Shown here: in pieces, positions 1 to 64,000 of the stretch
Position numbering within the stretch: the stretch's first letter is position 1
Layout of the letters: the number at the start of each line of letters is the position of its first letter
IMG/VR virus record: IMGVR_UViG_3300033076_001518
Coordinates: 1,526 to 65,525 of that record
Strand: one strand, 5' to 3'
Length of the DNA: 64,000 bases
From: a virus
Lineage: Duplodnaviria > Caudoviricetes
The notes under the pieces: generated by a model
The model's input: only the letters and a program-made list of their open reading frames with translations
Database searches by the model: none
What the model was told of the DNA's origin: nothing
Made by a program: the position numbers and the translations under genes

Positions 1-119
1 CGTCCGAACGGGTCCAGGCTTTGAAGGACGCCGGCACCTGGGACGACCCCAAGCTTCGCGCCGACGCGATCCGTCGCTATCGGCAGTACGATGCAGAGCA
101 GGCCGCCCAGCGCCGCTGA
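1..119 (+). CDS. 3' end of probable scaffolding protein (partial)
   Basis: Frame 3 reads SERVQALKDAGTWDDPKLRADAIRRYRQYDAEQAAQRR* (TGA 117-119). It lies upstream of the capsid cluster and resembles C-termini seen there in related podoviruses. Confidence 0.55.
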   Translation, partial: SERVQALKDAGTWDDPKLRADAIRRYRQYDAEQAAQRR

Positions 120-165
120 TTCATCGCAGCTTTCCATTCACTTCTGTCCAAGGAGTACTGACAAC

Positions 166-765
166 ATGGCCACCTCCAAGCCCCGCCGCAACGCTCTCGG
201 CGCCGCCGATCCCCGCGAAGACACTCGCCTCCATCACGACCCCGCGACCGCGGTGCGTGGGGCGCGAGGAATCGCCGAGGACCAGGCGCGCACGTCCGAC
301 GCCGGCACGGCGCTCACTGCCGAGCAGCTGAGCAGCATGATCCGCGACGAGTTTCGCCAGGAAGCTCTCCCGCGGGTCCCGGAACTGCCGGGCTGGCACC
401 TCTGCTGGCTGTCGACCACCAACAGCTACGACCCGATCCACAAGCGCATGCGCCTCGGCTACGTGCCGGTGAAGGTCGAAGAGCTCGCGGGGTTCGAGTC
501 GATGCGCATGAACTCGGGCGAGTTCGCGGGCTGCGTCTCCTGCAACGAGATGCTGCTGTTCAAGATCCGCTCCGAGCTGTACCTGGCGATCATGGACCAG
601 TTCCATCACCAGATGCCGCTCGAGGAGGAGGAGAACCTCCGCAGGCAGCTCGAAGGCGACGGCATGACCGACCGTACCGGCAAGCCTCTTGTCGGCGCGA
701 CCGAGGACAGCGACGGCCTCGCCGAACTCGGCAAGAAGCGCGCGGGTCAGTTCGCGGTGCATTGA
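166..765 (+). CDS. conserved hypothetical head-region protein
   Basis: ATG 166 within ORF 91..765; GWHLCWLSTTN...RMRLGYVPVK segment; lies between scaffold and capsid genes. Confidence 0.7.
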   Translation: MATSKPRRNALGAADPREDTRLHHDPATAVRGARGIAEDQARTSDAGTALTAEQLSSMIRDEFRQEALPRVPELPGWHLCWLSTTNSYDPIHKRMRLGYVPVKVEELAGFESMRMNSGEFAGCVSCNEMLLFKIRSELYLAIMDQFHHQMPLEEEENLRRQLEGDGMTDRTGKPLVGATEDSDGLAELGKKRAGQFAVH

Positions 766-826
766 AGCGCCGAACGTCCAGGCCCGAGCATCTCCCCTCT
801 TCACTTCACCAAGGAACCAGAAACCC

Positions 827-1396
827 ATGAGCGCCTCTCTCGCTCCCTTCGGTTTCCGGCCCGCGTTTCACCCGTCGGGTCTGGACCGTGCCATGAAGTT
901 CACCATCGCTGGTGGCTATGGCAGCGTCATCTACAAGAACATGCCGGTGAGCCTCAACACCAACGGCACCATCGTCCAGGGGGCCGCCGCGTCGGACCTG
1001 CTGGGCGTGTTCCAGGGCGTCGAGTTCATCGACGGCACCGGCCGCCCCGTGCTGAGCAACTACTGGCCCGCAGGCCAGGCGGTTCAGGCCGGCTCGGTGC
1101 CGACGGCCTGGGTGTACACCGACCCCGCGATCGTCTACGAGGTTCAGGCCGACGGCTCGATCCCGCAGACCGCGATCGGCGACCAGGCCGACGTGAGCAA
1201 CGTCACCGCCGGCTCGACGTCCACCGGGCTGAGTGCGGCGACCCTGTCGGCCACGCTGGCCGGCGCGGGCGTGCAGGGCCAGTTCCGCATCGTCGACTTC
1301 GGTCAGCAGCTCGACAACCTGCCGGGCGACGCGTTCACCATCGTCCGGGTGCAGATCGCGCGGCAGCAGTTCGTGGCCAACAAGGTCGCGGTCTGA
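827..1396 (+). CDS. putative capsid decoration/minor head protein
   Basis: ATG 827 after AAGGA; Gly/Ala/beta-rich 189 aa (APFGFRP...GVFQGVEF...YEVQADG) immediately upstream of the major capsid gene. Confidence 0.65.
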   Translation: MSASLAPFGFRPAFHPSGLDRAMKFTIAGGYGSVIYKNMPVSLNTNGTIVQGAAASDLLGVFQGVEFIDGTGRPVLSNYWPAGQAVQAGSVPTAWVYTDPAIVYEVQADGSIPQTAIGDQADVSNVTAGSTSTGLSAATLSATLAGAGVQGQFRIVDFGQQLDNLPGDAFTIVRVQIARQQFVANKVAV

Positions 1397-1439
1397 CGCT
1401 CACGAGCTGAGCTTCCAACAGGAAAGGAATCGAAAGATC

Positions 1440-2459
1440 ATGGAAACCCTCTTCAAGCTGCTCCCCTGGGCGTTCTTCGCTCTGGCGCTGGGTGGCATCA
1501 TGGCGGCGCTGGCCGCCGCGATGGACTACCGCACGCTCGTGAGCCCGGCGGCGCCGATGCGTTCCACCGACTTCCGCTCCATCGTCGAGCCCATCCTGAA
1601 CCAGGCCTTCGACGGGGTGTACGATCTGCGCCAGGACGAGTACAAATCGATCTTCTGGGAAGGGCCGGGCATCGCGCGCGCCTACCACGAGGAGCCGGTG
1701 CTGTACGGGTTCGGTGCGGCGCCTGAGCTGCCGGACGGCATGCCGGTCACGTACCAGCAAGGCGGCATCCTCTTCAACAAGCGCTACGTCTACAAGGTGT
1801 ACGGCCTGGCGTACGCGATGACGAAGGTGCTGGTCGAGGACGGCGACCACGTGCGGCTCGGCACGACCTACGCCAAGCACCTGGCGCAGTCGCTGATCGA
1901 GACCAAGGAGACCAAGTGCGCCAACGAGCTGAACCGGGCGTTCAACGGCTCGTACGTGGGCGGTGACGGTGTCGCGCTCTGCGTGAACAACCATCCCATC
2001 ATCGGCGGCACGCTGAGCAACCTCCTGACCACGGCCGCCGCGCTGTCCCAGACCTCGCTCGAGCAGATGCTGATCCAGATCCGCCAGAGCAGGGACAACA
2101 ACGGCAAGAGCATCCGCCTGAACCCGAAGAAGCTGGTGGTCTCCCCCAGCAACATCTTCCAGGCCGAGGTGCTGCTGAAGAGCGTGCTGCGCGCCGGCAC
2201 CAACAACAACGACATCAACCCCGTGAAGTCGATGTCGGTGCTGGACGCCGACCCGGCCGTGCTGAGCCGCCTCACGTCGCCGACGGCCTGGTACGTCAGC
2301 ACCAACGCTCCCGAGGGGCTGAAGGTGCTGACCCGGCGCAAGCTCGAGAAGTCGATGGAAGGCGACTTCGAGACCGACAGCGTCCGCTACAAGGCCACCG
2401 AGCGCTACGAGACCGGCTGGACCGACTGGCGCGCCCTCTGGGGCACCCCCGGTGCCTGA
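1440..2459 (+). CDS. major capsid protein (Mu gpT-like family) with hydrophobic N-terminal extension
   Basis: AAPMRSTDFRSIVEPILN, LNPKKLVV, DFETDSVRYKATERY motifs; AGGA about 11 nt before ATG 1440; strongly biased codon use. Confidence 0.9.
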   Translation: METLFKLLPWAFFALALGGIMAALAAAMDYRTLVSPAAPMRSTDFRSIVEPILNQAFDGVYDLRQDEYKSIFWEGPGIARAYHEEPVLYGFGAAPELPDGMPVTYQQGGILFNKRYVYKVYGLAYAMTKVLVEDGDHVRLGTTYAKHLAQSLIETKETKCANELNRAFNGSYVGGDGVALCVNNHPIIGGTLSNLLTTAAALSQTSLEQMLIQIRQSRDNNGKSIRLNPKKLVVSPSNIFQAEVLLKSVLRAGTNNNDINPVKSMSVLDADPAVLSRLTSPTAWYVSTNAPEGLKVLTRRKLEKSMEGDFETDSVRYKATERYETGWTDWRALWGTPGA

Positions 2460-2499
2460 TCGCGTGGCGGCCCGCTGAGGGTCGTACGCGTACCGCCTG

Positions 2500-2546
2500 G
2501 CGACCCGCGCACCGAGTGTTCATGCACCGCGCGGGTCGCTGTTTCT
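2500..2546 (+). terminator. putative intrinsic terminator after capsid gene
   Basis: Perfect 11-bp inverted repeat gcgacccgcgc (2500-2510) / gcgcgggtcgc (2529-2539), followed by tgtttct (weak U-tract). Confidence 0.55.
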
Positions 2547-2575
2547 CCTAGAAGCTCTTTCAAGGGAACTTCATC

Positions 2576-3325
2576 ATGCAGATCTCCGACGACATCTTCC
2601 TCGGACCCGCGATCGCGAACGGCCAAGGCATGCTGGAAAGCGCGTCCGGCCCTTCGCGCATGGCGCAGGGTGTGGGCCCCATGGGCCGCGTCTTCGTCTG
2701 GGACTTCGTCCCGCTCACGCTCCAGGCGGCGGGGCTCGCCACTTCGCAGAACCCGGGCTCTGGCGCGTCGTTCTCGCTGGCCGCCGGCACGGGCGTCACG
2801 GTGCGGACGTTGCCGGACGGCACGCTCTCGTACGTGCTGGACGTGCCGCGTTGCGTCACGATCACCGCCGCGGGCGCCAACACCGCCACGTACCGCGTCG
2901 AGGGCTACGACCAGTACGGTCAGTTCATGACCGCCAACGTCGCCGCCCCCAGCACCAGCACGGTCGCCACGACCAAGGCGTTCAAGGAAGTGACCCGCGT
3001 GGTCAACACCAACGCCGCCGCCGGCACCAACGGGCTGACCGTCGGCTTCAACAACACGTTCGGCCTGCCGATCCGGGTGACCGACCCGGCCTACCTCGTT
3101 TCGGTGAAGTGGGACGCCACGCTGGCCGACAACGCCGCGACCTTCGTCGCCGCGGTGACGACCGATCCCGCCACGGCGGCGACGGGCGACGTGCGCGGCA
3201 CCATCGCGTTCGCTGGCAACGCGGCCAACGGCACGCGCCGGGCGGTGGTGGCGATCGCGGTGCCGGCGATCGGCTGTGGCCCGAACGCCACGCGCGTGGG
3301 CGCGTTCGGCGTGACGCAGGCGTGA
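2576..3325 (+). CDS. virion structural protein
   Basis: 249 aa, Ala/Thr/Gly-rich and beta-rich; directly after the capsid gene; capsid-like codon bias. Confidence 0.7.
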   Translation: MQISDDIFLGPAIANGQGMLESASGPSRMAQGVGPMGRVFVWDFVPLTLQAAGLATSQNPGSGASFSLAAGTGVTVRTLPDGTLSYVLDVPRCVTITAAGANTATYRVEGYDQYGQFMTANVAAPSTSTVATTKAFKEVTRVVNTNAAAGTNGLTVGFNNTFGLPIRVTDPAYLVSVKWDATLADNAATFVAAVTTDPATAATGDVRGTIAFAGNAANGTRRAVVAIAVPAIGCGPNATRVGAFGVTQA

Positions 3326-3332
3326 GGCCCGC

Positions 3333-3650
3333 ATGAGCAGCGCTGCGCAACAGATCGCGCGGACCGGCATCGGCAACAGCGCTGCGCTGGCGCTGGATCC
3401 GAACACCGTGGGTCAGCCACCCACGGTGATGCTGATCCCAGGCGCCGGGGCCACCGTCACAGCGCAGGTGACGCTGGACGACCCGGCTTCGGGTTCAGCC
3501 GTCTGGGCCGCAGCGCCCACCGCGGCTTTGGTCGGAGCCACGGCGACAGTGGTCGCTTCGCTGGGGCTGCACGCCCGCGCGGTGCGGTTCAACCAGTCGG
3601 TAGGGGCTTCGGAGTCGACGATGAAGGTGCTGACGCCCGGCATTCGCTGA
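3333..3650 (+). CDS. hypothetical structural protein
   Basis: 105-aa ORF tightly packed in the virion operon. Confidence 0.6.
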   Translation: MSSAAQQIARTGIGNSAALALDPNTVGQPPTVMLIPGAGATVTAQVTLDDPASGSAVWAAAPTAALVGATATVVASLGLHARAVRFNQSVGASESTMKVLTPGIR

Positions 3651-3674
3651 GCGCAGAGAAGGAGAGGTTCTCTC

Positions 3675-4682
3675 ATGGCGTCGAGCCTTGCGGATACTTC
3701 CAAGACCGTCGGGCAGACGGTGCTCGATGTCACCTCGGTGATCGAGCATGCTGTGCGCCGCTGCGGCGTCTCGGCCTCGATCATCACGGCCGAGCAGCAG
3801 ATGTCGGCGCGAGAGAATCTCTTCCTCATTCTGTCGAATCTGGCCACCAAGGGCTTGAAGCTCTGGTGCGTTCAGAAATTGACTGTCGCGCTCGAGGCCA
3901 ATCGCTACGAGTACGCCATGCCGCCCGGCACGGTGGACGCGCTGACGGTGATGTACCGCCGAGTCGCCAACCGGTATACGTCCGCGACGGGCTCCTTGGG
4001 GGTCAACGCTACGACGCTGGCCGCCCCAGATACGATCTTCAGCGTGACCGTGGCCCTGCCGACGGCGGGGCGCTACGATCTCGTGTTGGAGTACCTGGAC
4101 GGCGCCACGTGGGTCGCAGTGGGCGGGGCTACCCTACAGAACGTGCCCGGCGTGTCGTACGGGCTCGACGCCACGAAGTTGGTTTCTGCGACTCAGTGGC
4201 GCGTTCGCGACACGTTCAACCCGACGCGCGCGTTCGGGGCCGCGGTGTTCATGTCGAACGCGGGGCTCAGCGATACGGAGATCAGTAAGTTGTCGCGAGA
4301 CAACTACGCGCTTCTGCCGAACAAGACGTCGACCTCGCAGTGGCCGCTGCAGTTCTGGTACGACAAGCAATTCGACCAGCCCCGCATGGTCTTGTGGCCG
4401 GTTCCGGCCTCGGACTGCGCGATGCGCGTCTACCTCCAGCGGCAAGTGCAAGATCCCGGGGCGTACACCAACGCTATCGAGGCGCCGCAACGCTGGCTCG
4501 ACGCGGTGATCTCGCTCCTGGCGCCGCGCGTCTGTCTCGAGCTGCCGGCCCAGATTGTGCCGCCGGGTCGTTACGAGATCCTGACCGGCATCGCCGAGAA
4601 AGCCGAGGCCGAGGCTGCGGGCTCTGAGAGCGATGGGGCCCCGATCACACTGGCGCCCCGCATCGGGAGCTACACCAGGTGA
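3675..4682 (+). CDS. putative head-tail adaptor / tail tubular protein A-like
   Basis: DVTSVIEHAVRRCG...LILSNLATKGLKLW N-terminus, FWYDKQ...VLWPVP core; GAAGGAGAGG ribosome-binding site. Confidence 0.6.
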   Translation: MASSLADTSKTVGQTVLDVTSVIEHAVRRCGVSASIITAEQQMSARENLFLILSNLATKGLKLWCVQKLTVALEANRYEYAMPPGTVDALTVMYRRVANRYTSATGSLGVNATTLAAPDTIFSVTVALPTAGRYDLVLEYLDGATWVAVGGATLQNVPGVSYGLDATKLVSATQWRVRDTFNPTRAFGAAVFMSNAGLSDTEISKLSRDNYALLPNKTSTSQWPLQFWYDKQFDQPRMVLWPVPASDCAMRVYLQRQVQDPGAYTNAIEAPQRWLDAVISLLAPRVCLELPAQIVPPGRYEILTGIAEKAEAEAAGSESDGAPITLAPRIGSYTR

Positions 4683-5602
4683 GCCTCTTCCTCGACACCC
4701 GCGGGCTGCCGACAGTCGGCATCGGCATCTGCGATCGGTGCAAGATGAAGGTGCCGTTGGCGTCGATGCGGAACGACGGCAACTCTCCTGGGCTCCGTGT
4801 GTGCGACAAGCCTGGGTGCTGGGATCACTTCGACCCGTGGCGCTTGCCGGCGCGGAAGACCGAGGATATCACGCTGAGGTACCCTCGGCCGGAAGTCGAG
4901 CTCATCCCGCAGCCGCCCATCAGCATCTTCGAGCACATCGGGGTCGCAGCGGACGGGGTCGTCTTCTCGGACAGCGCGCTCTCCGTAGCGCCGACTCCAG
5001 TCGTCACGGGCCGCGCCAACACGCCGAAAGCGTTCGTTGCCTCTTACCCCGTGAACCTCCCCGCGGCGGCGCCGGGCGAAGTGCTCGTTGTGGCCCATGC
5101 CTCTCAGAGTGGCGGCACGTCTTACGGCGCTACCGGTTGGACGAAACTCGTCGAGGATGGGTCGTCTACCGCGCTTCGACTCACGATTCTTGCCCGAGTC
5201 GCCACCGGCGGCGATTCCTGCGTTGTGACGGGCGGCGGTTCGCTTTGGCAGTACGCCAGGGCTTTCTCTATCGCGAATTGCGGCTCGTTGGCGAACATCT
5301 ACAGCGCGATCGCCTTCAACGGAGCTGCGCCGCCGGATCCGCCTTTGTGCGCGCCGGGGGTTGGAGTCCAGAGCTTCCTTGCGCTGGCAATCGGAGGCCA
5401 CGACGGCATTCATAACGCTACCGCGGCGCCGGCTGGGTTCAGTCAGCTGTACGGTCCTGGACCAAATGGACAAGAGATAGAAGTCCTGGTCTGCAGTGCA
5501 GAGCGCGACGTCGTTGCTTCGCAAGAAGACCCGGGTCCGTTTACGATGTCGAGCGGCGTGGGGCTTCTGACCGCGTCCGCCACGATTCTCCTCAGGGGAT
5601 AG
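4679..5602 (+). CDS. Cys-motif (ICDRC...VC..GC) virion-associated protein fused to a C-terminal beta-rich domain
   Basis: GTG start overlaps the upstream stop (GTGA); N-terminal ~75 aa carries CxxC...CxxxC, followed by a ~230-aa extension. Confidence 0.6.
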   Translation: MSLFLDTRGLPTVGIGICDRCKMKVPLASMRNDGNSPGLRVCDKPGCWDHFDPWRLPARKTEDITLRYPRPEVELIPQPPISIFEHIGVAADGVVFSDSALSVAPTPVVTGRANTPKAFVASYPVNLPAAAPGEVLVVAHASQSGGTSYGATGWTKLVEDGSSTALRLTILARVATGGDSCVVTGGGSLWQYARAFSIANCGSLANIYSAIAFNGAAPPDPPLCAPGVGVQSFLALAIGGHDGIHNATAAPAGFSQLYGPGPNGQEIEVLVCSAERDVVASQEDPGPFTMSSGVGLLTASATILLRG

Positions 5603-5603
5603 C

Positions 5604-6986
5604 ATGCCCGCCACCTACATCGATCCTTTCGGCGGAGGCGTCGTCCGCCCGTCCCCTGTCTCCTATCGCTCGCTTGTAGCGGGAGTGAACCCGCTGCAGC
5701 TCGTGTGGGCTGGGTACGACGAATCCTCGTATTATGTTGCGAGCAAGATCGACGTCACCAGCGCGCTTTCTGGGCAGATCATCTACCTTCCGCCGGCGAA
5801 CGTTGTCTCGGTAGGGGAGTCGATCCTTTTCTCCAACCTCTCATCCGAGACCATCGAGATCCAGACTTACCAGTTCGTCACCGTCGGCACCATCGCGCCG
5901 GGGGCCTCGCGACTCGTATACCTGGTCTCCAACACGACGGAAGGCGGCGCGTGGCGGACGGTGCTCTACGGCGTCGGGTCTGGCTCGCTGGACGCCGCTG
6001 CGATTGCGGGAGCTGGGCTCGAGGCGTCCGGCGCGTTGGTGCGACTCGACTGGCCCGTCGAGTCGAAGACCACGAACTTCACCGTTGACGCAACTTACCG
6101 CGCCAAGACCCAGGTGTGGCAAGGTGGGACCGGGACCGCGTCGTTCGACTTCGCTTCGGCGCTTGGCAGCGGGTTCCTCATGGGTATCCGCAACCAGGGT
6201 ACGGGTGCGCTGCTTCTTGACCCTGCTTTTTCCGACTTCATCGACACGTTCTCGGCTGGGTTCGTGATACAGCCCGGAGATTCTTGCCTCGTCTACTGCG
6301 ATGGGGGCGTCAATCTCTGGACTATCGGGCTCGGGCGTAAACTCCAGTTCAACTTCACGCGGCTCGAGAAATCAATCTCTGGCAGCGTCGCGCTGACGTT
6401 GAACGAGGCCTCCAACGTCGTACAGGAGTACACCGGTTCGCTCGCGGGCCCAGCTACGATCACGCTGCCGGGAACGATCCAGGTCTACTACGTAACGAAC
6501 TCGACTCTCGGCGGGTTCGCGCTGACGTTCACGTGTGGTGGGCTCACGAGTCTCGTTGCCGCGGGGGCTTCGGCCGTTCTAGTCTGCGACGGCATCAACG
6601 TTCGGCAGATCGCTGGCGGCGGACTCGTCGCAGGCGAGGGGACGTTCACTCCCACGGTGCTCGGAGCGACGACCGCGGGCGTCACGACCTACACGAAACA
6701 GGCTGGCGTCTATCAGAAAATCGGCAGCTGGGTGCATTTCCAGCTGGACGTACGCTGGTCCGCCGCCACCGGCACCGGGCAGCTCATCGTCGATGGGCTG
6801 CCGTTCCCCATCGCAGCTTCCCCGGCTGCGCAGTCGTTCCCGGTATTCAGCCAAGGTGCTGCAGATTTGTTCGCGCAAGGGCGGACTGGGACGCAGATCG
6901 ACTTCTTCAACAACAATGCGTTCACTCAGTTCGCGATAACCGGCACGGGAAACCTGCGCATTTCCGGCTCGTATTTGGCAGCATGA
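5604..6986 (+). CDS. tail fibre / tail structural protein
   Basis: 460 aa, beta-rich with repeated LYCDG/LVCDG segments; C-terminus (GVYQKIGSWVHFQL...GLPFP) resembles fibre tips. Confidence 0.6.
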   Translation: MPATYIDPFGGGVVRPSPVSYRSLVAGVNPLQLVWAGYDESSYYVASKIDVTSALSGQIIYLPPANVVSVGESILFSNLSSETIEIQTYQFVTVGTIAPGASRLVYLVSNTTEGGAWRTVLYGVGSGSLDAAAIAGAGLEASGALVRLDWPVESKTTNFTVDATYRAKTQVWQGGTGTASFDFASALGSGFLMGIRNQGTGALLLDPAFSDFIDTFSAGFVIQPGDSCLVYCDGGVNLWTIGLGRKLQFNFTRLEKSISGSVALTLNEASNVVQEYTGSLAGPATITLPGTIQVYYVTNSTLGGFALTFTCGGLTSLVAAGASAVLVCDGINVRQIAGGGLVAGEGTFTPTVLGATTAGVTTYTKQAGVYQKIGSWVHFQLDVRWSAATGTGQLIVDGLPFPIAASPAAQSFPVFSQGAADLFAQGRTGTQIDFFNNNAFTQFAITGTGNLRISGSYLAA

Positions 6987-6993
6987 GTTAGCG

Positions 6994-7146
6994 ATGGCGC
7001 GCGGCAAGTTTCAGCATGAGCTGGGGCTCATTCGCAGCAGAAAGAAAGCGAAACGCGCGCATTTCAAAGAGGTAGCAAAGAAGAAAGCCGCAGCGACCCT
7101 CAGATTGAAGAAAGAGACCAGAAAATGCCAGCCGCCGCAGTCATGA
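6994..7146 (+). CDS. small, very basic 50-aa ORF (absent from the ORF track)
   Basis: Hand translation MARGKFQHELGLIRSRKKAKRAHFKEVAKKKAAATLRLKKETRKCQPPQS*; fills the gap between two structural genes. Confidence 0.4.
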   Translation: MARGKFQHELGLIRSRKKAKRAHFKEVAKKKAAATLRLKKETRKCQPPQS

Positions 7147-7766
7147 CCTACGACTCTTTGGTGTCGTCCATCAAAGAGTACTCCGACAAGACGAACGACG
7201 ACGAGCTGATCGCCGAGATTCCGAACCTCATTCTTCTCGCCGAGAACGAAGTCGCGACAGATCTGAAGGTGCTCGGTAACGAGCTGGTTGTGCAGGCAGC
7301 GCTGACGATCGCCGATCCCATCGTCGAGAAACCGTCGTACTGGCGCAACACCGTGAGTTTCACGATAAACTCCCCAGACGAGGGTTGGCGTCCGGTTCTG
7401 AAACGTACGCTCGAGTACGTGCGCAACTACGCCCCCGTCAACACCATCGCTAGCCGAGGCGTGCCGCGGTTCTACGCCGAGTACAACGTCAACAATTTCC
7501 TTCTCGCGCCGGCGCCCGCAGGCGGCTACGACTTCGAGTTGGTCTACAACGCGCGCCTCGATCCACTCAGCAGTTCGAACCAGACCAACTGGCTGACCGC
7601 CAACGCGCCGCAGCTCCTCCTGTACAACTGCATGAAACACGCACAGTTGTTCCTCAAGAACTACGGCGAGTCCGATCGCTGGAGCGTTCAGTACGTCGCC
7701 GCGCTCACCTCGATGACGGCCGAGGATGCCCGCCGCAGCTCGGATCGGACCACGCAAGAGAGCTGA
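7125..7766 (+). CDS. podovirus adaptor / head-closure protein
   Basis: YDSLVSSIKEY...IPNLILLAENEV, G.PRFY, NWLTANAPQLLLY pattern; precedes the nozzle-like gene. Confidence 0.7.
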   Translation: MPAAAVMTYDSLVSSIKEYSDKTNDDELIAEIPNLILLAENEVATDLKVLGNELVVQAALTIADPIVEKPSYWRNTVSFTINSPDEGWRPVLKRTLEYVRNYAPVNTIASRGVPRFYAEYNVNNFLLAPAPAGGYDFELVYNARLDPLSSSNQTNWLTANAPQLLLYNCMKHAQLFLKNYGESDRWSVQYVAALTSMTAEDARRSSDRTTQES

Positions 7767-7771
7767 CCCCT

Positions 7772-9562
7772 ATGCCTCCGCCGCAGCAAAACGAAGCTCC
7801 TCCGCCCGCGACCGTCTTCCCGCTGCGGACCAAGCCAGGGGTTCGTCGCGACGGCACGGTGCTGGATAGCCAGTTCTACTCCGACGCAATTTGGACCAGG
7901 TTTCAGCGTGGGCTGCCGCGTAAGATGGCGGGCTACAAGCTCATCGCGAACACGCTAGAGGGCGCCCCGCGAAGCGTCTTCGTCTCGGCGGGTACGACGA
8001 TCAACGCAGCCCATGTTTTCTCGACTCGTGGCGTCGACAAGGTCACATTCGACATTCACGGTGGCGGCGGCGGAGCGACGTCTCGCAGCCCCTCGCCCGC
8101 GATGACGTTCAACGACCAGGTGAACTGGCAGGCGACCTCGCTTTTCGATTCTGGCGGTAGCGGCCAAGTGTTTCTCATCGCGTCCGCCGCGTACGACGCC
8201 GAGAACATCGCCGACGAGACCCCCGGCGGGATCTACTATGGAGGGCTCGATGCGGCAACGCCGCTCGTCCCCGTGGCGGACGGCTCGGGTCCCATCACCA
8301 CGGCGGGCGGAGTTTGCGTTCTTCAACCGTTCCTCTTCGTTTACGGCGCTGACGGGCTCATCAGAAACTCTAACGCCAACGACATCTCGGTCGCGACAGG
8401 GTGGTCTGGCGGTTTGACCAACACAGCGAATGTGGCCGCCACGAAAATCGTGAAAGGCCTCCCGATGCGCGGGGGCGGCCAGTCGCCGGCGGGGCTTTTC
8501 TGGGCACTCGACTCGCTCATTCGGGTGACACTGGTCAACGACGGCACCGTGGTGTGGCGGTACGATAGCATCTCGACCGACATCTCGATCATGGGCAAGA
8601 ATGCTGTGGTCGAGTACAACGGCATCTTCTTCTGGCCGGGGGTCGATAGGTTCTTCATGTACAACGGCACAGTTCAAGAGTTGCCGAATGACATGAATCT
8701 GAACTTCTTTCTCGACAACATCAATCGGCGGCACGCCAACAAGATGTTCGGGTTCAAGGTGCCGCATTTCGGCGAGATTTGGTGGGTGTTTCCATTCGGA
8801 GACGCGACCGAGCCGAACCACGCGATCATCTTCAACGTCCGCGAAGGCGTTTGGTACGACACGCCGATCGGCCGTTCCGCGGGCGCCTCGCCTCAGGTTT
8901 TCCGCGCTCCGGTTCTCGCTGGCGGAGATGAGCGCCCTTGCCAGATCGCACGCGTTCTTCTCAGCGGCATCCTCGCAGTAGGCCAGAACGTTCAGGGTGC
9001 GACTTCGGGGGCCCAAGGGCGTGTTGTTCGGGTTGAGGGAGCCGCGAACGACGAGATCTACATCGAAAACACAAGTGCGGCGCGGTTTCAGCTCGATGAG
9101 ACGATCGTCACAGTGGCGTTTGCGGGCGGTTCTGGGCTCATCATCGGGCTCGAGACGACGACTTTGAACTCCATCTGGATGCACGAGACCGGTACCGATC
9201 GTGTCTATCTCGACGAGGTCACCGCGATCCCCTCTGCGTTCGAGACCGATCGTTTCAATTTCATGTCGGGCGGCCCAGGTGGCGGCGCTCCCGCAGGGCC
9301 GAACGTTCAAACACGGATCACTCGCATCGAGCCCGACTTCGTCCAGACGGGCGGGATGACGGTCACGGTTCGTGGCACCAGCTACGCGAACAGCCCAGTC
9401 GTGACCTCAGAGCCTTACGTTTTCGACCCTTCTACGGAGAAGATTGATCTTCGCGAGCAGCGCAGACAGCTCTCGCTGCGGTTCGAAAGCAACGTCGCGG
9501 GCGGTGACTACCAGATGGGTCACGTTCAGATCACGCTCGCGCCGGGGGACGCGCGAGGATGA
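7772..9562 (+). CDS. tail nozzle / tubular protein B-like (stabilisation protein)
   Basis: 596 aa, beta-propeller-like composition; RFQRGLPRKMAGY, FFWPGVDRFFMYNGTVQELP, EIWWVFP motifs. Confidence 0.75.
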   Translation: MPPPQQNEAPPPATVFPLRTKPGVRRDGTVLDSQFYSDAIWTRFQRGLPRKMAGYKLIANTLEGAPRSVFVSAGTTINAAHVFSTRGVDKVTFDIHGGGGGATSRSPSPAMTFNDQVNWQATSLFDSGGSGQVFLIASAAYDAENIADETPGGIYYGGLDAATPLVPVADGSGPITTAGGVCVLQPFLFVYGADGLIRNSNANDISVATGWSGGLTNTANVAATKIVKGLPMRGGGQSPAGLFWALDSLIRVTLVNDGTVVWRYDSISTDISIMGKNAVVEYNGIFFWPGVDRFFMYNGTVQELPNDMNLNFFLDNINRRHANKMFGFKVPHFGEIWWVFPFGDATEPNHAIIFNVREGVWYDTPIGRSAGASPQVFRAPVLAGGDERPCQIARVLLSGILAVGQNVQGATSGAQGRVVRVEGAANDEIYIENTSAARFQLDETIVTVAFAGGSGLIIGLETTTLNSIWMHETGTDRVYLDEVTAIPSAFETDRFNFMSGGPGGGAPAGPNVQTRITRIEPDFVQTGGMTVTVRGTSYANSPVVTSEPYVFDPSTEKIDLREQRRQLSLRFESNVAGGDYQMGHVQITLAPGDARG

Positions 9563-9798
9563 GCCTTCTGTCCTCGTACGTCGACCCCTACACCACGCCT
9601 TTCGAGCGCTGGGCAGCGGAGCTATGCGAGCAGTTGGCGAGCTATAATCCACCCTACCCTGGACCGGAAGCCGCATGGGTTTCGTGGGCCGAGCAGCTGT
9701 CTGCGCTGCCAGCCCTGTCTACGTTGGCAACTCCGCTGCCCCGTTCGTTCTCTTCTTGGCGGGTCTGGGGCGCGGCTCTGATGCAGGTAGCCGCATGA
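9559..9798 (+). CDS. hypothetical protein
   Basis: 79-aa Trp-rich ORF coupled by ATGA overlaps on both sides. Confidence 0.65.
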   Translation: MSLLSSYVDPYTTPFERWAAELCEQLASYNPPYPGPEAAWVSWAEQLSALPALSTLATPLPRSFSSWRVWGAALMQVAA

Positions 9799-12164
9799 AC
9801 TCTCCGCTGACGATGCTCGCGAGATTCGCCGACGGTGGAGCGGTCGATCCTTACGCAGCTATCCGCACGCTCAACCTGCAGGCGCCGATTGCTCGACGCT
9901 TCGAGCAGTACAGGCTGGATCAAGGACCGGACGGCTCTGGCGCGAGCTACGACTGGGCGGGCGTCCAGAACGCAGGTGCGACGCAAGACGAGATTGGCCT
10001 TTTGATGTCGGGCGCGGCGAACGACTGGGGTTTCGACCCACGGTGGCGCTCCGGCGATCTCGCGCAGTTCGGCTCCAAATACGAGGGGATCCGAGATCTT
10101 GGTGATGGGCGCGTCGCTGTCACGATGCAGCGGCCCGGCGGCCACAAGTACGACACGATGGACGTGACGTATCAGCAGGGGCCGAACGGCTGGCAGATGG
10201 TGGGCGAACCGACGATGACGCGTCAGGTGTCGTCGATGCAAACCAATTTGCACGACAACATCGACGCCATCGCACCCATTCTCATCGCTGCTGGCCTCGG
10301 CGCTGCAGGCGCGACGTATGGCGGCGCCGGCGCAAGTGCTGCAGAAGCCGGTGCTGCAGGCGCGGGATCGACTGCTTCTAGCGGAGCCGCCGCACAGCAA
10401 ATGGCGACCACCGCCGCGCGCAATGCGCTGATCAACGGTACGCTCGCCGAGGCGCGCGGTGGGAATTTCATGGACGGCGCGCGAGCGGGCGCTCTCTCCG
10501 GGCTGGCCGCGCCGATCGGTGCCGCTGCTTCTGGCGCAGCGACGGGCGCGGGTTTCGGCTCCACCGCCGCAGCGGCGTTGGGCGGCGCGGCCGCAGGCGC
10601 GTCGGGCGCGGCATTGAGCAGCGCAGCGCGCGGCGACGACCTCGATCTCGACGCCATCCTTGCCGGCGCCGCTAGCGGCGGCACGGGCGCGGGCGTGAGC
10701 GACGTGCTAGGCGGCGGGTTCGCGGGCTCGCTCGGCGGGAGGACCGCCAGCGGCGTAGTAGCCGGACGCGACCTTGACGACGCGTTCGCAGGTGCGCTGC
10801 GCGGAACGCTCACAAACCCCAACTCATATCGTGGTGGCTCTTCTTCGAGCCAAGCAGAGGGCAGCATGGACATCCCGGAAACCGACATGTGGACCTACGG
10901 TGACGACAGCCTGCCGGAAACCGACACGTGGGACTACGGCGAGCCCGCGCCGGCAGCTGTCGACGACTTCGACTGGGGCAGTCGCGAGGGCAACAACTAC
11001 GGCGACCCGGGCTTGACGCAGGGTTCCGGCGGTTCGCCTTGGAACAGCAGCGAGCCGAACTGGTGGGACGGGATCGCCGAAGCGGGCGGCGGCGCACTGA
11101 GCTCCATCGGCAACTGGCTCGGCCAGATCTGGCAGGGCAACCCTCAGTCGCGCAACCAAGCGAACGCGCTCCTCGGCCTACTGGGCGCTTACCAGGCCTA
11201 CCGCGCCAACTCCGGGAGCCAAGGCGCGGTCGGCGGAGCAGGGCGCCTGTCGCCGCAGCAGTTGCAGAGCATGCTCCCGGGCAACAACGCCAACGCGACG
11301 TGGAATGCCGCGCAGCAAGCGGCTTCGCAGCGCTTCTTCACCTCGCCTCTGACTCAGCCAACGCAGCCTTCGGGCGCCACTGCGCTTCAACGCTACGGCG
11401 TCGATCCGATGGCGCCGAAGTACGCCGACGGTGGTGAGGTGCTGCCGGCGCCGCGCACCGGGTTCTACGACCGCGTGCAGCAGATGTCGCCGCTCGAGAT
11501 CATGCGTCTCCTCAGCTCAACGATGGGGCAGGGAGTCTTGACGGACCGCGACCGCCAGATGCTCACGCGCATGATCTACGAGCCGCCGCCGCATCCGCTC
11601 AATCAGCTCGCGCGCCCCGGGGACGCCTACGCCGACGGTGGCGAGGTGCTGCCGGCGCGACGCCCCACGGACCCGGTGCCGGGGACCCGAGGTCCGATTC
11701 GGAGGCCGAACGGGGCCTCCCCCGCAGAGGAGGCCGCGCTCCGTGCTGTTTACCAGCGCGGGGCTGCGACGCCTCCGCGTTCGGCTGCCAGCGTTCCGAT
11801 GCCAGGCCCCGGCGCCCCGCGCGTCACGGTCGAGAGGCTCCGCCGTGCGGGCGAGTACGCCGCGGGTGGCGAGGTCATGGAAGAGGGCCCGCTGAGCATG
11901 CTCGGCGGTCCGCAGCATGAAGGCCCCGGGTTCGTGATGTCGGGCGAAGGCGGCGGCCAAGACGACCAGGTCGACGCGGCACTGAGCCCGGGCGAGTACG
12001 TGTTCGACGCGGACGTGGTCTCCGCGCTCGGAGACGGCTCAAACGACGAGGGCGCGCGTATCCTCGACGAGATGCGCGAGAACATCCGGCGCCACAAGCG
12101 CTCCGCACCTCCCACCGAGATCCCGCCCAAGGCCAAACCGCCCGAAGCCTACCTCCCGAGCTGA
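9795..12164 (+). CDS. internal virion / DNA ejection protein
   Basis: ATG 9795; Gly/Ala-rich hydrophobic core; four [FY]AxGG motifs; C-terminal DDQVDAALSPGEYV resembles tape-measure C-termini. Confidence 0.7.
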   Translation: MNSPLTMLARFADGGAVDPYAAIRTLNLQAPIARRFEQYRLDQGPDGSGASYDWAGVQNAGATQDEIGLLMSGAANDWGFDPRWRSGDLAQFGSKYEGIRDLGDGRVAVTMQRPGGHKYDTMDVTYQQGPNGWQMVGEPTMTRQVSSMQTNLHDNIDAIAPILIAAGLGAAGATYGGAGASAAEAGAAGAGSTASSGAAAQQMATTAARNALINGTLAEARGGNFMDGARAGALSGLAAPIGAAASGAATGAGFGSTAAAALGGAAAGASGAALSSAARGDDLDLDAILAGAASGGTGAGVSDVLGGGFAGSLGGRTASGVVAGRDLDDAFAGALRGTLTNPNSYRGGSSSSQAEGSMDIPETDMWTYGDDSLPETDTWDYGEPAPAAVDDFDWGSREGNNYGDPGLTQGSGGSPWNSSEPNWWDGIAEAGGGALSSIGNWLGQIWQGNPQSRNQANALLGLLGAYQAYRANSGSQGAVGGAGRLSPQQLQSMLPGNNANATWNAAQQAASQRFFTSPLTQPTQPSGATALQRYGVDPMAPKYADGGEVLPAPRTGFYDRVQQMSPLEIMRLLSSTMGQGVLTDRDRQMLTRMIYEPPPHPLNQLARPGDAYADGGEVLPARRPTDPVPGTRGPIRRPNGASPAEEAALRAVYQRGAATPPRSAASVPMPGPGAPRVTVERLRRAGEYAAGGEVMEEGPLSMLGGPQHEGPGFVMSGEGGGQDDQVDAALSPGEYVFDADVVSALGDGSNDEGARILDEMRENIRRHKRSAPPTEIPPKAKPPEAYLPS
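11421..11657 (+). repeat. 30-nt direct repeat (11421-11450 and 11628-11657) encoding YADGGEVLPA
   Basis: tacgccgacggtggtgaggtgctgccggcg versus tacgccgacggtggcgaggtgctgccggcg, 29/30 identical. Confidence 0.9.
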
Positions 12165-12179
12165 TCGCGGAGCTTCATC

Positions 12180-13178
12180 ATGACGATCCTCGACAATCTG
12201 ACCAACAATCCGCAGACCGCGAACACCACGGCCACCGCCACGCAGCAGACGCTGCCGGCCTGGTACACCGACTTCCTGCAAAACATGGCAGGGCGCGGGA
12301 TCGACATCGCGAACCGCGGTTACACCCCGTACGAAGGTGCGCGAGTGGCGGGGCTCTCCCCGCTGCAGCAGGCGGCCATCACGATGGTGCAGAACGGCGC
12401 GGGCTCAGAGGCGCCGTGGCTGACGCAGGCTCAGTCGGCGATCACCGGCGCGCTGGGTCAGCTCGGCGCCGCTGGCACGCCCCGTACTTGGCCCGGCGCG
12501 GCTCAGGAGTACATGAGCCCGTACACCTCGCGGGTCGTGGACGATATCGCGCGACGTGGAAACCAGAACTTCAACGAGCGACTGCTTCCATCGATCCAAG
12601 CTTCGTTCGCCGCCAACGGGCAGTTCGGCTCCACGCGGTTCGCGGACGCCGCGACGCGGGCCGCGCGGGACGTCCAAGACAACATCTCCGGCACCCAGGC
12701 CAACGCGCTCGAGTCGGGTTACCGGTCCTCGGCCGACATCTTCGGCGCGGACGCCAACCGCGCAATGACCGGCGGGCTCCAGTCGGCGCAGATCGGGCTC
12801 GGCGCGGGGCAGCAGCTCGGAGCACTTGGCCAGATGAGCCAGAACCTCCGCATCGGCGACGCGAACGCGCTCACGGGCCTCGGCGGGCTGCAACAGCAGA
12901 ACCAGCAGCTCGGCCTGAACACCGCGTACACCGATTGGCAGACGCAGCAGGGCTGGGACATGAACCAGCTGAACCAGCTGCGAGGGCTCATCTCCGGCAT
13001 GCAGCTGCCGGGCGGCGCCACGTCGGTTTCGAACGCTCCCGGCACCCCGCAAGCCAGCCCGCTGCAGTGGATTGGCTCGTTCATCAATCAGATCCCTCAG
13101 GGCGGACTCTTCCCGCAACAGCAGCCCGGCGCGGCAGCGGGCACGAACGTCGGGAACACGCTGGGCGACCGCCCGTAA
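12180..13178 (+). CDS. DNA pilot / ejection protein
   Basis: 332 aa, Gln/Gly/Ala-rich; YMSPY, QFGSTR, AYTDW...Q motifs typical of podovirus core proteins. Confidence 0.7.
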   Translation: MTILDNLTNNPQTANTTATATQQTLPAWYTDFLQNMAGRGIDIANRGYTPYEGARVAGLSPLQQAAITMVQNGAGSEAPWLTQAQSAITGALGQLGAAGTPRTWPGAAQEYMSPYTSRVVDDIARRGNQNFNERLLPSIQASFAANGQFGSTRFADAATRAARDVQDNISGTQANALESGYRSSADIFGADANRAMTGGLQSAQIGLGAGQQLGALGQMSQNLRIGDANALTGLGGLQQQNQQLGLNTAYTDWQTQQGWDMNQLNQLRGLISGMQLPGGATSVSNAPGTPQASPLQWIGSFINQIPQGGLFPQQQPGAAAGTNVGNTLGDRP

Positions 13179-13193
13179 CGCGAGAGACGGCCA

Positions 13194-14582
13194 ATGGACG
13201 AAGAAGATCTCTCTCCAGGCGACGAAGCCGAAGCGCCCGGACCGCGGGCCCCCTCGGCCGCGCCGCGTACGCCAAACTCTCCGCTTTCTCTCCTGGCGGA
13301 GTCGGGCGACGTCTTCGGGGGCCTCACGCCCGAAGCGCTCATGGGCGAGGCGCGGAAGTTCACCGACCCGGAGGCGCCCTTCCAGGCGCGGGCTGCTGCC
13401 TGGATGAAGCCCGCGACTAGTTTCAGCGAGGCCTACGGCAACGCGCTGGCGGGATACAGCGACGCGAAGACGAAGCAGGACGCGCTGGCCGCCAAGTACT
13501 TCCCTGTGGTGGCCCGCGTGGCCCAGCAGCGACAGCAGGCCATGCTCGCTCAGCAGGCGAACCAGCGCGCCACGCTCGACGCCGCGGCGGGCGCCTCGCT
13601 CATGGACCCGCAGCTGTCGCACGAGCGGCTCGAAGCGCAGATCTCCGGTCTCGTGCAGCAGGGACGCGTGCCCGGCGCGATGGCGGAGAAGTTCCTCGCC
13701 AGTCTGCCGCGCGATCCCGCCGAGCTTCGTCAGTCTTTGACGACCGCCGCGCTCACGCGCCTCGACCCCTATCGCGCGGTTCAGAAGCCGGAGTTGCATA
13801 AAGTCGGCGCCGACACGAACCTGGTCTCGATCAACCCGGTCACGCAGAAGAGCACGACGATCGCTAGCGGCGGCGAGAAGCGGCTGCCGTTCGAGAAAGC
13901 GCTCGCGAAGCTGCTAGAGACGGCGCCTGGAAGCCCGGATCGTCAATACTGGCAGACGTACGTGAGCAAGCTCATGACGCATCAGCCGGCGCCGCAGGTC
14001 AATGTCAGCACCGAGAGGCCGCTGCTGAATTCCTTCATGGACGTTGTCGGCAAGACGTTCGGCGACGCGCACGCGGGGGCCCAGGGCGCAGTCGGCACGA
14101 TCGGCACAATCAACACGCTTCTCACCGCGCTGGACGCGCCGAACATGGTTGGTCCTGGCGCGACGGCGGCACAGGTCCTCGGGCGGTTGGCCGAAGTTGG
14201 CGGGTTTGGTGGCAAGGACAATCGCGAGCGGCTTGCGAATACCAAGATCGTCCTGCAGCAGCTGGCCCAGCTAGAACTTGACGCCGGCTCTCAGATGAAG
14301 GGTCAGGGCGCCATCACGGACAACGAGCGCGCGATCTTGAAGAAGGCCCAAGCCGGCGACTTGTGGGACGATCCGCGGGAGATTCGCGCAGGTCTGCTGA
14401 CCTTGGCGCAGCGCGCTCGTAAACGCATCGACAACTACAACACCCGCGCTCGCCAGATCATGGCTATTCCGGGGCTGGAGCGAGTAGCTCCGCTGATCAT
14501 GATCGATCCGAACGATCCGACCAGCACGCCGAACGTGGTCGACTTCGACGCGCAGGGCCGCCCGCTGCCGCCGAAGAAGTAG
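13194..14582 (+). CDS. internal virion / ejection protein
   Basis: 462 aa, predicted helical; C-terminal QMKGQGAITDNERAIL; part of the ejection-gene run. Confidence 0.65.
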   Translation: MDEEDLSPGDEAEAPGPRAPSAAPRTPNSPLSLLAESGDVFGGLTPEALMGEARKFTDPEAPFQARAAAWMKPATSFSEAYGNALAGYSDAKTKQDALAAKYFPVVARVAQQRQQAMLAQQANQRATLDAAAGASLMDPQLSHERLEAQISGLVQQGRVPGAMAEKFLASLPRDPAELRQSLTTAALTRLDPYRAVQKPELHKVGADTNLVSINPVTQKSTTIASGGEKRLPFEKALAKLLETAPGSPDRQYWQTYVSKLMTHQPAPQVNVSTERPLLNSFMDVVGKTFGDAHAGAQGAVGTIGTINTLLTALDAPNMVGPGATAAQVLGRLAEVGGFGGKDNRERLANTKIVLQQLAQLELDAGSQMKGQGAITDNERAILKKAQAGDLWDDPREIRAGLLTLAQRARKRIDNYNTRARQIMAIPGLERVAPLIMIDPNDPTSTPNVVDFDAQGRPLPPKK

Positions 14583-14591
14583 GAGCTCGCC

Positions 14592-16808
14592 GTGGACGAA
14601 GACCGCATCATCGAGCAGCTTCCGGACGGTCGGATCCTTCGCTTCCCGAAAGGCACCTCGCCGGAGGTCATCGCTCGTGTGAAACAAGAGCAGATGGCTG
14701 CTGCCGCACCAGCTACCGCGGCTTCTGGGCCCGCTGCTGCGGCGCCTCCAGCCCGCGCGGAATCGGCCCCGCAACGCGGCACCGGCAAGCCTGGCGCGTT
14801 GGCCGACAGTTTTCTGGAGCGCGCGGCGCGCGGCGCGGTGATCAATCGCATCGACCCCGCGGCCGAGATGGCGGCTCGTCTCGGCGCGCGCGTCGGCCTG
14901 GCGTCGGAGGACGACGTGCGACGCGTTCAGGGGATGAACGCCGAGCGCCGAGAGCTGCAGAAAGAGTCTCGCGCGCGCGCCGGCTCCGAGGGTTTCGACT
15001 GGGCGGCGCTCTCCGGCACGGTTCCGCTCGACGTGCTGACGTTGCGAGGTCTCTTCGGGCTCTCGGGAAGCCGAGCGCTCCAGAACCCGCAGGATTTGAT
15101 GGAGATCACGAAGGCCGGCGCCGCTTCGGGCGCGGTGACGGGGCTCGTAGGCCCTTCGGAAGACAGCGAGAAACGCTCGGACCTCGGGCTGCTGTGGGAC
15201 AAGACGAAGCAGACCGCCATGGGCGGCGCGTTCGGCGCGGTAGCGGCTCCGCTCGTCGCGCTCGGCATCAACAAGGCGACCGAAATCGGCCAGAACGCAG
15301 TGGGCGCCATCAAGCGGACAGCCCAGCGGATGGTCGCGCCCAGCGTCGACCAGAAGACGGTCGCGGATCCGCGGTCGTTGGAAGCGTACCTCACCGAGCA
15401 AGCACAGCGTAACAACATCGACTGGGCCAAGCTTCCGGAGACCGTCCGAGCTTCGCTCCGCGAAGCCACGCGTCGCGCCGTGAGCGTGACGGGTGAGCTT
15501 CCGAACGCCGCAGTGAGGAACCGGTTGATCGCCGAGGCGGAAGGCCTCCCGCCACTGACGCTCGGTCAGGCGACTCGCGACCCCATGCAGTTCAGCCGCG
15601 AAGCGAACTCGCCGGAAGAGACTCTGCGTACGTATCTCGCCAGCCAGCGCGACACGGCCACGGCCCACCTCCGCGAGCGCGGGGGCGCGTTCGGCCCACA
15701 GAAATCGCCCTACGAAGTCGGTACCGCTATCGGCGACGATATCGCAGCGCAAGCCGCGGCGAAACGCAAAGCGATCGATGCGCTGTACAGCGAGTTGAAG
15801 TCGGACGCCGCGGGCTACCATCGCATCGCGAACACTCCCGATTTCGTTCGCAACGCGGTCTCTAACCTGAAAGTCCAGCAGCTCTACGACGACCTGCCGC
15901 CTGCTTTCAGGAAGCAGCTTGAAGCTCTCGAGACCGAAGGCGGGAAGCTCAGCATTCGCGACGCGGTTCAGCTCTGGCAGAACATCAACAGCTACTACGG
16001 CGCTACCGTCGGTACGCCGCAAGGCGTAGCGTTGAACTCGCTGAAGGCTGATCTGCGAGCTTTGCTCGACGACGCCAAGTTCACGAACACGGACAAAGGC
16101 AGCGCCGTTCTAGACAAGTTCCGCGCTGCGAACCAGGCCCGTCGTCAGATGGGTGAGTGGGAAGAGACGTCGGCAGCGATCGCAGAGCTGGCCTCCCGGA
16201 AGCCGGCGATCGCGGCGGAGCGCGTCTTCACCCGGTACATCATGAACGGCAGCGTGAAGGACTTCACCGGCCTGTGGAGCACACTGCCGCAAGAGACGCA
16301 GGGGCTGATCCGTCGCCACTTCGTCGACACGGTGGCCTCCGCAGCCATGAACAAGACAGAGTCCACCGCGGTAGGCGCCGCGGGCTCGGCGATGAAGATG
16401 CTGCGCGATTTTCCGAAGGAGAAACTCTCGCTCATGTTCAAGCCAGAGGAGCTGAAAAGCCTCCGCAACACGCTCGAGTACTTGCGGCTCACCGCCGAAG
16501 CGCCGAACGGTAGTTTCGTGAACCGTTCGAACTCGCTGGTGGATCTGAAAGACTTTCTCAGCCGTACCGAGCATTTCCCGCTCGTCGGGCCGTGGGCTAC
16601 GGGGCCCGCCAAGCGGCTCATGGAGCAGAATGCGGCCCGGCGCGCCATCGAAGGCAACGGGCTCGCTGTCGGGCCGCCTCAAACGACGGTGCCGGCGGCG
16701 GTGCGCCACATCGAGCAGCTTACGCCTCTGCTTGTCGCTCCTCGCGGACGCGACGCGGTGGGCGGTGGGCTGGAGTTCCTACGTCAAACCGAGCAGGAGC
16801 GGCCATGA
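14592..16808 (+). CDS. large internal virion / ejection protein
   Basis: 738 aa from GTG after AGGAG; N-terminal LPDGRILRFPKGTSPEVI motif; helical. Confidence 0.65.
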   Translation: MDEDRIIEQLPDGRILRFPKGTSPEVIARVKQEQMAAAAPATAASGPAAAAPPARAESAPQRGTGKPGALADSFLERAARGAVINRIDPAAEMAARLGARVGLASEDDVRRVQGMNAERRELQKESRARAGSEGFDWAALSGTVPLDVLTLRGLFGLSGSRALQNPQDLMEITKAGAASGAVTGLVGPSEDSEKRSDLGLLWDKTKQTAMGGAFGAVAAPLVALGINKATEIGQNAVGAIKRTAQRMVAPSVDQKTVADPRSLEAYLTEQAQRNNIDWAKLPETVRASLREATRRAVSVTGELPNAAVRNRLIAEAEGLPPLTLGQATRDPMQFSREANSPEETLRTYLASQRDTATAHLRERGGAFGPQKSPYEVGTAIGDDIAAQAAAKRKAIDALYSELKSDAAGYHRIANTPDFVRNAVSNLKVQQLYDDLPPAFRKQLEALETEGGKLSIRDAVQLWQNINSYYGATVGTPQGVALNSLKADLRALLDDAKFTNTDKGSAVLDKFRAANQARRQMGEWEETSAAIAELASRKPAIAAERVFTRYIMNGSVKDFTGLWSTLPQETQGLIRRHFVDTVASAAMNKTESTAVGAAGSAMKMLRDFPKEKLSLMFKPEELKSLRNTLEYLRLTAEAPNGSFVNRSNSLVDLKDFLSRTEHFPLVGPWATGPAKRLMEQNAARRAIEGNGLAVGPPQTTVPAAVRHIEQLTPLLVAPRGRDAVGGGLEFLRQTEQERP

Positions 16809-17020
16809 GCGAGCCGACGGATAGCGGACCAGTCCCTCTCACCGACGCGCAGATGGAGCGGATCGCCGAGAAAGCGGCCGCCAAGGCGGTGCAGAAGATG
16901 ACCGGCAAGATGTACGAGGAGGTTGGCCGCAGCGTCGTCTCCAAGGGGTTGACCGTGCTAGGCGTGGTTGCCGTGGCCGCGCTCTCGTACCTCTACAGCA
17001 AAGGTTTCATCAAGCTATGA
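16805..17020 (+). CDS. small membrane protein (one C-terminal TM helix)
   Basis: ATGA overlap; RIAEKAAAKAVQKM...GLTVLGVVAVAALSYLYSKG. Confidence 0.6.
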   Translation: MSEPTDSGPVPLTDAQMERIAEKAAAKAVQKMTGKMYEEVGRSVVSKGLTVLGVVAVAALSYLYSKGFIKL

Positions 17021-17988
17021 GCGGCGAAGGGCCGCTGGCCAAACTCCTCACCGCGCTCATCAACGGCGCGAGCGCGCAGAAGAAACTCGAGCGCGCCGTC
17101 GGAGAAGAGTTCTACCGCGCAGCGGACGACGTGCCGGACATGTTCCGTCGAGGCCGTCGCTACGGACAGTCGCGAGCTGATCTCGAGAATCAGTTCGGGG
17201 TTCAATTCCGCGACTATCCGGGTTCGACCAGCGTCACCGTGCCCGGCGCGGCGGGTAAGGCTTCGATGGACTACGTGATGAGTCCCGGGCCAAGCGACAC
17301 CGCCACTTTTCCGCGGTACCGGCCGCGGGTCATGTTCGATACGTCTATGCTCGCTCCTCCAGGCACCTCTAGCGGCGCGGGTGCGGGGCGCGGAGCCTAC
17401 GCAGCGATGTTCGGTACTTTGCTCGAGAATCCCGAGCTCGTCAACATGGTCGATTCGACGGGGCTCACTCGCCGTAACGAGCACCGGCGCAACCTCAACC
17501 AAGCCGCAGCGCTACTACGCGCTCCGGAGCTGAGCCGTCAGATCGCACTCGATCCATTCCAGTTCGCTCACCAACGCAGGGTCGATCCAGAGCAGTTCAT
17601 GAGGCGATCCCCCGTAGAACAGGTCGGAGCACTGCAGGCAGAGGGCGCGCTGCAGACGATCCGCCGCATGGACGAAACGGCGCACGCAGCAAAAGGCAAA
17701 GCAGGAGGAGAGGAATTCGCAGCAAAGCTGCAGGAAGCTCGGCGTCGGGCTTTCCGAAGCTCCGACCCGGCAGATTTCAGCGTGCTGGCTACGCTACTGA
17801 GAGAAGGCGAGAGCCTCGGCATCCCCAAGAGTCTTTACGACACCATTGGCGAGGGCGCCCTCCGCCGCGCCGCCTTGGTGAGCGACATCGTCGATGGGCG
17901 CCCCGGGGCGCGCGCGAACCTGTACTCAGGTCTGGAGTTCGCTCGCGGCGGCGGCGTTCGCAACGGCCGCGGCTTCTTCCGCCGCTAG
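17017..17988 (+). CDS. hypothetical late protein ending in an FARGG motif
   Basis: 323-aa ORF with ATGA coupling; last gene of the + strand arm. Confidence 0.6.
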   Translation: MSGEGPLAKLLTALINGASAQKKLERAVGEEFYRAADDVPDMFRRGRRYGQSRADLENQFGVQFRDYPGSTSVTVPGAAGKASMDYVMSPGPSDTATFPRYRPRVMFDTSMLAPPGTSSGAGAGRGAYAAMFGTLLENPELVNMVDSTGLTRRNEHRRNLNQAAALLRAPELSRQIALDPFQFAHQRRVDPEQFMRRSPVEQVGALQAEGALQTIRRMDETAHAAKGKAGGEEFAAKLQEARRRAFRSSDPADFSVLATLLREGESLGIPKSLYDTIGEGALRRAALVSDIVDGRPGARANLYSGLEFARGGGVRNGRGFFRR

Positions 17989-18798
17989 ACGACGCGCCAG
18001 CAGTCCGCTCGCCAGCCGCGCGACGCGGCCGGTCTCGGCGTGAAGTCGGTAGGTCTCCGCGCCGTTGTAGCCCCCCGCCAGGTTCCAGACGATCGGGGTG
18101 CGGGTGGTCATGGCGGTCAGGAAGACCATCTCGTCACGGTCGCGCCAGTCGTTGTCGGTGAGGTAGCCCACCCCGTACGGGTCGTTCTCGTGGGCGTCGG
18201 CGCCTGCCTGGTACAGGATCAGGTTCCACGGGCCGTCGCGCAGCGCGGCGTCGATCCGGTGGAACCAGGTCGTGCGGCTCATGCGCGTCACGTTGCGGAT
18301 GTACGCGCCGAGCCCCAGCCTCGCGATCACGTCGTCGGTGCCGTCGCCGTAGTGGCCGTCGCCGTCGATGATCAGCACGCGCCCCACGATCGGGCAGCCG
18401 AGCGCGACGAGGGCCGCCAGCACGAGCCCGTTGAACGTGCAGTAGCCGTGGCCGTCCGCGAAGCCTGCGTGATGGAACCCGCTGACGGGCGCCAGGATGG
18501 GGTCGCCCGGGTTCTTCAGCGCCAGCTCGGCCGCGGTGCGCATGGCGCCGTTGGCGGCCAGGACGTGCGCCAGCGTACGCTGGTCCTGGGTGCCGAACCC
18601 GTTGCGGCGCGTGCCGTTGAGGACGCTGTCGACGTAGTCCATGCTGTGCACGCTCACCAGCTCTTCGCGGAACGCGGGCGGGGCGAGGGCTTCCTCGTCG
18701 TCCGGGCCGAAGATGGCGTCGACGACGCGCTTCGGCTTCGACAGCGAGATGAATGCTTCGGGCATGGCAGCGAGCGCAGGGTTCCAGGTGAACTTCAC
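17926..18798 (-). CDS. histone deacetylase (HDAC/AcuC/APAH) family Zn-dependent deacetylase
   Basis: GTG 18798 with AGGAGG, overlapping the upstream stop; SGFHHA, GYCTFN, IIDGDGHYGDGT, AGADAHENDP and AGGY motifs in canonical order. Confidence 0.9.
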   Translation of the reverse strand: MKFTWNPALAAMPEAFISLSKPKRVVDAIFGPDDEEALAPPAFREELVSVHSMDYVDSVLNGTRRNGFGTQDQRTLAHVLAANGAMRTAAELALKNPGDPILAPVSGFHHAGFADGHGYCTFNGLVLAALVALGCPIVGRVLIIDGDGHYGDGTDDVIARLGLGAYIRNVTRMSRTTWFHRIDAALRDGPWNLILYQAGADAHENDPYGVGYLTDNDWRDRDEMVFLTAMTTRTPIVWNLAGGYNGAETYRLHAETGRVARLASGLLARRLAAEEAAAVANAAAASELQT

Positions 18799-19184
18799 GG
18801 GTAGACCTCCTTGATGAAGGCGTTCAGTATATCCCGGATTTCGGCAAGTTCGTCGACGCGCCCCCAGCAGTAAAGCGCGCCGAGGATGCGCTTTTCTGCG
18901 GACGTCAGCTGGGGCCGCGCGGCGATGTAGCGGGCGAGCGGCGTCGTGCCGTGACGGTGGCGCCCGTGCGGATGGTAGCGCCCCTGGTTCACGACCTCGA
19001 TGAGCTTCTCGAGGTAGTGGCTGGCCTTCTCCAAGTCCTGGCGCCCGGCCTTCTTGGCGTGGCGGTCCAGGTACTTGGTGAACTGCCCCTCGAGGTAACT
19101 GAGGTTCGCATCGACGACGAAGTCCCAGTGCTGGTACGGGGCCGCGTAGTGGGTACCGCCCACCTGGCGTTCGTTGGCGCTCAT
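18795..19184 (-). CDS. DUF3310/SaV-like nucleotide-modification-associated protein
   Basis: RQVGGTHY...QHWDF...KYLDRHAKKAGRQDLEKASHYL. Confidence 0.75.
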   Translation of the reverse strand: MSANERQVGGTHYAAPYQHWDFVVDANLSYLEGQFTKYLDRHAKKAGRQDLEKASHYLEKLIEVVNQGRYHPHGRHRHGTTPLARYIAARPQLTSAEKRILGALYCWGRVDELAEIRDILNAFIKEVYP

Positions 19185-19735
19185 TCCATCTCCCTGAGTT
19201 CGGCGAGGATCGCACGCGCTGCGCCGAGGTCGAAGTTCGGGCGGTCGTCGTGCAGCCGGGCCAGCTTGGCGAAAGCGTTGCCGGTGTAGGCAAGATAGTT
19301 TTCGAAGATGGGGTCTACCAGCTTGTTGCCCATGAGCCGCTCGCGCCGGCAGAAGAGCAGCCCTTCGAGCTTGTCGACGAAATCGGCCACCGCCGCCTCG
19401 AAGCCAGAAAGCGGCGGCGGGACGTAGTCGACACGTTCACGCAGCAGCTCGGCCTCGACGTTGTCGATGTTGCCCTGACTGTGCGCATCGAGTCTTCGCT
19501 TGAAGTTGCCCGGGATGTCGCCCGTGAACCGCTCGCCTGCATCATGGCCCAGCAGGTGGAGAAGAAGCGCGCCCGGCGGCTCGTCGCGGTAGAACGTCGT
19601 CGCGAGCCAGATGAGGTTGTAGACGTGCTGCGCCACGTCCTGACGGCGGATGAGCCCGCCGAGCGAGGTGTGGTAGCGAAGGGTCTCGCCGCAGCGCAGA
19701 CGGCCCTCGACGAGTGCTAGCGAAAGGCTGCCCAT
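19181..19735 (-). CDS. HD-domain deoxynucleotide hydrolase (YfbR-like)
   Basis: RYHT...QDVAQH...HDAGERFTGDIP...DKLEG; ATG 19735 just after the upstream stop. Confidence 0.8.
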   Translation of the reverse strand: MGSLSLALVEGRLRCGETLRYHTSLGGLIRRQDVAQHVYNLIWLATTFYRDEPPGALLLHLLGHDAGERFTGDIPGNFKRRLDAHSQGNIDNVEAELLRERVDYVPPPLSGFEAAVADFVDKLEGLLFCRRERLMGNKLVDPIFENYLAYTGNAFAKLARLHDDRPNFDLGAARAILAELREME

Positions 19736-19737
19736 GA

Positions 19738-20760
19738 TCAGCGCACCTCCGCCGTCGGCACGGACTTCTTCAGCCGGCGCTCGAGCCACTCGTAGCCCGC
19801 CGCGTGCCAGAGGTAGACGTCCGGCGCCAGCAGCTGCATCGCCTCCTCGGTCTTGCCGGCCTTGTGCAGCTTGTGCGCCACGAACATCGGCAACGCCACC
19901 TCGTTCAGGAACGGGAACCGCCAGAACGGCGGCTCCGGGTCCTCAGGGTCCTTGAGGAACATTTTGAGCGCGCGATCGAACGTGTCCCAGTCCCGGGGCT
20001 CCGTGAAGAGGGGCGGGTTCTCGAGCTGATGCGTCCGCGTCTTGGGTTCGTCGGCCCCGTTCATGAGCTTGCGAACGTCGTCCCGATCGATGTACGCGTG
20101 GTAGTTCCAGCTCACCTGGGTGAACGTGCCGACCGCCTTGCCAATCGCGCAAGCCAGGTACTCCTGGAGGAAAGTGAAGTGGACGACGTTGGCTCCGTAG
20201 GCGCCCCAGACGATGTCGTTGGACCGGCACATGACCATCAGGTCCAGCAGCGCGCCGTTCACCCGCACGTACACGTGGGTGTTGCAGGGGACGTCGCGCG
20301 AGAAGTTCGGGTTGCTCAACATGCCGGCCGAGAGGTCCTTGGCGCCGTCCCACATCGCGATCACCACGCGACGCGAGCTCGGGTTGTTGCGCAGCTCGGA
20401 GATGACGTCGTAGAGCTGATCATGACCGAAGTGGTACCGCCACCGGTAGCCGTAGGCCCCGTTGAGCGTCTGCCCGTCGTCGGAGAACTCGGAGAACCGC
20501 GGCACGAAGCGCGTCAGGAACTCGAGGTCGTTTCGCCCCACCAGCATCCACAACGCTTCGAACAGGTGGAAGAACGGGTTGGCATCGCGGAGCGGCGAGA
20601 GCGCGACTCGATTGCGAGGCGCCGGGTAGACGGTCGTGACGGGCTGAGGCGAGACGAGCACGGTGCCGTTGCGGCTGGACTCTTTCGCGCCGGTGCTACC
20701 GAGCAGAGAGAGTCCTTGACGCAGCGCGTCGTCGGGGTTGAGGGCAGTGATGTGGAACAT
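19738..20760 (-). CDS. thymidylate synthase-fold enzyme, probable dUMP hydroxymethylase
   Basis: SRRVVIAMWD, DVPCN (catalytic Cys), RSNDIVWGAYGAN (Asn at the dUMP-specificity position), NYHAY; adjacent to a 5hmU-kinase-type gene. Confidence 0.85.
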   Translation of the reverse strand: MFHITALNPDDALRQGLSLLGSTGAKESSRNGTVLVSPQPVTTVYPAPRNRVALSPLRDANPFFHLFEALWMLVGRNDLEFLTRFVPRFSEFSDDGQTLNGAYGYRWRYHFGHDQLYDVISELRNNPSSRRVVIAMWDGAKDLSAGMLSNPNFSRDVPCNTHVYVRVNGALLDLMVMCRSNDIVWGAYGANVVHFTFLQEYLACAIGKAVGTFTQVSWNYHAYIDRDDVRKLMNGADEPKTRTHQLENPPLFTEPRDWDTFDRALKMFLKDPEDPEPPFWRFPFLNEVALPMFVAHKLHKAGKTEEAMQLLAPDVYLWHAAGYEWLERRLKKSVPTAEVR

Positions 20761-21633
20761 TCATACTCCTGGGTAAGTGGCGCGGGGGCGGCCCTCGCCT
20801 AGTCTAGCGCGTTCGTACTTGTCGAATTCGCACAAAGAGTGCTCGATCTCGCGCATCTCCAGCGCGGGCTTGAAGGGCCACGTCGGAAACAGTTTCGCGT
20901 AGACCGCGCGCATGGCGTCCAGTGCTCGGCCGTCGCTCATGGCGTTGCGAACCGGCAGGCCCATGAGCCGATTCAACCCCCGCTTGGCGCCGGGCCCCGC
21001 GTGGGCCCACCCGCGGGCGTCTTGTAGCCACGGCACTTTCTGCCCGTAGCGCGTGTAGCGCGCGTCGCACACTACCTCGTAGGCAGTGAACCCGCCCCAT
21101 CCGTGGTACGGCAGGAGCGCGGCGTGCGCCTGCTGCATGCTGCCGTACTCGAACGCCTCGCGGACCTTCTTTCGGTCCTGCCACACGCTATCTAGCACGA
21201 GCTTCGTGGTGAAGAACGCCTTGTCTTTCGGGTCGTCGGGCTTCGTACCGTGCGCATTGAGCATGTACGCGCCCGTGTACAGCTTCTCGCCGCGGGCCTG
21301 CCGCGCCAGCATGATCTTGCGGATCTCGCGCCAGTCGTAGTTGCCGCCCACCCGGAACTTGGCGCTCTCAGCGTAGATCTCGGCCAGCGTTTCGGGCCAG
21401 TTGATCTGTCGCGCCATGCAGAGCCGGAACCAGAGATTCGGGCAGTCGGCGTAGGGCTCGCGGATGTTCTCCCGAATCCAGATCGTGACCGTGTCCAGCT
21501 CGCGGTAGACGTTGCAGAACCGGTAGCGCTGCAGGACCGGGTCATCGGTCCAGGGCTTCGCTTCTCCGGCGTCGCGCTTCAGGTAGATGTTGTGCCGCTT
21601 CATCATGAAGCGGCGGAGCGGGTCGATCTTCAT
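20761..21633 (-). CDS. 5-hmdU DNA kinase helical domain / aGPT-Pplase1-family protein
   Basis: PWTDDPVLQRYRFCNVYRELDTVT, GFTAYEVVCD, GPGAKRGL, IEHSLCEFDKY.R motifs; ATG 21633 overlaps the upstream stop. Confidence 0.85.
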   Translation of the reverse strand: MKIDPLRRFMMKRHNIYLKRDAGEAKPWTDDPVLQRYRFCNVYRELDTVTIWIRENIREPYADCPNLWFRLCMARQINWPETLAEIYAESAKFRVGGNYDWREIRKIMLARQARGEKLYTGAYMLNAHGTKPDDPKDKAFFTTKLVLDSVWQDRKKVREAFEYGSMQQAHAALLPYHGWGGFTAYEVVCDARYTRYGQKVPWLQDARGWAHAGPGAKRGLNRLMGLPVRNAMSDGRALDAMRAVYAKLFPTWPFKPALEMREIEHSLCEFDKYERARLGEGRPRATYPGV

Positions 21634-22343
21634 TTGACCGCCCTTTCGGCGACGGCCATCTGCTCCGGCGTGCCGACAGGGTGCCAGCCGTTCACTTCGA
21701 CGGCGCCGCAGCCGAGAGACAGAAACGAACTCATAGACCGCTCGGAGCCGCCGAGCAAAACGGACGCAGCACGAGAGCGGAAGTAGCCGAAGCTCGGAAA
21801 TCCGTAGATCCCAGTGCCGACCAGCCAACTCCCGAGAGAAGGCTCGTAGTTGAACCCGCGTTTCTCGTTCATGTCGAGCGCGGAGCCCTCGCACACTCGA
21901 GCACAGCAGAAACTCGTCGCCGACAGCCAGACCGGCTGCGGAGCCACCGTGAGGAACTGGTCCCCGATCGGCAGCTGCTCGATCCACCCCCGCTGATCCG
22001 GCGCGTAGTAGTTGTCGCAGTCCATGAAGACCACGGGCTCGTCGGGCGGGAGATGCGCGCCGGCCAGCAGCGCGCTCGCCGCGGGGCCGGGCTGCGTGAT
22101 GCTGACGGGGACCATGTAGTCTTCTTCGAAGTACGGGGCGTCTTGACGGGCGAATTTCGCGACTTCCGGGGTCACGACGAAGACGAGACGCTCCGGCTTC
22201 ATCTCGATTGCCAGCTCGGCGGTGTGATCGAGCAGCGTCTGGCCTCTGAACGTCAGCAGCGGCTTCGGCGTCGTTACGCCTGCAGCCGAGAACCGTTCGC
22301 CGCGCCCGGCGGCCAGGATGACGACGTTAAAGGCGCGTGGCAT
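21630..22343 (-). CDS. sugar-phosphate nucleotidyltransferase (NTP_transferase family)
   Basis: VILAAGRGERF...TPKPLL, VFMDCD, GIYGF, WHPVGTPE. Confidence 0.85.
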   Translation of the reverse strand: MPRAFNVVILAAGRGERFSAAGVTTPKPLLTFRGQTLLDHTAELAIEMKPERLVFVVTPEVAKFARQDAPYFEEDYMVPVSITQPGPAASALLAGAHLPPDEPVVFMDCDNYYAPDQRGWIEQLPIGDQFLTVAPQPVWLSATSFCCARVCEGSALDMNEKRGFNYEPSLGSWLVGTGIYGFPSFGYFRSRAASVLLGGSERSMSSFLSLGCGAVEVNGWHPVGTPEQMAVAERAVK

Positions 22344-23052
22344 AGCTCATGACCTTTTCGTAGAACTCGGTTTGGCGAGGGAAGAACGGCGGCTCCTTGG
22401 CGGCTACTCGCACCGCGTGCGACACGAGGTAGTAGCCAAGGAGCGCCAGATCCGGCCGGTACTCACGCATTAGCCGCTCGACCTCGCGCCAAAGCGCGCG
22501 CGAACGAGCGCCGTCGGTGTCGAATCCGAGTGCGCTGAACATCATCTTCGACAGATCGACTTCGAACTCCGGCGGCGCTGCGCGCGGGGAGAAATCGATG
22601 AGACGGACGCCATCGCGGGTCCAGACTGCGTTGGACAGCGTCGCGTCGCCATGAACGAAGGCGTTCTGCGAGATGGGCAGCCCCGCCATGCTCGCGTAGT
22701 GGCGCCCGAGCGCCGACAGGAGCGAGGTGCGGAGCCCGTTGCGGACTTCGGAGCGCTCCATCTGCGTTGTCACGTAGCGATGGTACGCCTCCCGCGTGCA
22801 GGCGGCCCGCGGCGAGTTCTCGCGCCAGAGCCGCTCGAAGCAGTGAGCGAAGTCGGTGATCGAGCCGAGCGGGATGGGCGCCATCGCCAGCGGCATCGCG
22901 AAGCTCGTCCGCGACATCGGCTCCACCGCCATGGCAACGGTAGCCGGCGCGGCCACCATGATGCGGTACTGCGCCTCGCACTCGGCCACGGACTCGAACG
23001 TCTTCAGCACGCTCAGTCGCGCGCCGCTGGGTCTCTTCTCACTGCTGCTCAT
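22327..23052 (-). CDS. APH / choline-kinase-fold phosphotransferase
   Basis: HGDATLSN catalytic loop, LIDF metal-binding motif, DLSKM. Confidence 0.75.
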   Translation of the reverse strand: MSSSEKRPSGARLSVLKTFESVAECEAQYRIMVAAPATVAMAVEPMSRTSFAMPLAMAPIPLGSITDFAHCFERLWRENSPRAACTREAYHRYVTTQMERSEVRNGLRTSLLSALGRHYASMAGLPISQNAFVHGDATLSNAVWTRDGVRLIDFSPRAAPPEFEVDLSKMMFSALGFDTDGARSRALWREVERLMREYRPDLALLGYYLVSHAVRVAAKEPPFFPRQTEFYEKVMSYATRL

Positions 23053-23848
23053 TGATGCCGCTCTCCAGCGCTTTCTTCCACGAAACGACCACCTCCTTGC
23101 GAGGGGTGCCCTTGTAGTTCTTGTCGACCACGCGCACGAAGCCAGGGTGAAGCGCGGCGAGCTTGTGCGCGGCGGCGTCGCTGGCGGAGACCGTTCTCTC
23201 GCCGCTACAGCCGCCGGGAGCGCCGTAGGCCCCCGGGGCGACGCACCAGTCGTAGCACTGAATGCTCTCTTGACCGGCGCGCAGCAGCGTGAGCGCCATG
23301 TGGAAGTCCTCGCGGAAAGCGACAGCGTTGAACTTGAACTTCATCTTCACCAGCTCTTTCCGCCGGTAGCCGAAGGCGTGCATGAGCCGATTGGCGCCGC
23401 GCTTCCAGTCGAGAGGCTCCAGGTCATTGCCGAAGCGGCTGCTGATGCCGACGGACGAATGGTCGGAGTTCAGCCCGAACTCCAGCTCTTCGAACAGCCG
23501 CTGGACGCCTCCGTCCGTCACGTAGTCGAGGCTCAGCGTCTTGTGCCCAGGGCGGGCCTTCCAGCGCCCGTCGCGGTAGTCGCGGTAGTGCATCTCGCAC
23601 CGCTTGTAGAAGACCATGTCGTCGTCCAGCATGAAGACGTCGTCCTTGACGTTCTCCAGAATCCACTGGCGTTTGTCGGCGATGGTCTTGACCGGCGCGT
23701 TCTTCACGTGCCGATGGGTCCGCCGCAGAGCTTCGTGCTCGGCTGCGTCAGACGTGATGAGAAGAACCTCCCGGCGCAGCGCGTCCGGGAGGGCGGCCAG
23801 AGTCGTCTGCTTGGCGACTCGACCGTAGGTTGGGATGACAATCCGCAC
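23039..23848 (-). CDS. GT-A fold glycosyltransferase (TET-associated TAGT/GREB1-like)
   Basis: IVIPTYGR, KRQWI, FMLDDD (DxD), REDFHMALTLL, GGCSGER. Confidence 0.8.
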   Translation of the reverse strand: MRIVIPTYGRVAKQTTLAALPDALRREVLLITSDAAEHEALRRTHRHVKNAPVKTIADKRQWILENVKDDVFMLDDDMVFYKRCEMHYRDYRDGRWKARPGHKTLSLDYVTDGGVQRLFEELEFGLNSDHSSVGISSRFGNDLEPLDWKRGANRLMHAFGYRRKELVKMKFKFNAVAFREDFHMALTLLRAGQESIQCYDWCVAPGAYGAPGGCSGERTVSASDAAAHKLAALHPGFVRVVDKNYKGTPRKEVVVSWKKALESGINEQQ

Positions 23849-23891
23849 TTGCTCGCTCCTCGTGCGGCACCGAAGCCGCGGGCCCGTCGGG

Positions 23892-24596
23892 CTACTTGAC
23901 TTCGATGAACTCCATCTTGACGTCCCAGTTCACGTCGGCCCGGGTGCCGCCGGCCGCGATGTACTCGTCGACGGTCATGCCGTTCTTGTACAGCGCGAAG
24001 CGGGTCGCGGCGGCCGCACGCTTCGGGTTCTCCTTGACGAGGATCTTGATCTTGGCCGAGCCGTCGATGTTCGGCTTGCGGCCGCGCGTGCCGGCCTCCT
24101 CGGCGGCGGGGGCCTTCTTGGCGGCGGGCTTGTCGGCGGACTTCTTCGCGGCGGGCTTGTCGGCCGCCTTCTTCGCGGGGGTTGCGGCCTTCTTGGCCGC
24201 GGAGGTCTTGGCGGATGCCATGATGTCGTCTTCTCCTGGTTCGGTGACGGGGTTGGTGGGGGTAGACGCTGGAATGTCGACGTCCGGCAGCTCGACCTTG
24301 CGATCGAACTTGCCGTCCGCGATTCGGCCGAGTAGCGTACGAACCTCGGCTGAAACTTTGGGTGAGTAGCCGTCCTCGACGCTCAGGTAGCGCTGGGCGG
24401 CACGGCCGGGGGCGTAGTCGGTCTTCTCGAAGCGGCGGAAGAACGCGTCCTGCGACTCGCGCTGAACGACGAGCTCGACGGGCGAGTACGCCACGAAGCG
24501 CACGTACTTGCGGTCGACGCCGAGCAGGATGCAGCTGTGGCGACCCGCGTCGCGGTAGACGGCGCACTCGTCTTTGTGAACGTCGAATTTGTTCAC
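23892..24596 (-). CDS. protein with Lys/Ala-rich histone-H1-like linker and conserved C-terminal domain (paralogue of 44798-45430)
   Basis: GTG 24596 overlaps the upstream stop; AAKKAATPAKKAADKPAAKK followed by NPKR...RFALYKNGMTVDEYIAAGG. Confidence 0.7.
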   Translation of the reverse strand: MNKFDVHKDECAVYRDAGRHSCILLGVDRKYVRFVAYSPVELVVQRESQDAFFRRFEKTDYAPGRAAQRYLSVEDGYSPKVSAEVRTLLGRIADGKFDRKVELPDVDIPASTPTNPVTEPGEDDIMASAKTSAAKKAATPAKKAADKPAAKKSADKPAAKKAPAAEEAGTRGRKPNIDGSAKIKILVKENPKRAAAATRFALYKNGMTVDEYIAAGGTRADVNWDVKMEFIEVK

Positions 24597-24787
24597 AGCT
24601 GACCCTCCGCGATTGCCTTGGCGATCAACGCCAGGAGCTTCTCCGCCGGCATCTTGGCGAACTTGGCCAGCGGCTCCAGCTCCAGGCACATAGCGTAGCG
24701 CGCGTTCTCGTCCGCCATCATGATGGCGTCGGCACCGTGCTTCTCGATGAAGCGAGCGCGCTGCTCTTTGAACTGATCCATGTTCAT
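24593..24787 (-). CDS. hypothetical protein
   Basis: Short ORF coupled to the downstream gene. Confidence 0.55.
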   Translation of the reverse strand: MNMDQFKEQRARFIEKHGADAIMMADENARYAMCLELEPLAKFAKMPAEKLLALIAKAIAEGQL

Positions 24788-24824
24788 AGTGGCGCTCACT
24801 ATAGTCTAATTTCGTAGCCTCGTT

Positions 24825-26366
24825 CTACGCAAGAAGACCGGTGTACTTACGGCGAGCTGAGTAGTTCTTGAGCGCGTCGTGTAGCCGCTGCTGCGTAGAG
24901 CCCTTGCGCTGCAGCGCTGCGTAGACAAGGTCGTCTACGGTGTCGCGCGACATGATGTGGTGGACGAACACGCGCGCGGCTTCGTTCCCCTGGCGGCGCA
25001 GCCGGCGGATGAACTGGTCGTAGTTCTCGAAGTTCCACGTAAGCCCGAAGACTGCGATCTGGTTGGCGCTGCCTTTCTGGAAGTTCAGCCCGTGGCCCAT
25101 CGAGTTCGAGTGCCCGAAGAGCAGCGGGATCCAGTTGCGGTTCCACGCCTCCTGGTACTCCAGCGCCTTCTTATCGCTGGTGCCGCCGCCGATGAATGGG
25201 GTGTCTTTGCCGAACCTTTTCAACAGTCGCTCGAGGTCGTGCCCGTACTCGTACATGACCAGTAAGGGCTGGCCATTGAGCTCGTCGACGAGGTCCTCGA
25301 GGGCCTCGAGCTTCTCGTCGTGAAGAATCTCGTACCGCCGCTTCCCGGTGCGCGGCATGCCGGTCTCGGGGTCGACACGGTCCTCGTAGAGCGCGCCGTT
25401 CGCCATCTGGCGGCATTTCTGGCTCAGCGAAGCGGCGCTCTCCGCGGTGAAGATCTGACCGTTCAGCTCTACCATGAACTCAGCCTCAATCTCGTCGTAC
25501 GCAGCGCGGGCTTTCTCTGGCAGATCGACGAAGATGCGATTCGGAATGAGCTTCGGCAGCTTGATGTGGTCCTCGGCGTCGATGCGCAACACGAGGTTCG
25601 CTATCCTGGCGTAGATGGCCTCTTCAGCCCCCGGCTTGATGGCGTAGCCGGGGTGCATCTCGTCGCCGTAGGCGTCGAAGTACTGGAACCGGAAGTGGGT
25701 GATGAACCGGCCGAGCGACTTGCCGAGATCTAACGTGTAGCACTCTCCGAAAAGATCCATCAGTCCGTTGGCGGCCGGGGAGCCCGTGAGCCCCCAGCGG
25801 CGTTCGAACTTGTCAAGCCACAGCTTGACCGTCTTGTAGCGGGCGGTGTGCTGGTTCTTCATCTTCGACAGCTCGTCGAAGACGATGTTGTGCACCTTCT
25901 TAGCCCGCAGCGCGGCTTTCAGTCGCCCGGTTTTGATGAGCCACAGGAGTCCATCGTACGTGACGACGTAGACGTCGTGCTCGGCGTCCCAGATCTCTTC
26001 GCGGCGAGGTCCATGAACGAGGCCGACGCTGATCTCGGAGAACTCTTTCCAGATGCGCTGTTCTTCTGGCCACACACCCACCGCGGGGCGGCGCGGCGCG
26101 ACGACGATCGTTCGGTGGCCGAGGTTCGCGCGCTTCAGTACGCGGATGGCCGCGTACGTGACGGACGTCTTACCGAGGCCGGGATCGAGGAACAGCCCTG
26201 CGCTTCGTCGCTCTAGCAGGAACTTGAGTGCTTTCAGCTGGTAGCGATGAGGCTTCCAGGTCTTGGGTGGCTCGGGTTTTGAGGACAACCTTACCGCGGC
26301 CAATCGCTGCGACAACGTGAGCGAAGGCTTCCTCAACGGTGTCGCAGACTTCAACCTGGTAGCCAT
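24825..26366 (-). CDS. SNF2-family (SF2) helicase
   Basis: PHRYQ, DPGLGKT, VFDELS, LTGSP, GHGLNFQ, QFIRRLRRQG; start uncertain because of overlap with the VRR-NUC gene. Confidence 0.9.
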   Translation of the reverse strand: MATRLKSATPLRKPSLTLSQRLAAVRLSSKPEPPKTWKPHRYQLKALKFLLERRSAGLFLDPGLGKTSVTYAAIRVLKRANLGHRTIVVAPRRPAVGVWPEEQRIWKEFSEISVGLVHGPRREEIWDAEHDVYVVTYDGLLWLIKTGRLKAALRAKKVHNIVFDELSKMKNQHTARYKTVKLWLDKFERRWGLTGSPAANGLMDLFGECYTLDLGKSLGRFITHFRFQYFDAYGDEMHPGYAIKPGAEEAIYARIANLVLRIDAEDHIKLPKLIPNRIFVDLPEKARAAYDEIEAEFMVELNGQIFTAESAASLSQKCRQMANGALYEDRVDPETGMPRTGKRRYEILHDEKLEALEDLVDELNGQPLLVMYEYGHDLERLLKRFGKDTPFIGGGTSDKKALEYQEAWNRNWIPLLFGHSNSMGHGLNFQKGSANQIAVFGLTWNFENYDQFIRRLRRQGNEAARVFVHHIMSRDTVDDLVYAALQRKGSTQQRLHDALKNYSARRKYTGLLA

Positions 26367-26580
26367 AGGTTCGCCAACGTCGATGTACGAGAGCTTGAAG
26401 CTTAGTCGGCTCTTCGCCAGGGCGCTTGAACTCGATCAGAAGCGGCCAGCCCGGCACGAGAAAGAGCCGATCGGGCCGCCCCCGTTTGCGCACGAGCTTG
26501 AGGTTCTCGATGCCCAGCTCCATCTGCGCGCGCTCGCAAGCGCGGCGCTCGATGCTGGACTCAAGCGGTCGCCCAGCCAC
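26170..26580 (-). CDS. VRR-NUC domain nuclease
   Basis: ESSIE...GRPDRLFL...LIEFKRPG...TKLQ motif; usual position upstream of an SNF2 helicase. Confidence 0.85.
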   Translation of the reverse strand: MAGRPLESSIERRACERAQMELGIENLKLVRKRGRPDRLFLVPGWPLLIEFKRPGEEPTKLQALVHRRWRTYGYQVEVCDTVEEAFAHVVAAIGRGKVVLKTRATQDLEASSLPAESTQVPARATKRRAVPRSRPR

Positions 26581-27373
26581 CGGTGTGGTTCAGGATCGCG
26601 ACCGCGTGCTGCGCCTGCGCCACCGCGTCGTCGAGCGCGTGATGCGGCCGCACGGGTTCGGCAGGGGCAGCCACGCCGCTCAGGGCACGCAGCGTGCGGA
26701 AGCAGCGCGAGTGCTTGTACTTCCAAGGCGGCGCGGAGTTGAACGCGTGGCACAGCGCAGCGAGGATCGGCTCGTCGAAGCTGGCGCCGTTGCCCCAGAG
26801 CCGCATCGTGCGCCAGTTGGTGTTCGCGGCGATCCACAGCCGGAAGTTCTCCAGCGCCATGGCGGGGTGCTGCTGGTCTTGCTCGAACACCGCCTGCAGC
26901 GCCGGATCGTGCCGCCCCCACCAAGCGATCGTCTCCGGCTCGGCGAAGAGCCCGTGCTCCGCCTGCGGCGCGAGGGCGAAGTTTACGTAGAAGCGCTCTC
27001 GCAGGCCGGTCGGTGAGAAGAACACCGCGCCTAGGCTCCGCACCTGGCACCCCGGGCGCGTGCCGTAGGTCTCGAGATCGATCATCAGGTGGTCGTGATC
27101 CGGGACCAGCGCGTACGTCAACGTCGTAGGGCGACTCGGCGAGATGGCGTGCCGCAACGGCTCCGCGGGGTTGATCGCGTGGCGCGCGCCGAACCAGGTT
27201 GACACAGTGTACCACGCACCGTCCGGATTCGGCGCCACCGTCAAACGCAGCGGCTCGCGAATGTACAGATCGTTCTCGACGTTCAATGCGCGCTGCACGA
27301 AATTGAGCGTCTGGAAGGCCGCTTCGGCCTCCGGCTTGGTCGGGAACTGCAGTTGGATCGCAGGGGTCTTCAT
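26561..27373 (-). CDS. DEDDh 3'-5' exonuclease with N-terminal extension
   Basis: HLMIDLET, WGNGASFD, RCFRTL, HHALDDA. Confidence 0.85.
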   Translation of the reverse strand: MKTPAIQLQFPTKPEAEAAFQTLNFVQRALNVENDLYIREPLRLTVAPNPDGAWYTVSTWFGARHAINPAEPLRHAISPSRPTTLTYALVPDHDHLMIDLETYGTRPGCQVRSLGAVFFSPTGLRERFYVNFALAPQAEHGLFAEPETIAWWGRHDPALQAVFEQDQQHPAMALENFRLWIAANTNWRTMRLWGNGASFDEPILAALCHAFNSAPPWKYKHSRCFRTLRALSGVAAPAEPVRPHHALDDAVAQAQHAVAILNHTGGWATA

Positions 27374-27386
27374 CTTCGGTTGCTCC

Positions 27387-28103
27387 TCAGTACTTGCAAG
27401 GGCCGCCGTTGCTCTTGCGGTAGTGGCAGAACCGGCAGGCGTCGCCGGGCGTGGGGTTGAAAGCGCGATCCGCGAACATCTTCTTCACGCGCGCTTCCCA
27501 CTTCTTGCGCATGTCTTTCGCGTCCTTGCGGAGGAACTCGATCTCGGGCTCGTCCTGCTCAGGGTCCGGGTAGATGCGCCCCTGGTCCAAGTACCACAAC
27601 CGCGGGCTCACCACGTCGACCGTCGGCACCTGCACGAAGCCGGCCGTGCCGTAGAGGTCCAGCTGCAGCAGGTACTCGGCGTTCTTCTCTTCGCGGAACT
27701 TGCCGGTCTTGTGGTCGATCGGCACCAGCGCGTTGTGCTCGACGTTGGTGTAGTGAACGTCGAGCTTGACCCGCAGCCAGCATCCGGTCCAGTCGTTCCA
27801 GCTGGTCAGCGTCCAGTCGCTCTTGAACGCCCACTGCTCTTCGACGCCTTTGACCTGCTGCTTCCGGAGGCGGGCGAACTCCTCCTTGAAGAGCGCCAGG
27901 TCCTTCGGCAGCGTACGCAGCTTGCCGTTCGTGTAGTCCTCGGCCATCTTGTGGATGGCTGTGCCGCGCGCCATGGCCGCGCTCGGAGGTTCGACCAGCT
28001 TCTCGAGATGCTTGTACTTGAACTTGGCCGGGCAGGCCTGGTAGTCCTGGTAGCGAGAGAACGACCAGGAAGTGACGACGTTGGCTTTCGGATTGCTAGG
28101 CAT
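27387..28103 (-). CDS. PD-(D/E)XK (Cas4/AddB-like) exonuclease
   Basis: WSFSRY...CP, RGTAIH, IDHKTGK, CRFCHY...C. Confidence 0.85.
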   Translation of the reverse strand: MPSNPKANVVTSWSFSRYQDYQACPAKFKYKHLEKLVEPPSAAMARGTAIHKMAEDYTNGKLRTLPKDLALFKEEFARLRKQQVKGVEEQWAFKSDWTLTSWNDWTGCWLRVKLDVHYTNVEHNALVPIDHKTGKFREEKNAEYLLQLDLYGTAGFVQVPTVDVVSPRLWYLDQGRIYPDPEQDEPEIEFLRKDAKDMRKKWEARVKKMFADRAFNPTPGDACRFCHYRKSNGGPCKY

Positions 28104-30054
28104 ACGCGATGTTCCAGCGGGAGAGGTCAGGAGCGGGCTCCTCGAGATCCTCGAGGTCGCCCAGGGTTGGCCCGATCTCGCCATCGGACATGAGAGGCAC
28201 GTCTAGTTCGATCGACATCATCGCCTCGCGCAGCCGCAGCATCTCGGCCTTCATGGCCTTGGCTGGCGCGCAGATGTCGTTCTCATCGTAAACGGTGAGT
28301 ATGAAGCGCCCTTCTTTCCGCACGTCGTGGTAGCGGATGATGGACTCTTTCGTGATGTCGGCCGAGCTGCCCTGAACCAGATAGTTCAACAGCTTGTAAT
28401 CGAACGTGAGAAGGCGGTTGAGCTCTTCGCTGAACCGCGGCGGCTCGACGAAGTATTGACGACCGCCCCAAGTACGGATGGCCTCGCCTGAACGGGCGCG
28501 GAACTTCAGCGCATCGCTCAGCGTCTTGAGCCCTGGCAGCACGCCCATCTGCGCCGCACGGAACGCTTTGACGTCTTCGACCGTGCGGTCCATGCGCTCG
28601 GCCAACGAACCGAGCCCTTGGCCGTAGATATAGCCGAAGTTCAGGGTCTTCGTGATGCCGCGGTCGACCTCGATGCCGAGATCCTCGATGATGCGCCGCA
28701 TGAGGAAGTCGTGAACGTCGAGCCGCGGGTTCTCGAGGTACGCGGCCAGCAGCGCGCCGTCCTCGAAGTGCGCCAGCACGCGGAGTTCCTGCTGGTTGTA
28801 GTCGCGCCGCCCCACGAGCCAGCCCTTACGGTCCGGTAGGACGTAGCTTCGCACCTTCGGAAGTTCTGGGAGCCCCGGGAGGTGCGTCGGCATCGCGAAG
28901 CCGCTCATCTCGCCCTCGCGGACCTTCTTCGGCATGTTGAGAAAGTTCGGCGTGTCGCTGCTCGGGCGCCCAGTGCGTGTGCCGCCCGTGTCGCGATCCG
29001 ACTTGGCCTGGCGCACCTGGTTCCAGTTGGTGTGCATCCAGCCGTCGATCGTGTAGTTCAGCCATGGGCGAATGAACGTCTCGAGCGCGGTGGCGCAGCG
29101 CTGGCGGTAGCTGTACGCGGCGGCCAGCTTCGGATCGCGGAAATGTGAGAGCTTGAGCGCTTTCTTGCTCACGCTGAGCCGGCCGGTCTTCGTCGTGCTC
29201 CACTGGGTGACCGCGTCTGCTTTCTGCAGCGCTTTGGCGACCTCGGCGTCTTTGTCGAGATCGAGCGACGGGGCCTTCAGTTTCTTGCGGATCCAGTCGT
29301 CCGCCATCTTCTGCGCGGCGGTGAACTTCGGTTCGTCGGCCTCGAGCCGGGCTACGTCGGTGCGGATGCCCTGACGCTCGTTCTCGAGCAGTATGGGCAG
29401 TAGGCGCCGCTCGCGGTCGTAGGCTTCGCGCATGCCGCGCTCGACCGTGACCTCTTCGTACTTCAGCGCGAAGAGCTTCTCGGCGCGCACGAGGTCGCCG
29501 ATAGCGTAGGGACCGACGATCTCCGGCGGGGCGTAGGCGATGAACGCCCCGGCGGTAGAGGGCTTGATGCCGCCGTAGTCGCGCGTGATCTCTGGGAACT
29601 GGGCCTCGAGCTGGCGCTTGTTGCTCAGGATCCACTCTTCGACCTCGTCGCGCTCGGACTGAGGCATGCCGAGCAGGCGAGCCGCCGCGGGCTTCAGCCC
29701 AAGCTCACGCTGATGCGGGTCGTCTAGGAATAGCAGGAACATGGGGTCGTGCCATACGTGCCACGGCGGAACGCGCAGCTCCATGTGCTCTTCGGCGACC
29801 TCCAGGTCGAATTTGGCGTTGAACGCCAGCAGCGGCTCGCGCTCCGAGGCGGTCTCGTACAGCTCTTTGAGCGCGCGACGCCCCTGGTCGAACGTGTGGG
29901 TGTTGCGCCCGGTAAGATGCCCCCACGCGAAGTACTGCGGTTTCGTGCTGCCCTTCGGACGCACCGCCACGCCCACGGGCTTGGGCGGGTAGTGACGCGG
30001 GCGGAGCCCGATCGGCAGGGTCTCGAAGTCGAGCGGGCGCGGACGTATCTTCAC
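28096..30054 (-). CDS. family A DNA polymerase with 3'-5' exonuclease domain
   Basis: DFET, FNAKFD, TGRPSS..PNFLN, DYNQQELR (motif A), KTLNFGYIYG (motif B), VYDE (motif C); GTG overlaps the upstream stop. Confidence 0.95.
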   Translation of the reverse strand: MKIRPRPLDFETLPIGLRPRHYPPKPVGVAVRPKGSTKPQYFAWGHLTGRNTHTFDQGRRALKELYETASEREPLLAFNAKFDLEVAEEHMELRVPPWHVWHDPMFLLFLDDPHQRELGLKPAAARLLGMPQSERDEVEEWILSNKRQLEAQFPEITRDYGGIKPSTAGAFIAYAPPEIVGPYAIGDLVRAEKLFALKYEEVTVERGMREAYDRERRLLPILLENERQGIRTDVARLEADEPKFTAAQKMADDWIRKKLKAPSLDLDKDAEVAKALQKADAVTQWSTTKTGRLSVSKKALKLSHFRDPKLAAAYSYRQRCATALETFIRPWLNYTIDGWMHTNWNQVRQAKSDRDTGGTRTGRPSSDTPNFLNMPKKVREGEMSGFAMPTHLPGLPELPKVRSYVLPDRKGWLVGRRDYNQQELRVLAHFEDGALLAAYLENPRLDVHDFLMRRIIEDLGIEVDRGITKTLNFGYIYGQGLGSLAERMDRTVEDVKAFRAAQMGVLPGLKTLSDALKFRARSGEAIRTWGGRQYFVEPPRFSEELNRLLTFDYKLLNYLVQGSSADITKESIIRYHDVRKEGRFILTVYDENDICAPAKAMKAEMLRLREAMMSIELDVPLMSDGEIGPTLGDLEDLEEPAPDLSRWNIAYA

Positions 30055-30593
30055 AGACTCACCCGTGCGATCTCGGAGCCTTCCATGAAGTGGGATGACA
30101 AAGCGCCGCAAGGCACCACGTCGCTCGTGAAGCGGCAAGAGACGGCGATGATCGTCTCAGTGGGCGGCGGTGGCGGTGGCGCGAGGCCATCCTCTTTCGC
30201 GCATTTCATTTCGTGCTCCCAAGCCCAGAGCGAACGCTTTGGGTCGCACGAAACTTCGTACTCGTCTAGTCGCGGGTGGCGCTGCCAGCAGATGGTCCCG
30301 TGGGGAGCCGGCCAGCCGGGGCGCAGCGAGTCCAGGAAAAGTTCCAGGAGTCGCGCGATCTGAGCATCCTTCGGCTTCGCCGGGTCGACTCGCGCAGCAA
30401 GACCGAACGAAGAGTAGACGTACTCCTCGCCGTTGATCTTCGTCGACCACGTGGTGCCGACTTCCGAATGTACGTAAAGGAAGAGCCGTTCGATCGCACG
30501 CTTCAGATCGTTCAGCTGGCGCGCGCGGGCGGCAAAGGGTGCGGGGCGGGGGTCGTCGACAACGTCGAGCGTCATGTTCGGCGACATCCTCAT
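30051..30593 (-). CDS. hypothetical protein
   Basis: ATGA/GTGA coupling on both sides. Confidence 0.55.
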   Translation of the reverse strand: MRMSPNMTLDVVDDPRPAPFAARARQLNDLKRAIERLFLYVHSEVGTTWSTKINGEEYVYSSFGLAARVDPAKPKDAQIARLLELFLDSLRPGWPAPHGTICWQRHPRLDEYEVSCDPKRSLWAWEHEMKCAKEDGLAPPPPPPTETIIAVSCRFTSDVVPCGALSSHFMEGSEIARVSL

Positions 30594-31099
30594 TTCGGCC
30601 CCCAGATCCGGGCGTCCTCCACGTCGTCCGGCTCGCAAGCGTCCAGCAGCACCTGGGCCACGTTGGGCGGACGGTAGTTCGGGCCTTTCACGACCTTGCC
30701 GTGACCGTCGTGGATCGGGCGCCCATCGGCGCCGAGCTTGGACATGTTGGCGCGGTGGATCTCGGCCACAACCGCCTCGGCCGGGAACCCGAAGACGAGG
30801 TTCGCCCCGGCGCAGACGTAGTCGATGTCGCCCAGCGCGTCGGCCGCCGCGGGTAGATTCACTGGCGCCGCCGGGTCGATCGAGAACGCCGACAGCACCT
30901 CCTTCACCTTCGCCTCGAAGTCCTCTTCCGAGCCTTCGGTGAGCGGCGCCACGCCGGAAGCCCGCCCGAACTCCAGAACCTCCTCCAGGAGGAGCCGAAA
31001 ACGGAGCTCACGCTCCTTGGCCGAGGGGGTGCGGGGGACGTGATGAACGGGATGGGAAAACGCGAGGTGGAAGAGCCTGACGAGTTTGATGGTGTGCAT
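30590..31099 (-). CDS. MazG-like / PRA-PH-like dNTP pyrophosphatase
   Basis: RFRLLLEEVLE, DALGDIDYV, EIHRANMSK...GKVVKGPNY. Confidence 0.85.
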   Translation of the reverse strand: MHTIKLVRLFHLAFSHPVHHVPRTPSAKERELRFRLLLEEVLEFGRASGVAPLTEGSEEDFEAKVKEVLSAFSIDPAAPVNLPAAADALGDIDYVCAGANLVFGFPAEAVVAEIHRANMSKLGADGRPIHDGHGKVVKGPNYRPPNVAQVLLDACEPDDVEDARIWGPK

Positions 31100-31243
31100 T
31101 GGCGCCGTCCTCAGAGTGAAATTGGCGGTGGTCCGGCGTTGGCCTTTCGCCGGGGTCCTTTACTTCTAGACGCGCCCGTACCCGCGCGCCACGCAGAACT
31201 CAGCCGTCGCCGGGTCCACGTTGCTGCAGCCGTCGCTGCAGAT

Positions 31244-32215
31244 TCAGTACTTCGCCTTCTTGGCCGGCGCCGGAGCGGCTTTCGCCGGGGGCGCCGCAGG
31301 CTTGCCGCCCGCCGCCTTGGCCATCGCCTGCGCGGCGCGGCCCACGGGCTTCATGGGCGCCGCCTTGGCCATCGCCTGCGCGGCGCGGCCCACGGGCTTC
31401 ATGGGCGCGGCCGGAGGCTGGCGAGCCGGCGCGCGACCACGCGGCGCCGGAGCGGGCGCCGGGGCCTCCATCTGCACGTACGGCGTGGTCAGCTGGGGCT
31501 TGACCTTCTCGATGAGCTTCTCGAGCGCGTCGAACGTCTCGTCCGTGAAGTCGACCAGCTCCTTGAACGTGAACAGGATCTTGAACTGGGACTTCGCGTC
31601 CGGCACGACCTTCACCGTCGTGACCACGCCCCAGTACGGGCGCCCCAGCTCCTTCAGGTCCTGGCGCACGTAGGTGGCCCAGCCCTTGACGCTCATCACC
31701 GGCACCTTCAGCACCCGCACCTCGGCGGACGCGATGTCGTCGGCGGAGCTGACGCAGTCGGCCGTGATCAGCGCCAGGCGCCGCACGTTCTTGCAGGCCT
31801 TGCCCTTGCGGCCCGGCGTCGGGTCGGAGCCCATGGCGTTCGCCCAGCAGCCGGCGCACAGCCCGTTGTCGTCACCCTGCTTGTCGGAGGCCTCCTCGTG
31901 CGGGGCCATCGAGCCCTCGGGGTCCTCGGCGTCGGGGTCGCCGAACGAGTAGCAGGACGGGATCTGGTGACTGTCGGGGTTGTACGGGCCATCGAATTTC
32001 TGGTTCTCGTGCACCGCCACGAGGACGACCACGTCGAGCTCGTTGCCGGGCACCGGCCGCTCGTCGACGGTGAGCACGCCGCCTCGCGTACTGATGCCGC
32101 TGAGCATGCTGACGGGGCGTTCGGCCTTGGCCGACTTCTCGGCAGCGGTGGCCATCTTGGCCTCCCACACCGTGAGCGAGCGCGAGGCGGAGGGCTTGAC
32201 TTTGGAACTGGGCAT
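31244..32215 (-). CDS. putative single-stranded-DNA-binding / replication accessory protein
   Basis: 323 aa in the replication block; C..C..N..GS...GKACKN.RRLA motif; low-complexity Ala/Pro/Lys tail. Confidence 0.55.
   Translation of the reverse strand: MPSSKVKPSASRSLTVWEAKMATAAEKSAKAERPVSMLSGISTRGGVLTVDERPVPGNELDVVVLVAVHENQKFDGPYNPDSHQIPSCYSFGDPDAEDPEGSMAPHEEASDKQGDDNGLCAGCWANAMGSDPTPGRKGKACKNVRRLALITADCVSSADDIASAEVRVLKVPVMSVKGWATYVRQDLKELGRPYWGVVTTVKVVPDAKSQFKILFTFKELVDFTDETFDALEKLIEKVKPQLTTPYVQMEAPAPAPAPRGRAPARQPPAAPMKPVGRAAQAMAKAAPMKPVGRAAQAMAKAAGGKPAAPPAKAAPAPAKKAKY
31311..31406 (-). repeat. 48-nt perfect tandem duplication encoding APMKPVGRAAQAMAKA twice
   Basis: gccgccttggccatcgcctgcgcggcgcggcccacgggcttcatgggc at 31311-31358 and 31359-31406. 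Confidence 0.9.
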
Positions 32216-32305
32216 GGGAGAATCGTCCTTTGCGACAGTGAACAGTGGAACAGAGAGGGCTCCGGAGAAACTTAGGCGGCGCCTCTCCGTGGGCGCCCGG
32301 CGAAA

Positions 32306-32551
32306 CTATACCTCGGGGTTGACGAGCAGGGCGCGGTACTCAGTCGGAAATTCTGCGTAGTTCGTCCAGCCGAACGCGTATCGTTTCGTGATCTTGAATT
32401 TGATGTTGTCCTCATCACGCAGCCTACGCAATCCTGGCTGCAAAACTCGTGGCGCCGCGTCGATCGGATCGTAGAAACACCCACAGTAGCTGCACTTTGG
32501 CTTGGGTTCGCGCGGCGCTCCACAATGGGTGCATTCGTCGCTGCTATGCAT
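32306..32551 (-). CDS. small Zn-ribbon protein
   Basis: CTHCGAP...CSYCG; lower GC than its neighbours. Confidence 0.6.
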   Translation of the reverse strand: MHSSDECTHCGAPREPKPKCSYCGCFYDPIDAAPRVLQPGLRRLRDEDNIKFKITKRYAFGWTNYAEFPTEYRALLVNPEV

Positions 32552-33182
32552 CGCGATACTCCGCCACGTCGCGCAACCAGGAGGGCGGCGCGCGGCGCGT
32601 GTACTTGAGCAGGTGGCGCTTGCCGTCGCGGTAGTACGCGCGGTAGCTCGCCACGGGGTCGCCGCGCCGCTTGAACTCGTCCGGCATCGCGAGCGCGGGG
32701 CCCTTAGGTCCGTTCACGGGGAGCTTAGGCGGCGGGAACTCGAGCGTGCGCAGGATGGGCGTCGTGGCGTGGTCCTTGCGGTAGCGATGGGTGTACTCGT
32801 CGAGAAGGTGCATCCCCAGCCGCCACGCCCAGTCGTACTGCTCGCGGCCGCTTCGGACCCAGATCGCGCACGGGTGTTCGCGATGGGTGCAGGCGTAGAT
32901 GCGCTGGTTGCCGGCGAGGTAGTACTTCGTGTCGAACGGCAGGTTCGCCGCGCGGGCGCGGGCGACGTCGGAGCGGGGGAAGGCGGGGTCGGTGCTGTCG
33001 ACGTCGGTCTCGATCGCGTGCGGCGCCACGACGTGCCACGCGGTGCTGAGCAGCTGCGCAGTCTCGAGGATCATCTTGACCACGTGGCGATCGCAGTGAG
33101 CGCGGGCCGCTGCGGCGGGGTCGGAGTCGAGGTAGAAGATGTTCACTTCGCGGAGGTCTTCAATCGTGGCGCCGTCGTTCAT
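32544..33182 (-). CDS. pyrimidine-dimer DNA glycosylase-like (DenV-related) protein
   Basis: NIFYLD.DP..AA..HCDRHVVKMILETAQLLSTA, THREHPC..W, YTHRY.K.H, YRAYY...K. Confidence 0.75.
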   Translation of the reverse strand: MNDGATIEDLREVNIFYLDSDPAAAARAHCDRHVVKMILETAQLLSTAWHVVAPHAIETDVDSTDPAFPRSDVARARAANLPFDTKYYLAGNQRIYACTHREHPCAIWVRSGREQYDWAWRLGMHLLDEYTHRYRKDHATTPILRTLEFPPPKLPVNGPKGPALAMPDEFKRRGDPVASYRAYYRDGKRHLLKYTRRAPPSWLRDVAEYRDA

Positions 33183-33586
33183 TTTAGCACTTCGATCGTG
33201 ATCGCGACTGTGTCGGACTCGGGTCCATCGGACTCGTGCACTTCTCGCGTGAGTTTGAAGCCCGCGCGCCGTAGTCGTTCATCCAGCATCTCGGCGTACA
33301 CGGTCTCCTTGACCCACCAGGCGTCCCCGAAGTCGCGGCAGGTGAACTGGCTGGATCCATTCGCGAACGCCCGATCCAACAACTCACGAAGCTTATTGCT
33401 ACGCAGCCACTCGATGAAGTGTCGCTGACGCGCGATCGCGCTCGTGACTTCTTCGCGCAGTTTGCTCGCCTCGTTCAGCGCCCGATCGACGTTGACGTAG
33501 ATGACCCGAACCTCGGGCGTCGGCGTTTGCACCGCACCTCCGGCGTAGCCGCCCCAAGCGTTCAGCAGATTTCGAAGCCAGCTCAT
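33179..33586 (-). CDS. hypothetical protein
   Basis: ATGA coupling on both sides. Confidence 0.55.
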   Translation of the reverse strand: MSWLRNLLNAWGGYAGGAVQTPTPEVRVIYVNVDRALNEASKLREEVTSAIARQRHFIEWLRSNKLRELLDRAFANGSSQFTCRDFGDAWWVKETVYAEMLDERLRRAGFKLTREVHESDGPESDTVAITIEVLK

Positions 33587-34023
33587 AGCTTCGTCACGCT
33601 GATGACGTCGATCATGCCGATCCGCGCGCCGATGGCAGCGCCCTTGCCCGCGGCGATCAGCTCCTTGGCGGTGGCATCGTTGAGCCGGCGCTGCAGCAGC
33701 GACCACACGCCGGGGTCTTTACCCGCGTTCTTGCGGATGTACTCGTACACCTTGTCGAACCGGTCGCCCGTGTCGGAGCCGGTGCCGTACAGCTCGACGA
33801 TCTCCTTCTGCTTGATCGTGGCCACGCCCAGCCTACCCTTCATACCGGTGGCGCCGGACTTCGGGAGCTCTTCGAGCAGGTGCTGCACGATCTGGGTCTC
33901 GAGCGCCTGCATCGCTTCGACCTCCTTCTGCAGCTTGAGGCGGTCCTGGCGCGTCGTGTACAGCAGGTCGGCGCACGCGGCCAGCGACTTCGGCAGCTTG
34001 ACGGGCTTCTCAGCGGCGGGCAT
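33583..34023 (-). CDS. conserved phage replication-region protein (coiled-coil N-terminus)
   Basis: LAACADLLY..RQDRL.LQK; 146 aa with strong codon bias. Confidence 0.65.
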   Translation of the reverse strand: MPAAEKPVKLPKSLAACADLLYTTRQDRLKLQKEVEAMQALETQIVQHLLEELPKSGATGMKGRLGVATIKQKEIVELYGTGSDTGDRFDKVYEYIRKNAGKDPGVWSLLQRRLNDATAKELIAAGKGAAIGARIGMIDVISVTKL

Positions 34024-34252
34024 TCTTCATCTCCTCGAGAGTGGCACGGATGTCGTTGATGGTCTCGGCGCAGCGACGCCCGGCGCGATCCAGGACGCGA
34101 ACGTCCGAGTTCAGCAGCGCGAAGGCGTTCGTGCGGCGGAGGTGGACCAGGTTCGCGAACATGCCCTCCGCGATGTAGAGCATGAACGCCAGCTGCTGCT
34201 GACGGAGCGCTTCCTGTGAGAACCGCTGGCGGCGTGGAACTTTCTGCGTCAT
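34010..34252 (-). CDS. hypothetical protein
   Basis: Short ORF between the primase gene and the next gene. Confidence 0.5.
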   Translation of the reverse strand: MTQKVPRRQRFSQEALRQQQLAFMLYIAEGMFANLVHLRRTNAFALLNSDVRVLDRAGRRCAETINDIRATLEEMKNARR

Positions 34253-34307
34253 GAACTTCTCGCTCAAGTTAAGACGCGCTCATCTTACTGCCGTTTTCGG
34301 CAGAACG

Positions 34308-36443
34308 CTAGAACTTCTGCGGCTTCGCAGCGGGGGCCTTCATCGTGCGAGTGCGCTCGTACTCTTTCCGCAGCTCTTCGGTCGTCGCACGAACCCACTT
34401 AGCGTGGTTGCGCAGGGCGCAGAGTCGCACCAGCTTGCCGCCTGCGTATATCTGCGCGTTCGAGGGGTTGTCCCGCGGATAGAGCGGATCGACTCCGAGC
34501 TCCTTGAGCTTCCGACTCATCAGGTTCGGCGATGCGTGCTTGTGCCCCTCGGCCTCGTACAGCATCGCCAGCTCCGACAGCGTTATCAGATCGGAGTTGT
34601 TGAACCGTTTCAGCACCATGTCGGGGTGGTCCCGCACGCCCGCCAGCCAAGTCTCAAGCTCGGTGCGAGTGTGCGCGATCATCTCCAGCTTGGCGCTCGT
34701 GTCGGGCGGGCGCGCCATGGGGTCGAACTGCGAGGTATCGACCTCGTGCAGCAGGTGATGCATGAGCGCGGCGCGGCCCGCGTCGGAGCGGCGCCACTTG
34801 TCGTAGTCGTTGTAGAACGCCCGCTCAAGCGGGCCGCCGCGCACCTCGTGAATGAAGAACCGGCGATCGTCGTCCTCGAGATAGAAGCAGTCGGGGGCGT
34901 TGGCTGTGAAGTAGTAGTTGATGACGTCGGCGAGGCGGTACTGAGGGATGTTCTTGATGTTGATCTCTACCTTCTCGCGAGTGATCATCGTCTTGAGCTT
35001 GTTCGCGACGCGGCGCGAGTCGTTACCGGTGATGTCGTCGCCCATGACGAACTGCCGGCTTCGCGCCCACTCGTTGAATTGAACCTGTCCTTCGATGTGC
35101 GAGTCGTCTATCTCGTAGAAGTGCTCGCCGTACAAGTCCCCCAGCGTGTAGCCGATGAGGCTCTTACCGGTGCCTTTGCGGATGCCCCATATCGCTACTG
35201 CGTTGCGGAGTTTAGTCCCGGGGTACTGGATGGGGAACGCGGCCCAGGCTTCGAAGTACCGGCGGGCGTCGGGCTCGCCGTCGAAGATGTAGTCCAGCAA
35301 CCGGCGCCAAGGGTCGATCGAGCCGCGCTTCGGTAGGTAGGGCCACCCTTTCCAGGTGTTCAGCTCACGGGCGAGCGTGATCTCTTCCTCGCCGGGAGCG
35401 AACACCATGCGCTTCGCCACCGCGCGCAGCGGCCACTTGACCCAGTCGGGGGCCAGTTGGCGGACCTCCATTTTCGGCATGCCCTTGGCGTCGAACGCCT
35501 GGCGCGTGTACTGGCGGTCGGCGTAGCGGTGGGCGGTGAAGTCGTGGGCGCGTACGATCTGGCCGTCCGACCTCACGACCATGAAGCCCGGGTCCTGGAC
35601 GTAGATGACCTCGGCGTTGAGCCGGTGAAGCTCCCTCCCGAGCGAGTAGGGCTCGGACGACTCCGACAGCTCTACAAACCGCTCCACGCCTTCGGCGACT
35701 AGGTAGTCGTCTAGCGCGCATTTCTCACCTTCTACAAGTTCCGGCAGTCGCACGATCTTCACGATCGCTCCGGCGCGCGTCAGCTCTTCGGCCAAGGCCT
35801 GCTCGGCGCGGCAAACGTCGGTGTTGAGCGCGGCGTCCGAGTCGTAGGCGATCAACACCGTGCGCTCGTCCCACTGAACGCTCGCTAACTCGGGCAGCAG
35901 ACGCGCTCCCATCTTCTTGCTACGGAAGCTCCACACTCCTCCGAGCCCCACAGTGGGGAGCCCGAGCTTGGTCGCGATCGCGGCTTTCTTCTCGCCCTCG
36001 GTTACCACGAGCGGCACCTTCGCGTCCGCCAGCACCAGATCCCAGCGCGTGAACGGAGCCCAGTACACGCCGGGCGGCGAATCGGGCGGTTGGGAGTAAC
36101 GGCGGGCTTTCTTACTCCCTAGGATCGCGAAGCCCTTGCCGCGGGTGTCCTCCAGGTAGCGGTAGCGGTACGTGTCGGTGCGCTCGGCGCCCTCCACGGT
36201 GAAGTAGGGGATGCGGTAGCCGGCGCCGGGCGGTAGGATCTCCGGAAGCTCGCCGCGTTCGTACGGCCGGAGCTTCATGACGCGGGCGTCCGCCTCGTCT
36301 AGACCGCTACGGGCGAGGTCCTCGAGCATGCTCGCCCACAACGCAGCGGGCGGCGATCCAGACTTTGTCTTAGGTTTGGCGGGGACGGCGTCCGTGGCGT
36401 TGCGACGGGCGGCCGCACGCGCAGCGGGGGATGGCTTGGGCAA
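34308..36443 (-). CDS. primase-helicase fusion (DUF3854 Toprim plus SF3/DUF5906 NTPase)
   Basis: VVTEGEKKA, LGGVWSF, IAYDSD, CALDDYL (Toprim); GIRKGTGKS Walker A, VMGDD, KLKTMIT...INIKN, FTANAPD; TTG start. Confidence 0.9.
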   Translation of the reverse strand: MPKPSPAARAAARRNATDAVPAKPKTKSGSPPAALWASMLEDLARSGLDEADARVMKLRPYERGELPEILPPGAGYRIPYFTVEGAERTDTYRYRYLEDTRGKGFAILGSKKARRYSQPPDSPPGVYWAPFTRWDLVLADAKVPLVVTEGEKKAAIATKLGLPTVGLGGVWSFRSKKMGARLLPELASVQWDERTVLIAYDSDAALNTDVCRAEQALAEELTRAGAIVKIVRLPELVEGEKCALDDYLVAEGVERFVELSESSEPYSLGRELHRLNAEVIYVQDPGFMVVRSDGQIVRAHDFTAHRYADRQYTRQAFDAKGMPKMEVRQLAPDWVKWPLRAVAKRMVFAPGEEEITLARELNTWKGWPYLPKRGSIDPWRRLLDYIFDGEPDARRYFEAWAAFPIQYPGTKLRNAVAIWGIRKGTGKSLIGYTLGDLYGEHFYEIDDSHIEGQVQFNEWARSRQFVMGDDITGNDSRRVANKLKTMITREKVEINIKNIPQYRLADVINYYFTANAPDCFYLEDDDRRFFIHEVRGGPLERAFYNDYDKWRRSDAGRAALMHHLLHEVDTSQFDPMARPPDTSAKLEMIAHTRTELETWLAGVRDHPDMVLKRFNNSDLITLSELAMLYEAEGHKHASPNLMSRKLKELGVDPLYPRDNPSNAQIYAGGKLVRLCALRNHAKWVRATTEELRKEYERTRTMKAPAAKPQKF

Positions 36444-36466
36444 CTTCTATTCTCGCTCAACAGAAG

Positions 36467-36660
36467 GAAGGCTCAGAAGTGGGGCGTAGACCGCGCGCCG
36501 TACGCTACCAGGCCGGTTGGCCGTTTCGCGGCCATCACGCCTACAGCGCCCTGCGAAGAACGGCTGGAGAAGCGGAGCCACAACCGGGAGCGAGCCGGAA
36601 CAGTCAGTCGAGCTGGGGTTCGTCGCGTCGTGCGCACGGGCGCCCCACTCCTGAACCTTC
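36467..36660 (-). ncRNA. candidate structured RNA / 5' leader closed by a 20-bp stem
   Basis: 36641-36660 and 36467-36486 form an 18/20 inverted repeat; both mismatches are G:U pairs only on the minus strand; internal hairpins present. Confidence 0.5.
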
Positions 36661-36669
36661 GGGGTGACG

Positions 36670-36699
36670 ATTATAGTGCGTCGCGCCACTCCCATCCAA
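36670..36699 (-). promoter_or_regulatory. sigma70-like promoter upstream of the primase leader
   Basis: Minus strand TTGGAT (36699-36694), 18 nt, TATAAT (36675-36670). Confidence 0.55.
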
Positions 36700-36856
36700 G
36701 CAACCACCGCGCCATGAGGCGTTGTAGGCGATTCGGGCGATGGAGTAGCCCGATCCGCGTCCACTCGCCCACGCACCAGTAGCCGACGGGCGTCGGCGGC
36801 CCCGATAGCCGGGTGTGGCGCGCGGCGATCAACGGCGGGTTGCGTTCAGGTGTCAT
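36671..36856 (-). CDS. hypothetical protein
   Basis: 61-aa ORF, Trp-rich C-terminus, overlaps the upstream stop. Confidence 0.45.
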   Translation of the reverse strand: MTPERNPPLIAARHTRLSGPPTPVGYWCVGEWTRIGLLHRPNRLQRLMARWLLGWEWRDAL

Positions 36857-37154
36857 CGCGGTACACCCGGCTGCGGCTACCGGGTCGAGGCGGCAGGACG
36901 TCGTCCGGTGCGAACGGCAGCCAGAACCAGCCCACTACCAGCAGGATCGCTGTGAACCCGAGGAGCGCGATCGCGATCGCGGGCCACGCGATGAACAGGA
37001 AGATCTTCCACCCGGTTGTCATGCTCTTGTCTTTCTCCTGAAAAATCTCCGGCTCGTGTTCACACCAAGGCGGGAGCCCGTCGGCGTGACGCGGCGTACC
37101 GCGCGACGTGAAGACGACCTGTCGGCCGCAGATACGACAGCTCGGAAGCGCCAT
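36846..37154 (-). CDS. hypothetical membrane protein (possible internal start at 37022)
   Basis: CRICG N-terminus, then IFLFIAWPAIAIALLGFTAILLVVGWFWL hydrophobic helix. Confidence 0.5.
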   Translation of the reverse strand: MALPSCRICGRQVVFTSRGTPRHADGLPPWCEHEPEIFQEKDKSMTTGWKIFLFIAWPAIAIALLGFTAILLVVGWFWLPFAPDDVLPPRPGSRSRVYRDDT

Positions 37155-37165
37155 GCCCGCCTCGC

Positions 37166-38056
37166 TCACATGAGCCCGTAGAACCGCGCGTATCGCGGCC
37201 GATCCTTGATGCCGTAGCCGAAGCAGCGCCAGTGACACACGGCTCCGATCAGCGAGCGCCCTCCGTTCTCGAAGTGAGCCTTGCGCTCGGCGTGTGACAT
37301 GATGCCGGGGCTCAACCGCATCGGGCCCCACTTTTTGTCCTTGGCGAGGATCGTGCCGATCATGCCTTTGCCGATCTTGCCGGCCTTGGCGCTGCTGCGC
37401 TTGGTGCGACCGAGCACGTCGCGGGTGGCCTCGTTCGTGTTCTCTTCGGCCTCTTCGTAGCCGGTGATCACCGCCTCGCCGTCGATGAATCGCTTGAGCT
37501 TGACCAGCCACTCTTGCCGCAGCGAGCTGCGCCCGTTCTTGTAGGGTGCCGTGGGATCTCGCAACATGATACCCTCGTAGCCCTGCTCGATGAAGTAACG
37601 CTCGACGTTCTCGGCCTCGAGGGCATCGGCGACATTCAGGTGCGGCACGATCTCGATGCGGTCGCAGCCAGCGAACTCCTCGGACAGAAAAGTGAAGTTG
37701 GCTTCGAACTCCGGGGCCAAACGCTCCGGCGAGTCGAACAGGTGGAACGTGAAGTCCGGCGTGCCGTCGCGCCGCTTGATCCCCGACATCGTCCGCCCCA
37801 GCACCGTCCCCTCGCCGGTCTCGACCGGGCTGCCGACGATCAGCTCCCCGTCGAGGTTGTGCAGCCCGTTGGCGCGCACCCAGTCCTGAAGGTACCCGTT
37901 CGGGAGAGGCTCCGCGTTGCGCGAGTACGCGACGCCTTCCCAGATGACGCAGCGCAGCCCGTCCAGCTTGGGACTGCCGAGCTTGGGGTACCGCAGCGTC
38001 GTGAGGTCGTTGTTGACCTTGGCCAAGTCGGCCGCCAGCATAGGCTTGAACTTCAC
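37166..38056 (-). CDS. ATP-dependent DNA ligase
   Basis: SPKLDGLR (motif I), LDGEL, FHLFD, EGIMLR, VKLK. Confidence 0.92.
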   Translation of the reverse strand: MKFKPMLAADLAKVNNDLTTLRYPKLGSPKLDGLRCVIWEGVAYSRNAEPLPNGYLQDWVRANGLHNLDGELIVGSPVETGEGTVLGRTMSGIKRRDGTPDFTFHLFDSPERLAPEFEANFTFLSEEFAGCDRIEIVPHLNVADALEAENVERYFIEQGYEGIMLRDPTAPYKNGRSSLRQEWLVKLKRFIDGEAVITGYEEAEENTNEATRDVLGRTKRSSAKAGKIGKGMIGTILAKDKKWGPMRLSPGIMSHAERKAHFENGGRSLIGAVCHWRCFGYGIKDRPRYARFYGLM

Positions 38057-38265
38057 TCGACGTCCTGTGGTTGAATCTTGAACATCCAATCCGAGTCCAA
38101 CGCATCGGGCGCGCAGAACTCGGCCCTCGGAAACTCGCGCAAAACCGCGGAGCGGAAATCGGCGATCCTCATCTCCGGCCATCGCCCGGACCACGCCAGC
38201 ACCCAAGCGTTAGCGGTTCGGGCTTCGTTACGAACCCAGGCGCAGAAGATAGCGAACCGACTCAT
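38053..38265 (-). CDS. hypothetical protein
   Basis: ATGA/GTGA coupling on both sides. Confidence 0.5.
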   Translation of the reverse strand: MSRFAIFCAWVRNEARTANAWVLAWSGRWPEMRIADFRSAVLREFPRAEFCAPDALDSDWMFKIQPQDVE

Positions 38266-38702
38266 TTCTTCACAAGCCCGCTGCCCTCGCACGTGTCGCA
38301 CAGTGCCCACGTGCCGCCAGTGTAGCCCTTCTTGCGCAGCACCTCACCCTCGCCTCTGCACGCTCCACACTCGCGGTGAGTCTTCAGCAGCCCGGCGCGG
38401 TACATCCTGTGGCGGGCGGGGTCCGTCAGCGTCTCGTACGCCACGTTCGCCGCGCTCGTCACGTCGTGCGCCAGCATCTGCAACTCCTGGTCCGCGTTGA
38501 CGAACCAGTCCGGGTGAGCGCGGGCGGCGATCTTCTTGCGCGCAGCGTTAAGCTCAGACACGTCGCCTTTCTTCACGCCGCGATGCGTGGTCTCGAGCCG
38601 GTCGTAGTGGTTCTGGTCCGGCGCGAGCATCTCCCGCAGCTCCAACCTCTCGCGCGCCCAGGGGTCGGTAGCCAGCAGCGCGGTGCGGCGACGGCGGGTC
38701 AC
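38262..38702 (-). CDS. DnaJ-like protein (J-domain plus CxxCxGxG zinc repeats)
   Basis: ARKKIAARAHPD, AANVAYETLTDP..R..Y, CGACRGEG, CDTCEGSG. Confidence 0.8.
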   Translation of the reverse strand: MTRRRRTALLATDPWARERLELREMLAPDQNHYDRLETTHRGVKKGDVSELNAARKKIAARAHPDWFVNADQELQMLAHDVTSAANVAYETLTDPARHRMYRAGLLKTHRECGACRGEGEVLRKKGYTGGTWALCDTCEGSGLVKK

Positions 38703-39007
38703 CACGGCTTGGGCTCCAACCCGTAGCGTTGGAGAGCCTGGCGGAGAAGCTCGGCTCCGATCAGGAGCGCGCTCGCGGCCGCTTCGGTTCGTACCGTCTG
38801 GCGAGAAGGGAGCGACTCGTCGAGGTGGTGCATCGCGCCCGAGATGAGCAGCATAGCTGCCGCATAGTCGGCGTCGGGCGACTCGGCGGGCCGGATCGTG
38901 AAGCCGGCGGCCGGCTCGCGCCGGACGCTCTCCGCGATCTTGAGCATCTCGTTGCCGCGGCGCAGCGCCACGGAGACGAGGCGAGGGGGTTGAGTGGGAT
39001 CGTTCAT
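38699..39007 (-). CDS. hypothetical protein
   Basis: 102-aa ORF coupled to the J-domain gene. Confidence 0.5.
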   Translation of the reverse strand: MNDPTQPPRLVSVALRRGNEMLKIAESVRREPAAGFTIRPAESPDADYAAAMLLISGAMHHLDESLPSRQTVRTEAAASALLIGAELLRQALQRYGLEPKPW

Positions 39008-39030
39008 GGTGGGTGAAGTCTAGTCCGGTT

Positions 39031-39324
39031 TCATCGCCAGTAGGTGACCCCGTCTTTGCAGAGCCACGCGGTGCGCGCCGGGGTCGTGCCCACACCGAAG
39101 GTCGTCACGACCTGACCGTTCGGGCCTACGCCCGTGCCGATCACGGGGACCACCGAGCTGGGTACGCGCTCCACCACGCGGCACTCGTTCGCCACGCGGA
39201 ACGCCTCCCAGCGCTCGGCGTCGCGCTGCGCTGCGTGGAGCATGAAAGCGATGAATGCGAGTACCGCCAAGATGAGCCCGATAGGCACGATTACCTCGAG
39301 AAATGTGTCGACGAGATCTGACAT
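39031..39324 (-). CDS. hypothetical membrane protein
   Basis: N-terminal TM (VIVPIGLILAVLAFIAFML), then WEAFRVANECRVV...WLCKDGVTYWR. Confidence 0.6.
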   Translation of the reverse strand: MSDLVDTFLEVIVPIGLILAVLAFIAFMLHAAQRDAERWEAFRVANECRVVERVPSSVVPVIGTGVGPNGQVVTTFGVGTTPARTAWLCKDGVTYWR

Positions 39325-39335
39325 TCTATTTCTCC

Positions 39336-40895
39336 TCACTTCGCCGGCATCAGGACCAGCTCAACCTTCGCGCGGGTGGCCGCCACGTAGCACAGGTTGT
39401 CCTCCTGCGCACGTTCCCAGTCCAACCGGGCCCAGGGCGAGGCGCCCGTCTCGAGCCACACCACGCGGCCCCACTCGCGGCCCTTGGCCTTGTGAATCGA
39501 GCTGAACGTGACCTGCGGGCGGGGCGTGCCTTCGGCGGTGTCGGCGAAGAGGGCGTCGATCTCGGCCAGCAGGTCCGCCACCGCCCCGGCGCCGCGGGTC
39601 TTCTCGCGCACGCGGGCGATCAGCACATTCAGGCAGGTGACCTTGTCCTCGAGCGTTACCGCCTGGGACTCCTTGTCCTTGGCGCGCAGCTTCGCGGTCT
39701 CCGACTCGGCGTAGGTCTCCAGGTAGGAGGCGAGCTTCGTCAGCGACTCGGTCTTCCAACGGGTCGCGAGGTCCTTCAGCCCTTGGCCGATCTCGCGCCC
39801 CTCGATCCGCGCGGGAATGCCGGCGGCGATGAGCGCGTACACGTGCGTCACGAGCGGAGCGTTGAACCGGCACAGCACCGCGTCGCCCGGCCGGGCTTCC
39901 TTGGCCAGGTCCTTGATCCCCGCGTTGCGCACCACGCCTTCGGGCGCGGTCGCGTGCGCTTGGATGTGATCGACCCAGGTCTGCGCGAACTCGACCACCT
40001 TCTTCGGGCAGCGGTACGTCACCGTCAGCGGCAGGCGGATGGCGTTGGTGCGCGCGGCGATCAGGTCCAGCGCGTCGAAGTCGGCGCCCGTGAACCCGTA
40101 GATGGCCTGGTGCGGGTCGCCCACCGCGACCAGGCGGCCGGACTTCTTCAGCATCCGCAGCGCCAGCTCGCGGCGCGTGGCGTTGGTGTCTTGGGCCTCG
40201 TCGACGAGCACCCAGTCGTGGGCCCAGACGCGGGCGTTGTGCACCAGCGGGGCGTAGATCATGTCGTCGTAGTCGATCACGCCGCTGCAGGTCTCGTTCG
40301 AGATGCGCAGGACGCGGCTCGCCAGGTCAACCGCCTCGGTGGTGCGGTCGGTGCCGCGGAGCTGATCGCGCGGAATCTCGAGGTTGAAGTGCTCGATGAG
40401 GCCGTCCCACGCCTCGCGGGTCTCGGCCTGGAGGACGTGAAGCCCGGCCTGCTTGGCGAGGCTCACCAGGCGCAGCACCGGGGCCTCCAGCGGGCGGAGC
40501 GCCGGGTTGGCGCCGCTGAACGCGCTGCGGAAGATGTCGCGGCACTTGGCGCCCTCGACCTTCACGTTCGGGGCGGCGCGGCGCCAGAAGCGGAAGCCCG
40601 CGGCGTGGAACGTGCTGACGTCGACCTTCGCGGCGACGTTCGCCACGCGGGAGCGGATCTCCTCGGCGATCGCCTTGTTGTAGGCGCCGAAGAAGACGTC
40701 GCCGCGCATGAGCCCGAGCGCGTGGACCAGCGTGGTGGTCTTGCCGGCGCCGGCCACCGCCTCCAGGACGCAGCTGCCGCTGCCGTTCTGAACCCAGCCG
40801 AAGAAGTCGGCCTGCTGGGGGCTGGGGGTGAAGACGGCGGGGGCCTTGGCGGCGCCGCCAAGCTTGGCGAGACGATCGGCGGAGAGGGCGGTCAC
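39336..40895 (-). CDS. UvrD/Rep-like superfamily 1 helicase
   Basis: AVAGAGKTT, STFHA, LVDEAQD, VGDPHQAIYGF, TYRCP, SSIHKAKGREW, NLCYVAATRAK. Confidence 0.92.
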   Translation of the reverse strand: MTALSADRLAKLGGAAKAPAVFTPSPQQADFFGWVQNGSGSCVLEAVAGAGKTTTLVHALGLMRGDVFFGAYNKAIAEEIRSRVANVAAKVDVSTFHAAGFRFWRRAAPNVKVEGAKCRDIFRSAFSGANPALRPLEAPVLRLVSLAKQAGLHVLQAETREAWDGLIEHFNLEIPRDQLRGTDRTTEAVDLASRVLRISNETCSGVIDYDDMIYAPLVHNARVWAHDWVLVDEAQDTNATRRELALRMLKKSGRLVAVGDPHQAIYGFTGADFDALDLIAARTNAIRLPLTVTYRCPKKVVEFAQTWVDHIQAHATAPEGVVRNAGIKDLAKEARPGDAVLCRFNAPLVTHVYALIAAGIPARIEGREIGQGLKDLATRWKTESLTKLASYLETYAESETAKLRAKDKESQAVTLEDKVTCLNVLIARVREKTRGAGAVADLLAEIDALFADTAEGTPRPQVTFSSIHKAKGREWGRVVWLETGASPWARLDWERAQEDNLCYVAATRAKVELVLMPAK

Positions 40896-40927
40896 TTCGA
40901 GAACTCCGGTGGAGTGGTTGGTGCGTG

Positions 40928-40994
40928 AATTATGCCGCGGTTTTGCGCAGCACGGGGAGCAATCCCTACTGCGCAACCGGGCTATTTCGGCAGC
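40928..40994 (-). promoter_or_regulatory. phage promoter cassette, copy A
   Basis: Minus strand CTGCCGAAATAGCCCGG-N5-CAGTAGGGATT...CCCCGT-N17-CATAAT; upstream of the helicase gene. Confidence 0.65.
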
Positions 40995-41278
40995 TGGTCG
41001 CGCAGGTCGGAGCAGCAGCCCGGGCAGAGTCGGCCGGACCAACCACGTAGGCTGATGACCGTGATCTCCTCGACGCGCTCGTTGCAGGCGTTGCAGCGAC
41101 CCTCGTCGACGCCGCGCCCCTGGTAGACCCGGATGTCGCGCTCGCCCATCTCGGGCGAGAACCCAAGCTGCCGCGCCACCCACACGGGGTCGGACGCGGT
41201 GCGCTCGGCGACGTTCTGGATGGAGCGGCGCACGCCGTGTCGCCCGCGCTCTTCCTGGTACATCTCGAAGAGGGTCAC
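40982..41278 (-). CDS. hypothetical protein
   Basis: 98 aa with CNAC...CPGC; ends in LPK*. Confidence 0.55.
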   Translation of the reverse strand: MTLFEMYQEERGRHGVRRSIQNVAERTASDPVWVARQLGFSPEMGERDIRVYQGRGVDEGRCNACNERVEEITVISLRGWSGRLCPGCCSDLRDQLPK

Positions 41279-41709
41279 AGCTCACCTCGCGCCAGTCGCC
41301 AGCCGAGCTTGACCTGCTCCAGCGCGTCGGCGCCGTACTTGAAGCCGCGCGCCTCCATCTTCGCCCAGGTCCGCGTGAACGCGTCGTCGGAGGTCTCGGG
41401 TGGGGTTGGCTCCGGCTTCTTCGACTGCGCCGCGCTCGGCACCTCGATCTCCGGAACGGGCACGAGCGGCACAGTCGCGGTGTCCTCACCGAGGAGGAGT
41501 TTCTTGGCCGTGTTCGGCAGCGTCAACGAAGCCGAGTAGCGCGGCTGGGGCGCCCCACGCAGCCCTCCCATCTTGTCGGGCCAGACCCAGGCGCGGCGCC
41601 CGCCTTTGTTGACGCCGGTATAACACAGGCGCGTGCTGCGTGGCAGCTCGACTCGCACGAAGCCGCGGGCTTCGAGCGCGCGGATGATCCGTTCCGTTTT
41701 CGTCGTCAT
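41275..41709 (-). CDS. hypothetical protein
   Basis: 144-aa ORF, coupled. Confidence 0.55.
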   Translation of the reverse strand: MTTKTERIIRALEARGFVRVELPRSTRLCYTGVNKGGRRAWVWPDKMGGLRGAPQPRYSASLTLPNTAKKLLLGEDTATVPLVPVPEIEVPSAAQSKKPEPTPPETSDDAFTRTWAKMEARGFKYGADALEQVKLGWRLARGEL

Positions 41710-41722
41710 CGCGCGGGCCGCC

Positions 41723-42229
41723 TCAGAAGCTCGGGTTACGTTCGTTGCGCTCGCCGTGAACCAGCGTCCACGTGCCGCCGGCCTGAACCCAGCGGGCCGA
41801 CTCGCCGCGCCGGTAGAACTTCAGCTCTTCACCATCGCCGCACGTGGTGATGACGCGGAGGTTGGTGCTCACCTTCACGACGCGGCCCACGGGGTAGTAG
41901 TCGCCGTTGAAACCCTTCGACACCACGTCGTTCACCATCGGCGCGGCGACCACGTCGTACCGCGGGTAGCAGCCGGGGCCGTTGTCGATCGGGATGTACA
42001 GCTGGTACGGGATGGTGCCGTTGGCGCCGCGCTTGGCGTTCTCGGTCGCGGCGTCGGCCACACGACGGGCGAACTCCATCGTCGGCATGTCGTTGCGGTT
42101 GAGCCAGCCACCCTTGCCGGTGGGCTTGCCGTTGATGTCGAAGTACCACTGCTGCTCGGTCTGCGGCTGCTTGCTTTCGAACGCGATCGCCGTGACCTGG
42201 TCTTCGGGAGTGAGGCGGAAGTAGAGCAT
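41723..42229 (-). CDS. hypothetical early protein
   Basis: ATG 42229; strong phage codon bias. Confidence 0.6.
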   Translation of the reverse strand: MLYFRLTPEDQVTAIAFESKQPQTEQQWYFDINGKPTGKGGWLNRNDMPTMEFARRVADAATENAKRGANGTIPYQLYIPIDNGPGCYPRYDVVAAPMVNDVVSKGFNGDYYPVGRVVKVSTNLRVITTCGDGEELKFYRRGESARWVQAGGTWTLVHGERNERNPSF

Positions 42230-42230
42230 C

Positions 42231-42419
42231 TCAGAACACCTCGCCCAGCTGCTTAGCGATGGCGCGCCCGGCTTCTTCCACGCGCAACGCTTGGCGATCG
42301 ATGATGTCCAGAACGGTCTCGCTGTTGGCCACACGGCGCTCAGCCTGCAGCGTGTAGCGGCGGTCGCGGAGCGCGATCAGCGTCTCGCGAGCGATGTCTT
42401 CGGGGAGGGAGATGAGCAT
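42231..42419 (-). CDS. hypothetical protein
   Basis: 62-aa helical ORF downstream of cassette B. Confidence 0.5.
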   Translation of the reverse strand: MLISLPEDIARETLIALRDRRYTLQAERRVANSETVLDIIDRQALRVEEAGRAIAKQLGEVF

Positions 42420-42449
42420 TTCGCAGGGCTCCGAGTGAGTTGGTGCCTG

Positions 42450-42516
42450 AATCATACTGCGGATTTCCGCAGAGCGGGGACCAATCCCTACTGAAATGCC
42501 GGGTTATTTCGGCAGC
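42450..42516 (-). promoter_or_regulatory. phage promoter cassette, copy B
   Basis: Minus strand CTGCCGAAATAACCCGG-N5-CAGTAGGGATT...CCCCGC-N17-TATGAT. Confidence 0.65.
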
Positions 42517-42749
42517 GAGTCGAGCGCGGCTTGGCCCTCCGGGGTCAGCTCGAACCCGACGGCCGTGTCGTCGCCGTGCGCGATGTTCAATCTAAGCAGC
42601 CCGGCGTCTAGCAGATCTCTGGCTGTGGCGTAGCGCACGTCGCCGCGCACATCGCTGCTGCCCCAGCGACAGTCTCGCCGTTTCACAAGCAGCACCACGT
42701 CGTCGCGCGCATAGCGCAGCGCACGCAACCTAGCAGGCGTAAGCTTCAC
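42504..42749 (-). CDS. hypothetical protein (possible winged helix)
   Basis: ATARDLLDAGLL...FELTPEG pattern; ends in LPK*. Confidence 0.5.
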   Translation of the reverse strand: MKLTPARLRALRYARDDVVLLVKRRDCRWGSSDVRGDVRYATARDLLDAGLLRLNIAHGDDTAVGFELTPEGQAALDSLPK

Positions 42750-42991
42750 GCTACTGTTTCCAGCTTGAACTCACTTCGGGCGCCGCCCACGCTCACCGAG
42801 TAGTCGTTCAGCTCGCGCCAGAACTTCAACCGCTCTTCTGGGTCGGCCCCGGGCTTGAGGGATCTCATGTCCTCCAGCGGCGCCCAGGCTGTCCACACTT
42901 GCGCCTCGCTGAAATTGCACCCGTCGTAGCAGCGCCGCTGCGGATCGGTGTTCACGACCACCTGCATACGCTGCCAGATGACGAGATTCAT
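42746..42991 (-). CDS. hypothetical protein
   Basis: VNTDPQRRCYDGC...W..W motif; TGATG coupling. Confidence 0.6.
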   Translation of the reverse strand: MNLVIWQRMQVVVNTDPQRRCYDGCNFSEAQVWTAWAPLEDMRSLKPGADPEERLKFWRELNDYSVSVGGARSEFKLETVA

Positions 42992-43380
42992 CACGGCGCC
43001 ACCTCCACCGCCAGCGTCACGGGTTGCGTGCGCTGCAGCGGCACCCACAGCACGCGCCCGCCCACGCCGCTGCCGCCGAATCGGTAGCTCACCGCGGCGT
43101 AGACCGTGGGGTACTTAGACGTCGGGTCGCTGGCCCATCCACGCTTCGTCGAGGGGTAGCCGCTCACGAGCCCGCCGCTTAGGGCCCACCCGCCGCTCAG
43201 TTCGTACGTGTAGCCGAGCTGGAGGCTCGTGCGACGGAGCGTGTTGCGGTAGGCCCCGGCAGTGAACCCGCTCGGCGCGACGACGTAGACGCCCGGTGTG
43301 GCCAGCGTCCGCTCGGCGCCGACGTTCATGTCGCCGAGGTGGGTGCTGAGCAGCATGACGCCGATGATCAGCTCGTTCAT
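42991..43380 (-). CDS. putative small beta-barrel / envelope protein
   Basis: Alternating beta-strand patterns with aromatic residues (TPGVYV, AGAYRNT, LQLGYTY, GGLVSGY). Confidence 0.5.
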   Translation of the reverse strand: MNELIIGVMLLSTHLGDMNVGAERTLATPGVYVVAPSGFTAGAYRNTLRRTSLQLGYTYELSGGWALSGGLVSGYPSTKRGWASDPTSKYPTVYAAVSYRFGGSGVGGRVLWVPLQRTQPVTLAVEVAP

Positions 43381-43550
43381 TGCCTGCCTTTCGTGGGGCT
43401 GTACTTATTGCGTACTCGCTGGATCAGCAGCGGAAGGTCCTCCGAGAACGCGACGGGTTTCGAGGCGTCGCGGCGCAGGAAATAGCCCCAGACCCACACG
43501 TTGAGGGTGAGGATATACCAGCGTCGAACATGACCGCGGTGTTTCATCAT
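43377..43550 (-). CDS. hypothetical protein
   Basis: 57-aa ORF, coupled. Confidence 0.45.
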   Translation of the reverse strand: MMKHRGHVRRWYILTLNVWVWGYFLRRDASKPVAFSEDLPLLIQRVRNKYSPTKGRQ

Positions 43551-43789
43551 GTCGACTTCTCCGTGGACTTCAGCAGGTTGCGCGCGCCGTTCAACGCGAG
43601 GATGCGGCGCGCGACACGCTGGCAGTGGGCGCACCGCTCCTGCGGCACGACCCCGACGTGGCACGGCGCGTCGGCCGCGGGCATGGAGTACGCGCCGGGC
43701 GAGGCCTCGATCGCCTCGACCAGCTCACGCAGCACCTCGAGAACGTCGGACCTCTCGTCTCGCAGCCGCTGAACACTGTGCCGGTTCAT
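43547..43789 (-). CDS. hypothetical protein
   Basis: 80 aa with CH...CAHC; coupled. Confidence 0.5.
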   Translation of the reverse strand: MNRHSVQRLRDERSDVLEVLRELVEAIEASPGAYSMPAADAPCHVGVVPQERCAHCQRVARRILALNGARNLLKSTEKST

Positions 43790-44493
43790 GCGCCGAGCCT
43801 CAGCTGGTCCTGGTCCTTGTGCATCGCGCGGTACAGGCTCGCACCTTCGGCCGCCGCTGCTCCGGCCGAACGGGCCGCGTGGCTGTTGACGACCTGGTCG
43901 GCCTTCTTCTCCTTCGCCATGCGGCCGCCGGTCGCCTCCTCGTACCGGAGCCGGATGGCCTCGGCCACGGCGGCATCGCCCACGTAGTCGGTGATCTTGC
44001 GGCTCAGCGCATGCACGAACCCGACTCCGAACGCGTCGGCCTCCGCCGCCTTGCGCGGGCGCGTCCACCACTCCGGCAGCGTGGCGACGTACTCGGCGCG
44101 GGCCTTGATCAGCTGGCGGCGCAGCACGTCGGTCGCGTAGCTGATCAGCTCGATCTGCACCTTCGGTGCGTAGATCGTGTAGTGACCCTTCGTGCGGAAC
44201 CCCTTGGGGCCGCTCCCGCCGGTCCAGGTGAAGCGCGCACCGAACGCGCGGCAGACCTGGTGCAGCAGCGCGTTCTCCCACGGCGGCGGGGTGTCGGCGC
44301 GAGAGGTGCCGATGCGAAGCGAGTCCACCTCGCTCGCGGCCAACGTGCCCTCGCTGAGCCCGTGCTCGGCCATGAGCTTCTGCGCCATGCGCATGGCGTT
44401 CGCGGCTTCCGCCTCGTTGCCGCGGCCGTCGGAGGCCATCGCCAGCAGCTTCTTGAGCCGGCGCATCACGTTCTCGGGGATCGGGGAGCTCAT
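43786..44493 (-). CDS. DUF2786-domain protein
   Basis: RRLKKLLAMA...NEAEAANAMRMAQKLMAEHGL N-terminus. Confidence 0.8.
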   Translation of the reverse strand: MSSPIPENVMRRLKKLLAMASDGRGNEAEAANAMRMAQKLMAEHGLSEGTLAASEVDSLRIGTSRADTPPPWENALLHQVCRAFGARFTWTGGSGPKGFRTKGHYTIYAPKVQIELISYATDVLRRQLIKARAEYVATLPEWWTRPRKAAEADAFGVGFVHALSRKITDYVGDAAVAEAIRLRYEEATGGRMAKEKKADQVVNSHAARSAGAAAAEGASLYRAMHKDQDQLRLGA

Positions 44494-44801
44494 TGCTCGC
44501 CACCTCCATCTTCCAGAGTGAACAGGTACTCGTCGCGGATCGCGGTCAGGGTCGGCGCGCCCTCGACGCTCCACGCCTCGGGCTTGACCTTCGGGTCCAG
44601 CGTCACCGGCACCACGTAGGTGGCGTCCGCGCCGCGGTACACGTGCAGCACCTGGGCCCCCTCCGCAGGGCGGAGCCCGGTGCCGATCTGCTGCGGGGCG
44701 ACGGTCGCGACCAGCGAGGTCAGCTCGCGCTGGCTCGCCGGGTCCGTGACGATGAACTCCCGCACGCGCACCCCGGTGTCGTAGGGGCTGCGCGCGCTCA
44801 C
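44490..44801 (-). CDS. hypothetical protein
   Basis: GTGA coupling; strong codon bias. Confidence 0.55.
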   Translation of the reverse strand: MSARSPYDTGVRVREFIVTDPASQRELTSLVATVAPQQIGTGLRPAEGAQVLHVYRGADATYVVPVTLDPKVKPEAWSVEGAPTLTAIRDEYLFTLEDGGGEQ

Positions 44802-45430
44802 TTCGGCTCCGCGGTCTTGATCCAGCCCATCTTCTGGTCCCACACCACGTCGCGGCGCTGGCCGCCCGCGGCGATGTAGGCGGCGACGGTCATGCCGTTG
44901 CGGTAGAGCGCGTAGCGGTCGGCCGCGGTGCCGCGCTTGGGGTTGTCGCCCTTGTGCACCACCGTGATGATCGCGTCCTCGGTGAAGCTGGCGCGACCAC
45001 CGCCGGCCTTCTTGGGCGCGGCGGGCTTGGCGCTCTTCGCGGCGGGCTTGGCGCTCTTCGCGGCGGGCTTGGCGGTCGACGGGTGAGCGCCCTGCGACGC
45101 GAGGACGCGCGCCATGTGCTCGGCGGCGGAGGGCGTCGCGGGCTTCTTGACCGTGAGCATGTCGCCGCTGCCGCCCAGGTTGAAAGCGAGCTTCCCGGCA
45201 GGCTTCTCGGCCTTCTTGATCAGGGCCTCGACACGCGGGTTGCCCGCGGGGTCCTTCGGCTCGCCCTCGGCCTTCGCGGCGATCAGCGCGGTGGCGCGCT
45301 CGACGCCCTTGGCGCGGGTCTCGAACTTCTTGATCGGGGGCTTGCCGCTGTGCTCGTTGACGAACGCCACGAGCTCCGCCATCGACGCGGCGGCGACTTC
45401 GACCTTGGTGGACTTGAGAGTCAGGGACAT
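44798..45430 (-). CDS. Lys/Ala-rich histone-like protein (paralogue of 23892-24596)
   Basis: AKPAAKSAKPAAKSAKPAAPKK, then NPKRGTAADRYALYRNGMTVAAYIAAGG. Confidence 0.7.
   Translation of the reverse strand: MSLTLKSTKVEVAAASMAELVAFVNEHSGKPPIKKFETRAKGVERATALIAAKAEGEPKDPAGNPRVEALIKKAEKPAGKLAFNLGGSGDMLTVKKPATPSAAEHMARVLASQGAHPSTAKPAAKSAKPAAKSAKPAAPKKAGGGRASFTEDAIITVVHKGDNPKRGTAADRYALYRNGMTVAAYIAAGGQRRDVVWDQKMGWIKTAEPK
45018..45074 (-). repeat. 21-nt tandem repeat (about 2.7 copies) encoding KSAKPAA
   Basis: gcggcgggcttggcgctcttc twice, plus a partial third copy. Confidence 0.85.
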
Positions 45431-45489
45431 GATGCTGGGGCCTCGCTCGCCCGGGACAGAGGGGTAGTTGAGTTCTCTGTCGCTGGCGC

Positions 45490-45551
45490 AATTATGCTCC
45501 ATCTGCAGGATCTGCGGGAAATCCCTACTGATTTGCAGGGTTTTACGGCAG
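45490..45551 (-). promoter_or_regulatory. phage promoter cassette, copy C (more diverged)
   Basis: Minus strand CTGCCGTAAAACCCTG-N5-CAGTAGGGATT-TCCCGC-N17-CATAAT. Confidence 0.6.
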
Positions 45552-45812
45552 GTCGCCGAACTTGGTCCTTAGCTTGAACTCACTCGGCGGGCGATGGCGC
45601 TGGTTCGGGCTGGGTGCGCGCTTGCGCTCATACAGGATGAGCTCCTCCGCTAGCTGCTGCAGCCGATTGCGCAGCGTCGCGGTGTCTTCGGTGAAGCCGG
45701 CTTCCGTGAGCAGGTCGTTGGCCTCCGTTGCGGTGATCCAGCCGCGCCCCTCCAGCAGCTTGAGCAACCGAGCGATGCGCTTCGTGTGCGCCGAGGAGCC
45801 GAGTCTAGCCAC
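45543..45812 (-). CDS. putative winged-helix DNA-binding protein
   Basis: RIARLLKLLEGRGWITATEA...TATLRNRLQQLAEELIL; start uncertain (45812 or 45824). Confidence 0.5.
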   Translation of the reverse strand: MARLGSSAHTKRIARLLKLLEGRGWITATEANDLLTEAGFTEDTATLRNRLQQLAEELILYERKRAPSPNQRHRPPSEFKLRTKFGDLP

Positions 45813-46347
45813 GGCGCCGAGCACCCTTCACGTTAGGGCGGAGCGCCTCGACCACCGCGATCAAGTCGTGGATCAACGCCTCGTCGGGGCGAGCGCGTCG
45901 CCGCTCCTCGCGCAGCAGCGTGAGCGCCGTCGTGTAGCGCGTCTTCACTAGGCCCGACGTCACGCGGGCGAGAAGCTGGTTTCTACGCGCTTCGGGAGTG
46001 GGCCGCGGCACGACGGGCGCGGGCTTACGGCGTTGAGCGCGCTCTTGCATCAGCCGAGTGCGCCACGCGTGCTCGCGACGCTGCTGCGCTTGAACGTTGC
46101 GTAAGAACGCTCGCCACGCAGACGCCATGCGCTTGAACGAACGCCGCTTGGCACGCACGCTGCGGCGCCCGTGCTTCGAGAGGTTAGGCGTGAGCTCATG
46201 CTCGGAGGCGGCTTTGACGAACTTGTCGATCTCGGCCTGCGCATGCTTGCGCCAACCTTCCAGCTCTTCGGGCGTGAGCTGTCGCAGCTGAGCCTTCGTC
46301 AGCCCCACGGAGGGCAGCGGCGGAGCGGCGGGAGCCTTGGGCCTCAC
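45805..46347 (-). CDS. Arg-rich basic hypothetical protein
   Basis: 180 aa, GTGA coupling. Confidence 0.5.
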   Translation of the reverse strand: MRPKAPAAPPLPSVGLTKAQLRQLTPEELEGWRKHAQAEIDKFVKAASEHELTPNLSKHGRRSVRAKRRSFKRMASAWRAFLRNVQAQQRREHAWRTRLMQERAQRRKPAPVVPRPTPEARRNQLLARVTSGLVKTRYTTALTLLREERRRARPDEALIHDLIAVVEALRPNVKGARRRG

Positions 46348-46718
46348 GTTCTCAGTTCTCCGTCGTCTTGGTAGTCTTCTAGGTACTCGAGAAAAGGCAT
46401 GCCGCCCTCGGTCTCCGGCACCCAGATCCCGACCACCGTGCCGGCATAGCGAGCGTTCACCGAGTGTTCGGGGTGACCCTCGCCGTCGGAGTAGCGCACG
46501 ACGTCGCCGGGCAGCACTTCGACCCGCTGAGGGAGATCGCGGCGCGTCCAGAGTTGGTCGGAGCAGACGATCTCGAACATCGGCGGCTTCCTCGGTTCGA
46601 AGACCGTAAAACGGCGGGTCTCCGTCTCTGGGGCGAAGTTCGGCTCGGCCGGCTTGGGTCGCACCACGAGGAGCGCGGCGAACGCGCCGAGAAGGGCGCG
46701 GCGGGTGAGGGTGGTCAT
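46344..46718 (-). CDS. hypothetical protein with twin-arginine-like N-terminus
   Basis: MTTLTRRALLGAFAALLVV; ATGA coupling. Confidence 0.5.
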   Translation of the reverse strand: MTTLTRRALLGAFAALLVVRPKPAEPNFAPETETRRFTVFEPRKPPMFEIVCSDQLWTRRDLPQRVEVLPGDVVRYSDGEGHPEHSVNARYAGTVVGIWVPETEGGMPFLEYLEDYQDDGELRT

Positions 46719-46993
46719 AGCGTGAGTCCGGTCTTGGAGTCGTGAAGGATCAGCTCGATCTTCGTGCGCAACACGGGGACGCCGAGTTGCTTGAGCTCGT
46801 GAACGACGCGGTCCATGGCGGACGTCATCAACGTGAGCGAAGAGCTGTGATGTGTGAGGTAGAAGTACGTGTCGTTGCCGAGCAAGGGGTCGCGTGCGAT
46901 CTCGGAGGTCTTCCAACCCTTCCAGCCCGCGGCGACGCGCTCACCGTTGAGCGAGTGACTCGCGGGGATCGTGATGTGGCACTCGTAGTTCAT
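46715..46993 (-). CDS. hypothetical protein
   Basis: YECHITI...LRTKIELILHD; coupled. Confidence 0.6.
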   Translation of the reverse strand: MNYECHITIPASHSLNGERVAAGWKGWKTSEIARDPLLGNDTYFYLTHHSSSLTLMTSAMDRVVHELKQLGVPVLRTKIELILHDSKTGLTL

Positions 46994-47133
46994 CGGCCGT
47001 TTTCCTGCCACCAGTTGCAACGAGGCGTGATGCAGTTCCAGTTGCCGCCGAAGCGAGAGAGCGGCTGGCGGCATCGCTCGCAGCGATAGACGGGCGCCGC
47101 GGGTTCGCGGAGGACGAAGAGACGGGTGAACAT
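46990..47133 (-). CDS. small Zn-finger-like protein, first gene of the leftward arm
   Basis: CERC...C...C; ATG 47133. Confidence 0.5.
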   Translation of the reverse strand: MFTRLFVLREPAAPVYRCERCRQPLSRFGGNWNCITPRCNWWQENGR

Positions 47134-47149
47134 CGGAGTGGGCTCCTTA

Positions 47150-47870
47150 TCGAGGGAGTCTAGTATGCGGGCGTTTCTTACGCAGCGCTCGGTTCTGCGA
47201 CGCCGCAATCCCGCTGGATTTAGTAGGGATTGTTAACGTCTTGAAACTCTGCTCTAGACAGAAACTTGACAGATCCCGCGGTAGTGTCGTTTCTAAGAGT
47301 TGCAAGACCTTACTGCAGAGTAGGGCTTACATAGACAGGAGACTTCTGGAAGTGGTATTCGCTACGCCGCGCGACGAAGCGAAAAATCATCGAATACTAC
47401 TGTAGCGAAAGTCGGTCTATTGACGCAGCACCTCGTGCACGTCCGTAGGTTTCTGGTTCTCGGGATCCTTATCGCGGGAAGTTCTCCGCTGCGTAGTATT
47501 CGATGTTTTGAGTCAACTCCCGTGGAGCCTAAATTGACCCTATAACCTAGTAGGGCAGAGGGGCTTTATTGCAGGCCGGTGAACTGAGTCTAAATCTACT
47601 ACTTTATCGAAAGTTCGAATACTCCCTTGTTAGTGGCCGAGGTGGAGATCTAGATCCTAGACTTTTCGATGAGACCATTCGCCGCCGCCATTCGATCCGC
47701 CTGCCGAGGTGCGACGTAGTGAAAGTCGCCGCCGCAGTAGACAGACGTGGACGCCACGAACGGACGCCGCTTTACTCTCGTGACGTGGGCCGGGTATACT
47801 CGCGCGCGTGCCGGCGTGTGTGCGTGCCGGCCTCCCTCAACCGACTGAGGATCTTCTCCTCCCCACCCCA
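47150..47870. promoter_or_regulatory. divergent AT-richer control region with inverted and direct repeats
   Basis: No credible ORF; AGTAGGG three times, CGAATAC four times, 13-bp perfect inverted repeat 47388-47400 / 47493-47505. Confidence 0.65.
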
Positions 47871-47872
47871 CG

Positions 47873-48130
47873 ATGGAGCTGCGGTTGCCGAGCGTACGGA
47901 TCGACAGTGAAGATCCACGACTCACAGAGCCCGAGAAGCTCGTGCTGAACAGCATGCTAGAGCTTCGTGAGCGCTATCTGCGTGAGAATCGGCCCCGTGA
48001 AGCGCATGCTACGACGCGCTGTGCGGTCATCTTCTGGTTCGGGTTGACGCAAGAGTCTCAGTTCTTCGTCGACAGCACGCGACTCAGTGCCTTCGACGAG
48101 CTCAACGACGGAACAGGAGCGAAGACATGA
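47873..48130 (+). CDS. hypothetical protein
   Basis: 85-aa ORF coupled (ATGA) to the holin gene. Confidence 0.5.
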   Translation: MELRLPSVRIDSEDPRLTEPEKLVLNSMLELRERYLRENRPREAHATTRCAVIFWFGLTQESQFFVDSTRLSAFDELNDGTGAKT

Positions 48131-48351
48131 AGCTGATCGAGCAGGCTGCGGCCTGGTACAAGATGTTCAGCATGCAGGCGATGATCGCCGGCGGCGTGCT
48201 GGTGAGCGCGTGGCTCATGCTGCCCGTGGAGTGGCAGGCGGCGATCGGTGTCAAGCCCATCGCGTACGCGGCGCTCACGTGCTTCGTGCTCGGTGGCCTC
48301 GGCCGCCTCATCAAGCAGGACAGCGTCAGCGGCCCCGACGATCCGCAGTAG
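48127..48351 (+). CDS. holin
   Basis: 74 aa with two TM segments; AWYKMFSMQA N-terminus; LGRLIKQ C-terminus; upstream of the endolysin gene. Confidence 0.75.
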   Translation: MKLIEQAAAWYKMFSMQAMIAGGVLVSAWLMLPVEWQAAIGVKPIAYAALTCFVLGGLGRLIKQDSVSGPDDPQ

Positions 48352-48353
48352 CC

Positions 48354-48551
48354 ATGGAGCTGTACCAGTCACGCGTCCTCGACGAGAAGCGTGAGCTGGA
48401 CGAGCGGCTCGAGCGTCTCGTGACGTTCATCAAGTCGCCGGCCTTCTACCGCGTCACGCAAGAGGAGCGCGACCTCCTTTCCGAGCAAGAGGCGCACATG
48501 ACGCGGTACTCCGACGTGCTGCGGCGCCGCATCGCGAGGTTCACGACGTGA
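48354..48551 (+). CDS. small conserved coiled-coil protein
   Basis: YQSRVLDEKRELDERLERL..FI...F......LL..Q...M..YSDVL.RRI. Confidence 0.7.
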   Translation: MELYQSRVLDEKRELDERLERLVTFIKSPAFYRVTQEERDLLSEQEAHMTRYSDVLRRRIARFTT

Positions 48552-49423
48552 TTCCCAACTTCCGCTACCCATCGCGCGCCCTTCCGTGGCCGGAGGATCT
48601 GGACTACGAGGAGGACGTGTGCGGGATCGCGGAGGAGGAGGCCGGCCCTCGCATCCCGGGCGAGCCCGGCGGCCCGGCGCTCGTGGCCTACAAGTGCCCC
48701 GCCAAGGTGTGGACGATCGGCTACGGCGAGACGATGGGCGGCAGCGTCGTCGAGGGCATGACCGCCACGCTGGAGCAGGTCGACACGTGGTTCCTCGCCT
48801 CGCTCGCCAAGCGCGTGGCCGCGGTGAGGAAACTCTGCACGCACTCGGGCACCACGCGCTCGCACGTCGCGGCGCTCGTCTGGTTCTCGTACAACGTGGG
48901 CGTGGGCGCGCTCGCCACGAGCAACGTGCTCAAGCTCCACAACGCGGGTCGCTTCAACGAGGTGCCGAACGCGCTGCTCCAGTGGGTCTGGGCCACAGAC
49001 CGCGAGACGGGGAAGAAGGTCAAGCTGGCGGGGCTCGTCAAGCGACGCGCCAAGGAGGGCGCCCGCTACATGAAGCCCGAGTACGAAGCGCTGGCCAAGC
49101 CCACGCCTCAAGCTGTCGCGCCCGAGAAGCCGCTCGCCGCGTCGCCGACCATGGTCACCACGACCAGCACCGCGGGGCTCGCGGGTGTGGCCGCGCTGGC
49201 CGAGAGCGCGCCGCCCGTCGGACCGCCACCCTCAGACGCTCCGCATCAACCCATCTGGGGCGCGATTGCGGAGGCCGCACGCGACGTTCTGACGCAGGTG
49301 AAGGCCGGCGTCTCGGCGCTGACGGGCGTTCCGGAGCGCTACGTCCTGCCGCTGGCGCTGCTGGGTGCGCTGGCCTTCGTGGCGTACCGGCGGTGGAACC
49401 AGCGGCGCCAGGGGCTGGCATGA
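48548..49423 (+). CDS. endolysin (GH24 lysozyme) with C-terminal membrane segment
   Basis: AYKCPAKVWTIGYGET, LVWFSYNVG, GLVKRRAKE; C-terminal LPLALLGALAFVAYRRW. Confidence 0.88.
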   Translation: MIPNFRYPSRALPWPEDLDYEEDVCGIAEEEAGPRIPGEPGGPALVAYKCPAKVWTIGYGETMGGSVVEGMTATLEQVDTWFLASLAKRVAAVRKLCTHSGTTRSHVAALVWFSYNVGVGALATSNVLKLHNAGRFNEVPNALLQWVWATDRETGKKVKLAGLVKRRAKEGARYMKPEYEALAKPTPQAVAPEKPLAASPTMVTTTSTAGLAGVAALAESAPPVGPPPSDAPHQPIWGAIAEAARDVLTQVKAGVSALTGVPERYVLPLALLGALAFVAYRRWNQRRQGLA

Positions 49424-49713
49424 GTGCGCAGGTGTTGAAGCTCGTCGAAACGGGGCGCACGCTCTGCTTCAAAGATCTGCCTGCGTGTCTTCGTGCGCTC
49501 GCCGACGACATCGAGCGCGGCGGCCACGGGATCGCGGAAGCCAAGGAGCTCCACGGCGACAACGCCATCGCACGTTGCGTCGTCGTGCTGCGTGTGAGCA
49601 ACCAAGAGCCCGCGGTCTTCGCCTACGGGTCGATGGAGAACGTGGCGCAGGCGTACATGGATCTACACGCTGGCGCGCAAGAGCTCATGAACATGGGAGC
49701 GCCGGGACGATGA
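49420..49713 (+). CDS. hypothetical protein
   Basis: 97 aa (LRALADDIERG); ATGA coupling. Confidence 0.6.
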   Translation: MSAQVLKLVETGRTLCFKDLPACLRALADDIERGGHGIAEAKELHGDNAIARCVVVLRVSNQEPAVFAYGSMENVAQAYMDLHAGAQELMNMGAPGR

Positions 49714-50228
49714 ACCCGCTGGGGTTCGTGCCGATGTGGGTCTGGGTCGTCGTGGCCGCGCTCGCCTACGGCCAGTTCCGTAGCTGCCAGGCCCGCGACG
49801 CCGAGGCCAAGGTGCAGGGCACCGTCATCGCCGTTGCAAACGCTCGCGCCGAAGCCCTCGCGCGCGACCTCAAAGAGCAGGAGAAGATCAATGACGCACA
49901 ACGACGCGCGACGCTCGCTTCAGAGCGTGCGCGCGACGCCGCCGAGGTGGCCCGTCTGGCTGCTGAGCGCTCTGGTAGCGAGCTGCAGCAGCGCGCCCGT
50001 GATCTTGCCGCCCGAGCCTGCGCGCCGACCGCCGCCGCCGCTTCCGGAGTCGGCCCGGCAGCCCACGACGCCGGAGGACCCGCTGTGCTCGCCGACGTGC
50101 TTGGAAGGCTGGAAGAGGCTGGTCGACGAGTTGCTTCGGTCGCCGACGACCGGCGCATCCGCGGCGCCGAGTGCCAAGCCCAGTACGACGCGTTGAGGGG
50201 CGGAGGCGACGATGCCACGAGGCGTTAA
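49710..50228 (+). CDS. Rz: inner-membrane spanin (Rz, DUF2514-like)
   Basis: N-terminal TM, coiled coil, ADDRRIRGAECQAQYDAL C-terminus. Confidence 0.8.
   Translation: MNPLGFVPMWVWVVVAALAYGQFRSCQARDAEAKVQGTVIAVANARAEALARDLKEQEKINDAQRRATLASERARDAAEVARLAAERSGSELQQRARDLAARACAPTAAAASGVGPAAHDAGGPAVLADVLGRLEEAGRRVASVADDRRIRGAECQAQYDALRGGGDDATRR
49891..50196 (+). CDS. Rz1: outer-membrane spanin lipoprotein (Rz1), fully embedded in Rz in the +1 frame
   Basis: CAGGAG before ATG 49891; lipobox LVAS-C; Pro-rich mature region. Confidence 0.72.
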   Translation: MTHNDARRSLQSVRATPPRWPVWLLSALVASCSSAPVILPPEPARRPPPPLPESARQPTTPEDPLCSPTCLEGWKRLVDELLRSPTTGASAAPSAKPSTTR

Positions 50229-50742
50229 GCGAATGGAAGAGCTCGCCAACGCGGCTCGCAAGGCGGCTCGAACGCCGAAGGAGCGCCCGCCGCCCGCGCG
50301 GCGCAAGTCCGTTGCTGCGAAGACGGAGGCCGACGCGCCTCCGTTGCCGCATTTGACCCCTACGGACGACCCGAGCGTGTTCGTCAACGCCATGGGCCAG
50401 CGCGTAGACGCTAACGGCGTGCTGCTGCGGTTCCTCACGCCCGACAACGAAGAGGAGTACGGGGCGAAGATCATCGGCGAGGCCGTCGACACGCCCGCCA
50501 AGGTGATGAAGCGCATCGCGCTCGATCCGTTGCTCCCGCTCTCACTGCGGCTGGACGCGGCGAAGGGCGCCGCGCCGTACTTCGACAAGAAGAAGCCCAT
50601 CGCCATCGAGCAGAAGAACGAGGACACCTCGTTCGACGTGGCTGCGATCGCGTCGCTGCCGCGCGCCAAGCGCATCGAGCTGCTGCGCATGCTGGGTGAG
50701 ATCGGCGTCGATGTGAGCGCTCTGGACGTGCTGAAGAAATGA
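50212..50742 (+). CDS. terS: terminase small subunit
   Basis: RLDAAKGAAPYF motif; directly upstream of the large subunit with ATGA overlap. Confidence 0.7.
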   Translation: MPRGVKRMEELANAARKAARTPKERPPPARRKSVAAKTEADAPPLPHLTPTDDPSVFVNAMGQRVDANGVLLRFLTPDNEEEYGAKIIGEAVDTPAKVMKRIALDPLLPLSLRLDAAKGAAPYFDKKKPIAIEQKNEDTSFDVAAIASLPRAKRIELLRMLGEIGVDVSALDVLKK

Positions 50743-52313
50743 GCCAGAACCCGCCGCGTCTCGCCAAGCTCGCGCTCGCACTCGAGGCCTCGCTCCTCGA
50801 GGAGTCGCTAGCGGACTTCGCCCGCGCGGCGTGGCCGGTGCTGGAACCGAGCACCGACCTCAAGTGGGGGTGGGCGCTCGACGCTATCTGCGAGCATCTC
50901 GAGGCGGTCAGTCACGGCAAGATCACACGACTGCTGATGAACGTGCCGCCGGGCTGCATGAAGTCGCTGCTGACGAGCGTGTTGTGGCCGGCGTGGGAGT
51001 GGACGCACAAAGACTGGCGTCATCTGCGGTACATCGGCACGTCGCACATGCAGACGCTCGCCATCCGCGACTCGATGAAGTGCCGCCGACTGATCCAGAG
51101 CGAGTGGTACCAAGCGCGATGGCCGCTCGGGCTCACGAGCGACCAGAACGCGAAGACCAAGTTCGAGAACGAGTTCACGGGCTTCCGCGAGGCCATGGCG
51201 TTCACCTCGATGACGGGCTCGCGCGGCGACCGCGTCATCCTCGACGACCCGTTGAGCGTGGACGACGCGCTCAGCGAGGCCGAGATCCTGAACGCGAAGA
51301 CCACGTTCCTCGAGTCGTTGCCGACGCGGGTCAACGATCCCGAGAAGAGCGCCATCGTGATCATCATGCAGCGGCTGCACGAGGAGGACACGAGCGGCAT
51401 CATCCTGGACATGAAGCTCCCGTACGAGCACCTCATGCTCCCGATGGAGTTCGAGCCCGAGCGCCGCTGCAAGACCTCGATCGGGTTCGTCGATCCGCGC
51501 AAGAAGGACGGCGAGCTGCTCTTCCCCGAACGATTCTCGGAGAAGGCAGTCGCCGCACTGAAAGTCCCGCTCGGCGAGTACGGCACGGCTGGCCAGCTGC
51601 AGCAGCGTCCGACGCCGCGGGGTGGCGGCCTCTTCAAGACGAAGTTCATCAACCTCTGGCCCGCCGAGGCCCAGCTACCGGACCTGGTGTTCGCGCTGCA
51701 GAGCTACGACACTGCGTTCACAGAGGAGACGGCCAACGATCCGACGGCGCAGATCGCGCTGGGCGTGTTCAAGCATCCTAAGCTCCACGTCAACTGCGTC
51801 ATGCTGTTGGACGCTTGGGATGAGCATCTCAATTACCCCGAGCTGCGTAAGCGGGCGCTGAAGAACTACCGCGCGATCTACGGCGGCACGCCCGGCGACC
51901 AGCTTCATCCGGGCCGCCGGACGGACGTCGTCCTGATCGAGAACAAAGGCTCCGGCATCAGTCTGATCCAGGACCTGCGTCAAGCGCGGCTGCCGGTTCA
52001 CGTGTACAACCCGGGCAAGGCCGACAAGTACACGCGGGCGCAGGCGGTGCTGGCGCTGTTCGAGCTCGGGCTGCTGTACATCCCCGAAAGCAAGAAGAAC
52101 CCTGGGAAGTGGGTCACGTGGGCCGAAGCCTTCGTGCGCCAGCTGACCACGTTCGGCTACGGAGTGAGCGCGCACGACGACTACGTCGACACGCTGACCC
52201 AGGCACTGATCTACCTACGCGACGCGGGCCTTCTCCAGCTTCCGGAAGTCGAGCCGGAAGAGGAGACGGAGCGCGAGTACCGCGGTCGGAAGAGGAATCC
52301 GTACGATGCGTAA
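50739..52313 (+). CDS. terL: terminase large subunit
   Basis: NVPPGCMKS, GSRGDRVILDDP, IIMQRLHEED, QQRP, SYDTA, IENKGSG, HDDYVD. Confidence 0.95.
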   Translation: MSQNPPRLAKLALALEASLLEESLADFARAAWPVLEPSTDLKWGWALDAICEHLEAVSHGKITRLLMNVPPGCMKSLLTSVLWPAWEWTHKDWRHLRYIGTSHMQTLAIRDSMKCRRLIQSEWYQARWPLGLTSDQNAKTKFENEFTGFREAMAFTSMTGSRGDRVILDDPLSVDDALSEAEILNAKTTFLESLPTRVNDPEKSAIVIIMQRLHEEDTSGIILDMKLPYEHLMLPMEFEPERRCKTSIGFVDPRKKDGELLFPERFSEKAVAALKVPLGEYGTAGQLQQRPTPRGGGLFKTKFINLWPAEAQLPDLVFALQSYDTAFTEETANDPTAQIALGVFKHPKLHVNCVMLLDAWDEHLNYPELRKRALKNYRAIYGGTPGDQLHPGRRTDVVLIENKGSGISLIQDLRQARLPVHVYNPGKADKYTRAQAVLALFELGLLYIPESKKNPGKWVTWAEAFVRQLTTFGYGVSAHDDYVDTLTQALIYLRDAGLLQLPEVEPEEETEREYRGRKRNPYDA

Positions 52314-54996
52314 GCTCAAGTTTGCAGAAGGCGGTGGCGTGAAGAACTTCAAGCCTCAGACGCGTGCGCCCAAGGGCGCGCTGTGCGCGTGCGGCGACGC
52401 GCTCGGGCCGCACTTCCTGGCGGCCGACGGCGGCTCCGTGCCGGAGAGCCGCGCGCCATGGGCGCCGCAGCCGGGCTTCACCGACCCGACGTGGGGGCGC
52501 GTGTGGGAAGAGATCAAGTCCCAAGGCCCGGAGGCGGTGAAGGCTTGGTTCCGCAAGCAGGCCGAGTACATGGCGCGTCGTGCCGCGCCGTACTACGGCG
52601 GTCAGCGTGGCGTGAACGGCGCGGCGAACTTGAAGGAGCAGCTCGACATGCTCGCCGGCACGGCGCGCGGCGCCACCGCGGCGACGCTCGGCCTGCCGGG
52701 GGATCTTCAGAGCCTCGGGCGCGGCGCCATGAGCGTGCCGCAGGGCCCGCTCGCCACGCTGTCCGCGATGCAGGAGCACACGCTCTTCCCCAAGTCCGAC
52801 GAGCTGAAGAAGGGCGAGCGAGGCTTCCTGGCGCGCGGCGCCGGCACGCCTGGCGAGGCGGCGGGCGAGACCCTGGGCGACTTCGTCCCGCTCATCCCGC
52901 CGTCCGCCGTCCGATCTGGGGCTCGCGCCGTGGGCCGCGGGGTCGAGGCGGTCGGCCGAAGGGCCGAGCGTGGCGTGGAGAGAGCCCTGGAAGACCCCGG
53001 GATCATCGGCGACATCACGCGGGCCGCCGGGCGGACGTTCGCACCCGCCCCCACGACCCATGCGGTGAAGCCGAAGGGTGGGAACTTCGCTGAGAACCGG
53101 CTGGCTGCGTATTTGAACGAGCTCGGCGCTTGGACGCCGGAAGCTGACATGTTCGGCATCGAGCCGCGCGCCCAAGGCCCCTCCGAACCGGTCCAAACTT
53201 GGATGACGACGCAGCTGCGTAACTACCTGCGGAAAGATCTCGGCGCGCCGACGGACCCGCTGCTAGCGGTGGAGCGCGAATCCCCCGGTCTACATCTCCC
53301 GGAGGGCGCACTCGATACCGGCACCTGGGCCGCGGACGATGCGCGGCGTCTCAATGCTTTTCTCGCGGATCCGAACCGTTCCGAAACAACGGTGATGCGA
53401 GCGCTCGCGCATAAGCATCGCGAGCTAACAGACCAGCCCGCGACGCCTTGGGGAATGCTTTCGGGCTCGATGCTACATAGAGTCGACCCTTTCGACTACG
53501 CAAACGACATCGGGTTTCACGTTGGCTCCAAAGGTACTGCGATCGACGTGCCGGGAATGCTGCGTGATACTTTCGGCGACGATGTTCCAGCGCCTTTGCG
53601 TTGGTTGGAGAAGGCACCACCCGACACGAAAATCTGGAGTCTTACGGAGCCGTATCAGGATCAGCTTGGATTCGGTCACGTCCGCGACTACCTCGAGGCT
53701 GCGACGGAGGCGCATCAGGGCATCCGTCGTGCGGGCGCGGGGCTCGGCGAGCCATACTTGCGGCACGGCATCGCGAACCCGAACGCGATCGGTAACGCAG
53801 AGCGACAAGAAGCGATGAGGTGGCTCGCGCTGCAAGACGCCGGGCTCACGCTCGACCCTGCCTCGCTCCCCCGACTCAGCGTGGCGGACGCGGTGCGGAA
53901 GACGGCGCAGTGGAACAAGTTCATGTCGGAGCAGGCGGCCGTCGACGGTCCGCTGACGAAGGGTTGGAAAGAGTTCAAAGCGTATCCGGACAAGGGCATG
54001 AAGTGGGTGGAGTTTGGGAGCCCGGAGACCCCAACTGACATGTTCACGCTCCCTGAGGGTTACAAGCTCAAACCTCTGCACGAACAACTTCCGCCTGGTC
54101 AGACTCAGGCTTGGAAAGTTGTCGGTCCCGATGGCGCAGACGCAATGCCGAGCATGGGATGGAGCGGCCACGGCAATCGGTACTCCGAGGACCCCATCAT
54201 CCGCGAGGGTGGCGAGCGAGCCGCGATCTACCAGTTCAATCGCCTGCGTGGCGAAGAGGACCTCCGAGCGGGCCTCGGCGCCGAGGGCGACGCGATGGGC
54301 CACTGCGTTGGCGGATACTGCGACGACGTGTTGACGCGCGGCACGAAGATCTACTCGCTGCGGGACGCCAAGGGCAAGCCGCACGTGACGATCGAGGTGA
54401 GGCCTCCGAACGAGCACCCGAACGCAGCTTTCGATCGTTTTGCGGCTCAGGCGACACCTGAAGAGAAGAAGCGACTCGGCGATGCGTACGCGGTTTACAA
54501 AGCCGCGCAAGACGCGGCCGGCAACGGCGCGATGGGCATAGCCCAATTCGCACACAGCAGAAAATTGATCCCACCACCACCGCCCGAGATCATCCAGATC
54601 AAGGGCAAAGGCAACGCCGCGCCGGTCGCGGACTACCTGCCGTTCGTCCAGGACTTCGTCCGCAGCGGGAAGTGGGGGCGTGTGGGGGACCTCGGGAACA
54701 CGGGGTTGGAAGACGTCACTAACTTGACGCGCGATGCAGCCGAGCAGCGTCTCATGTTTCATCCGTTCGAAGACGTCACTATCGCCGAGGTAAATCGCTG
54801 GAGAGATGCGAACCCGCAGGCCCGATATCTATCGGCAGAAGATTTGAGCAAATTTCTCGGAAGAGAAGTGCGTGCGGGGCGTCGCGGCGTGCGCTACGCT
54901 TCCGGCGGCTCCGTCGAGAAAGACCCTGAAGGCTTCCTGCCGCGCAACATCGACGAGGCGACCGACTACGTGCTGCGCGTCTTCGGCAAGCAGTAA
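52306..54996 (+). CDS. large (896 aa) putative virion-associated protein with PcfJ-like domain
   Basis: EGDAMGHCVGGY...IYSLRDAKGKPHVTIEV...QIKGKGN; [FY]AxGG motifs at both ends. Confidence 0.65.
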   Translation: MRKLKFAEGGGVKNFKPQTRAPKGALCACGDALGPHFLAADGGSVPESRAPWAPQPGFTDPTWGRVWEEIKSQGPEAVKAWFRKQAEYMARRAAPYYGGQRGVNGAANLKEQLDMLAGTARGATAATLGLPGDLQSLGRGAMSVPQGPLATLSAMQEHTLFPKSDELKKGERGFLARGAGTPGEAAGETLGDFVPLIPPSAVRSGARAVGRGVEAVGRRAERGVERALEDPGIIGDITRAAGRTFAPAPTTHAVKPKGGNFAENRLAAYLNELGAWTPEADMFGIEPRAQGPSEPVQTWMTTQLRNYLRKDLGAPTDPLLAVERESPGLHLPEGALDTGTWAADDARRLNAFLADPNRSETTVMRALAHKHRELTDQPATPWGMLSGSMLHRVDPFDYANDIGFHVGSKGTAIDVPGMLRDTFGDDVPAPLRWLEKAPPDTKIWSLTEPYQDQLGFGHVRDYLEAATEAHQGIRRAGAGLGEPYLRHGIANPNAIGNAERQEAMRWLALQDAGLTLDPASLPRLSVADAVRKTAQWNKFMSEQAAVDGPLTKGWKEFKAYPDKGMKWVEFGSPETPTDMFTLPEGYKLKPLHEQLPPGQTQAWKVVGPDGADAMPSMGWSGHGNRYSEDPIIREGGERAAIYQFNRLRGEEDLRAGLGAEGDAMGHCVGGYCDDVLTRGTKIYSLRDAKGKPHVTIEVRPPNEHPNAAFDRFAAQATPEEKKRLGDAYAVYKAAQDAAGNGAMGIAQFAHSRKLIPPPPPEIIQIKGKGNAAPVADYLPFVQDFVRSGKWGRVGDLGNTGLEDVTNLTRDAAEQRLMFHPFEDVTIAEVNRWRDANPQARYLSAEDLSKFLGREVRAGRRGVRYASGGSVEKDPEGFLPRNIDEATDYVLRVFGKQ

Positions 54997-55028
54997 ACTA
55001 GCGATCACAAGGACAAAGGCTTCCGCCC

Positions 55029-57932
55029 ATGGCCAAGAAACCTGCTCCGGCGCTGCGCGCCGACGATGTCACCGCGCGTCAACCCGCTCTCGCTGCGCAA
55101 CAAGGGCCCCGCGTCGGCGCTCCCGACGGGGAAGCCTCGACGCTGGGCGTAGAGGAGATGCCGGACGGATCCGCCGAGGTGGAGTTCGAAGACTCTGTCT
55201 TGCCTGAGATCGAAGAGCTGCCGGACGGTTCGGCAGTTGTCCGCGAGCCGGAGCCCGAAAAGAAGGCCTCGCTCGATGGCGACAACTTCTACGAAAACCT
55301 GGCAGCCAAGATCGACTCCGCGGAACGCAGCGACCTTGCGCGCCGACTGCTGGAGGCGATCGAGCGCGACAAGGAGGACCGCACCGAGCGCGACAAGCTC
55401 TACGCCGAGGGTTTGAAGCGCACCGGCATGGGCGGCGACGCGCCGGGCGGTGCAGAGTTCGAGGGCGCGAGCCGCGCGGTTCACCCCATGCTGATCGAGG
55501 GCTGCGTGGACTTCGCGGCTCGCGTGATGAAGGAGATCTTCCCGCCCAACGGACCGGTCAAGACGCAGATCATCGGCAAGTCGAACCGCTCCAAACTGGA
55601 GCGCGCCGAGCGCAAGCGTCAGTTCATGAACTGGCAGTGCACGAAGCAGGTTCGCGAGCTTCGGCCGAGCGTCGAGACGCTGCTGACCCAGGTGCCGCTG
55701 GGCGGCTCGCAGTACATCAAGATCTGGCACGACCCGCGCTACGGACGCCCGCGGGCGGAGTTCGTGCCGATCGACAAGTTCTTCATCCCCGCGGCGGCGG
55801 CCGACTTGTACTCGGCGGCGCGCAAGACCCATCAGCAGGACATCACGCGTCTCGAGTTCGAAGCCCGAATCGCCAGCGGGCTCTACGACGAGGCCACCGT
55901 CGTCAACACGGACTCCGCCACGCTGCCCGAGAAGTCGGAGGCCGAGAAAGCCAACGACAAGATCCAGGGCGTGGCCGAGACCGGTTACAACGAGGATGGG
56001 CTCCGTACGGTGTACGAGACCTACGTCCTGCTGGAGCTGGACTCGGACCCCAAGGCCCCCAAAGGCCGCGTCGCGCCGTACATCGCCACGGTGGACGAGT
56101 CGTCGAACCAGCTGCTGGCGCTGTACCGCAACTGGGAGGAAGACGATCCGCTGTGCCTCGAGCTGGAGTGGGTCGTCGAGGGAACGTTCATCCCCTGGCG
56201 CGGCCCTCAGGGCATCGGCCTCATGCACCTCGCGGGCAGCTTGGCCGGCGCGGCCACAGGAGCGATGCGCGCGCTGCTGGACTCGGCGCTGATCGCGAAC
56301 TTCCCGGGCGCGTTGGCGTTGAAGGGCGCTGGCACCGCGGGTCAAGCGAAGAGCGCGGGGCCCACGGAGATCACTCAGCTCGAGTCGCCCGCCGGGGTGG
56401 ACGACATCCGCAAGCTGGTCATGCCGTTCCCGTTCCCGGGGCCGTCCGCGGTGCTGTTCGAGCTGTTGAAGTTCACGGTCGAGAGCGGCAAGGGGGTGAT
56501 CAACACCGCCGAGGAGAAGATCGCCGACGCCAGCTCCACTGCGCCGGTCGGCACCACGCTGGCGATGATCGAGCAGGGCTCGCTAACTTACAGCTCGATC
56601 CACAGTCGCATGCACGGGATGATGGAGCGGATCCTCGCGATTCTCCATCGTCTCGACGCCAAGCATCTCGACGACGAGATGACAGTGGCCGAACTCGGCG
56701 ACTTGAACGTCTCGCGGGCCGATTTCGAAGGCCCGATGGACGTCGTCCCGGTCAGCGACCCGAACATCTTCAGCGAAACCCAGCGCTACGCCCAGCTTCA
56801 AGCGGTGCTGATGTTGCGTGGACAGTTCCAGCCGGGCTCGTTCAAAGACAGCGCGCTGCTGGAGCAGTCGCTGCGGTTGCTGCACTTCCCGGGCTACGAG
56901 GACGTGCTGAACACGCCGCTCGAGGCGGAGGAGCGCAACGCGCTAGACGAGAACGTCGTCGCCTCCAACCCGCAGGCGACGCTCGAGGTCTACGAGCTGC
57001 AGGACCACCTCTCGCATCTGAAGACGCACGTGCGCTTCATGGCGAGCCCGGTTTTCTGCGCCAACCCGATGATGGCGCCGATCGCGCTGCCGAAGCTGCT
57101 AGAGCACTGCCGCAAGCATTTGCTCGCCTACTACCAGGAGAACGTGAAGGCCGCAGCCGACGCCATGATGCCGCGACTGGCGGAGCTCGGCATCCGCGGC
57201 GACAACTCCGACGAGGTGCTGGAGGCGGCCACGAGCTCGGCAGACAAGAAGATGGCCGAAGAGCTGCAGGAGATCTTCCCGGTCATCCAGCAGCTTCAGC
57301 AGCAGCTCCAGCAGCTCATTCCGCCGCCGCCGATGCCGGAGATGGGCGTGGAGCAGATTCGCCAGCAAGGCGAGACTCAGCGGCTTCAAGCGCGCGAGCA
57401 AGCCGAGACGGCACGCGAGCAGCAACGGCAAGCGTTGGAGGACCAGCGCGAGCAGCGACGCGAGGCCGCGGAGAAAGCCCGCGAGGACGCCAGGGCCCAG
57501 GCCGAAGCCGCGCGTCACACGGAGGAGATGGCGGTCGCGGCTCGCAACGCCGAGATCGCCGAGCAGAGCGAGCGTGACAAGCAAGAACGCGAGCAGGCGA
57601 TGGCTCAGTTCCGCGAGCTGATGGAGAACGTTCGCGAGACTCAGCGCAACCAGACCGACATCATCGTTGCCCAGATGAAGGAGGTCACCGCAAGAATCCA
57701 GGCTCAGGAGGACCGCGTCGCCGCGGAAGCTGCCACTGCCGCCGAAAGCGCCAAGCAGAACGAGGCGAAAGCCACCGAGTCGGATGACACGATGGCGTTG
57801 TTGGTGCAGGCCATGACGAGCATTCTCAAGGCTCAGACGACCCCGCGTCAATACGCCATCAACAAGGACCCCGCCACCGGGCAAATCATGCTGAAATCGT
57901 TCGCTGGCGGCGAAACAACTGAAGGAACCTGA
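55029..57932 (+). CDS. portal protein
   Basis: FEGASRAVHPMLIEGCVDF, YSSIHSRMH, VVPVSDPNIFSETQR; long C-terminal coiled coil; downstream of the terminase genes. Confidence 0.88.
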   Translation: MAKKPAPALRADDVTARQPALAAQQGPRVGAPDGEASTLGVEEMPDGSAEVEFEDSVLPEIEELPDGSAVVREPEPEKKASLDGDNFYENLAAKIDSAERSDLARRLLEAIERDKEDRTERDKLYAEGLKRTGMGGDAPGGAEFEGASRAVHPMLIEGCVDFAARVMKEIFPPNGPVKTQIIGKSNRSKLERAERKRQFMNWQCTKQVRELRPSVETLLTQVPLGGSQYIKIWHDPRYGRPRAEFVPIDKFFIPAAAADLYSAARKTHQQDITRLEFEARIASGLYDEATVVNTDSATLPEKSEAEKANDKIQGVAETGYNEDGLRTVYETYVLLELDSDPKAPKGRVAPYIATVDESSNQLLALYRNWEEDDPLCLELEWVVEGTFIPWRGPQGIGLMHLAGSLAGAATGAMRALLDSALIANFPGALALKGAGTAGQAKSAGPTEITQLESPAGVDDIRKLVMPFPFPGPSAVLFELLKFTVESGKGVINTAEEKIADASSTAPVGTTLAMIEQGSLTYSSIHSRMHGMMERILAILHRLDAKHLDDEMTVAELGDLNVSRADFEGPMDVVPVSDPNIFSETQRYAQLQAVLMLRGQFQPGSFKDSALLEQSLRLLHFPGYEDVLNTPLEAEERNALDENVVASNPQATLEVYELQDHLSHLKTHVRFMASPVFCANPMMAPIALPKLLEHCRKHLLAYYQENVKAAADAMMPRLAELGIRGDNSDEVLEAATSSADKKMAEELQEIFPVIQQLQQQLQQLIPPPPMPEMGVEQIRQQGETQRLQAREQAETAREQQRQALEDQREQRREAAEKAREDARAQAEAARHTEEMAVAARNAEIAEQSERDKQEREQAMAQFRELMENVRETQRNQTDIIVAQMKEVTARIQAQEDRVAAEAATAAESAKQNEAKATESDDTMALLVQAMTSILKAQTTPRQYAINKDPATGQIMLKSFAGGETTEGT

Positions 57933-57934
57933 TC

Positions 57935-58663
57935 ATGCAGAAGCAAGTTTCCGCGGCCGAGAACCCGGCGGCCAAAGCCCCCAACGTCTTCCGTTCCACG
58001 TGCTTGCGGCCGCGTCCCGACCTGAGCACGGAGGAGCGGACGCGTTTCGACGCCATGTTCGCGGCGCGGAACGCCGCTATGGAGGCCCAGGGCATCACGA
58101 CCGAGATGATGTTCGACGCGATCCGTCGCGGCGACAAGGGTGCCGAGACCACCCACCGCGAGGAGCTGGAGCGGCTCAAGCTCGAGGAGGAGCGGCTGTC
58201 GCGCGACATGCGCCCGCTGCAGTTCAAGGCCTGGGAGCGCGAGGACGCCAACCTCGTGACGAACGTCGGCCGCAATGACATCCTCGACAAATACTGGCGC
58301 GGCAGCAGCTACACCCAGACCGTCGTCATGGGTCTGAAGGGCACGGGCGCCCCCGCCGCCGGCGACACCCAGGCGTCGCACGCTGGCTGGCTCGAGGTGG
58401 GCGGCACCAACGCGCCCGCTTACACCGGCTCGCGCAAGGCGGTGACGATGGGCGCGGCGTCGGCGCAGTCGTCGGTGAGTCCGCAGCAGACGTTCGCCAT
58501 CACCAGCACCGGCACCGTGAGCGGCCTCTTCATGAACAACGGCGGCAGCAGCACCAAGGACGACACCACGGGCGTGCTGGTGAGCGCGGTGAACTTCACC
58601 GGCGGCGACGAGGCGGTGAACAACGGCGACTCGCTGCTCGTGACCTACACGTTCAACGGCTGA
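57935..58663 (+). CDS. virion structural protein with N-terminal extension
   Basis: NLVTNVGRNDILD...SAVNFTGG...VNNGDSLLVTYTF. Confidence 0.65.
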   Translation: MQKQVSAAENPAAKAPNVFRSTCLRPRPDLSTEERTRFDAMFAARNAAMEAQGITTEMMFDAIRRGDKGAETTHREELERLKLEEERLSRDMRPLQFKAWEREDANLVTNVGRNDILDKYWRGSSYTQTVVMGLKGTGAPAAGDTQASHAGWLEVGGTNAPAYTGSRKAVTMGAASAQSSVSPQQTFAITSTGTVSGLFMNNGGSSTKDDTTGVLVSAVNFTGGDEAVNNGDSLLVTYTFNG

Positions 58664-58691
58664 TCGTACGTAGAAGAAGGGAGGCCCGCCC

Positions 58692-60038
58692 ATGGCGCAC
58701 CAGACCGAACCGCGCGTTCTCGAGACCTCGACCACCGTAGGCACGGGCGCGCTCACGACCGCGGGGTCGGTCACGGGATACCAGCCTTTCTCGGCTCGGT
58801 GCAGCGTGGGCGACACCTTCTTCTACAACGCCGAGAGCGTCGACGCCAACGGCAACGCCACGGGAGAGTGGGAGTACGGGCTCGGCACGTACTCCAGCGC
58901 AAACACCGTGACGCGCACCACGCCGATCAGGTCTTCGAACGCAGACGCCGCGGTGAATTTCAGCGCAGGCACGAAGCGCGTGATGATCACCGCGGCGATG
59001 ACCGAGATCTTGTCTGCGGCGCCGAGTGCGAACCAGAACGACTACAACGCGGGGAGCCTCGCTGCGCTGCTCTCCTGCAAAGGGCTCCGCCTCAGCATCA
59101 CGGCCACTCTCAAGCTCACGGGCCTGGCGGCGACGTATGACGGACACGAGATTGTCATCGCCAACAGCAGCACGGACTTCCTTCTCTGGCTCGAGCATCA
59201 GAACACCGCCAGCGCTGCCGCGAACCGATTCGACCTTCCGAACGGGTTCCCTTATTTCTTGATGCCGGGCGACCGCATCACGCTCCGGTACAGCGACATC
59301 AGCGCGCGTTGGCAGGCGATCAACGCCAGCAGCAACATGTCGCAGATGGGGCTGACGTTCTTCACGGACTTGATCGGCGGCACCGCCACCGCCAACCTCG
59401 GCAACGCGGGCGGCGGGCTTACGATCTTCGTGAGCGGCACGGGCGCCGCAGCGGCCACGTCAACCTACCTCGCCAACACCACCGAGCGCCCGCTCGGCAT
59501 CATGCAGCTCACCAGCGGCACCACGGCCACGGGTCGTGCGGGTGTCGGCGACAACGGCACGGACCAGATCATTCCCACGTTGGGAGCAGCGCTCTCCGTG
59601 GCTCGCTTGGCCGTACAGGCCACGGTGAGCGGCACCGAGACGTTCCAGGTTCTGAGCGGGTTCATCGATGTCCTGGCCGCGGGCGCGACGACGGACGGAG
59701 TCGCTTGGAACAACCGTTGGAACGGCGCGGCGGCCGAGTGGTCGCAGGATCGCTGGGCCGCCACGGTGCGCACCGGCACAGTGACCGGCAGCCCCACGCC
59801 GGACAACAACTACATCTGGCTCGTCGTGTTCGTGAACCCGGGCTGGACGCGCGCAGACTTCATCTACTCGACCGACTCGGTGAGTTTCCTCGTCGCGAGT
59901 AGCCCGACGACTGGGTTCCCGTCGAATACGCAGCGCACAAGCTGGTGTCCTGCCGGCATCGTCAAGTCCGTCGGCACGACTGCACGGCTCATCGCGGTCG
60001 ATTTGGCCGGGTACCGTGTTGACTACGTGAGGGGATGA
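58692..60038 (+). CDS. tail fibre protein
   Basis: RVLETSTTVGTG...EWEYGLGTY...TRTT..RSSN N-terminal anchor; beta-rich C-terminus. Confidence 0.7.
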   Translation: MAHQTEPRVLETSTTVGTGALTTAGSVTGYQPFSARCSVGDTFFYNAESVDANGNATGEWEYGLGTYSSANTVTRTTPIRSSNADAAVNFSAGTKRVMITAAMTEILSAAPSANQNDYNAGSLAALLSCKGLRLSITATLKLTGLAATYDGHEIVIANSSTDFLLWLEHQNTASAAANRFDLPNGFPYFLMPGDRITLRYSDISARWQAINASSNMSQMGLTFFTDLIGGTATANLGNAGGGLTIFVSGTGAAAATSTYLANTTERPLGIMQLTSGTTATGRAGVGDNGTDQIIPTLGAALSVARLAVQATVSGTETFQVLSGFIDVLAAGATTDGVAWNNRWNGAAAEWSQDRWAATVRTGTVTGSPTPDNNYIWLVVFVNPGWTRADFIYSTDSVSFLVASSPTTGFPSNTQRTSWCPAGIVKSVGTTARLIAVDLAGYRVDYVRG

Positions 60039-60526
60039 TGGAGATCAGCGACGAAGAGTCCAACGTTTTCGTACGCGTCATGCGTTTCGCCAAGAAAGGC
60101 GACGCTATCAGCGTACACGCGCACAACTTTCCGCATCTTCACTACGTTCCGCGTGGCCGGCTGCGGGTTCAAAGGTACGAGACAAACTACGGCAGCGGCT
60201 CCGCTTTGGAGCGTGAAGCGGGGCTCCGGCTTGAAGCGCGCATTCGACGCTGGCGCGACGCGCCGGGCTGGATCTTCTGGGCTCCGTGGTACGCCGAATG
60301 GCTCTGGAAACGTTGGCGCGTGCTGACCAGCGGCCCGGGACGCCTCTTAGACGAGGTCGTCGTTGACGCGAATGAGCCTTTCAACTTCGTCTTGATCCGG
60401 GCGTTCACGTTCCACAGCATGGTCGCGGAGCAGGACGACTCGATCGGCCACTGCGTGTTTGCGCACCGCACGCCGCAAGGCGAGGTGGTGCAGAAACGTA
60501 ACGGCTGGGGTCAGGCGTACGTCTGA
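60035..60526 (+). CDS. cupin-fold protein with Trp-rich insertion
   Basis: HAHNFPH...RG and H.MVA..D....CVFAHR cupin motifs flanking a ~55-aa insert. Confidence 0.6.
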   Translation: MMEISDEESNVFVRVMRFAKKGDAISVHAHNFPHLHYVPRGRLRVQRYETNYGSGSALEREAGLRLEARIRRWRDAPGWIFWAPWYAEWLWKRWRVLTSGPGRLLDEVVVDANEPFNFVLIRAFTFHSMVAEQDDSIGHCVFAHRTPQGEVVQKRNGWGQAYV

Positions 60527-60536
60527 AGGCGAACAA

Positions 60537-60938
60537 ATGGCCGACCTTCTTATCCGCATCCGCGATAAAGAGAGCAGCGGGGACGCCTTCACAGACGAAC
60601 TACAGTTCAAGCGCGGCGACGTGATCGACGTGAAAGAGTCCCCCGGCATCTGGGGCGAAGAGCTGCGCAATCCGGACTGGAGAATTCTTCGGCTGACCAA
60701 CGTCTCTGCGGCGGACGTCATCGAGCTGCTTCGTGAAGAACGCGCGGCTGACCAGACGCTGATGCGTAAACGAAAGGCTCGACTCAACATCGACAGCGCT
60801 GCGTTGCCGCTAGCGGTGAGGACTTGGCTTCAAGACGACACGCGCCAATCGCCGATTCTGACTGTCGGGCTCTCTCGCGCGGCGGTTCTTGCGCTCGTAG
60901 AGAACAAGGTTCCTCGCTTCCGTTTGCGAGTGCTGTAA
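60537..60938 (+). CDS. hypothetical protein
   Basis: ATG 60537; FKRGDVI...WG..E..NPDWRIL. Confidence 0.6.
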   Translation: MADLLIRIRDKESSGDAFTDELQFKRGDVIDVKESPGIWGEELRNPDWRILRLTNVSAADVIELLREERAADQTLMRKRKARLNIDSAALPLAVRTWLQDDTRQSPILTVGLSRAAVLALVENKVPRFRLRVL

Positions 60939-63413
60939 ATGCCGACCCCCGTCGTCTCAGTTATTTCGACGACCAACAACGACCACGGCACCGGTCTGAC
61001 GGTGTACACGTCGTTGCAGGCGTGGGAAGACGCGGCGCCTGCCAACCTCGTTACCGCTGATCAGATTTGGCGCGGTGAAGCTTGGAACGATGGTGAATTT
61101 ACCGGGGCTTTGACGATCGGGGGTTCCACCTCCGATGCAACTCGCTATAAAGAACTCGTCACTGCCGCGGGGCAGTCGTTCGCCGATAATTCGAGCAAAC
61201 TCTCCAACGCTCTTCGCTACAACCAGGCTAACGGCGTCGGCCTGAATGTGACCGCGGGCTACACCGATGCGATCACGATCACCGAGAACTACGCCAGGGT
61301 TGGCAAATTCCAGGTAACGCGGAACACGGGTGGTGGCGCGAGTCGTGCGATCGTCATTTCTGGCTCAACCGACAACTTGGTTGAGCAGTGTCTCCTAGAG
61401 GCGACGACTCCTGCCTCCGTTTTGCTTGCGGATACGAATTCGCAGATTTCGTCTTCGCTATTTGTCTCTCGCTCCTCTTCATGTCCCGCAGTCATCACCG
61501 TAGCTGGATCTGGCGGCACGGTCGTAAACTGTACACTGACAGTTCCGTCGGACCTGACGCCTGCGACGAAAGGTGTCGCGCGATCCTACGCGTCGTCTTG
61601 GACAGTCAAGAATTGTGGCATTTTCGGCGTAAGCGACACGGGCGACACGACCGGCATCACTTACGTCAATTGCTACAGCGACGACGCCAGCCCGCCTAGT
61701 GGCGTCACGACGATTGCGTACGATACAAGCACGGGCAGCGGGTTCCAAGCGACCACCGACGCGGCTCGCGACTTCAGGCTCAAGAACACTTCGGGGCTCA
61801 TCGCGGCCGGGACGTCCTCGGGTGCGCCGGCAGTCGACATCGTCGGCACTCCCTTCGGCAGCCCACCGAGCGTTGGCGCCTGGGAAGGTAAGCTCCCTCC
61901 GGCCGCGAACGACACGGTCACGTTCTCCGACTCGGCCGTCGTCTCCGTAACGCGGATCCCGTCTTTCCGCTCCGTGATGGAGCTCGGGGGTGGCCCGCTC
62001 GGCTCGGGCACGTTCGGCGCATATACGCGCAGTAACTCGGGCGGTGGCGGCGCTGTAGCAGATGCTACGGACACAGTCACCTTCTCCGATAGCGGGGTCG
62101 GAGTCTCGACGCGCATCGCGGCCGCGACCGACACGCTTACGCTCACTGACAGCGGGGTCGGGGTCTCGACGCGCATCGCGGCCGCGACCGACACGTTCTC
62201 GCCGACCGACTCGGCGGTAGGGGTCTCCACGCGGGCCGTGACGGCCACGGACGGCCTCACGCTGACCGACAGTGGCGACGCTTCGCTCGCGTTCGCCGCC
62301 AGCGCGAGCGACACGCTGGCGCCTTCCGATAGTGCGGTCAGCACGACCGACCGAGTCGCCGCCGCGACGGACGGGCTGACGCTGTCCGATTCTGCAGCCA
62401 GCACGACGGATCGTGCGGCCGTGGCTACGGACTCGCTTTCGTTGTCGGACTCCGCTGTGGGGGTCTCGACGCGTGTCGCGGGCGCGACCGACGCGCTCTC
62501 GCTGACGGACTCGAGCGAAGGGTTCGTCGCGGTACCTGCCGAAGCATCCGACAGCCTTTCGCTTACTGACAGTGCTGTAGGGGTCTCGTCGCGCACTGCC
62601 GATGCCGCGGACTCCTTTACGCCGACCGACAGCGCAACGAGCGTCACCGATCGTGTCACAGCCGCCACGGACACGTTCGCCCCGGCTGATAGCGCGGTCA
62701 GCACGACGACGCGCGTTGCGGACGCAAGCGACTCGCTCTCGCTGACGGACTCGGCAGTCGGAACCGCCGTAGCCGGCGCGGCCGCAACGGCCACGGATAC
62801 GCTGACGCTGACCGACTCGGCGGCGGGAGTGACGACGCGAGTCGCAACGGCGAACGACACTCTGTCGCTCTCGGACTCTGCTGCAGCTGATCGGATTGCG
62901 GTCGCGACGGCCACCGACGGGATCACGCCGACCGACTCGGCCATCGGACTCGTGCCTCGCGACGCGGAAGGCGTCGATGCGATCACCTTCAACGACACCG
63001 CTACCGCGGTCGTCGTGCCGCCGACACCAACGACGGGCGGAGGTCGTGCGTGGCTGCGTGCTTGGCTTCAGCAGCAGTACACCAAAGACTTCGAAGAGTA
63101 CGAGCGACGCCGCGCCGAGCGTAACCGTGCGCCGACCGCCCCTGCAGCTCCTGCGGCGGTAGCCAAGCGTGCTGAGATCGCGTCGAAGTCGGCTCCGCCG
63201 CGACGCCAGGTCGAGGCGAAAGAGCTCGCAGTTCTTGTTCATCAGTTCGCAGCCGCAGTGAGCGCGCCGCCGCCTCTCCAGATCGATCTACCAACGGTAC
63301 CTTCTGTCGAAGATGTGCGCGCCGTAGCCAAGAAACCTTCTGCCGCAGCGTCGGAGTTCACTGCGGAAGACGAGGAGCTGGTGCTCCAGATTGCCCGAAC
63401 TCTAAATCTGTGA
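60939..63413 (+). CDS. large fibre/spike-like protein: beta-helix-like N-terminal half, 20-aa repeats, charged C-terminus
   Basis: 824 aa; AWEDA..A N-terminus; DxLxLTDS repeat array. Confidence 0.7.
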   Translation: MPTPVVSVISTTNNDHGTGLTVYTSLQAWEDAAPANLVTADQIWRGEAWNDGEFTGALTIGGSTSDATRYKELVTAAGQSFADNSSKLSNALRYNQANGVGLNVTAGYTDAITITENYARVGKFQVTRNTGGGASRAIVISGSTDNLVEQCLLEATTPASVLLADTNSQISSSLFVSRSSSCPAVITVAGSGGTVVNCTLTVPSDLTPATKGVARSYASSWTVKNCGIFGVSDTGDTTGITYVNCYSDDASPPSGVTTIAYDTSTGSGFQATTDAARDFRLKNTSGLIAAGTSSGAPAVDIVGTPFGSPPSVGAWEGKLPPAANDTVTFSDSAVVSVTRIPSFRSVMELGGGPLGSGTFGAYTRSNSGGGGAVADATDTVTFSDSGVGVSTRIAAATDTLTLTDSGVGVSTRIAAATDTFSPTDSAVGVSTRAVTATDGLTLTDSGDASLAFAASASDTLAPSDSAVSTTDRVAAATDGLTLSDSAASTTDRAAVATDSLSLSDSAVGVSTRVAGATDALSLTDSSEGFVAVPAEASDSLSLTDSAVGVSSRTADAADSFTPTDSATSVTDRVTAATDTFAPADSAVSTTTRVADASDSLSLTDSAVGTAVAGAAATATDTLTLTDSAAGVTTRVATANDTLSLSDSAAADRIAVATATDGITPTDSAIGLVPRDAEGVDAITFNDTATAVVVPPTPTTGGGRAWLRAWLQQQYTKDFEEYERRRAERNRAPTAPAAPAAVAKRAEIASKSAPPRRQVEAKELAVLVHQFAAAVSAPPPLQIDLPTVPSVEDVRAVAKKPSAAASEFTAEDEELVLQIARTLNL
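62070..63003 (+). repeat. about 15-16 degenerate 60-nt (20-aa) tandem repeats
   Basis: Consensus DTLTLTDSAVGVSTRVAAAT; the first two units are nearly identical in DNA. Confidence 0.9.
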
Positions 63414-63422
63414 GGTAACGTC

Positions 63423-63611
63423 ATGAAGCAGAAACCCACCAACATGCACAAGCGTCTCGCGATGGGCGACACCGTGAAGGGCTACGCCAAGGGTGGCTCG
63501 ATCGGGTGCGACCCCGCGGTCACGGCCAGCGGTGGCTCCAAGCAGCCGCTGGTCACCGCGCGCCGCAACAACGGGGTGAAGGGGATGAAGTCCGGCGGCA
63601 AGACGTGCTGA
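63423..63611 (+). CDS. small basic protein with YAKGG motif
   Basis: GAGG before ATG; GYAKGGSI...GMKSGGK. Confidence 0.65.
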   Translation: MKQKPTNMHKRLAMGDTVKGYAKGGSIGCDPAVTASGGSKQPLVTARRNNGVKGMKSGGKTC

Positions 63612-63784
63612 TCGACGCCAACAAGCTCCTGCGTGCGCTCGAGGACCAACGTCAGAAGCTCATGCAGGACACGTTCACAACTCCCCCGGCCGACTACGCG
63701 AGTTTCCAACGGGCGGTGGGAGTCTACAGCCAGATCAAGCGCGACATGGCTTTGATCCAGGAACTCGCAAGGAAGGAAGACTGA
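63605..63784 (+). CDS. small hypothetical helical protein
   Basis: GTG 63605; PADYASFQRAVG.Y motif. Confidence 0.65.
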   Translation: MLIDANKLLRALEDQRQKLMQDTFTTPPADYASFQRAVGVYSQIKRDMALIQELARKED

Positions 63785-64000
63785 TGAAGATCCGGATCAC
63801 CTATCCGAACGGCACCGTCGAGGAGGCCGTCCACGAATCCAGAGAGGGCTTCCTGAACGAGAAGTTCGGCATGCCGTCGGTCTACGACGCTTTCGTCGAG
63901 AGCGGCGGCGAGATCGAGTGGGAGCCCGCAGCCTCTGCGCAGGACTCGCAGGACTCGCAGGACTCGCAGGACTCGCAGGACTCGCAGGACTCGCAGGACT
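63784..64000 (+). CDS. hypothetical protein (partial; runs off the window)
   Basis: TGATG coupling; MKIRITYPNG...EPAASA followed by (QDS)n. Confidence 0.6.
   Translation, partial: MKIRITYPNGTVEEAVHESREGFLNEKFGMPSVYDAFVESGGEIEWEPAASAQDSQDSQDSQDSQDSQDSQD
63939..64000 (+). repeat. 9-nt tandem repeat (gcaggactc)n, about 6.9 copies up to the window end
   Basis: Perfect copies encoding in-frame QDS repeats. Confidence 0.95.

Follow-up and report, generated by a model that had tools for sequence, protein, structure and literature searches.

Several phage pathways that modify DNA bases have been described. The thymidine pathway of PaMx11 has been reconstituted (PMC8989533). The enzymes for arabinosyl-5-hydroxycytosine have been characterized in RB69, DLP3, and HY126 (PMC13326640): AfhE, which pairs a kinase with a MurU/LicC-like nucleotidyltransferase, acts alongside glycosyltransferases and a HAD phosphatase, with the RB69 AfhE-type kinase/nucleotidyltransferase making UDP-arabinose for DNA glycosylation. 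A metavirome survey also placed GT-A enzymes beside ThyS and "APH phosphotransferase" genes (bioRxiv 10.1101/2023.12.21.572611).

We analyzed a 64,000-nucleotide stretch (the window) of the complete 65,525-bp genome of an uncultured metagenomic phage, in which g1 to g8 are the last genes of the minus-strand replication operon (Table 1). Most likely, this phage swaps thymine for hydroxymethyluracil and attaches a sugar that it has itself activated. We put the probability of a three-module model, in which 5-hydroxymethyluracil (5hmU) is glycosylated with a phage-made NDP-sugar, at roughly 0.6. An earlier note on this DNA had likewise predicted 5hmU decoration with a self-made donor, which the g5 signature and a swap of cassettes between related phages support, but its further step, removal of an N-acetyl group by the histone deacetylase (HDAC) homolog, was not supported.

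Table 1. Features of the cluster and its surroundings (positions in the window).
Gene	Product	Length	Coordinates	Strand	Basis or remark
g1	TAGT-family glycosyltransferase	269 aa	23039..23848	-	PF20691, phrog_842, DDD motif
g2	Putative small-molecule kinase, APH/choline-kinase fold	241 aa	22327..23052	-	AlphaFold model, motifs
g3	Sugar-1-phosphate nucleotidyltransferase-like	237 aa	21630..22343	-	NTP_transf_3, NTP_transferase, signature
g4	aGPT-Pplase clade 1 (Pfam HMUDK_hel)	290 aa	20761..21633	-	PF18723 7.5e-52
g5	Thymidylate-synthase-fold predicted dUMP hydroxymethylase	340 aa	19738..20760	-	Thymidylat_synt, phrog_5131
g6	HD phosphohydrolase	about 184 aa	19181..19735	-	phrog_6047, H...HD...D motif
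g7	DUF3310/SaV-like small protein	129 aa	18795..19184	-	phrog_5839, Atlas match
g8	Class IV (HDAC11-like) zinc amidohydrolase	290 aa	17926..18798	-	PF00850 (Hist_deacetyl) 9e-26
	Lys/Ala-rich protein	265 aa	23892..24689	-	Directly upstream of g1; outside proposed pathway
	MazG-like nucleotide pyrophosphohydrolase		30590..31099	-	phrog_671 at 3.2e-33; upstream, same strand block

Organization and conservation of the cluster

All eight genes were present in the order and places that the earlier note had given, as was the MazG-like gene. Packing is tight, with successive junctions of -14, -17, -4, 0, +2, -4, and -4 nt (i.e., overlaps of 4-17 nt and gaps of 0-2 nt). A search of positions 16800-25000 found no sigma-70-like promoter in either orientation and, for the minus strand, no terminator-like site. 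At least four further contigs (L003, L041, L042, and L044; 33-91% protein identity) carry the same eight genes in the same order, which argues for a conserved unit rather than a chance juxtaposition. The Lys/Ala-rich protein had no match in Pfam and PHROG searches and is found in the corresponding place in every related phage (L003 and L041-L047; 33-84% identity by tblastn).

Sequence comparison divides the cluster into three parts: a swappable cassette (g1-g3), a 5hmU core (g4-g5), and a constant block (g6-g8). Profile searches returned the TAGT, HMUDK_hel, NTP_transferase, and Hist_deacetyl domains anticipated from reading the sequence, whereas the APH domain anticipated in g2 scored 17.2 bits, under the 23.2 cut-off.

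A swappable, putative glycosylation cassette

The slot bounded by the Lys/Ala-rich protein and HMUDK_hel is occupied, in syntenic phages, by either of two gene sets. The window, L003, L041, L042, and L044 carry TAGT, a kinase-like gene, and NTP_transf, while L043, L045, and L047 carry ADDT, DAO, and AAA_33, joined in some cases by an acetyltransferase or LMWPc. The latter set (amino-acid:DNA transferase, FAD enzyme, P-loop kinase, and sometimes acetyltransferase) corresponds to the PaMx11-type thymidine cassette. Because the g1-g3 trio fills the slot of a proven 5hmU-decorating cassette in sister phages, there is good comparative evidence that it would activate its own donor and use this to decorate 5hmU in DNA. 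The complete genome supports the same reading, since it had no match to ADDT/aGPT-Pplase2, radical SAM, GNAT, or Tet_JBP (nor to PurZ), consistent with the earlier note, which recognized no amino acid:DNA transferase, radical-SAM, or acetyltransferase enzyme. In L048, the cassette comprises TAGT, a 228-aa ORF, a HAD gene, and NTP_transf.

The g1 protein passed the TAGT model (PF20691; 8.5e-9, 36.1 bits, cut-off 27.5), matched phrog_842 over its full length (2.7e-42), and has a DxD-type motif, DDD, at residue 75. While the TAGT family is defined by TET/JBP association, this genome is without a Tet_JBP match. The g1 family has 1317 cluster representatives in a library of 1.84 billion proteins, and sampled relatives adjoin HMUDK_hel and/or TS-like genes. 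Both distant members on contigs of informative length (L048 and L050) adjoin HMUDK_hel; the third sampled, L049, spans only 2.1 kb and shows neither an HMUDK_hel nor a TS-like neighbor. From family and context, we propose that g1 transfers sugar to 5hmU in DNA. Alternatively, g1-g3 might glycosylate a target other than DNA, for instance proteins of the virion or a glycan on the host surface, and the DNA would contain only plain 5hmU; a published survey found that ~65% of GT-containing viral contigs have no neighboring base-modification gene. We consider this very unlikely given the TAGT match, the HMUDK_hel neighbors of distant relatives, and the position of g1 inside a replication/nucleotide operon, in the 5hmU-decorating slot of sister phages.

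The AlphaFold model of g2 (pLDDT 93.3) had LicA (4r77) as its best Foldseek match, and VIA comparison ranked APH(4)-Ia (Z 16.5), choline kinases (Z 15), and maltokinase (Z 14.8) similarly. Its motifs HGDATLSN (134) and IDFS (152) are conserved in 13 homologs, and only 13 relatives were found among 5.8 billion proteins. We propose that g2 is a sugar kinase feeding g3, with choline, aminoglycoside, and sugar kinases scoring alike by modeled fold. The g3 protein matched NTP_transf_3 (2.8e-13) and NTP_transferase (3.5e-6), contains the signature AAGRGERF...PKPLL, and weakly matched GlmU, AglF, and MurU models. Its PDB matches were mannose-1-P guanylyltransferase and MurU (4y7t), and it is 24% identical to RB69 gp53 (E 2e-6). 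By sequence, g3 is proposed to make the NDP-sugar donor.

The predicted 5hmU core

We assessed g5 by the rules of PMC13326640, wherein L143D/E denotes hydroxymethylases, N177 dUMP specificity, and D169N 5-hydroxy-dCMP synthases. Aligned to E. coli ThyA, g5 has L143D and retains C146, D169, and N177, the last being the Asn already noticed at the dUMP-specificity position. It matched Thymidylat_synt (1.4e-20) and phrog_5131 (9e-99), was closest in the PDB to the CMP hydroxymethylase MilA (3.5e-20, versus 2.6e-9 for E. coli ThyA), and is 42% identical to the thymidylate-synthase homolog of an M6-like phage. The signature is that of a dUMP hydroxymethylase, and g5 is predicted to act as a 5hmdUMP synthase.

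Previously named a 5hmU-kinase-type helical protein, g4 instead belongs to aGPT-Pplase clade 1. It is 47% identical to Sonora gp42, and its motif IEHSLCEF aligns to the AADT motif IETILCKY. The best structural match to its model (pLDDT 88.7) was PaMx11 gp46 (Z 11.3), followed by HhH glycosylases. Judged from this model, g4 is an HhH-glycosylase-fold protein, kin of amino-acid:DNA transferases and independent of the g1-g3 cassette. Its catalytic motif is still AADT-like even though the genome is without a P-loop 5hmU-DNA kinase, and the glycosylation model leaves g4 unexplained. The only Walker-A ORF in the genome encodes a UvrD-like helicase.

One alternative would give g4 a substrate. Here g2 would stand in for the P-loop 5-HMUDK as a 5hmU-DNA kinase of non-P-loop type, g4 would substitute or reduce the activated methylene (e.g., back to thymine at some sites), and g3 with g1 would glycosylate other 5hmU sites from host sugar-1-phosphates. 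Each cassette has exactly one kinase (AAA_33 with AADT, APH-like with the glycosyltransferase), g4 retains the Glu/Cys motif essential in AADTs (PMC8989533), its closest structure is from PaMx11, and SP10 has a g4-type domain fused to a DNA kinase (PMC5889632). However, none of the APH-fold kinases matched by g2 is described as acting on DNA, a kinase and nucleotidyltransferase pair has direct precedent in donor synthesis, and the HAD gene between the kinase-position ORF and NTP_transf in L048 suits sugar-phosphate processing. Moreover, the clade 1 protein M6 gp55 is dispensable in vitro (PMC8989533). We regard this alternative as unlikely and favor g2 and g3 as donor-making enzymes.

A constant block of HD, DUF3310-like, and HDAC genes

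Homolog alignment preferred an ATG start for g6 at 19735 over a GTG at 19789. Residues H37, H64-D65, and D121 are conserved, and g6 matched phrog_6047 (8e-19) and the "dATP triphosphohydrolase" phrog_7076 (2.8e-5), with 22.7 bits to YfbR-like falling below the 25.9 cut-off. By single-linkage blastp, g6 forms one family with the HD genes of 37/39 HDAC loci, and the HD gene at the DatZ position of PurZ phages belongs to the same family. We propose that g6 clears canonical dTTP/dTMP. The g7 protein scored 22.1 bits to DUF3310 (cut-off 24), matched phrog_5839 (2.3e-31), and is 43% identical to Sonora gp46; its Atlas score as DUF3310/SaV-like was 0.95, with a TM of 0.88 to DUF3310 clusters. Several PHROGs labeled "nucleotide kinase" match its DUF3310 region, and these labels connect the domain with nucleotide kinases of the T7 gp1.7 type.

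All catalytic motifs of g8 are intact (GFHHAG 107, DGDGHYGDG 145, GADAH 199, and AGGYN 241), and its closest solved structures are VcHdaH (9gkv, 1e-18) and chrHDAC11-1/A (9rje). The case for g8 as a sugar de-N-acetylase is that an intact amidohydrolase is translationally coupled to the operon, that the addition of HexNAc to 5hmC by phage GT-A enzymes has precedent, and that g3 weakly resembles GlmU and MurU. Class IV clade-A HDACs are also inactive on acyl-lysine peptides and presumed to take non-peptide substrates (PMC13325672). The attached sugar would then be an N-acetylhexosamine, and g8 would remove the N-acetyl group on DNA to leave a cationic amino-sugar base.

The distribution of the family argues otherwise. 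At least 22 PurZ (Z-base) phage contigs carry a g8-family HDAC, in which a match to the window's glycosyltransferase was sought and none was found. The HDAC also occurs in three amino-acid-cassette phages (L043, L045, and L047) and, alongside a methyltransferase and thymidylate synthase, in L002, whereas L048 has the glycosyltransferase cassette and HD without an HDAC. Phages with glycosyltransferase and amino-acid cassettes do not separate in the HDAC tree but are interleaved. Furthermore, sugar de-N-acetylases are known from the LmbE/PIG-L, CE4, LpxC, and NagA types and are not known to have an HDAC fold. Because the HDAC is present in PurZ and amino-acid phages and absent from L048, sugar de-N-acetylation by g8 is unsupported, and we rate it as decidedly unlikely. 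By its distribution, g8 is a fixed gene of the phage lineage, independent of the cassette, and not a dedicated sugar de-N-acetylase.

A tentative but credible possibility is that g6 and g8 form a separate two-gene device of replaced-base phages, with a host factor or an amide (nucleotide-derived or of polyamine type) as its target and a role in pool control, DNA packaging, or counter-defense rather than decoration. In 37/39 viral contigs an HD gene lies directly before the HDAC, at least 22 of these contigs being from PurZ phages, and the pair co-occurs with PurZ-MazZ, 5hmU glycosylation, and 5hmU amino-acid cassettes. When the window is compared with the PurZ lineage, identity is higher for the HDAC (about 40%) than for the DNA polymerase (about 25%). 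Nevertheless, phage lineages can retain a gene order that reflects no functional link, and L048 has HD without HDAC while L002 has HDAC without HD.

Proposed pathway

In the first module of the glycosylation model, g5 would hydroxymethylate dUMP to 5hmdUMP, and, with canonical thymidine nucleotides cleared by the DatZ-family g6 and the MazG-like enzyme encoded upstream, 5hmdU would enter DNA; the MazG-like enzyme probably helps shape the dNTP pool. In the second, g2 would phosphorylate a small hydroxyl compound (a sugar, most likely), g3 would join the sugar phosphate to an NTP to give an NDP-sugar, and g1 would place the sugar on the hydroxymethyl group of 5hmU in DNA. Folds, motifs, and the swapping of cassettes suggest these three steps, whose product would be a base-J-like O-glycosyl-5hmU. 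Neither a HAD phosphatase nor a sugar isomerase was found within the window, so g2 would need to work on the anomeric carbon unless the host supplies the missing enzymes. The third module would be accessory, comprising g4 (an AADT-like HhH enzyme with a catalytic Glu/Cys motif), g7, and g8, whose retention whatever the decoration chemistry implies a function common to replaced-base phages.

Comparison with known systems

The earlier note knew of no characterized pathway with this gene set, a statement overtaken by the arabinosyl-5-hydroxycytosine phages, in which the kinase/nucleotidyltransferase/glycosyltransferase logic is already characterized. Both g2 and g3 are distantly similar to a half of RB69's AfhE-type kinase/nucleotidyltransferase, one half each, and the gene set of L048, with its HAD gene, fits the logic of AfhE/AfhF.

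Genomic setting of the modification locus

The virus record measures 65,525 bp, of which the window covers bases 1526-65525, and has direct terminal repeats, an estimated completeness of 100% and a GC content of ~65%. The eight genes g1-g8 form the 3' end of a long minus-strand run of replication genes comprising, in order, ligase, primase, DNA-binding protein, a MazG-like gene, family-A polymerase, two exonucleases, an SNF2-type helicase and a Lys/Ala-rich protein of 265 aa. Ranked by polymerase, the nearest cultured phages share 42% identity with it and are Pseudoxanthomonas phage PW916 and Stenotrophomonas phage AXL3. The eight minus-strand reading frames described in the earlier note were present and tightly packed, with junctions of -14, -17, -4, 0, +2, -4 and -4 nt from g1 to g8. 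A scan of the block for sigma-70-like promoters on both strands and for minus-strand terminator-like sites returned neither. With Pfam and PHROG, the family calls of that note stood above cut-offs for g1, g3, g4, g5 and g8, while those for g2 (APH), g6 (YfbR-like/HD) and g7 (DUF3310) fell under the Pfam cut-offs and are backed by other means.

Two features of the surrounding genome are recorded here, with coordinates in the table. The Lys/Ala-rich, histone-H1-like protein keeps its position in all syntenic phages with either type of cassette, at 33-84% identity, and had no family match. Among the genome's open reading frames (ORFs) of at least 80 aa, a canonical Walker A occurs solely in the UvrD-like helicase; the primase-helicase and SNF2 helicase of the window lack the strict [AG]xxxxGK[ST] pattern.

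Coordinates of the features discussed, in the window and in related phages
Feature	Sequence	Position	Strand	Remark
Eight-gene block, g1 to g8	window	23848 down to 17926	-	
Lys/Ala-rich, histone-H1-like protein, 265 aa	window	23892-24689 (and 44798-45568)		23892-24689 directly upstream of the cassette
MazG-like pyrophosphohydrolase	window	30590-31099	-	inside the replication-gene block
UvrD-like helicase, 717 aa	window	39336-41489		
PurZ-type locus, example	L020	7269-10717		
Variant glycosyltransferase locus	L048	7001-12782		
Locus with sulfotransferase-like ORF	L050	894-5635		6-kb contig
Slot with methyltransferase and thymidylate synthase	L002	7064-10897		
Slot with methyltransferase and thymidylate synthase	AXL3 (L051)	17362-21396		
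Acb2/Tad1-hairpin protein	L042	72-599		
Acb2/Tad1-hairpin protein	L043	1-173		

Related phages exchange the decoration cassette on a constant core

We gathered relatives of the locus via the HDAC and via the glycosyltransferase and compared their gene orders. This survey, proposed in the earlier note, revealed all eight genes in identical order in the window and four other phages (L003, L041, L042 and L044), with the glycosyltransferase trio g1-g3 lying between the Lys/Ala-rich protein and HMUDK_hel. Three syntenic phages (L043, L045 and L047) keep the Lys/Ala-rich protein, HMUDK_hel, thymidylate synthase (TS) homologue, HD, small DUF3310-like protein and HDAC. In the g1-g3 slot, these three carry ADDT (aGPT-Pplase clade 2) and a DAO-type FAD enzyme, accompanied by an AAA_33 P-loop kinase in L043 and L045 and instead by two genes without a family call in L047. 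An acetyltransferase is added in L045 and an LMW phosphatase in L043. The ADDT, DAO and kinase set constitutes the PaMx11 pathway, for which in vitro reconstitution has been published (PMC8989533). Because g1-g3 replace a proven 5hmU-decorating cassette at one position, we infer that they decorate 5hmU in DNA, and this replacement is the strongest evidence presented here. The locus is modular, in that a decoration cassette of either sugar or amino-acid type joins a 5hmU core that stays the same.

Other decorating enzymes were absent. The ADDT, radical SAM, GNAT and Tet_JBP profiles were unmatched in the complete genome, which also has no small P-loop kinase. It was correctly noted earlier that enzymes of the M6, ViI and PaMx11 type are not recognizable, as AADT, P-loop kinase, PLP, radical SAM and FAD enzymes and acetyltransferase are all missing from the window.

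Related contigs show further arrangements. In L048, a variant locus runs TAGT, a 228-aa ORF, a HAD_2 hydrolase, NTP_transf_3, HMUDK_hel, TS, HD and DUF3310, with no HDAC. Its 228-aa ORF has no detectable similarity to g2, and the placement of HAD between this ORF and the nucleotidyltransferase recalls, by analogy, the AfhE/AfhF route. The short contig L050 carries HMUDK_hel, a 333-aa ORF, a faint sulfotransferase-like ORF, TAGT and a 274-aa ORF, which may represent a sulfotransferase-containing type of 5hmU-sugar cluster. In contig L002 and in phage AXL3, the same slot holds a methyltransferase, a MazG-like/PRA-PH gene, an ORF without assignment, a 264-aa thymidylate synthase and a dCMP deaminase, which hints that the lineage has yet another, distinct route of nucleotide modification. 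These genes are followed by an HDAC in L002 and not in AXL3; by alignment, the ORF preceding the L002 HDAC has a dCMP-deaminase-type HAE...PCxxC motif and is not an HD gene. Separately, L042 and L043 encode an Acb2/Tad1-hairpin protein (the anti-CBASS/anti-Thoeris sponge family) between two exonuclease genes of the same operon, a position at which the window has no ORF.

The core enzyme g5 has the signature of a dUMP hydroxymethylase

Alignment of g5 with E. coli ThyA (1jg0) placed DVPC opposite LAPC and GANVV opposite PFNIA, such that C146, D169 (within RSND) and N177 are kept and Asp replaces L143. The Asn reported at the dUMP-specificity position is therefore borne out as N177. In ThyA numbering, N177 indicates dUMP specificity and an acidic residue at 143 indicates hydroxymethylation, while the recently described 5-hydroxy-dCMP synthases are recognized by D169N (PMC13326640). 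By these rules, g5 has the signature of a dUMP hydroxymethylase and neither of the other two. We rejected an ordinary thymidylate synthase, given Asp at 143 and a hydroxymethylase as best match, and likewise a 5-hydroxy-dCMP synthase, given that D169 and N177 are both kept. The nearest solved relative was the CMP hydroxymethylase MilA (3.5e-20, versus 2.6e-9 for E. coli ThyA), and g5 is 42% identical to the homologue of an M6-like phage.

The cassette would make and transfer a nucleotide-activated sugar

The glycosyltransferase g1 passed the TAGT profile (PF20691) with 36.1 bits against a gathering cut-off of 27.5, with only residues 1-85 aligned, and matched phrog_842 over its full length (2.7e-42). 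Its LDDDMVF segment, with DDD at residue 75, is a putative DxD-type metal/NDP-sugar motif as in GT-A enzymes. The usual association of TAGT with TET/JBP does not hold here, as Tet_JBP had no match across the complete genome, and the hydroxyl handle for g1 would be supplied by the thymidylate synthase homologue instead. A search of cluster representatives returned 1317 relatives of g1, so the lack of any confirmed relative in a peptide-pattern search among viral contigs reflects a limit of that method. Sequence comparison of g1 with the PDB gave no meaningful match.

The kinase g2 scored under the Pfam APH cut-off (17.2 bits versus 23.2, E 0.0046). Its structural model (pLDDT 93.3) has a bilobal kinase fold with an HxDxxxxN loop (HGDATLSN at 134) and a DFx metal motif (IDFS at 152), and the HGDxxxxN and DFx motifs are kept in 13/13 homologues. 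Aligned over 223 residues, the model matched APH(4)-Ia with Z 16.5 and an rmsd of 3.4; LicA gave Z 15.1 and choline kinases Z 15. Since LicA, APH, maltokinase and fructosamine kinase all fell at Z 14-16.5, the modeled fold does not separate sugar kinases from choline/ethanolamine or aminoglycoside kinases. The g2 family is small, with 13 members among 5.8 billion clustered proteins, and neither g2 nor g3 had a tblastn match in 50,697 phage records.

The nucleotidyltransferase g3 exceeded the cut-offs of two profiles (50.8 bits versus 27 for NTP_transf_3 and 27.2 versus 21.2 for NTP_transferase) and has an N-terminal GxGxR...PKPL signature (AAGRGERF at 11, PKPLL at 26). It reached no NCBIfam equivalog that would give its specificity. 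Sugars are usually activated by a kinase adjoining a sugar-1-phosphate nucleotidyltransferase. We propose that g2 and g3 would activate a sugar, which g1 would then transfer to 5hmU in DNA.

Pairwise comparison with phage RB69 gave weak similarities, between g3 and gp53 (E 2e-6, 24% identity over 115 aa) and between g2 and gp52 (E 0.044, around the catalytic loop). In the PHROG search, g3 matched phrog_3980 and, weakly, phrog_4098, the RB69 family. The HAD_2 and SIS profiles had no match in the complete genome. Without a HAD phosphatase or SIS isomerase, the RB69-style arabinose route is ruled out as such.

A possible rival role for g2 raised by the nature of g4

Contrary to its earlier description as a 5hmU-kinase-type protein, g4 is not a kinase domain and belongs to aGPT-Pplase clade 1, exceeding the HMUDK_hel (PF18723) cut-off with 176.9 bits versus 25 over residues 6-279 of 290. 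Another clade-1 member, gp55 of M6, is dispensable in vitro (PMC8989533), and in SP10 a domain of this type is fused to a DNA kinase (PMC5889632). Comparing g4 with the PDB by sequence gave no meaningful match. The best match of its model (pLDDT 88.7) was to the 5-PmdU glycinyltransferase PaMx11 gp46, with Z 11.3 and an rmsd of 4.2 over 224 aligned residues, followed by HhH DNA glycosylases at Z 7-10.5 and then a fall to Z 2.7. The invariant IEHSLCEF of g4 aligns with IETILCKY of four AADTs, which includes their essential Cys and Glu, at an hhalign E of 0.0035 and a probability of only 9%.

These likenesses raise the less likely alternative that g2 is a non-P-loop 5hmU-DNA kinase feeding an AADT-like g4. 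A conventional partner for g4 was not found, as tblastn gave no match to the Sonora kinase and the only Walker-A ORF of at least 80 aa is the UvrD-like helicase. An AADT-like g4 in a genome without a P-loop 5hmU-DNA kinase is left unexplained by sugar transfer and is the basis of this alternative. The likeness of g4 to AADTs is one of resemblance and not of family membership, and a genome-wide search with the ADDT profile (PF18724) came up empty even with E values up to 1 allowed. Furthermore, g4 accompanies either cassette and its similarity does not track cassette type.

The constant block pairs an HD hydrolase with a class IV HDAC

The locus ends with g6-g8. For g6, alignment with homologues favored a start at 19735 over one at 19789. 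Its H...HD...D metal site (H37, H64-D65, D121) is conserved, it matched phrog_6047 at 8e-19, and it falls in one single-linkage blastp family with HD genes adjoining PurZ-MazZ, while sequence comparison with solved structures gave no match. With this metal site and its kinship to the HD genes that PurZ clusters contain, g6 is a predicted DatZ-like HD dNTP hydrolase. The small protein g7 matched phrog_5839 at 2e-31 and Atlas DUF3310/SaV-like clusters at 0.95, with no meaningful PDB match by sequence.

The catalytic motifs of g8 are complete (SGFHHAG, DGDGHYGDG, GADAH and AGGYN). Class IV HDACs are recognized by a His-His dyad, Asp/His/Asp zinc ligands, a GGY tyrosine and no RPP before the HH dyad (PMC11532494), and g8 is a class IV (HDAC11-like) zinc deacylase on this basis. 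Its best PDB matches belong to clade A (VcHdaH, 9gkv, 1e-18; chrHDAC11-1/A, 9rje, 6.7e-16), versus 2.2e-6 for clade-B 9gz5. Clade-A enzymes are inactive on acyl-lysine peptides and have no known substrate (PMC13325672). A tblastn search with g8 of 50,697 phage records returned one weak partial match.

Among viral contigs gathered via g8, an HD gene lies directly before the HDAC in 37 of 39. Their largest lineage has PurZ, MazZ-like, HD and HDAC genes in all 22 contigs with at least 3 kb of upstream sequence, a set that represents a Z-base module. Downstream of the polymerase, contigs of this kind (L004-L040, 55-60 kb) encode, consecutively, a PurZ-like adenylosuccinate synthetase of 371 aa, a MazZ-like dATP/dGTP pyrophosphohydrolase, an HD protein in the DatZ position and the class IV HDAC. 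The window's glycosyltransferase had no tblastn match in these PurZ-lineage loci. A maximum-likelihood tree of HDACs divided a PurZ-context clade (support 100/100) from a TS-context clade. Within the latter, phages with glycosyltransferase and AADT cassettes are interleaved, and the former made up one group in 0% of bootstrap trees. Together, the tree and distribution imply that the HDAC stayed in place while cassettes changed.

This distribution speaks against the proposal in the earlier note that the HDAC removes an N-acetyl group from the transferred sugar. The HDAC occurs with PurZ, with the amino-acid cassettes of L043, L045 and L047, and in L002, where it follows the methyltransferase, MazG-like gene, thymidylate synthase and dCMP deaminase; it is absent from L048, which combines a glycosyltransferase cassette with HD and DUF3310. 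We consider sugar de-N-acetylation by g8 very improbable. We found no report in the literature searched of HDAC genes as part of Z-genome or thymidine modification clusters, and the pairing of g8 with a DatZ-family HD hydrolase in base-replacing phages is a new, testable association.

Overall interpretation

Our preferred reading is that the phage DNA carries O-glycosylated 5hmU, a phage counterpart of base J, formed via a pre-replicative dUMP hydroxymethylase and a phage-made NDP-sugar, to which we assign a probability of roughly 0.55. No phage with chemically identified O-glycosyl-5hmU was found in the literature searched. The view in the earlier note that no characterized pathway is known with this gene set no longer holds, as its logic (a handle from a TS homologue, a phage-made donor and a glycosyltransferase acting on DNA) is already known. 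Beyond that first reading, the analysis adds the exchange of cassettes at this locus and an HD-HDAC pair that Z-genome phages also have. A broader proposition joins O-glycosyl-5hmU DNA to an HDAC/HD pair that is an accessory of base-replacement modules (Z-genome, 5hmU-sugar and 5hmU-amino-acid), acting on a non-protein amide tied to non-canonical DNA. We regard both parts holding jointly as rather unlikely.

If confirmed, O-glycosyl-5hmU would mean that a bacterial virus replaces thymine with a sugar-modified base, adding to the chemistries that evade restriction and other DNA-targeting defenses. It would also provide new DNA glycosyltransferases and a compact three-gene cassette for donor synthesis and transfer in 5hmU labeling. 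Sugar and amino-acid cassettes that are swappable on a constant 5hmU core offer matched natural controls. The tie of HDAC and DatZ-like HD to phages replacing A by Z or T by 5hmU gives biological context to an enzyme clade without a known substrate and, if the accessory reading is true, would yield the first physiological substrate for orphan clade-A HDAC11 enzymes.

Comparison with known systems

As in the PurZ-MazZ-DatZ systems of Z-genome phages, g6 belongs to the HD family of the DatZ position, and in at least 22 PurZ contigs that HD gene is followed by an HDAC of the g8 family; unlike those phages, the window has no PurZ match. Among class IV HDACs, g8 itself comes nearest to VcHdaH and chrHDAC11-1/A of clade A. 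Thymidine hypermodification in M6, PaMx11 and ViI employs a dUMP hydroxymethylase, a P-loop 5-HMUDK, aGPT-Pplase2/AADT and tailoring enzymes (PMC5889632, PMC8989533). The window shares a TS-like enzyme (42% identity) and an aGPT-Pplase clade-1 protein (47%) with M6-like phages, and has a glycosyltransferase cassette where its sister phages hold one of PaMx11 type.

Phages RB69, DLP3 and HY126 make UDP-arabinose for DNA arabinosylation via AfhE, which has MurU/LicC-like nucleotidyltransferase and kinase domains, and the HAD phosphatase AfhF (PMC13326640). Like these arabinosyl-5-hydroxycytosine phages, the window has a TS homologue predicted to create the hydroxyl handle on a pyrimidine nucleotide, and its kinase and putative MurU/LicC-like nucleotidyltransferase would supply a phage-made NDP-sugar for glycosyl transfer on DNA. 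It differs in the predicted base, which is hydroxymethyluracil (N177 and D169 kept) rather than 5-hydroxycytosine (N177D, D169N), in the separate genes for kinase and nucleotidyltransferase, and in lacking a HAD phosphatase and arabinose-5-P isomerase. Its transferase is of TAGT type with DxD; in RB69 and DLP3, by contrast, GT-B-type enzymes are what the arabinosyltransferases match.

Within Pfam, g1 shares the TAGT family with the GT-A enzymes associated with phage 5mYOX/TET. Characterized members act on 5hmC produced by a methyltransferase and TET (PMC8256090, bioRxiv 10.1101/2023.12.21.572611), and a metavirome survey lists GT-A matches beside ThyS and 'APH phosphotransferase' genes (bioRxiv 10.1101/2023.12.21.572611). 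Unlike phages with characterized TAGT enzymes, the window has no Tet_JBP match.

The predicted product, an O-glycosyl 5-hydroxymethylpyrimidine, is like those of T-even 5hmC glucosylation and kinetoplastid base J. In phage T4, 5hmC is glucosylated by GT-B enzymes that draw on UDP-glucose of the host, while base J, the beta-D-glucosyl-hydroxymethyluracil of kinetoplastids, starts from thymine oxidized in DNA by JBP. Unlike either, the 5hmU of the window would be made before replication by a TS homologue, with a donor that is apparently phage-made, and the predicted linkage of base to sugar is that of base J.

Follow-up and report, generated by a model that had tools for sequence, protein, structure and literature searches.

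The window, i.e. the whole stretch of 64,000 nucleotides analyzed here, carries at positions 17926-18798 a gene encoding a predicted zinc-dependent deacylase of the histone deacetylase (HDAC) family (PF00850), of class IV/HDAC11-like type. The initial annotation gave no strand for this gene; the CDS is located on the minus strand, and the plus-strand translation of the interval is full of stops. The frame is open further upstream, up to a TTG at 19293. Since the alignments of the protein with its relatives begin at the GVG-position start (18798), we preferred this GTG start, which gives a protein of 290 aa, over the TTG. The gene has its own GGAGG (18806-18810), 7 nt 5' of the GTG. At this junction (18795-18810, minus strand), the GTG (18796-18798) and the TGA stop of the upstream gene (18795-18797) overlap as GTGA. 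At the other end, a convergent gene of the plus strand (17017-17988), which closes the structural block, overlaps the 3' end of the HDAC gene by 63 nt and marks the end of the operon. The description of the HDAC gene as the last, translationally coupled gene of a modification operon therefore holds, given the GTGA overlap, the GGAGG and the convergent next gene. Comparison with an 80%-identical homologue (locus L082) gives a dN/dS of 0.33.

All the operon genes upstream of the HDAC gene are also on the minus strand. The first one (18795-19184) encodes a DUF3310-type protein of 129 aa (phrog_5839; phage 'nucleotide kinase' PHROGs match it less strongly) that is the constant upstream neighbour of HDAC throughout the 5hmU clade. 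It is followed by a gene encoding a YfbR-like/DatZ-like HD-domain hydrolase (19181-19735; likely ATG at 19735, preceded by a GGAGG, in an ORF that is open to 19789), which shares a BLAST cluster with the DatZ-like HD protein of PurZ phages. The next two genes encode a divergent enzyme with a thymidylate synthase (TS) fold found by profile searches, presumed to be a dUMP hydroxymethylase (19738-20760), and a 5-hmdU DNA kinase (HMUDK) with the helical domain PF18723 (20761-21633, likely ATG start at 21633). Beyond them lies a variable tailoring set that includes a sugar-phosphate nucleotidyltransferase of the NTP_transf_3/NTP_transferase type (21630-22343), a kinase-like protein that weakly matches the APH/Bud32 type (22327-23052) and a TAGT-type glycosyltransferase (23039-23848; PF20691, phrog_842). 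A Lys/Ala-rich H1-like protein with AKKAA/KPAAKK repeats is encoded at 23892-24596 (likely GTG at 24596) and has a paralogue at 44798-45502. GenBank phages gave no megablast match to the operon.

The protein encoded by the HDAC gene matches PF00850 with an E-value of 9e-26 (91.3 bits for a cut-off of 27.9). Every motif listed in the initial annotation was found: GFHH (residues 107-110), GYCTFN (118-123), DGDGHYGDGT (145-154), AGAD (198-201) followed by DP (206-207), and GGY (242-244). Seven residues (H109, H110, D145, D147, H149, D201 and Y244) are invariant among 34 relatives and also throughout a comparison of 166 sequences from phages and bacteria. By alignment with the HdaH protein of Vibrio cholerae (VcHdaH), D147, H149 and D201 are assigned as zinc ligands, H109-H110 as the histidine dyad and Y244 as the catalytic tyrosine. 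The AlphaFold2 model of the protein (mean pLDDT 96.8, pTM 0.93) has the HDAC fold, a point on which the family assignment had been proposed to stand or fall. When this model was compared to the PDB using Foldseek, 463 chains were found at E<=0.001; HDAC-fold chains rank first, and the matches listed are HDAC, APAH or HDLP throughout. Profile searches against PHROGs, NCBIfam and PADLOC found no family for the protein. Taken from sequence and model, the gene product is thus predicted to be an intact, compact zinc amidohydrolase of the histone deacetylase family that keeps all catalytic and metal-binding residues, as first annotated.

Within this family, the best Foldseek matches are the VcHdaH structures (9gky/9gkv; E 2e-17, TM 0.81), and the HDAC11 of Leptospira (9gz5) ranks fifth (E 4.8e-15). 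The family profile aligns end to end with VcHdaH (E 6.9e-33, residues 38-266), and 9gkv/9gky, 9gz5, 5ji5 and 9rje come out on top in both sequence and fold searches. VcHdaH is a lysine de-decanoylase belonging to cluster 5b (Graf et al. 2024, PMC11532494). In class IV enzymes, the RPP motif gives way to SGGYHH (VcHdaH) or GGGFHH (HDAC11) and a small residue precedes GGY (PMC11532494). The phage protein has both class IV signatures, SGFHH at 106-110 and AGGY at 241-244, and G107, F108 and A241 show little or no variation across the 166 sequences. From these two motifs and an identity of only 22-23% with VcHdaH, we place the enzyme in the class IV (HDAC11/VcHdaH-like) branch. Besides being the best match in sequence and structure, VcHdaH has the zinc ligands, the histidine dyad and the catalytic tyrosine in common with the phage protein and is of comparable single-domain size (about 300 aa). 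However, VcHdaH is longer by 28 aa and has GFCLFND where the phage protein has GYCTFNG; furthermore, the latter is viral and belongs to a nucleotide-metabolism operon. Likewise, human and Leptospira HDAC11 (9GZ5), which are class IV fatty-acyl lysine deacylases, share the GGFHH-type motif (GGGFHH in HDAC11, SGFHH in the phage) and the small residue before GGY, but their identity with the phage protein is about 20% and their context is eukaryotic or cellular.

PF00850 also takes in APAH and HDAC10, and Foldseek finds APAH structures at an E-value of about 1e-12. The phage enzyme could hence be viewed as an amidohydrolase of acetylpolyamines, or of another small-molecule amide, that would free putrescine or spermidine for DNA condensation, for packaging or as a substrate. 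Such a general role in DNA handling would suit a distribution independent of DNA chemistry. However, the class IV lysine deacylases are closer than APAH. The APAH of M. ramosa (3Q9B) and HDAC10 have the fold and the catalytic residues in common with the phage enzyme but rank below the class IV enzymes. In the Foldseek comparison, APAH aligns worse to the phage model (TM 0.69, rmsd 5.1) and the phage protein is about 50 aa shorter. Judged by length alone, its 290 aa, compared to 341 aa for APAH, would hardly accommodate the extended L2 dimerisation loop. Moreover, the gatekeeper motif that favours polyamines is PEG in HDAC10 and PIS in bacterial APAH (PMC11532494), whereas in the phage enzyme the third zinc ligand is followed by D206-P207-Y208-G209, hence PYG. 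Across the 166 sequences, the gatekeeper position is occupied by Tyr in 77 and by Leu in 85, and never by Glu or Ile; the phage clades have Tyr (PYG) and the bacterial clade Leu (PLG). Therefore, the specificity of the phage enzyme may differ from any characterised one. Polyamine release, one of the roles first put forward for this gene, is unlikely, as the known specificity motif is absent and the nearest relatives are class IV enzymes rather than APAH.

Relatives of the HDAC gene are encoded by at least 196 IMG/VR contigs, and the databases contain roughly 2,800 homologues. Locus counts rely as far as possible on tblastn, HMM or Pfam searches; calling of the longest ORFs misses HDAC at some high-GC loci. 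In the clade of the window, the block encoding HMUDK, the TS-like enzyme, the HD hydrolase, the small protein and HDAC is constant and the tailoring genes are swapped. Loci L082 (80% identity) and L083 (56%) retain the set of TAGT, kinase-like protein and NTP-transferase. In L084-L086 (44-54%), this set is replaced by ADDT, DAO and AAA_33, with or without GNAT or LMWPc, and the HMUDK-TS-HD-small protein-HDAC block is intact. Loci L004-L008 have the TS-like gene and lack HMUDK. In a sister clade of 49 loci, HDAC comes after PolA, PurZ, MazZ and the DatZ-like HD protein, i.e. the 2-aminoadenine pathway, without 5hmU or TS-like genes, and in L058 it lies between RNR and ThyX/Tmk. Among 50 HDAC-bearing records tested, 27 encode PurZ/PurA (12 of the 17 complete ones), 3 encode HMUDK and 7 have a TS-like gene adjoining HDAC. 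QueC, which would link to 7-deazaguanine, was absent from the 50 records save for two marginal matches in jumbo phages.

The HDAC gene is therefore a constant member of a nucleotide-pool/replication module in an uncultured podophage lineage that replaces a canonical base, thymine (5hmU derivatives) or adenine (2-aminoadenine). It is co-inherited with the HD hydrolase and the small protein while the DNA-chemistry genes vary around them. The PolA has 42% identity with the PolA of Stenotrophomonas and Pseudoxanthomonas phages, which makes Xanthomonadales or Burkholderiales candidate hosts. Since HDAC is kept beside swapped tailoring sets, beside PurZ or beside RNR/ThyX, the gene follows the nucleotide-pool module and not the thymine adduct. 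In the tree, the 5hmU and PurZ clades are grouped by one well-supported split against the bacterial clade (SH-aLRT 99). As these two groups are sisters, few independent events are involved, and the co-inheritance of HDAC with the module could simply be conserved synteny within a single viral lineage.

These data bear on the role of HDAC in DNA modification. Thymidine hypermodification clusters of the PaMx11, M6, ViI and phiW-14 types have reportedly been described by Lee et al. (2018/2022). The window operon has their defining HMUDK and TS-like hydroxymethylase, and relatives of the HDAC gene are found with the ADDT/DAO/GNAT set. HDAC might thus be a tailoring enzyme that de-N-acetylates a sugar or aminomethyl adduct of 5hmU-derived bases, baring an amine on the DNA. 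Its coupled, terminal position in an operon with the TS-like hydroxymethylase, HMUDK, TAGT, kinase-like protein and nucleotidyltransferase would fit this role, as would the GNAT acetyltransferase encoded inside the HDAC operon of L085 and L086, which suits the PaMx11-type acetylaminomethyl chemistry. However, HDAC is unchanged while the tailoring set is swapped (L082-L086), persists where HMUDK is absent (L004-L008), occurs in the 49 PurZ-type loci devoid of TS-like gene and is carried by hundreds of bacterial genomes. Furthermore, the genome of the window encodes no GNAT acetyltransferase (PF00583), and the phage-borne kinase and nucleotidyltransferase point to an unusual sugar rather than to host UDP-GlcNAc. 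To our knowledge, no member of PF00850 acts on nucleic acid. The literature search found no HDAC-family deacetylase linked to thymidine hypermodification clusters or 5-hydroxymethyluracil, and nothing relevant on HDAC with PurZ, anti-defence or WYL or on Hist_deacetyl in phages. The polysaccharide deacetylase mentioned in the Carin-5 paper is a member of a different family. Co-occurrence with 5hmU operons, which the initial annotation had proposed to measure, amounts to HMUDK in 3 of the 50 HDAC-bearing records, and the homologues are independent of any one modification chemistry. Hence, the deacetylation of an acetylated base or sugar suggested there is unlikely, and we consider it quite improbable that HDAC bares an amine on hypermodified thymine. 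The HDAC gene gives no basis for predicting a de-N-acetylated amino-sugar thymidine in this phage.

Since the gene adjoins highly dissimilar DNA-base pathways in its relatives, HDAC is probably not involved in finishing the modified thymine. We propose, at about even chances, that it does not tailor the thymine adduct but hydrolyses an N-acyl amide on a protein lysine, of the host or of the phage, in the infected cell, this lysine being a putative substrate. By the usual mechanism of the family, zinc would be held by D147, H149 and D201, the H109-H110 dyad would serve as general acid/base and Y244 would polarise the carbonyl of the substrate. The enzyme has the motifs by which class IV enzymes open the foot pocket and may therefore act on acyl groups longer than acetyl. 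The repeated location of the gene in nucleotide or DNA-modification modules could also mean that these phages share a substrate that is a small molecule or is linked to DNA. If protein deacylation during infection is true, phages would have a takeover or counter-defence function of a new kind, through which lysine acylation in the conflict between phage and host could be approached experimentally.

Lysine deacylation of host proteins or of the phage's own Lys-rich proteins was also among the roles first suggested. The protein lysine part of this proposal is the best remaining reading; the Lys-rich proteins are doubtful substrates. HDAC could be a dedicated eraser for these H1-like DNA-binding proteins, whose unacetylated tails would bind phage DNA. 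The two AKKAA/KPAAKK paralogues, one of them encoded in the HDAC operon, are indeed enriched in Lys (9.8% and 11.1% for a background of 3.5%), and homologues of the operon copy are found in L002, L003 and L007. However, their conserved C-terminal domain was found in one of the 50 HDAC-bearing phage records and in none of the 17 complete ones, with a short query of 55 aa that limits sensitivity. Since HDAC is kept without the Lys-rich proteins in the other records, we regard this dedicated role as very unlikely.

In bacteria, there are hundreds of HDAC copies with 37-46% identity, and they are common in Proteobacteria and Myxococcota. A WYL-domain regulator is encoded within 8 kb of the bacterial homologue in 17 of 80 loci and directly adjoins it in at least six. 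For instance, the gene order in Deefgea is a WYL-WCX-SIR2 fusion, a 151-aa protein and HDAC. In Rhodoferax antarcticus, genes for a BrxR-type WYL regulator and for a TY-Chap protein precede HDAC, with transposase, nuclease, PLD and helicase genes around. These contexts, and the nesting of the jumbo-phage copies within the bacterial clade, suggest a component of conflict systems: the phage copy would be the counterpart of a bacterial deacylase of WYL-regulated defence or stress islands and would undo or pre-empt an acylation-based host response. However, the bacterial neighbourhoods are not conserved apart from WYL, the HDAC proteins have no PADLOC match and the tree separates the podophage clades from the bacterial one. 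Moreover, we know of no acylation-based defence. Such a counterpart function is therefore improbable.

In the PurZ clade, the protein encoded downstream of HDAC is translationally coupled to it. This partner has no match in Pfam, PHROG, PADLOC or NCBIfam; Foldseek found nothing at E<=0.001 and Atlas nothing usable, and neither tblastn nor HMM search found a homologue in the window. Its VIA-align signal is that of a GNAT fold, consistent but weak (Z up to 6.2). Tentatively, and with low confidence, the deacylase can be viewed as an accessory with a function in base-replacement pathways at large, rather than as a passenger gene. Its target would be an enzyme or a DNA-binding protein, of the host or of the phage, which otherwise restrains dNTP pool re-routing or non-canonical DNA replication and from which the acyl mark would be taken off. 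Together with the coupled GNAT-fold-like protein, it would make up a phage-encoded eraser/writer pair for acyl groups in the Z-genome clade, and the bacterial homologues linked to WYL would represent the cellular side of the conflict.

Very few zinc-dependent enzymes of the HDAC family are known from phages, and the compact class IV-like clade is shown here to be a conserved gene of the metagenomic podophage lineage. When the HDAC protein was compared to 50,697 GenBank phage records by tblastn, the sole matches, all marginal, were HDAC-like ORFs of huge uncultured phages (LR756501-LR756511) and gp202 of Rhodococcus phage E3, which is annotated as 'putative histone deacetylase protein'; cultured phages of the PaMx11 type had no match. 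These ORFs indicate that PF00850 genes occur in phages, but the matches are weak or partial (26-44% identity, 22-84% coverage), come from other phage types (142 kb to 735 kb) and none is characterised. In BFVD, at E <= 0.001, the full-length matches come solely from giant eukaryotic viruses, e.g. Yasminevirus and Catovirus.

The interval 17926-18798 is filled with stops on the plus strand and holds a single open frame of 290 aa on the minus strand, whose translation contains every histone deacetylase (HDAC) motif listed in the initial annotation: GFHH (residues 107-110), GYCTFN (118-123), DGDGHYGDGT (145-154), AGAD (198-201), DP (206-207) and GGY (242-244). Upstream extension of the frame is possible as far as a TTG at 19293. 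The N-termini of homologues (MK.xWNP) coincide with the GTG at 18798, which lies 7 nt after a GGAGG and shares a GTGA overlap with the TGA of the upstream gene. At the other end, a convergent gene (17017-17988, plus strand) overlaps the HDAC gene by 63 nt (17926-17988), and the corresponding overlap in two phage relatives (L083 and L084) is also convergent and spans 114-138 nt. Taken together, homologue starts, GGAGG, GTGA overlap and convergent neighbour show that the HDAC gene is real, correctly delimited and last in its operon, being translationally coupled as initially proposed.

The window covers nearly all of a 65.5-kb IMG/VR record that has direct terminal repeats and a completeness rated 100%. 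This genome encodes terminase, portal, primase, helicase, a SU10-type adaptor, virion proteins, a DNA-ejection protein and a family-A DNA polymerase sharing about 42% identity with its homologues from Stenotrophomonas phage AXL3 and Pseudoxanthomonas phage PW916. The minus-strand operon successively encodes an SNF2 helicase, a Lys/Ala-rich protein, a TAGT glycosyltransferase, a kinase-like protein, a sugar-phosphate nucleotidyltransferase, a 5-hmdU DNA kinase (HMUDK), a thymidylate-synthase-fold enzyme (TS), an HD hydrolase, a DUF3310 protein and the HDAC. It is a thymidine-hypermodification cluster and, therefore, the modification context attributed earlier to the HDAC gene was right. Within it, the kinase-like, nucleotidyltransferase and glycosyltransferase genes (21630-23848, minus strand) resemble pairs of phage kinase and nucleotidyltransferase whose role in arabinose activation has been discussed (PMC13326640); this analogy suggests that a phage-made NDP-sugar would be transferred onto the hydroxymethyl base.

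The HDAC protein matches PF00850 (Pfam, E 9e-26), and its AlphaFold2 model, built on 34 homologues, reaches a pLDDT of 96.8 and a pTM of 0.93. The HDAC fold assumed in the initial annotation was recovered: in a Foldseek comparison of this model with the PDB, V. cholerae HdaH (9gky/9gkv; E 2e-17, TM 0.81) ranks first, followed by Leptospira HDAC11 (9gz5) and Burkholderia 5ji5, with HDAC8 and the acetylpolyamine amidohydrolases (APAH) lower. Furthermore, the family profile aligns with VcHdaH over residues 38-266 (E 6.9e-33). VcHdaH (cluster 5b) and HDAC11 (cluster 5f) jointly constitute class IV (Graf et al. 2024, PMC11532494). VcHdaH is reported to be a selective lysine de-decanoylase, and long-chain activity has been tied to the replacement of RPP by SGGYHH or GGGFHH, plus a small residue before GGY (PMC11532494); compared with these motifs, the phage protein carries SGFHH and AGGY. 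Across 166 phage and bacterial sequences, residues G107, F108, H109, H110, C120, D145, D147, H149, D201, A241, G242, G243 and Y244 vary hardly or not at all. In addition, dN/dS is 0.33 against an 80%-identical homologue. From the family match, fold, motifs, invariant residues and dN/dS, we conclude that the gene encodes a predicted intact class IV-like zinc deacylase. The enzyme adds a new member to a known family, and its setting is unusual.

Because of this class IV likeness, deacylation of lysines, one of three roles initially put forward, is the best-supported chemistry. Deacetylation of polyamines is unlikely: HDAC10 and bacterial APAH carry PEG and PIS, respectively, as the motif favouring these substrates (PMC11532494), whereas phage-clade proteins have PYG there and those of the bacterial clade PLG, and APAH ranks under class IV enzymes with both Foldseek and the family profile. 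The proposal of lysine deacylation had included two paralogous Lys/Ala-rich proteins of the phage (23892-24596 and 44798-45502, both minus strand) as targets. Both have H1-like AKKAA/KPAAKK repeats and a high lysine content (9.8% and 11.1% versus a background of 3.5%); they also have in common a conserved domain at the C-terminus, about 50 aa long (NPKR...ALY.NGMTV..YIAAGG.R.DV.WD.KM), that matches no family. Since this domain is found in only one of 50 HDAC-bearing records, these proteins cannot be a general substrate of the HDAC family, but they may be substrates in the window phage.

A search of 5.8 billion proteins with the HDAC gave 2,782 matches, the best of which sit on contigs of 44-68 kb, and an exhaustive search retained 209 representatives at E<=1e-30. 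At least 196 viral contigs from IMG/VR encode relatives, 80 of which were retrieved. Two relatives, L082 (80% identical) and L083 (56%), repeat the window operon gene for gene. Upstream of this shared operon, L083 also carries a gene of the Acb2/Tad1-hairpin family (PF24729; L083:72-599). Three others (L084, L085 and L086; 44-54% identical) retain HMUDK, TS, HD, small protein and HDAC. Their SNF2-to-HMUDK interval lacks the glycosyltransferase/kinase-like/nucleotidyltransferase set and encodes instead an amino-acid:DNA transferase (PF18724), a DAO-type oxidase and an AAA_33 kinase, plus a GNAT in L085 and L086 or an LMW phosphatase in L084 (L084:2568-6187; L085:3543-6228; L086:1356-5905). Aminomethyl or acetylaminomethyl-dU chemistry would be expected to use enzymes of these families. 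Between SNF2 and HMUDK, the tailoring genes form an interchangeable cassette. In another clade (L004-L008), a TS-like gene adjoins the HDAC gene and HMUDK is absent; the gene between TS and HDAC (L008:9301-9855) has HAE...PCxxC motifs that, as read from its sequence, would be deaminase-type, typical of dCMP/cytidine deaminases.

The largest context group comprises 49 IMG/VR loci of uncultured phages (about 56-59 kb), whose gene order differs from that of the window. Their co-directional block (L045:5415-11876 for instance) encodes PolA, PurZ (PF00709; phrog_1211, E 2e-84), a MazZ-like pyrophosphohydrolase, a small protein, a DatZ-like HD hydrolase (phrog_7076, E 1e-26), a zinc ribbon, the HDAC and a protein of 395-419 aa. 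The PolA/PurZ/MazZ/DatZ block is a 2-aminoadenine (Z-genome) gene set, beside which we found no mention of an HDAC-family gene in the searchable literature. PF00709 (PurZ/PurA) matches 27 of the 50 HDAC-bearing records (12 of the 17 complete ones), as against three for HMUDK (PF18723). PF00303 (TS) matches 12 of them, as seven divergent copies beside HDAC and five canonical ThyA in jumbo phages. A search of these 50 records for QueC, of the 7-deazaguanine pathway, found none apart from two marginal jumbo-phage matches. In L018, L055 and L058 the HDAC gene is flanked by RNR on one side and by ThyX, Tmk and MT-A70 on the other; in L049, L053 and L054 it comes after tail sheath and tail tube genes. 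Among 61 neighbours tallied by Pfam in the remaining phage loci are Tmk, MT-A70, RNR, ThyX, NT5C, RecA, exonuclease, DNA methylase and also structural genes.

These contexts bear on the third proposed role, the tailoring of an acetylated base or sugar, which we regard as quite unlikely. The HDAC gene tracks a constant HD/small-protein/HDAC block while tailoring sets swap, and is kept in clades devoid of HMUDK and in Z-genome phages, its distribution being largely independent of modification clusters. Moreover, a search of the window genome found no GNAT, and the phage's own kinase and nucleotidyltransferase suggest an unusual activated sugar. Most probably, the HDAC is not part of the chemistry building the modified thymine.

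In the PurZ clade, the gene located 3' of HDAC (L045:10689-11876, 395 aa) overlaps its end and is translationally coupled to it. The 395-419-aa protein, absent from the window, matches nothing in any family library or with Foldseek. VIA-align of its residues 45-245 against 48,161 chains gave almost only GNAT-fold acyltransferases, GNA1 (Z 6.2) and HAT1 (Z 5.9) being followed by NatD, Elp3, N-myristoyltransferase and AtaT. As these Z values are below the level for trusting any single match and the model has a pLDDT of 73, a possible deacylase/acyltransferase pair is treated as a lead.

Relatives 37-46% identical occur at no fewer than 363 loci (at least) of bacterial and archaeal genomes, mostly Burkholderiales, Lysobacterales and Myxococcota. 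The bacterial neighbourhoods show no conservation, with the sole exception of a WYL-domain regulator: of 80 loci, 17 have one no more than 8 kb away, and in at least six it is the immediate neighbour. For instance, Deefgea chitinilytica encodes a WYL-WCX-SIR2 fusion, a 151-aa protein and the HDAC (L167:5573-8894). Rhodoferax antarcticus encodes a BrxR-type WYL regulator and a TY-Chap protein, then the HDAC (L168:5869-8903), surrounded by transposase, ERCC4 nuclease, PLD and helicase genes in what looks like a defence island. Other WYL-linked loci are L133, L156, L157 and L159. No PADLOC model matches the deacylase. Repeated siting in dNTP-pool modules of base-replacing phages, a possible GNAT-like partner and WYL-linked bacterial relatives make this family worth experiment. 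In a maximum-likelihood tree of 116 sequences, obtained with a quick method and rooted at midpoint only, a well-supported branch (SH-aLRT 99) separates the 5hmU and PurZ clades together from a large bacterial clade, within which jumbo and other phage copies are scattered.

Follow-up and report, generated by a model that had tools for sequence, protein, structure and literature searches.

Predicted sugar-activation and DNA glycosyltransferase genes in an uncultured thymine-replacing phage

The glycosylation of phage DNA decides how sensitive a phage is to restriction, to CRISPR and to type IV (GmrSD/BrxU-like) defences. To our knowledge, synthesis of the sugar donor by the phage itself has been shown so far only for arabinosyl-5-hydroxycytosine. 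In RB69-like phages, AfhE is an arabinose kinase/UDP-arabinose pyrophosphorylase (PMC13326640). AfhE/AfhF are described for HY126, RB69 (gp52:53), DLP3 (gp82) and Maestro (gp83) in the same paper, which also cites He et al. and Mahler et al. 2025 on the pathway. Another relevant group is the TAGT-type glycosyltransferases, the characterised members of which use UDP-sugars to modify 5-hydroxymethylpyrimidine in DNA (PMC8256090). An “APH phosphotransferase” is listed by Pyle et al. among the neighbours of TET-associated glycosyltransferases. Thymidine can also be hypermodified by the 5-HMUDK/ADDT system of phages M6, ViI, PhiW-14 and SP10. The work on M6 and ViI is said to have left open the role of one of its parts, the HMUDK_hel protein (aGPT-Pplase1). 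The names TAGT and aGPT-Pplase were reportedly introduced by Iyer et al. 2013.

The phage considered here (Duplodnaviria; Caudoviricetes) is uncultured and has a complete genome of 65.5 kb. In its tail genes it is similar to Caulobacter phages. The window, that is, the whole stretch of DNA that was analysed, comprises 64,000 nucleotides (positions 1,526 to 65,525 of IMG/VR record IMGVR_UViG_3300033076_001518), and no nucleotide-level match to it was found among 50,697 phage records. With a probability of about 0.7, three adjacent genes in this window are responsible for making the sugar donor and transferring its sugar in a pre-replicative pathway that replaces and glycosylates thymine.

Layout and products of the three genes

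Three overlapping open reading frames on the minus strand occupy positions 21630-23848 of the window exactly, in the order glycosyltransferase, kinase, nucleotidyltransferase. The first two overlap by 14 nt and the last two by 17 nt, and the nucleotidyltransferase gene in turn overlaps that of the HMUDK_hel protein, whose real start is at 21636, by 7 nt. The genes are translationally coupled. Third-position GC is 0.8-0.9 in exactly these three frames, so the genes are real. Together with the HMUDK_hel protein, a dUMP-type thymidylate-synthase homologue and an HD nucleotidase they form one operon, and no minus-strand terminator was found between 17 and 27 kb. The preliminary description, which had reported adjacent, overlapping genes for a kinase, a nucleotidyltransferase and a glycosyltransferase with their motifs, is borne out on these points, since the three frames fill the interval and all the motifs are present; only its listed order (kinase, nucleotidyltransferase, glycosyltransferase) has to be changed. 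The catalytic residues and the folds of all three proteins are intact.

The glycosyltransferase (23848-23039, minus strand, 269 aa) is a GT-A enzyme of the TAGT family. It scores 36.1 bits against the Pfam TAGT model (PF20691; cut-off 27.5) in a match confined to residues 1-85, while in the orthologues from the related loci L004 and L005 the match spans about 200 residues. It also matches phrog_842 (E 3e-42) and carries the motif DDD at residues 75-77, each of these aspartates (D75, D76, D77) being invariant. The protein is 39% identical to ORF237 of phage phiRSL1, and a tblastn-type search of the 50,697 phage records matched only phiRSL1, PhiJL001 and one virome genome. A search of IMG/VR with an alignment of the family found 440 relatives; a scan of the same database with the single sequence gave no match, and a phmmer search of PDB sequences returned nothing meaningful. 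The family is basic, with a median pI of 9.3. In a quick IQ-TREE search, the glycosyltransferases that adjoin kinase and nucleotidyltransferase genes fell into one separate clade (SH-aLRT 98), and the one in the window lies inside it. The enzyme is presumed to add the base-proximal sugar to 5-hydroxymethyluracil (5hmU) in DNA.

The kinase (23052-22327, minus strand, 241 aa) is a compact protein of the APH/choline-kinase fold with the motifs HGDATLSN (residues 134-141) and IDF (152-154). Structure prediction was needed to show the fold, because the match to Pfam APH is weak (E 0.005, under the cut-off). The AF2 model (pLDDT 95.9) aligns to APH(4)-Ia with a Z of 16.4 (223 aa aligned, 3.4 A) and to LicA with a Z of 15.1, a value that many other kinases equal; the matches also include FN3K, MTR kinase and maltokinase. 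Since the nearest structures (Z 13-16) cover many substrates, the fold does not name the substrate, and the protein is presumed to be a sugar kinase acting at the anomeric position. Within the family, H134, G135, D136, N141, D153, D166 and K169 are invariant and K17 is nearly so. The family is rare, with 49 representatives in 1.8 billion proteins, and has been seen only in viral or metagenomic DNA. An alignment of close kinases found no relative in 185,579 species genomes, the kinase alignment gave no match in IMG/VR, tblastn found none in the 50,697 phage records at 1e-5, and phmmer against PDB sequences returned nothing meaningful. In the Atlas, the kinase has viral proteins of 616 aa from the nucleotidyltransferase family among its structural neighbours. 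With hhalign it matched the kinase domain of the AfhE-like protein Maestro gp83 at a probability of 91.5%, over 72 columns only.

The nucleotidyltransferase (22343-21630, minus strand, 237 aa) is a predicted sugar-1-phosphate nucleotidyltransferase, or NDP-sugar pyrophosphorylase, of an acidic family. It carries the motifs LAAGRGERF and PKPL and matches Pfam NTP_transf_3 (E 3e-13) and NTP_transferase (E 3.5e-6). The closest structure to its AF2 model (pLDDT 91) is an RmlA-type glucose-1-phosphate thymidylyltransferase (Z 23.6; 220 aa aligned, 2.7 A); GalU and the N-terminal region of GlmU rank next. The equivalents of RmlA R16, K26, D110/D112 and E162-K163 are kept. The neighbours within about 2 Z units include inositol-1-phosphate and phosphonate cytidylyltransferases, so a non-sugar phospho-alcohol would be possible on the fold alone. 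LicC was absent from the best 50 structural matches, among which the Z values lie close together. Nucleotide specificity was not assigned from the position of RmlA Gln83, where the loop is of a different length and the alignment is unreliable. In sequence, the protein shares 28% identity with phiRSL1 ORF235 across its full length (E 4e-14); tblastn at 1e-5 gave no match in the 50,697 phage records. The nucleotidyltransferase domain of Maestro gp83 was matched by hhalign with a probability of 94.6%.

Neighbouring genes and the acceptor base

The gene that follows (20761..21636, minus strand) encodes the helical HMUDK_hel protein, formerly aGPT-Pplase1 (Pfam PF18723, E 2e-51). It is the sole part of the 5-HMUDK/ADDT system found here: neither the P-loop 5hmU-DNA kinase (PF18748) nor the amino-acid:DNA transferase ADDT (PF18724) was found in the complete genome. 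As a co-conserved protein, it could change the chemistry of the cassette.

Next to it lies a thymidylate-synthase homologue (19738..20760, minus strand; Pfam Thymidylat_synt, E 1e-20), which we read as a dUMP hydroxymethylase yielding 5hmdUMP. In an alignment with E. coli ThyA, C146, Asp169 and Asn177 are all present, and the same holds for the homologue from the M6-like phage Sonora. The enzyme in the window does not have Asn at the position of ThyA Asp169, the mark of a 5hodCMP synthase. By published rules for reading these positions (PMC13326640), the presence of Asp169 and Asn177 points to dUMP as the substrate and to its hydroxymethylation. This homologue is the neighbour that would supply the base, and no TET/5mYOX dioxygenase was seen beside the glycosyltransferase in the operon.

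An HD-domain, YfbR-like 5'-deoxynucleotidase follows (19181..19789, minus strand). Its match to Pfam YfbR-like (E 9e-5) is under the cut-off and that of the L004 orthologue is above it; the gene comes after the thymidylate-synthase homologue in most related loci. It probably clears canonical dTMP/dUMP. The phage also has a MazG-like enzyme. Further along the same transcription unit is an HDAC-like gene of the HDAC/acetylpolyamine family, at about 17926-18798. A 455-aa open reading frame had been a candidate for this gene as a single unit, but third-position GC marks only that interval as coding in its frame, with a separate gene of 129 aa at 18795-19184. The open reading frame upstream of the cassette (23892-24689), tried as an extra sugar enzyme, encodes a conserved protein that contains a linker rich in Lys and Ala and shows no enzyme signature.

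Linkage across related viral loci and competing explanations

The glycosyltransferase, the HMUDK_hel protein and the thymidylate-synthase homologue occur together almost universally, in about 69 of 80 related viral loci. The kinase/nucleotidyltransferase pair is optional, being present in about one third of the nearest loci, and it always comes directly after the glycosyltransferase gene, ahead of the HMUDK_hel and thymidylate-synthase genes, with overlapping frames. When 57 distinct glycosyltransferase loci were compared, 21 had both the kinase and the nucleotidyltransferase, three had the nucleotidyltransferase without the kinase, 33 had neither, and none had the kinase without the nucleotidyltransferase. 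The pair also varies in form. A HAD_2 enzyme replaces the kinase in two loci (L010, L011), a HAD gene sits between kinase and nucleotidyltransferase in another (L055), two proteins (P0037, P0062) are kinase-HAD fusions, and nucleotidyltransferase-kinase fusions are found in L024 and in phiRSL1 (ORF236). Some relatives add sulfotransferases, HAD enzymes or second glycosyltransferases. Both the clade structure of the glycosyltransferases and the gene linkage may partly mirror shared phage ancestry.

One could argue that the pair makes an ordinary host-type donor (for example UDP-Glc, UDP-Gal or UDP-GlcNAc, by salvage), which would make the phage secure in its supply or independent of the host pools without giving it a private sugar. 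The best structural matches of the nucleotidyltransferase, glucose-1-phosphate thymidylyl- and uridylyltransferases and GlmU, fit this idea, as do the characterised TAGT enzymes, which take UDP-Glc or UDP-GlcNAc. The family can evidently live on host donors, since more than half of the related cassettes lack both kinase and nucleotidyltransferase. However, the separate clade formed by the glycosyltransferases that adjoin the pair suggests a different donor specificity, the sulfotransferases, HAD enzymes and second glycosyltransferases of relatives point to unusual glycans, and the kinase family was found only in viral or metagenomic DNA, with no close relative in the species genomes. We consider an ordinary donor unlikely. 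It is much harder to believe that the donor serves a target other than DNA, for instance a virion protein or a glycan of the host envelope, and that the pair is a mere neighbour of the DNA-modification genes. According to Pyle et al., most virome GT-A genes are not beside base-modification genes; here the pair is invariably wedged between the glycosyltransferase and the HMUDK_hel and thymidylate-synthase genes, and the genome region of the cassette has no second glycosyltransferase able to use such a donor.

The peptidoglycan-derived donor put forward in the preliminary description has fared poorly, although its general idea of an activation pair feeding the glycosyltransferase is supported by the linkage, the fusions and HAD replacements, the remote homology to AfhE and the glycosyltransferase clade. 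It proposed an N-acetyl amino sugar from peptidoglycan turnover, activated as by AmgK/MurU and de-N-acetylated after transfer by the HDAC-like enzyme. The pair does share fold types with AmgK/MurU, MurU is among the weak sequence matches of the nucleotidyltransferase, and the HDAC-like gene does lie in the transcription unit of the cassette. Yet the MurU NCBIfam model gives only 29.6 bits against a cut-off of 250, over residues 7-41, and neither the AmgK model nor Pfam choline-kinase matched the kinase. The HDAC-like gene accompanies the cassette in only two of the 80 loci and does not occur in L004, the closest relative by synteny, and enzymes of its family are lysine or polyamine deacylases, not sugar deacetylases. 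This version is quite improbable. Slightly less credible still is a role for the APH-fold kinase as a substitute for the P-loop 5-HMUDK. It would then phosphorylate 5hmU within DNA, possibly together with HMUDK_hel, and the nucleotidyltransferase would act on the DNA-bound phosphate or be unrelated. The presence of HMUDK_hel in a genome where no P-loop 5-HMUDK was found, and the pI of 9.05 of this kinase, would agree with such a role. But basic charge is not conserved in the kinase family (pI 5.0 to 9.6, median 7.7), its structural neighbours are all small-molecule kinases, and no ADDT was found that would use 5-phosphomethyl-dU. HMUDK_hel needs no kinase, because 44 of the 80 loci have it with the glycosyltransferase and the thymidylate-synthase homologue and without any kinase. 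That the kinase never occurs without the nucleotidyltransferase, that HAD enzymes take its place or are fused to it, and that it also forms fusions with the nucleotidyltransferase, are hallmarks of small-molecule metabolism.

Proposed pathway and comparison with known systems

The most likely reading is that of a split, minimal AfhE-like donor pathway, which would feed the glycosylation of 5hmU in DNA. Going by its conserved residues, the thymidylate-synthase homologue would make 5hmdUMP, the precursor of the acceptor base, and the HD nucleotidase and the MazG-like enzyme may help to keep thymine out. The fold, the linkage and the analogy to AfhE suggest that the kinase adds a phosphate to the anomeric position of a sugar and that the RmlA-like nucleotidyltransferase forms an NDP-sugar from the resulting sugar-1-phosphate and an NTP, which is probably UTP or dTTP. 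The basic TAGT-type enzyme, by its family membership, would then attach the sugar to 5hmU in replicated DNA, at the hydroxymethyl group, and a base-J-like product would result. Searches of the complete genome for a phosphosugar isomerase and a HAD phosphatase (PF01380, PF13419, PF00702) gave no match at E <= 1. This makes a two-step salvage of free sugar probable, and the AfhE/AfhF route, from sugar-phosphate through the bisphosphate to the 1-phosphate, is probably not used here.

A more specific proposal can be made only tentatively, and we hold it to be somewhat less probable than its converse. The product would be an undescribed, base-J-like glycosylated 5hmU carrying a sugar that the host does not activate, made by a minimal salvage route of two enzymes that draws on a kinase family found only in viruses and metagenomes, with a glycosyltransferase clade that has co-diversified with it; HMUDK_hel would be a general, kinase-independent partner of 5hmU-DNA glycosyltransferases. 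The cassette would extend the logic of phage-made donors to phages that replace thymine and use GT-A enzymes. In viromes it is common, given the number of glycosyltransferase relatives in IMG/VR and the share of nearest loci with the pair. It also ties the HMUDK_hel family mainly to glycosylation cassettes without a 5hmU-DNA kinase. As a compact set, the three enzymes could lead to a new DNA sugar modification and possibly to the enzymatic labelling of 5hmU.

Among known systems, base J of kinetoplastids (JBP1/2 and JGT) resembles the predicted type of product, a sugar placed on the hydroxymethyl group of 5hmU in DNA by a GT-A-like enzyme. Its 5hmU is made by a dioxygenase acting on DNA and its donor is cellular UDP-Glc, whereas a pre-replicative thymidylate-synthase route and a phage donor pathway are predicted here. 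The bacterial salvage pairs AmgK/MurU and LicA/LicC share both fold types and the logic of a kinase followed by a nucleotidyltransferase, and LicA ranks with the kinase's closest structural matches. They differ in serving the cell wall or teichoic acid instead of DNA modification, no sequence match at the family level to these pairs was found for the phage proteins, and the nucleotidyltransferase is structurally nearest to RmlA, GalU and GlmU. The TET-associated glycosyltransferases known from metavirome contigs (Burke et al. 2021, PMC8256090; Pyle et al. 2023/2024) have in common with the enzyme in the window the PF20691 domain and the GT-A DxD motif, and they use UDP-sugars on a 5-hydroxymethylpyrimidine in DNA, as predicted for that enzyme. 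In those systems 5hmC is made after replication by a methyltransferase and TET and host sugars are used, while here the acceptor would be derived from a thymidylate-synthase homologue and the donor genes are the phage's own.

All parts of the cassette have homologues in ORF230-238 of the Ralstonia jumbo phage phiRSL1, a region described by annotation only. The counterparts are ORF237 (TAGT glycosyltransferase), ORF235 (nucleotidyltransferase), the APH domain of ORF236, ORF231 (HMUDK_hel) and ORF230 (thymidylate-synthase homologue). This 231-kb myovirus differs in having a fusion of nucleotidyltransferase-like and APH parts, three glycosyltransferases, a sulfotransferase and an APS-kinase-like gene.

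As a precedent, AfhE of the arabinosyl-5-hydroxycytosine phages (PMC13326640) comes closer than AmgK/MurU or LicA/LicC. It is a single polypeptide with the nucleotidyltransferase N-terminal and the kinase C-terminal, whereas the window has two genes with the kinase upstream. The AfhE/AfhF phages have an arabinose-5-phosphate isomerase (SIS) and a HAD phosphatase (AfhF), neither of which was found here. Their glycosyltransferase is GT-B instead of GT-A (TAGT), their base is 5hoC, made through a D169N enzyme, instead of the 5hmU predicted from the dUMP-type residues, and a Tmk-like nucleotide kinase occupies the position held here by HMUDK_hel. What the two systems share is a phage kinase of the APH fold and a MurU/RmlA-like nucleotidyltransferase, remotely homologous in both domains (Maestro gp83, hhalign), which make, or here would make, an NDP-sugar for a DNA base beside a thymidylate-synthase homologue and a glycosyltransferase.

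Layout of the cassette and its neighbours

The window spans nearly all of a viral genome that is complete at 65,525 bp, has direct terminal repeats and contains about 66% G+C. The kinase, nucleotidyltransferase and glycosyltransferase motifs quoted in the preliminary description were all recovered in three minus-strand ORFs at 23848-21630, with overlaps of 14 and 17 nt. They are transcribed in the order glycosyltransferase (GT, 269 aa), kinase (241 aa) and nucleotidyltransferase (NT, 237 aa), and a GC3 of 0.8-0.9 in exactly these frames indicates that they are coding. Since no minus-strand terminator-like site was found between 17 and 27 kb of the window, the three genes share one long unit with downstream genes. 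On the same strand follow HMUDK_hel, a helical protein formerly called aGPT-Pplase1 (21636-20761; PF18723, E 2e-51), a thymidylate-synthase homologue (TS, 20760-19738), an HD/YfbR-like nucleotidase (19789-19181), a 129-aa ORF with no assigned role (19184-18795; GC3 0.88; no Pfam or NCBIfam match) and an HDAC-family gene, whose extent (about 18798-17926) was set by GC3. A 455-aa "HDAC" ORF (17926-19293) was rejected as a single gene, as GC3 is coding in its frame only to about 18798 and the remainder is filled by the separate 129-aa gene.

Upstream of the GT lie genes for a family A DNA polymerase, nucleases, an SNF2 helicase and, directly adjacent (23892-24689), a conserved protein in which a Lys/Ala-rich linker of the AKKA type accompanies a conserved C-terminal domain. 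The latter has no match in Pfam or PHROG, probably starts near residue 43 of its longest ORF, and occupies the same position in the related loci L004 and L005. DNA binding is only a guess at its role.

The enzymes and the acceptor base

The kinase, NT and GT have intact folds and catalytic residues and are genomically linked. The GT clears the cut-off of the Pfam TAGT model, and its match to phrog_842 spans the full length; its D75-D76-D77 does not vary across 42 homologues, and its family is basic throughout (median pI 9.3). The kinase falls under the Pfam APH cut-off (E 0.005), but its AlphaFold2 model (pLDDT 95.9, from an alignment of 50 homologues) aligns with APH(4)-Ia (Z 16.4, 223 residues, 3.4 A), as well as with LicA, fructosamine-3-kinase, methylthioribose kinase and maltokinase, each of them a small-molecule kinase. 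The homologue alignment shows no variation at H134, G135, D136, N141 or D153 and almost none at K17. The family is rare: a search of 1.8 billion proteins gave 49 representatives at E <= 1e-3, and a scan of 185,579 species genomes gave no close relative. The NT model (pLDDT 91) superposes on glucose-1-phosphate thymidylyltransferases over 220 residues at 2.7 A (Z 23.6) and also aligns with GalU and the N-terminal region of GlmU; the NT keeps the equivalents of E. coli RfbA R16, K26, D110/D112 and the sugar-phosphate-binding E162-K163.

Compared with E. coli ThyA, the TS retains Cys146, Asp169 and Asn177, as does its homologue in the M6-like phage Sonora. Asn177 accompanies dUMP and not dCMP, and position 169 is Asn in 5-hydroxy-dCMP synthases (PMC13326640). 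By these residue rules, the TS reads as a predicted dUMP hydroxymethylase and the acceptor base should be 5-hydroxymethyluracil (5hmU). A MazG/PRA-PH-like pyrophosphohydrolase is encoded at 30590-31099; together with the nucleotidase (19181-19789), it probably clears canonical dTTP/dUTP and dTMP, letting 5hmU replace thymine. The complete genome lacks a P-loop 5hmU-DNA kinase (PF18748) and an amino-acid:DNA transferase (PF18724), and the cassette is not of the M6/ViI thymidine hypermodification type (PMC8989533).

The best-supported reading, in which we infer all substrates and products, is that kinase, NT and GT feed glycosylation of 5hmU in DNA. The TS would convert dUMP to 5hmdUMP for incorporation as 5hmU, the kinase would turn a sugar into its 1-phosphate, the NT would convert this to an NDP-sugar, and the GT would move the sugar onto 5hmU in DNA. 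Salvage of a free sugar is the simplest reading of the kinase/NT route because no phosphatase or isomerase was found in the genome. Salvage, as previously suggested, is thus kept alive in its general form. The specific proposal of an N-acetyl amino sugar trimmed by a deacetylase is unsupported, since an HDAC-like gene is found alongside the cassette in just two cases, the window and L009 (other loci giving weak, partial matches), is missing from the syntenic L004, and comes from a family whose members are lysine/polyamine deacylases.

Gene combinations and variants in related loci

An alignment search of IMG/VR with the GT gave 440 relatives, and the best 80 of these loci were analysed by HMM scan. 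GT, HMUDK_hel and TS occur alone in 44 of the 80; kinase and NT join them in 25, plus 3 incomplete loci, a share biased upwards since the 80 are nearest to the window's GT. An NT without detectable kinase occurs in three of the 80 and a kinase without NT in none. Counted by distinct GT sequence (n=57), 21 have both, 3 NT only, 33 neither and none kinase only. The pair directly follows the GT in every case. In the syntenic metagenome contig L004, whose kinase is 49% identical to the window's, the genes run helicase, Lys/Ala-rich protein, GT, kinase, NT, HMUDK_hel, TS and HD. In about 69 of the 80 loci, HMUDK_hel is conserved together with a TAGT GT and a TS, and neither a P-loop 5hmU-DNA kinase nor an amino-acid:DNA transferase was seen in their flanks. 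The main association of this family may be with 5hmU glycosylation, in a role independent of DNA phosphorylation.

In L010 (6866-8070) and L011 (8671-9803), the kinase position holds a phosphomutase- or phosphatase-like HAD_2 enzyme and an unassigned ORF of about 200 aa, which are an alternative supply route for the NT. A HAD gene sits between kinase and NT in L055, the kinase homologues P0037 and P0062 are fused to HAD, and L024 and ORF236 of the Ralstonia jumbo phage phiRSL1 are NT-kinase fusions. Structural neighbours of the kinase in the Atlas include viral 616-aa NT-family proteins. Such replacements, insertions and fusions are the pattern expected of enzymes supplying sugar 1-phosphate to the NT, unlike a DNA kinase. 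That the kinase instead phosphorylates 5hmU in DNA is unlikely, given this linkage to the NT and a family pI of 5.0-9.6 with no conserved basic charge.

In a quick maximum-likelihood tree of 73 GTs, those adjoining kinase/NT or HAD/NT genes form one clade (SH-aLRT 98, 28 rows, with L034 the one exception), and those lacking such neighbours lie on the other side. This split fits a change in donor specificity, although much of it could stem from shared phage ancestry. In many kinase/NT cassettes a further GT lies upstream (e.g., L023:436-1317, L045:3370-4110 and L052:7205-8059). These second GTs form a separate clade (SH-aLRT 100) that predicts disaccharide modifications; the window has a single GT. 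In phiRSL1, the DNA-glycosylation cluster (L001, 162911-177762, ORF230-238) also includes genes for a protein resembling galactose-3-O-sulfotransferase and for a P-loop protein resembling APS kinase, and a sulfotransferase-like ORF (Pfam match under cut-off) follows the GT in a virome relative (L033:8782-9492), which suggests sulfated sugars on phage DNA.

Comparison with the AfhE system

An "APH phosphotransferase" appears, without analysis, in the list by Pyle et al. of genes that adjoin GT-A genes in viromes. In RB69, DLP3, HY126 and Maestro, arabosylated 5-hydroxycytosine is made via a KdsD-like isomerase, the HAD phosphatase AfhF and AfhE, a bifunctional protein that joins an N-terminal MurU-like NT domain to a C-terminal APH-like kinase domain and acts as arabinose-5-phosphate 1-kinase and UDP-arabinose pyrophosphorylase (PMC13326640). 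The phiRSL1 ORF236 matches AfhE-type proteins by tblastn, and hhalign against the AfhE-like Maestro gp83 gives probabilities of 91.5% for the window's kinase profile and 94.6% for its NT profile. After the metal-binding Asp, a D-x-x-K ... G-x-D stretch is common to both kinds of kinase. However, AfhE is one NT-kinase fusion, whereas the window has separate genes in reversed order, and neither the isomerase nor the HAD phosphatase of the AfhE phages was found in its genome. The AfhE phages use a GT-B, 5-hydroxycytosine and a Tmk-like kinase, while the window has a GT-A, a predicted 5hmU base and HMUDK_hel in the place of that kinase.
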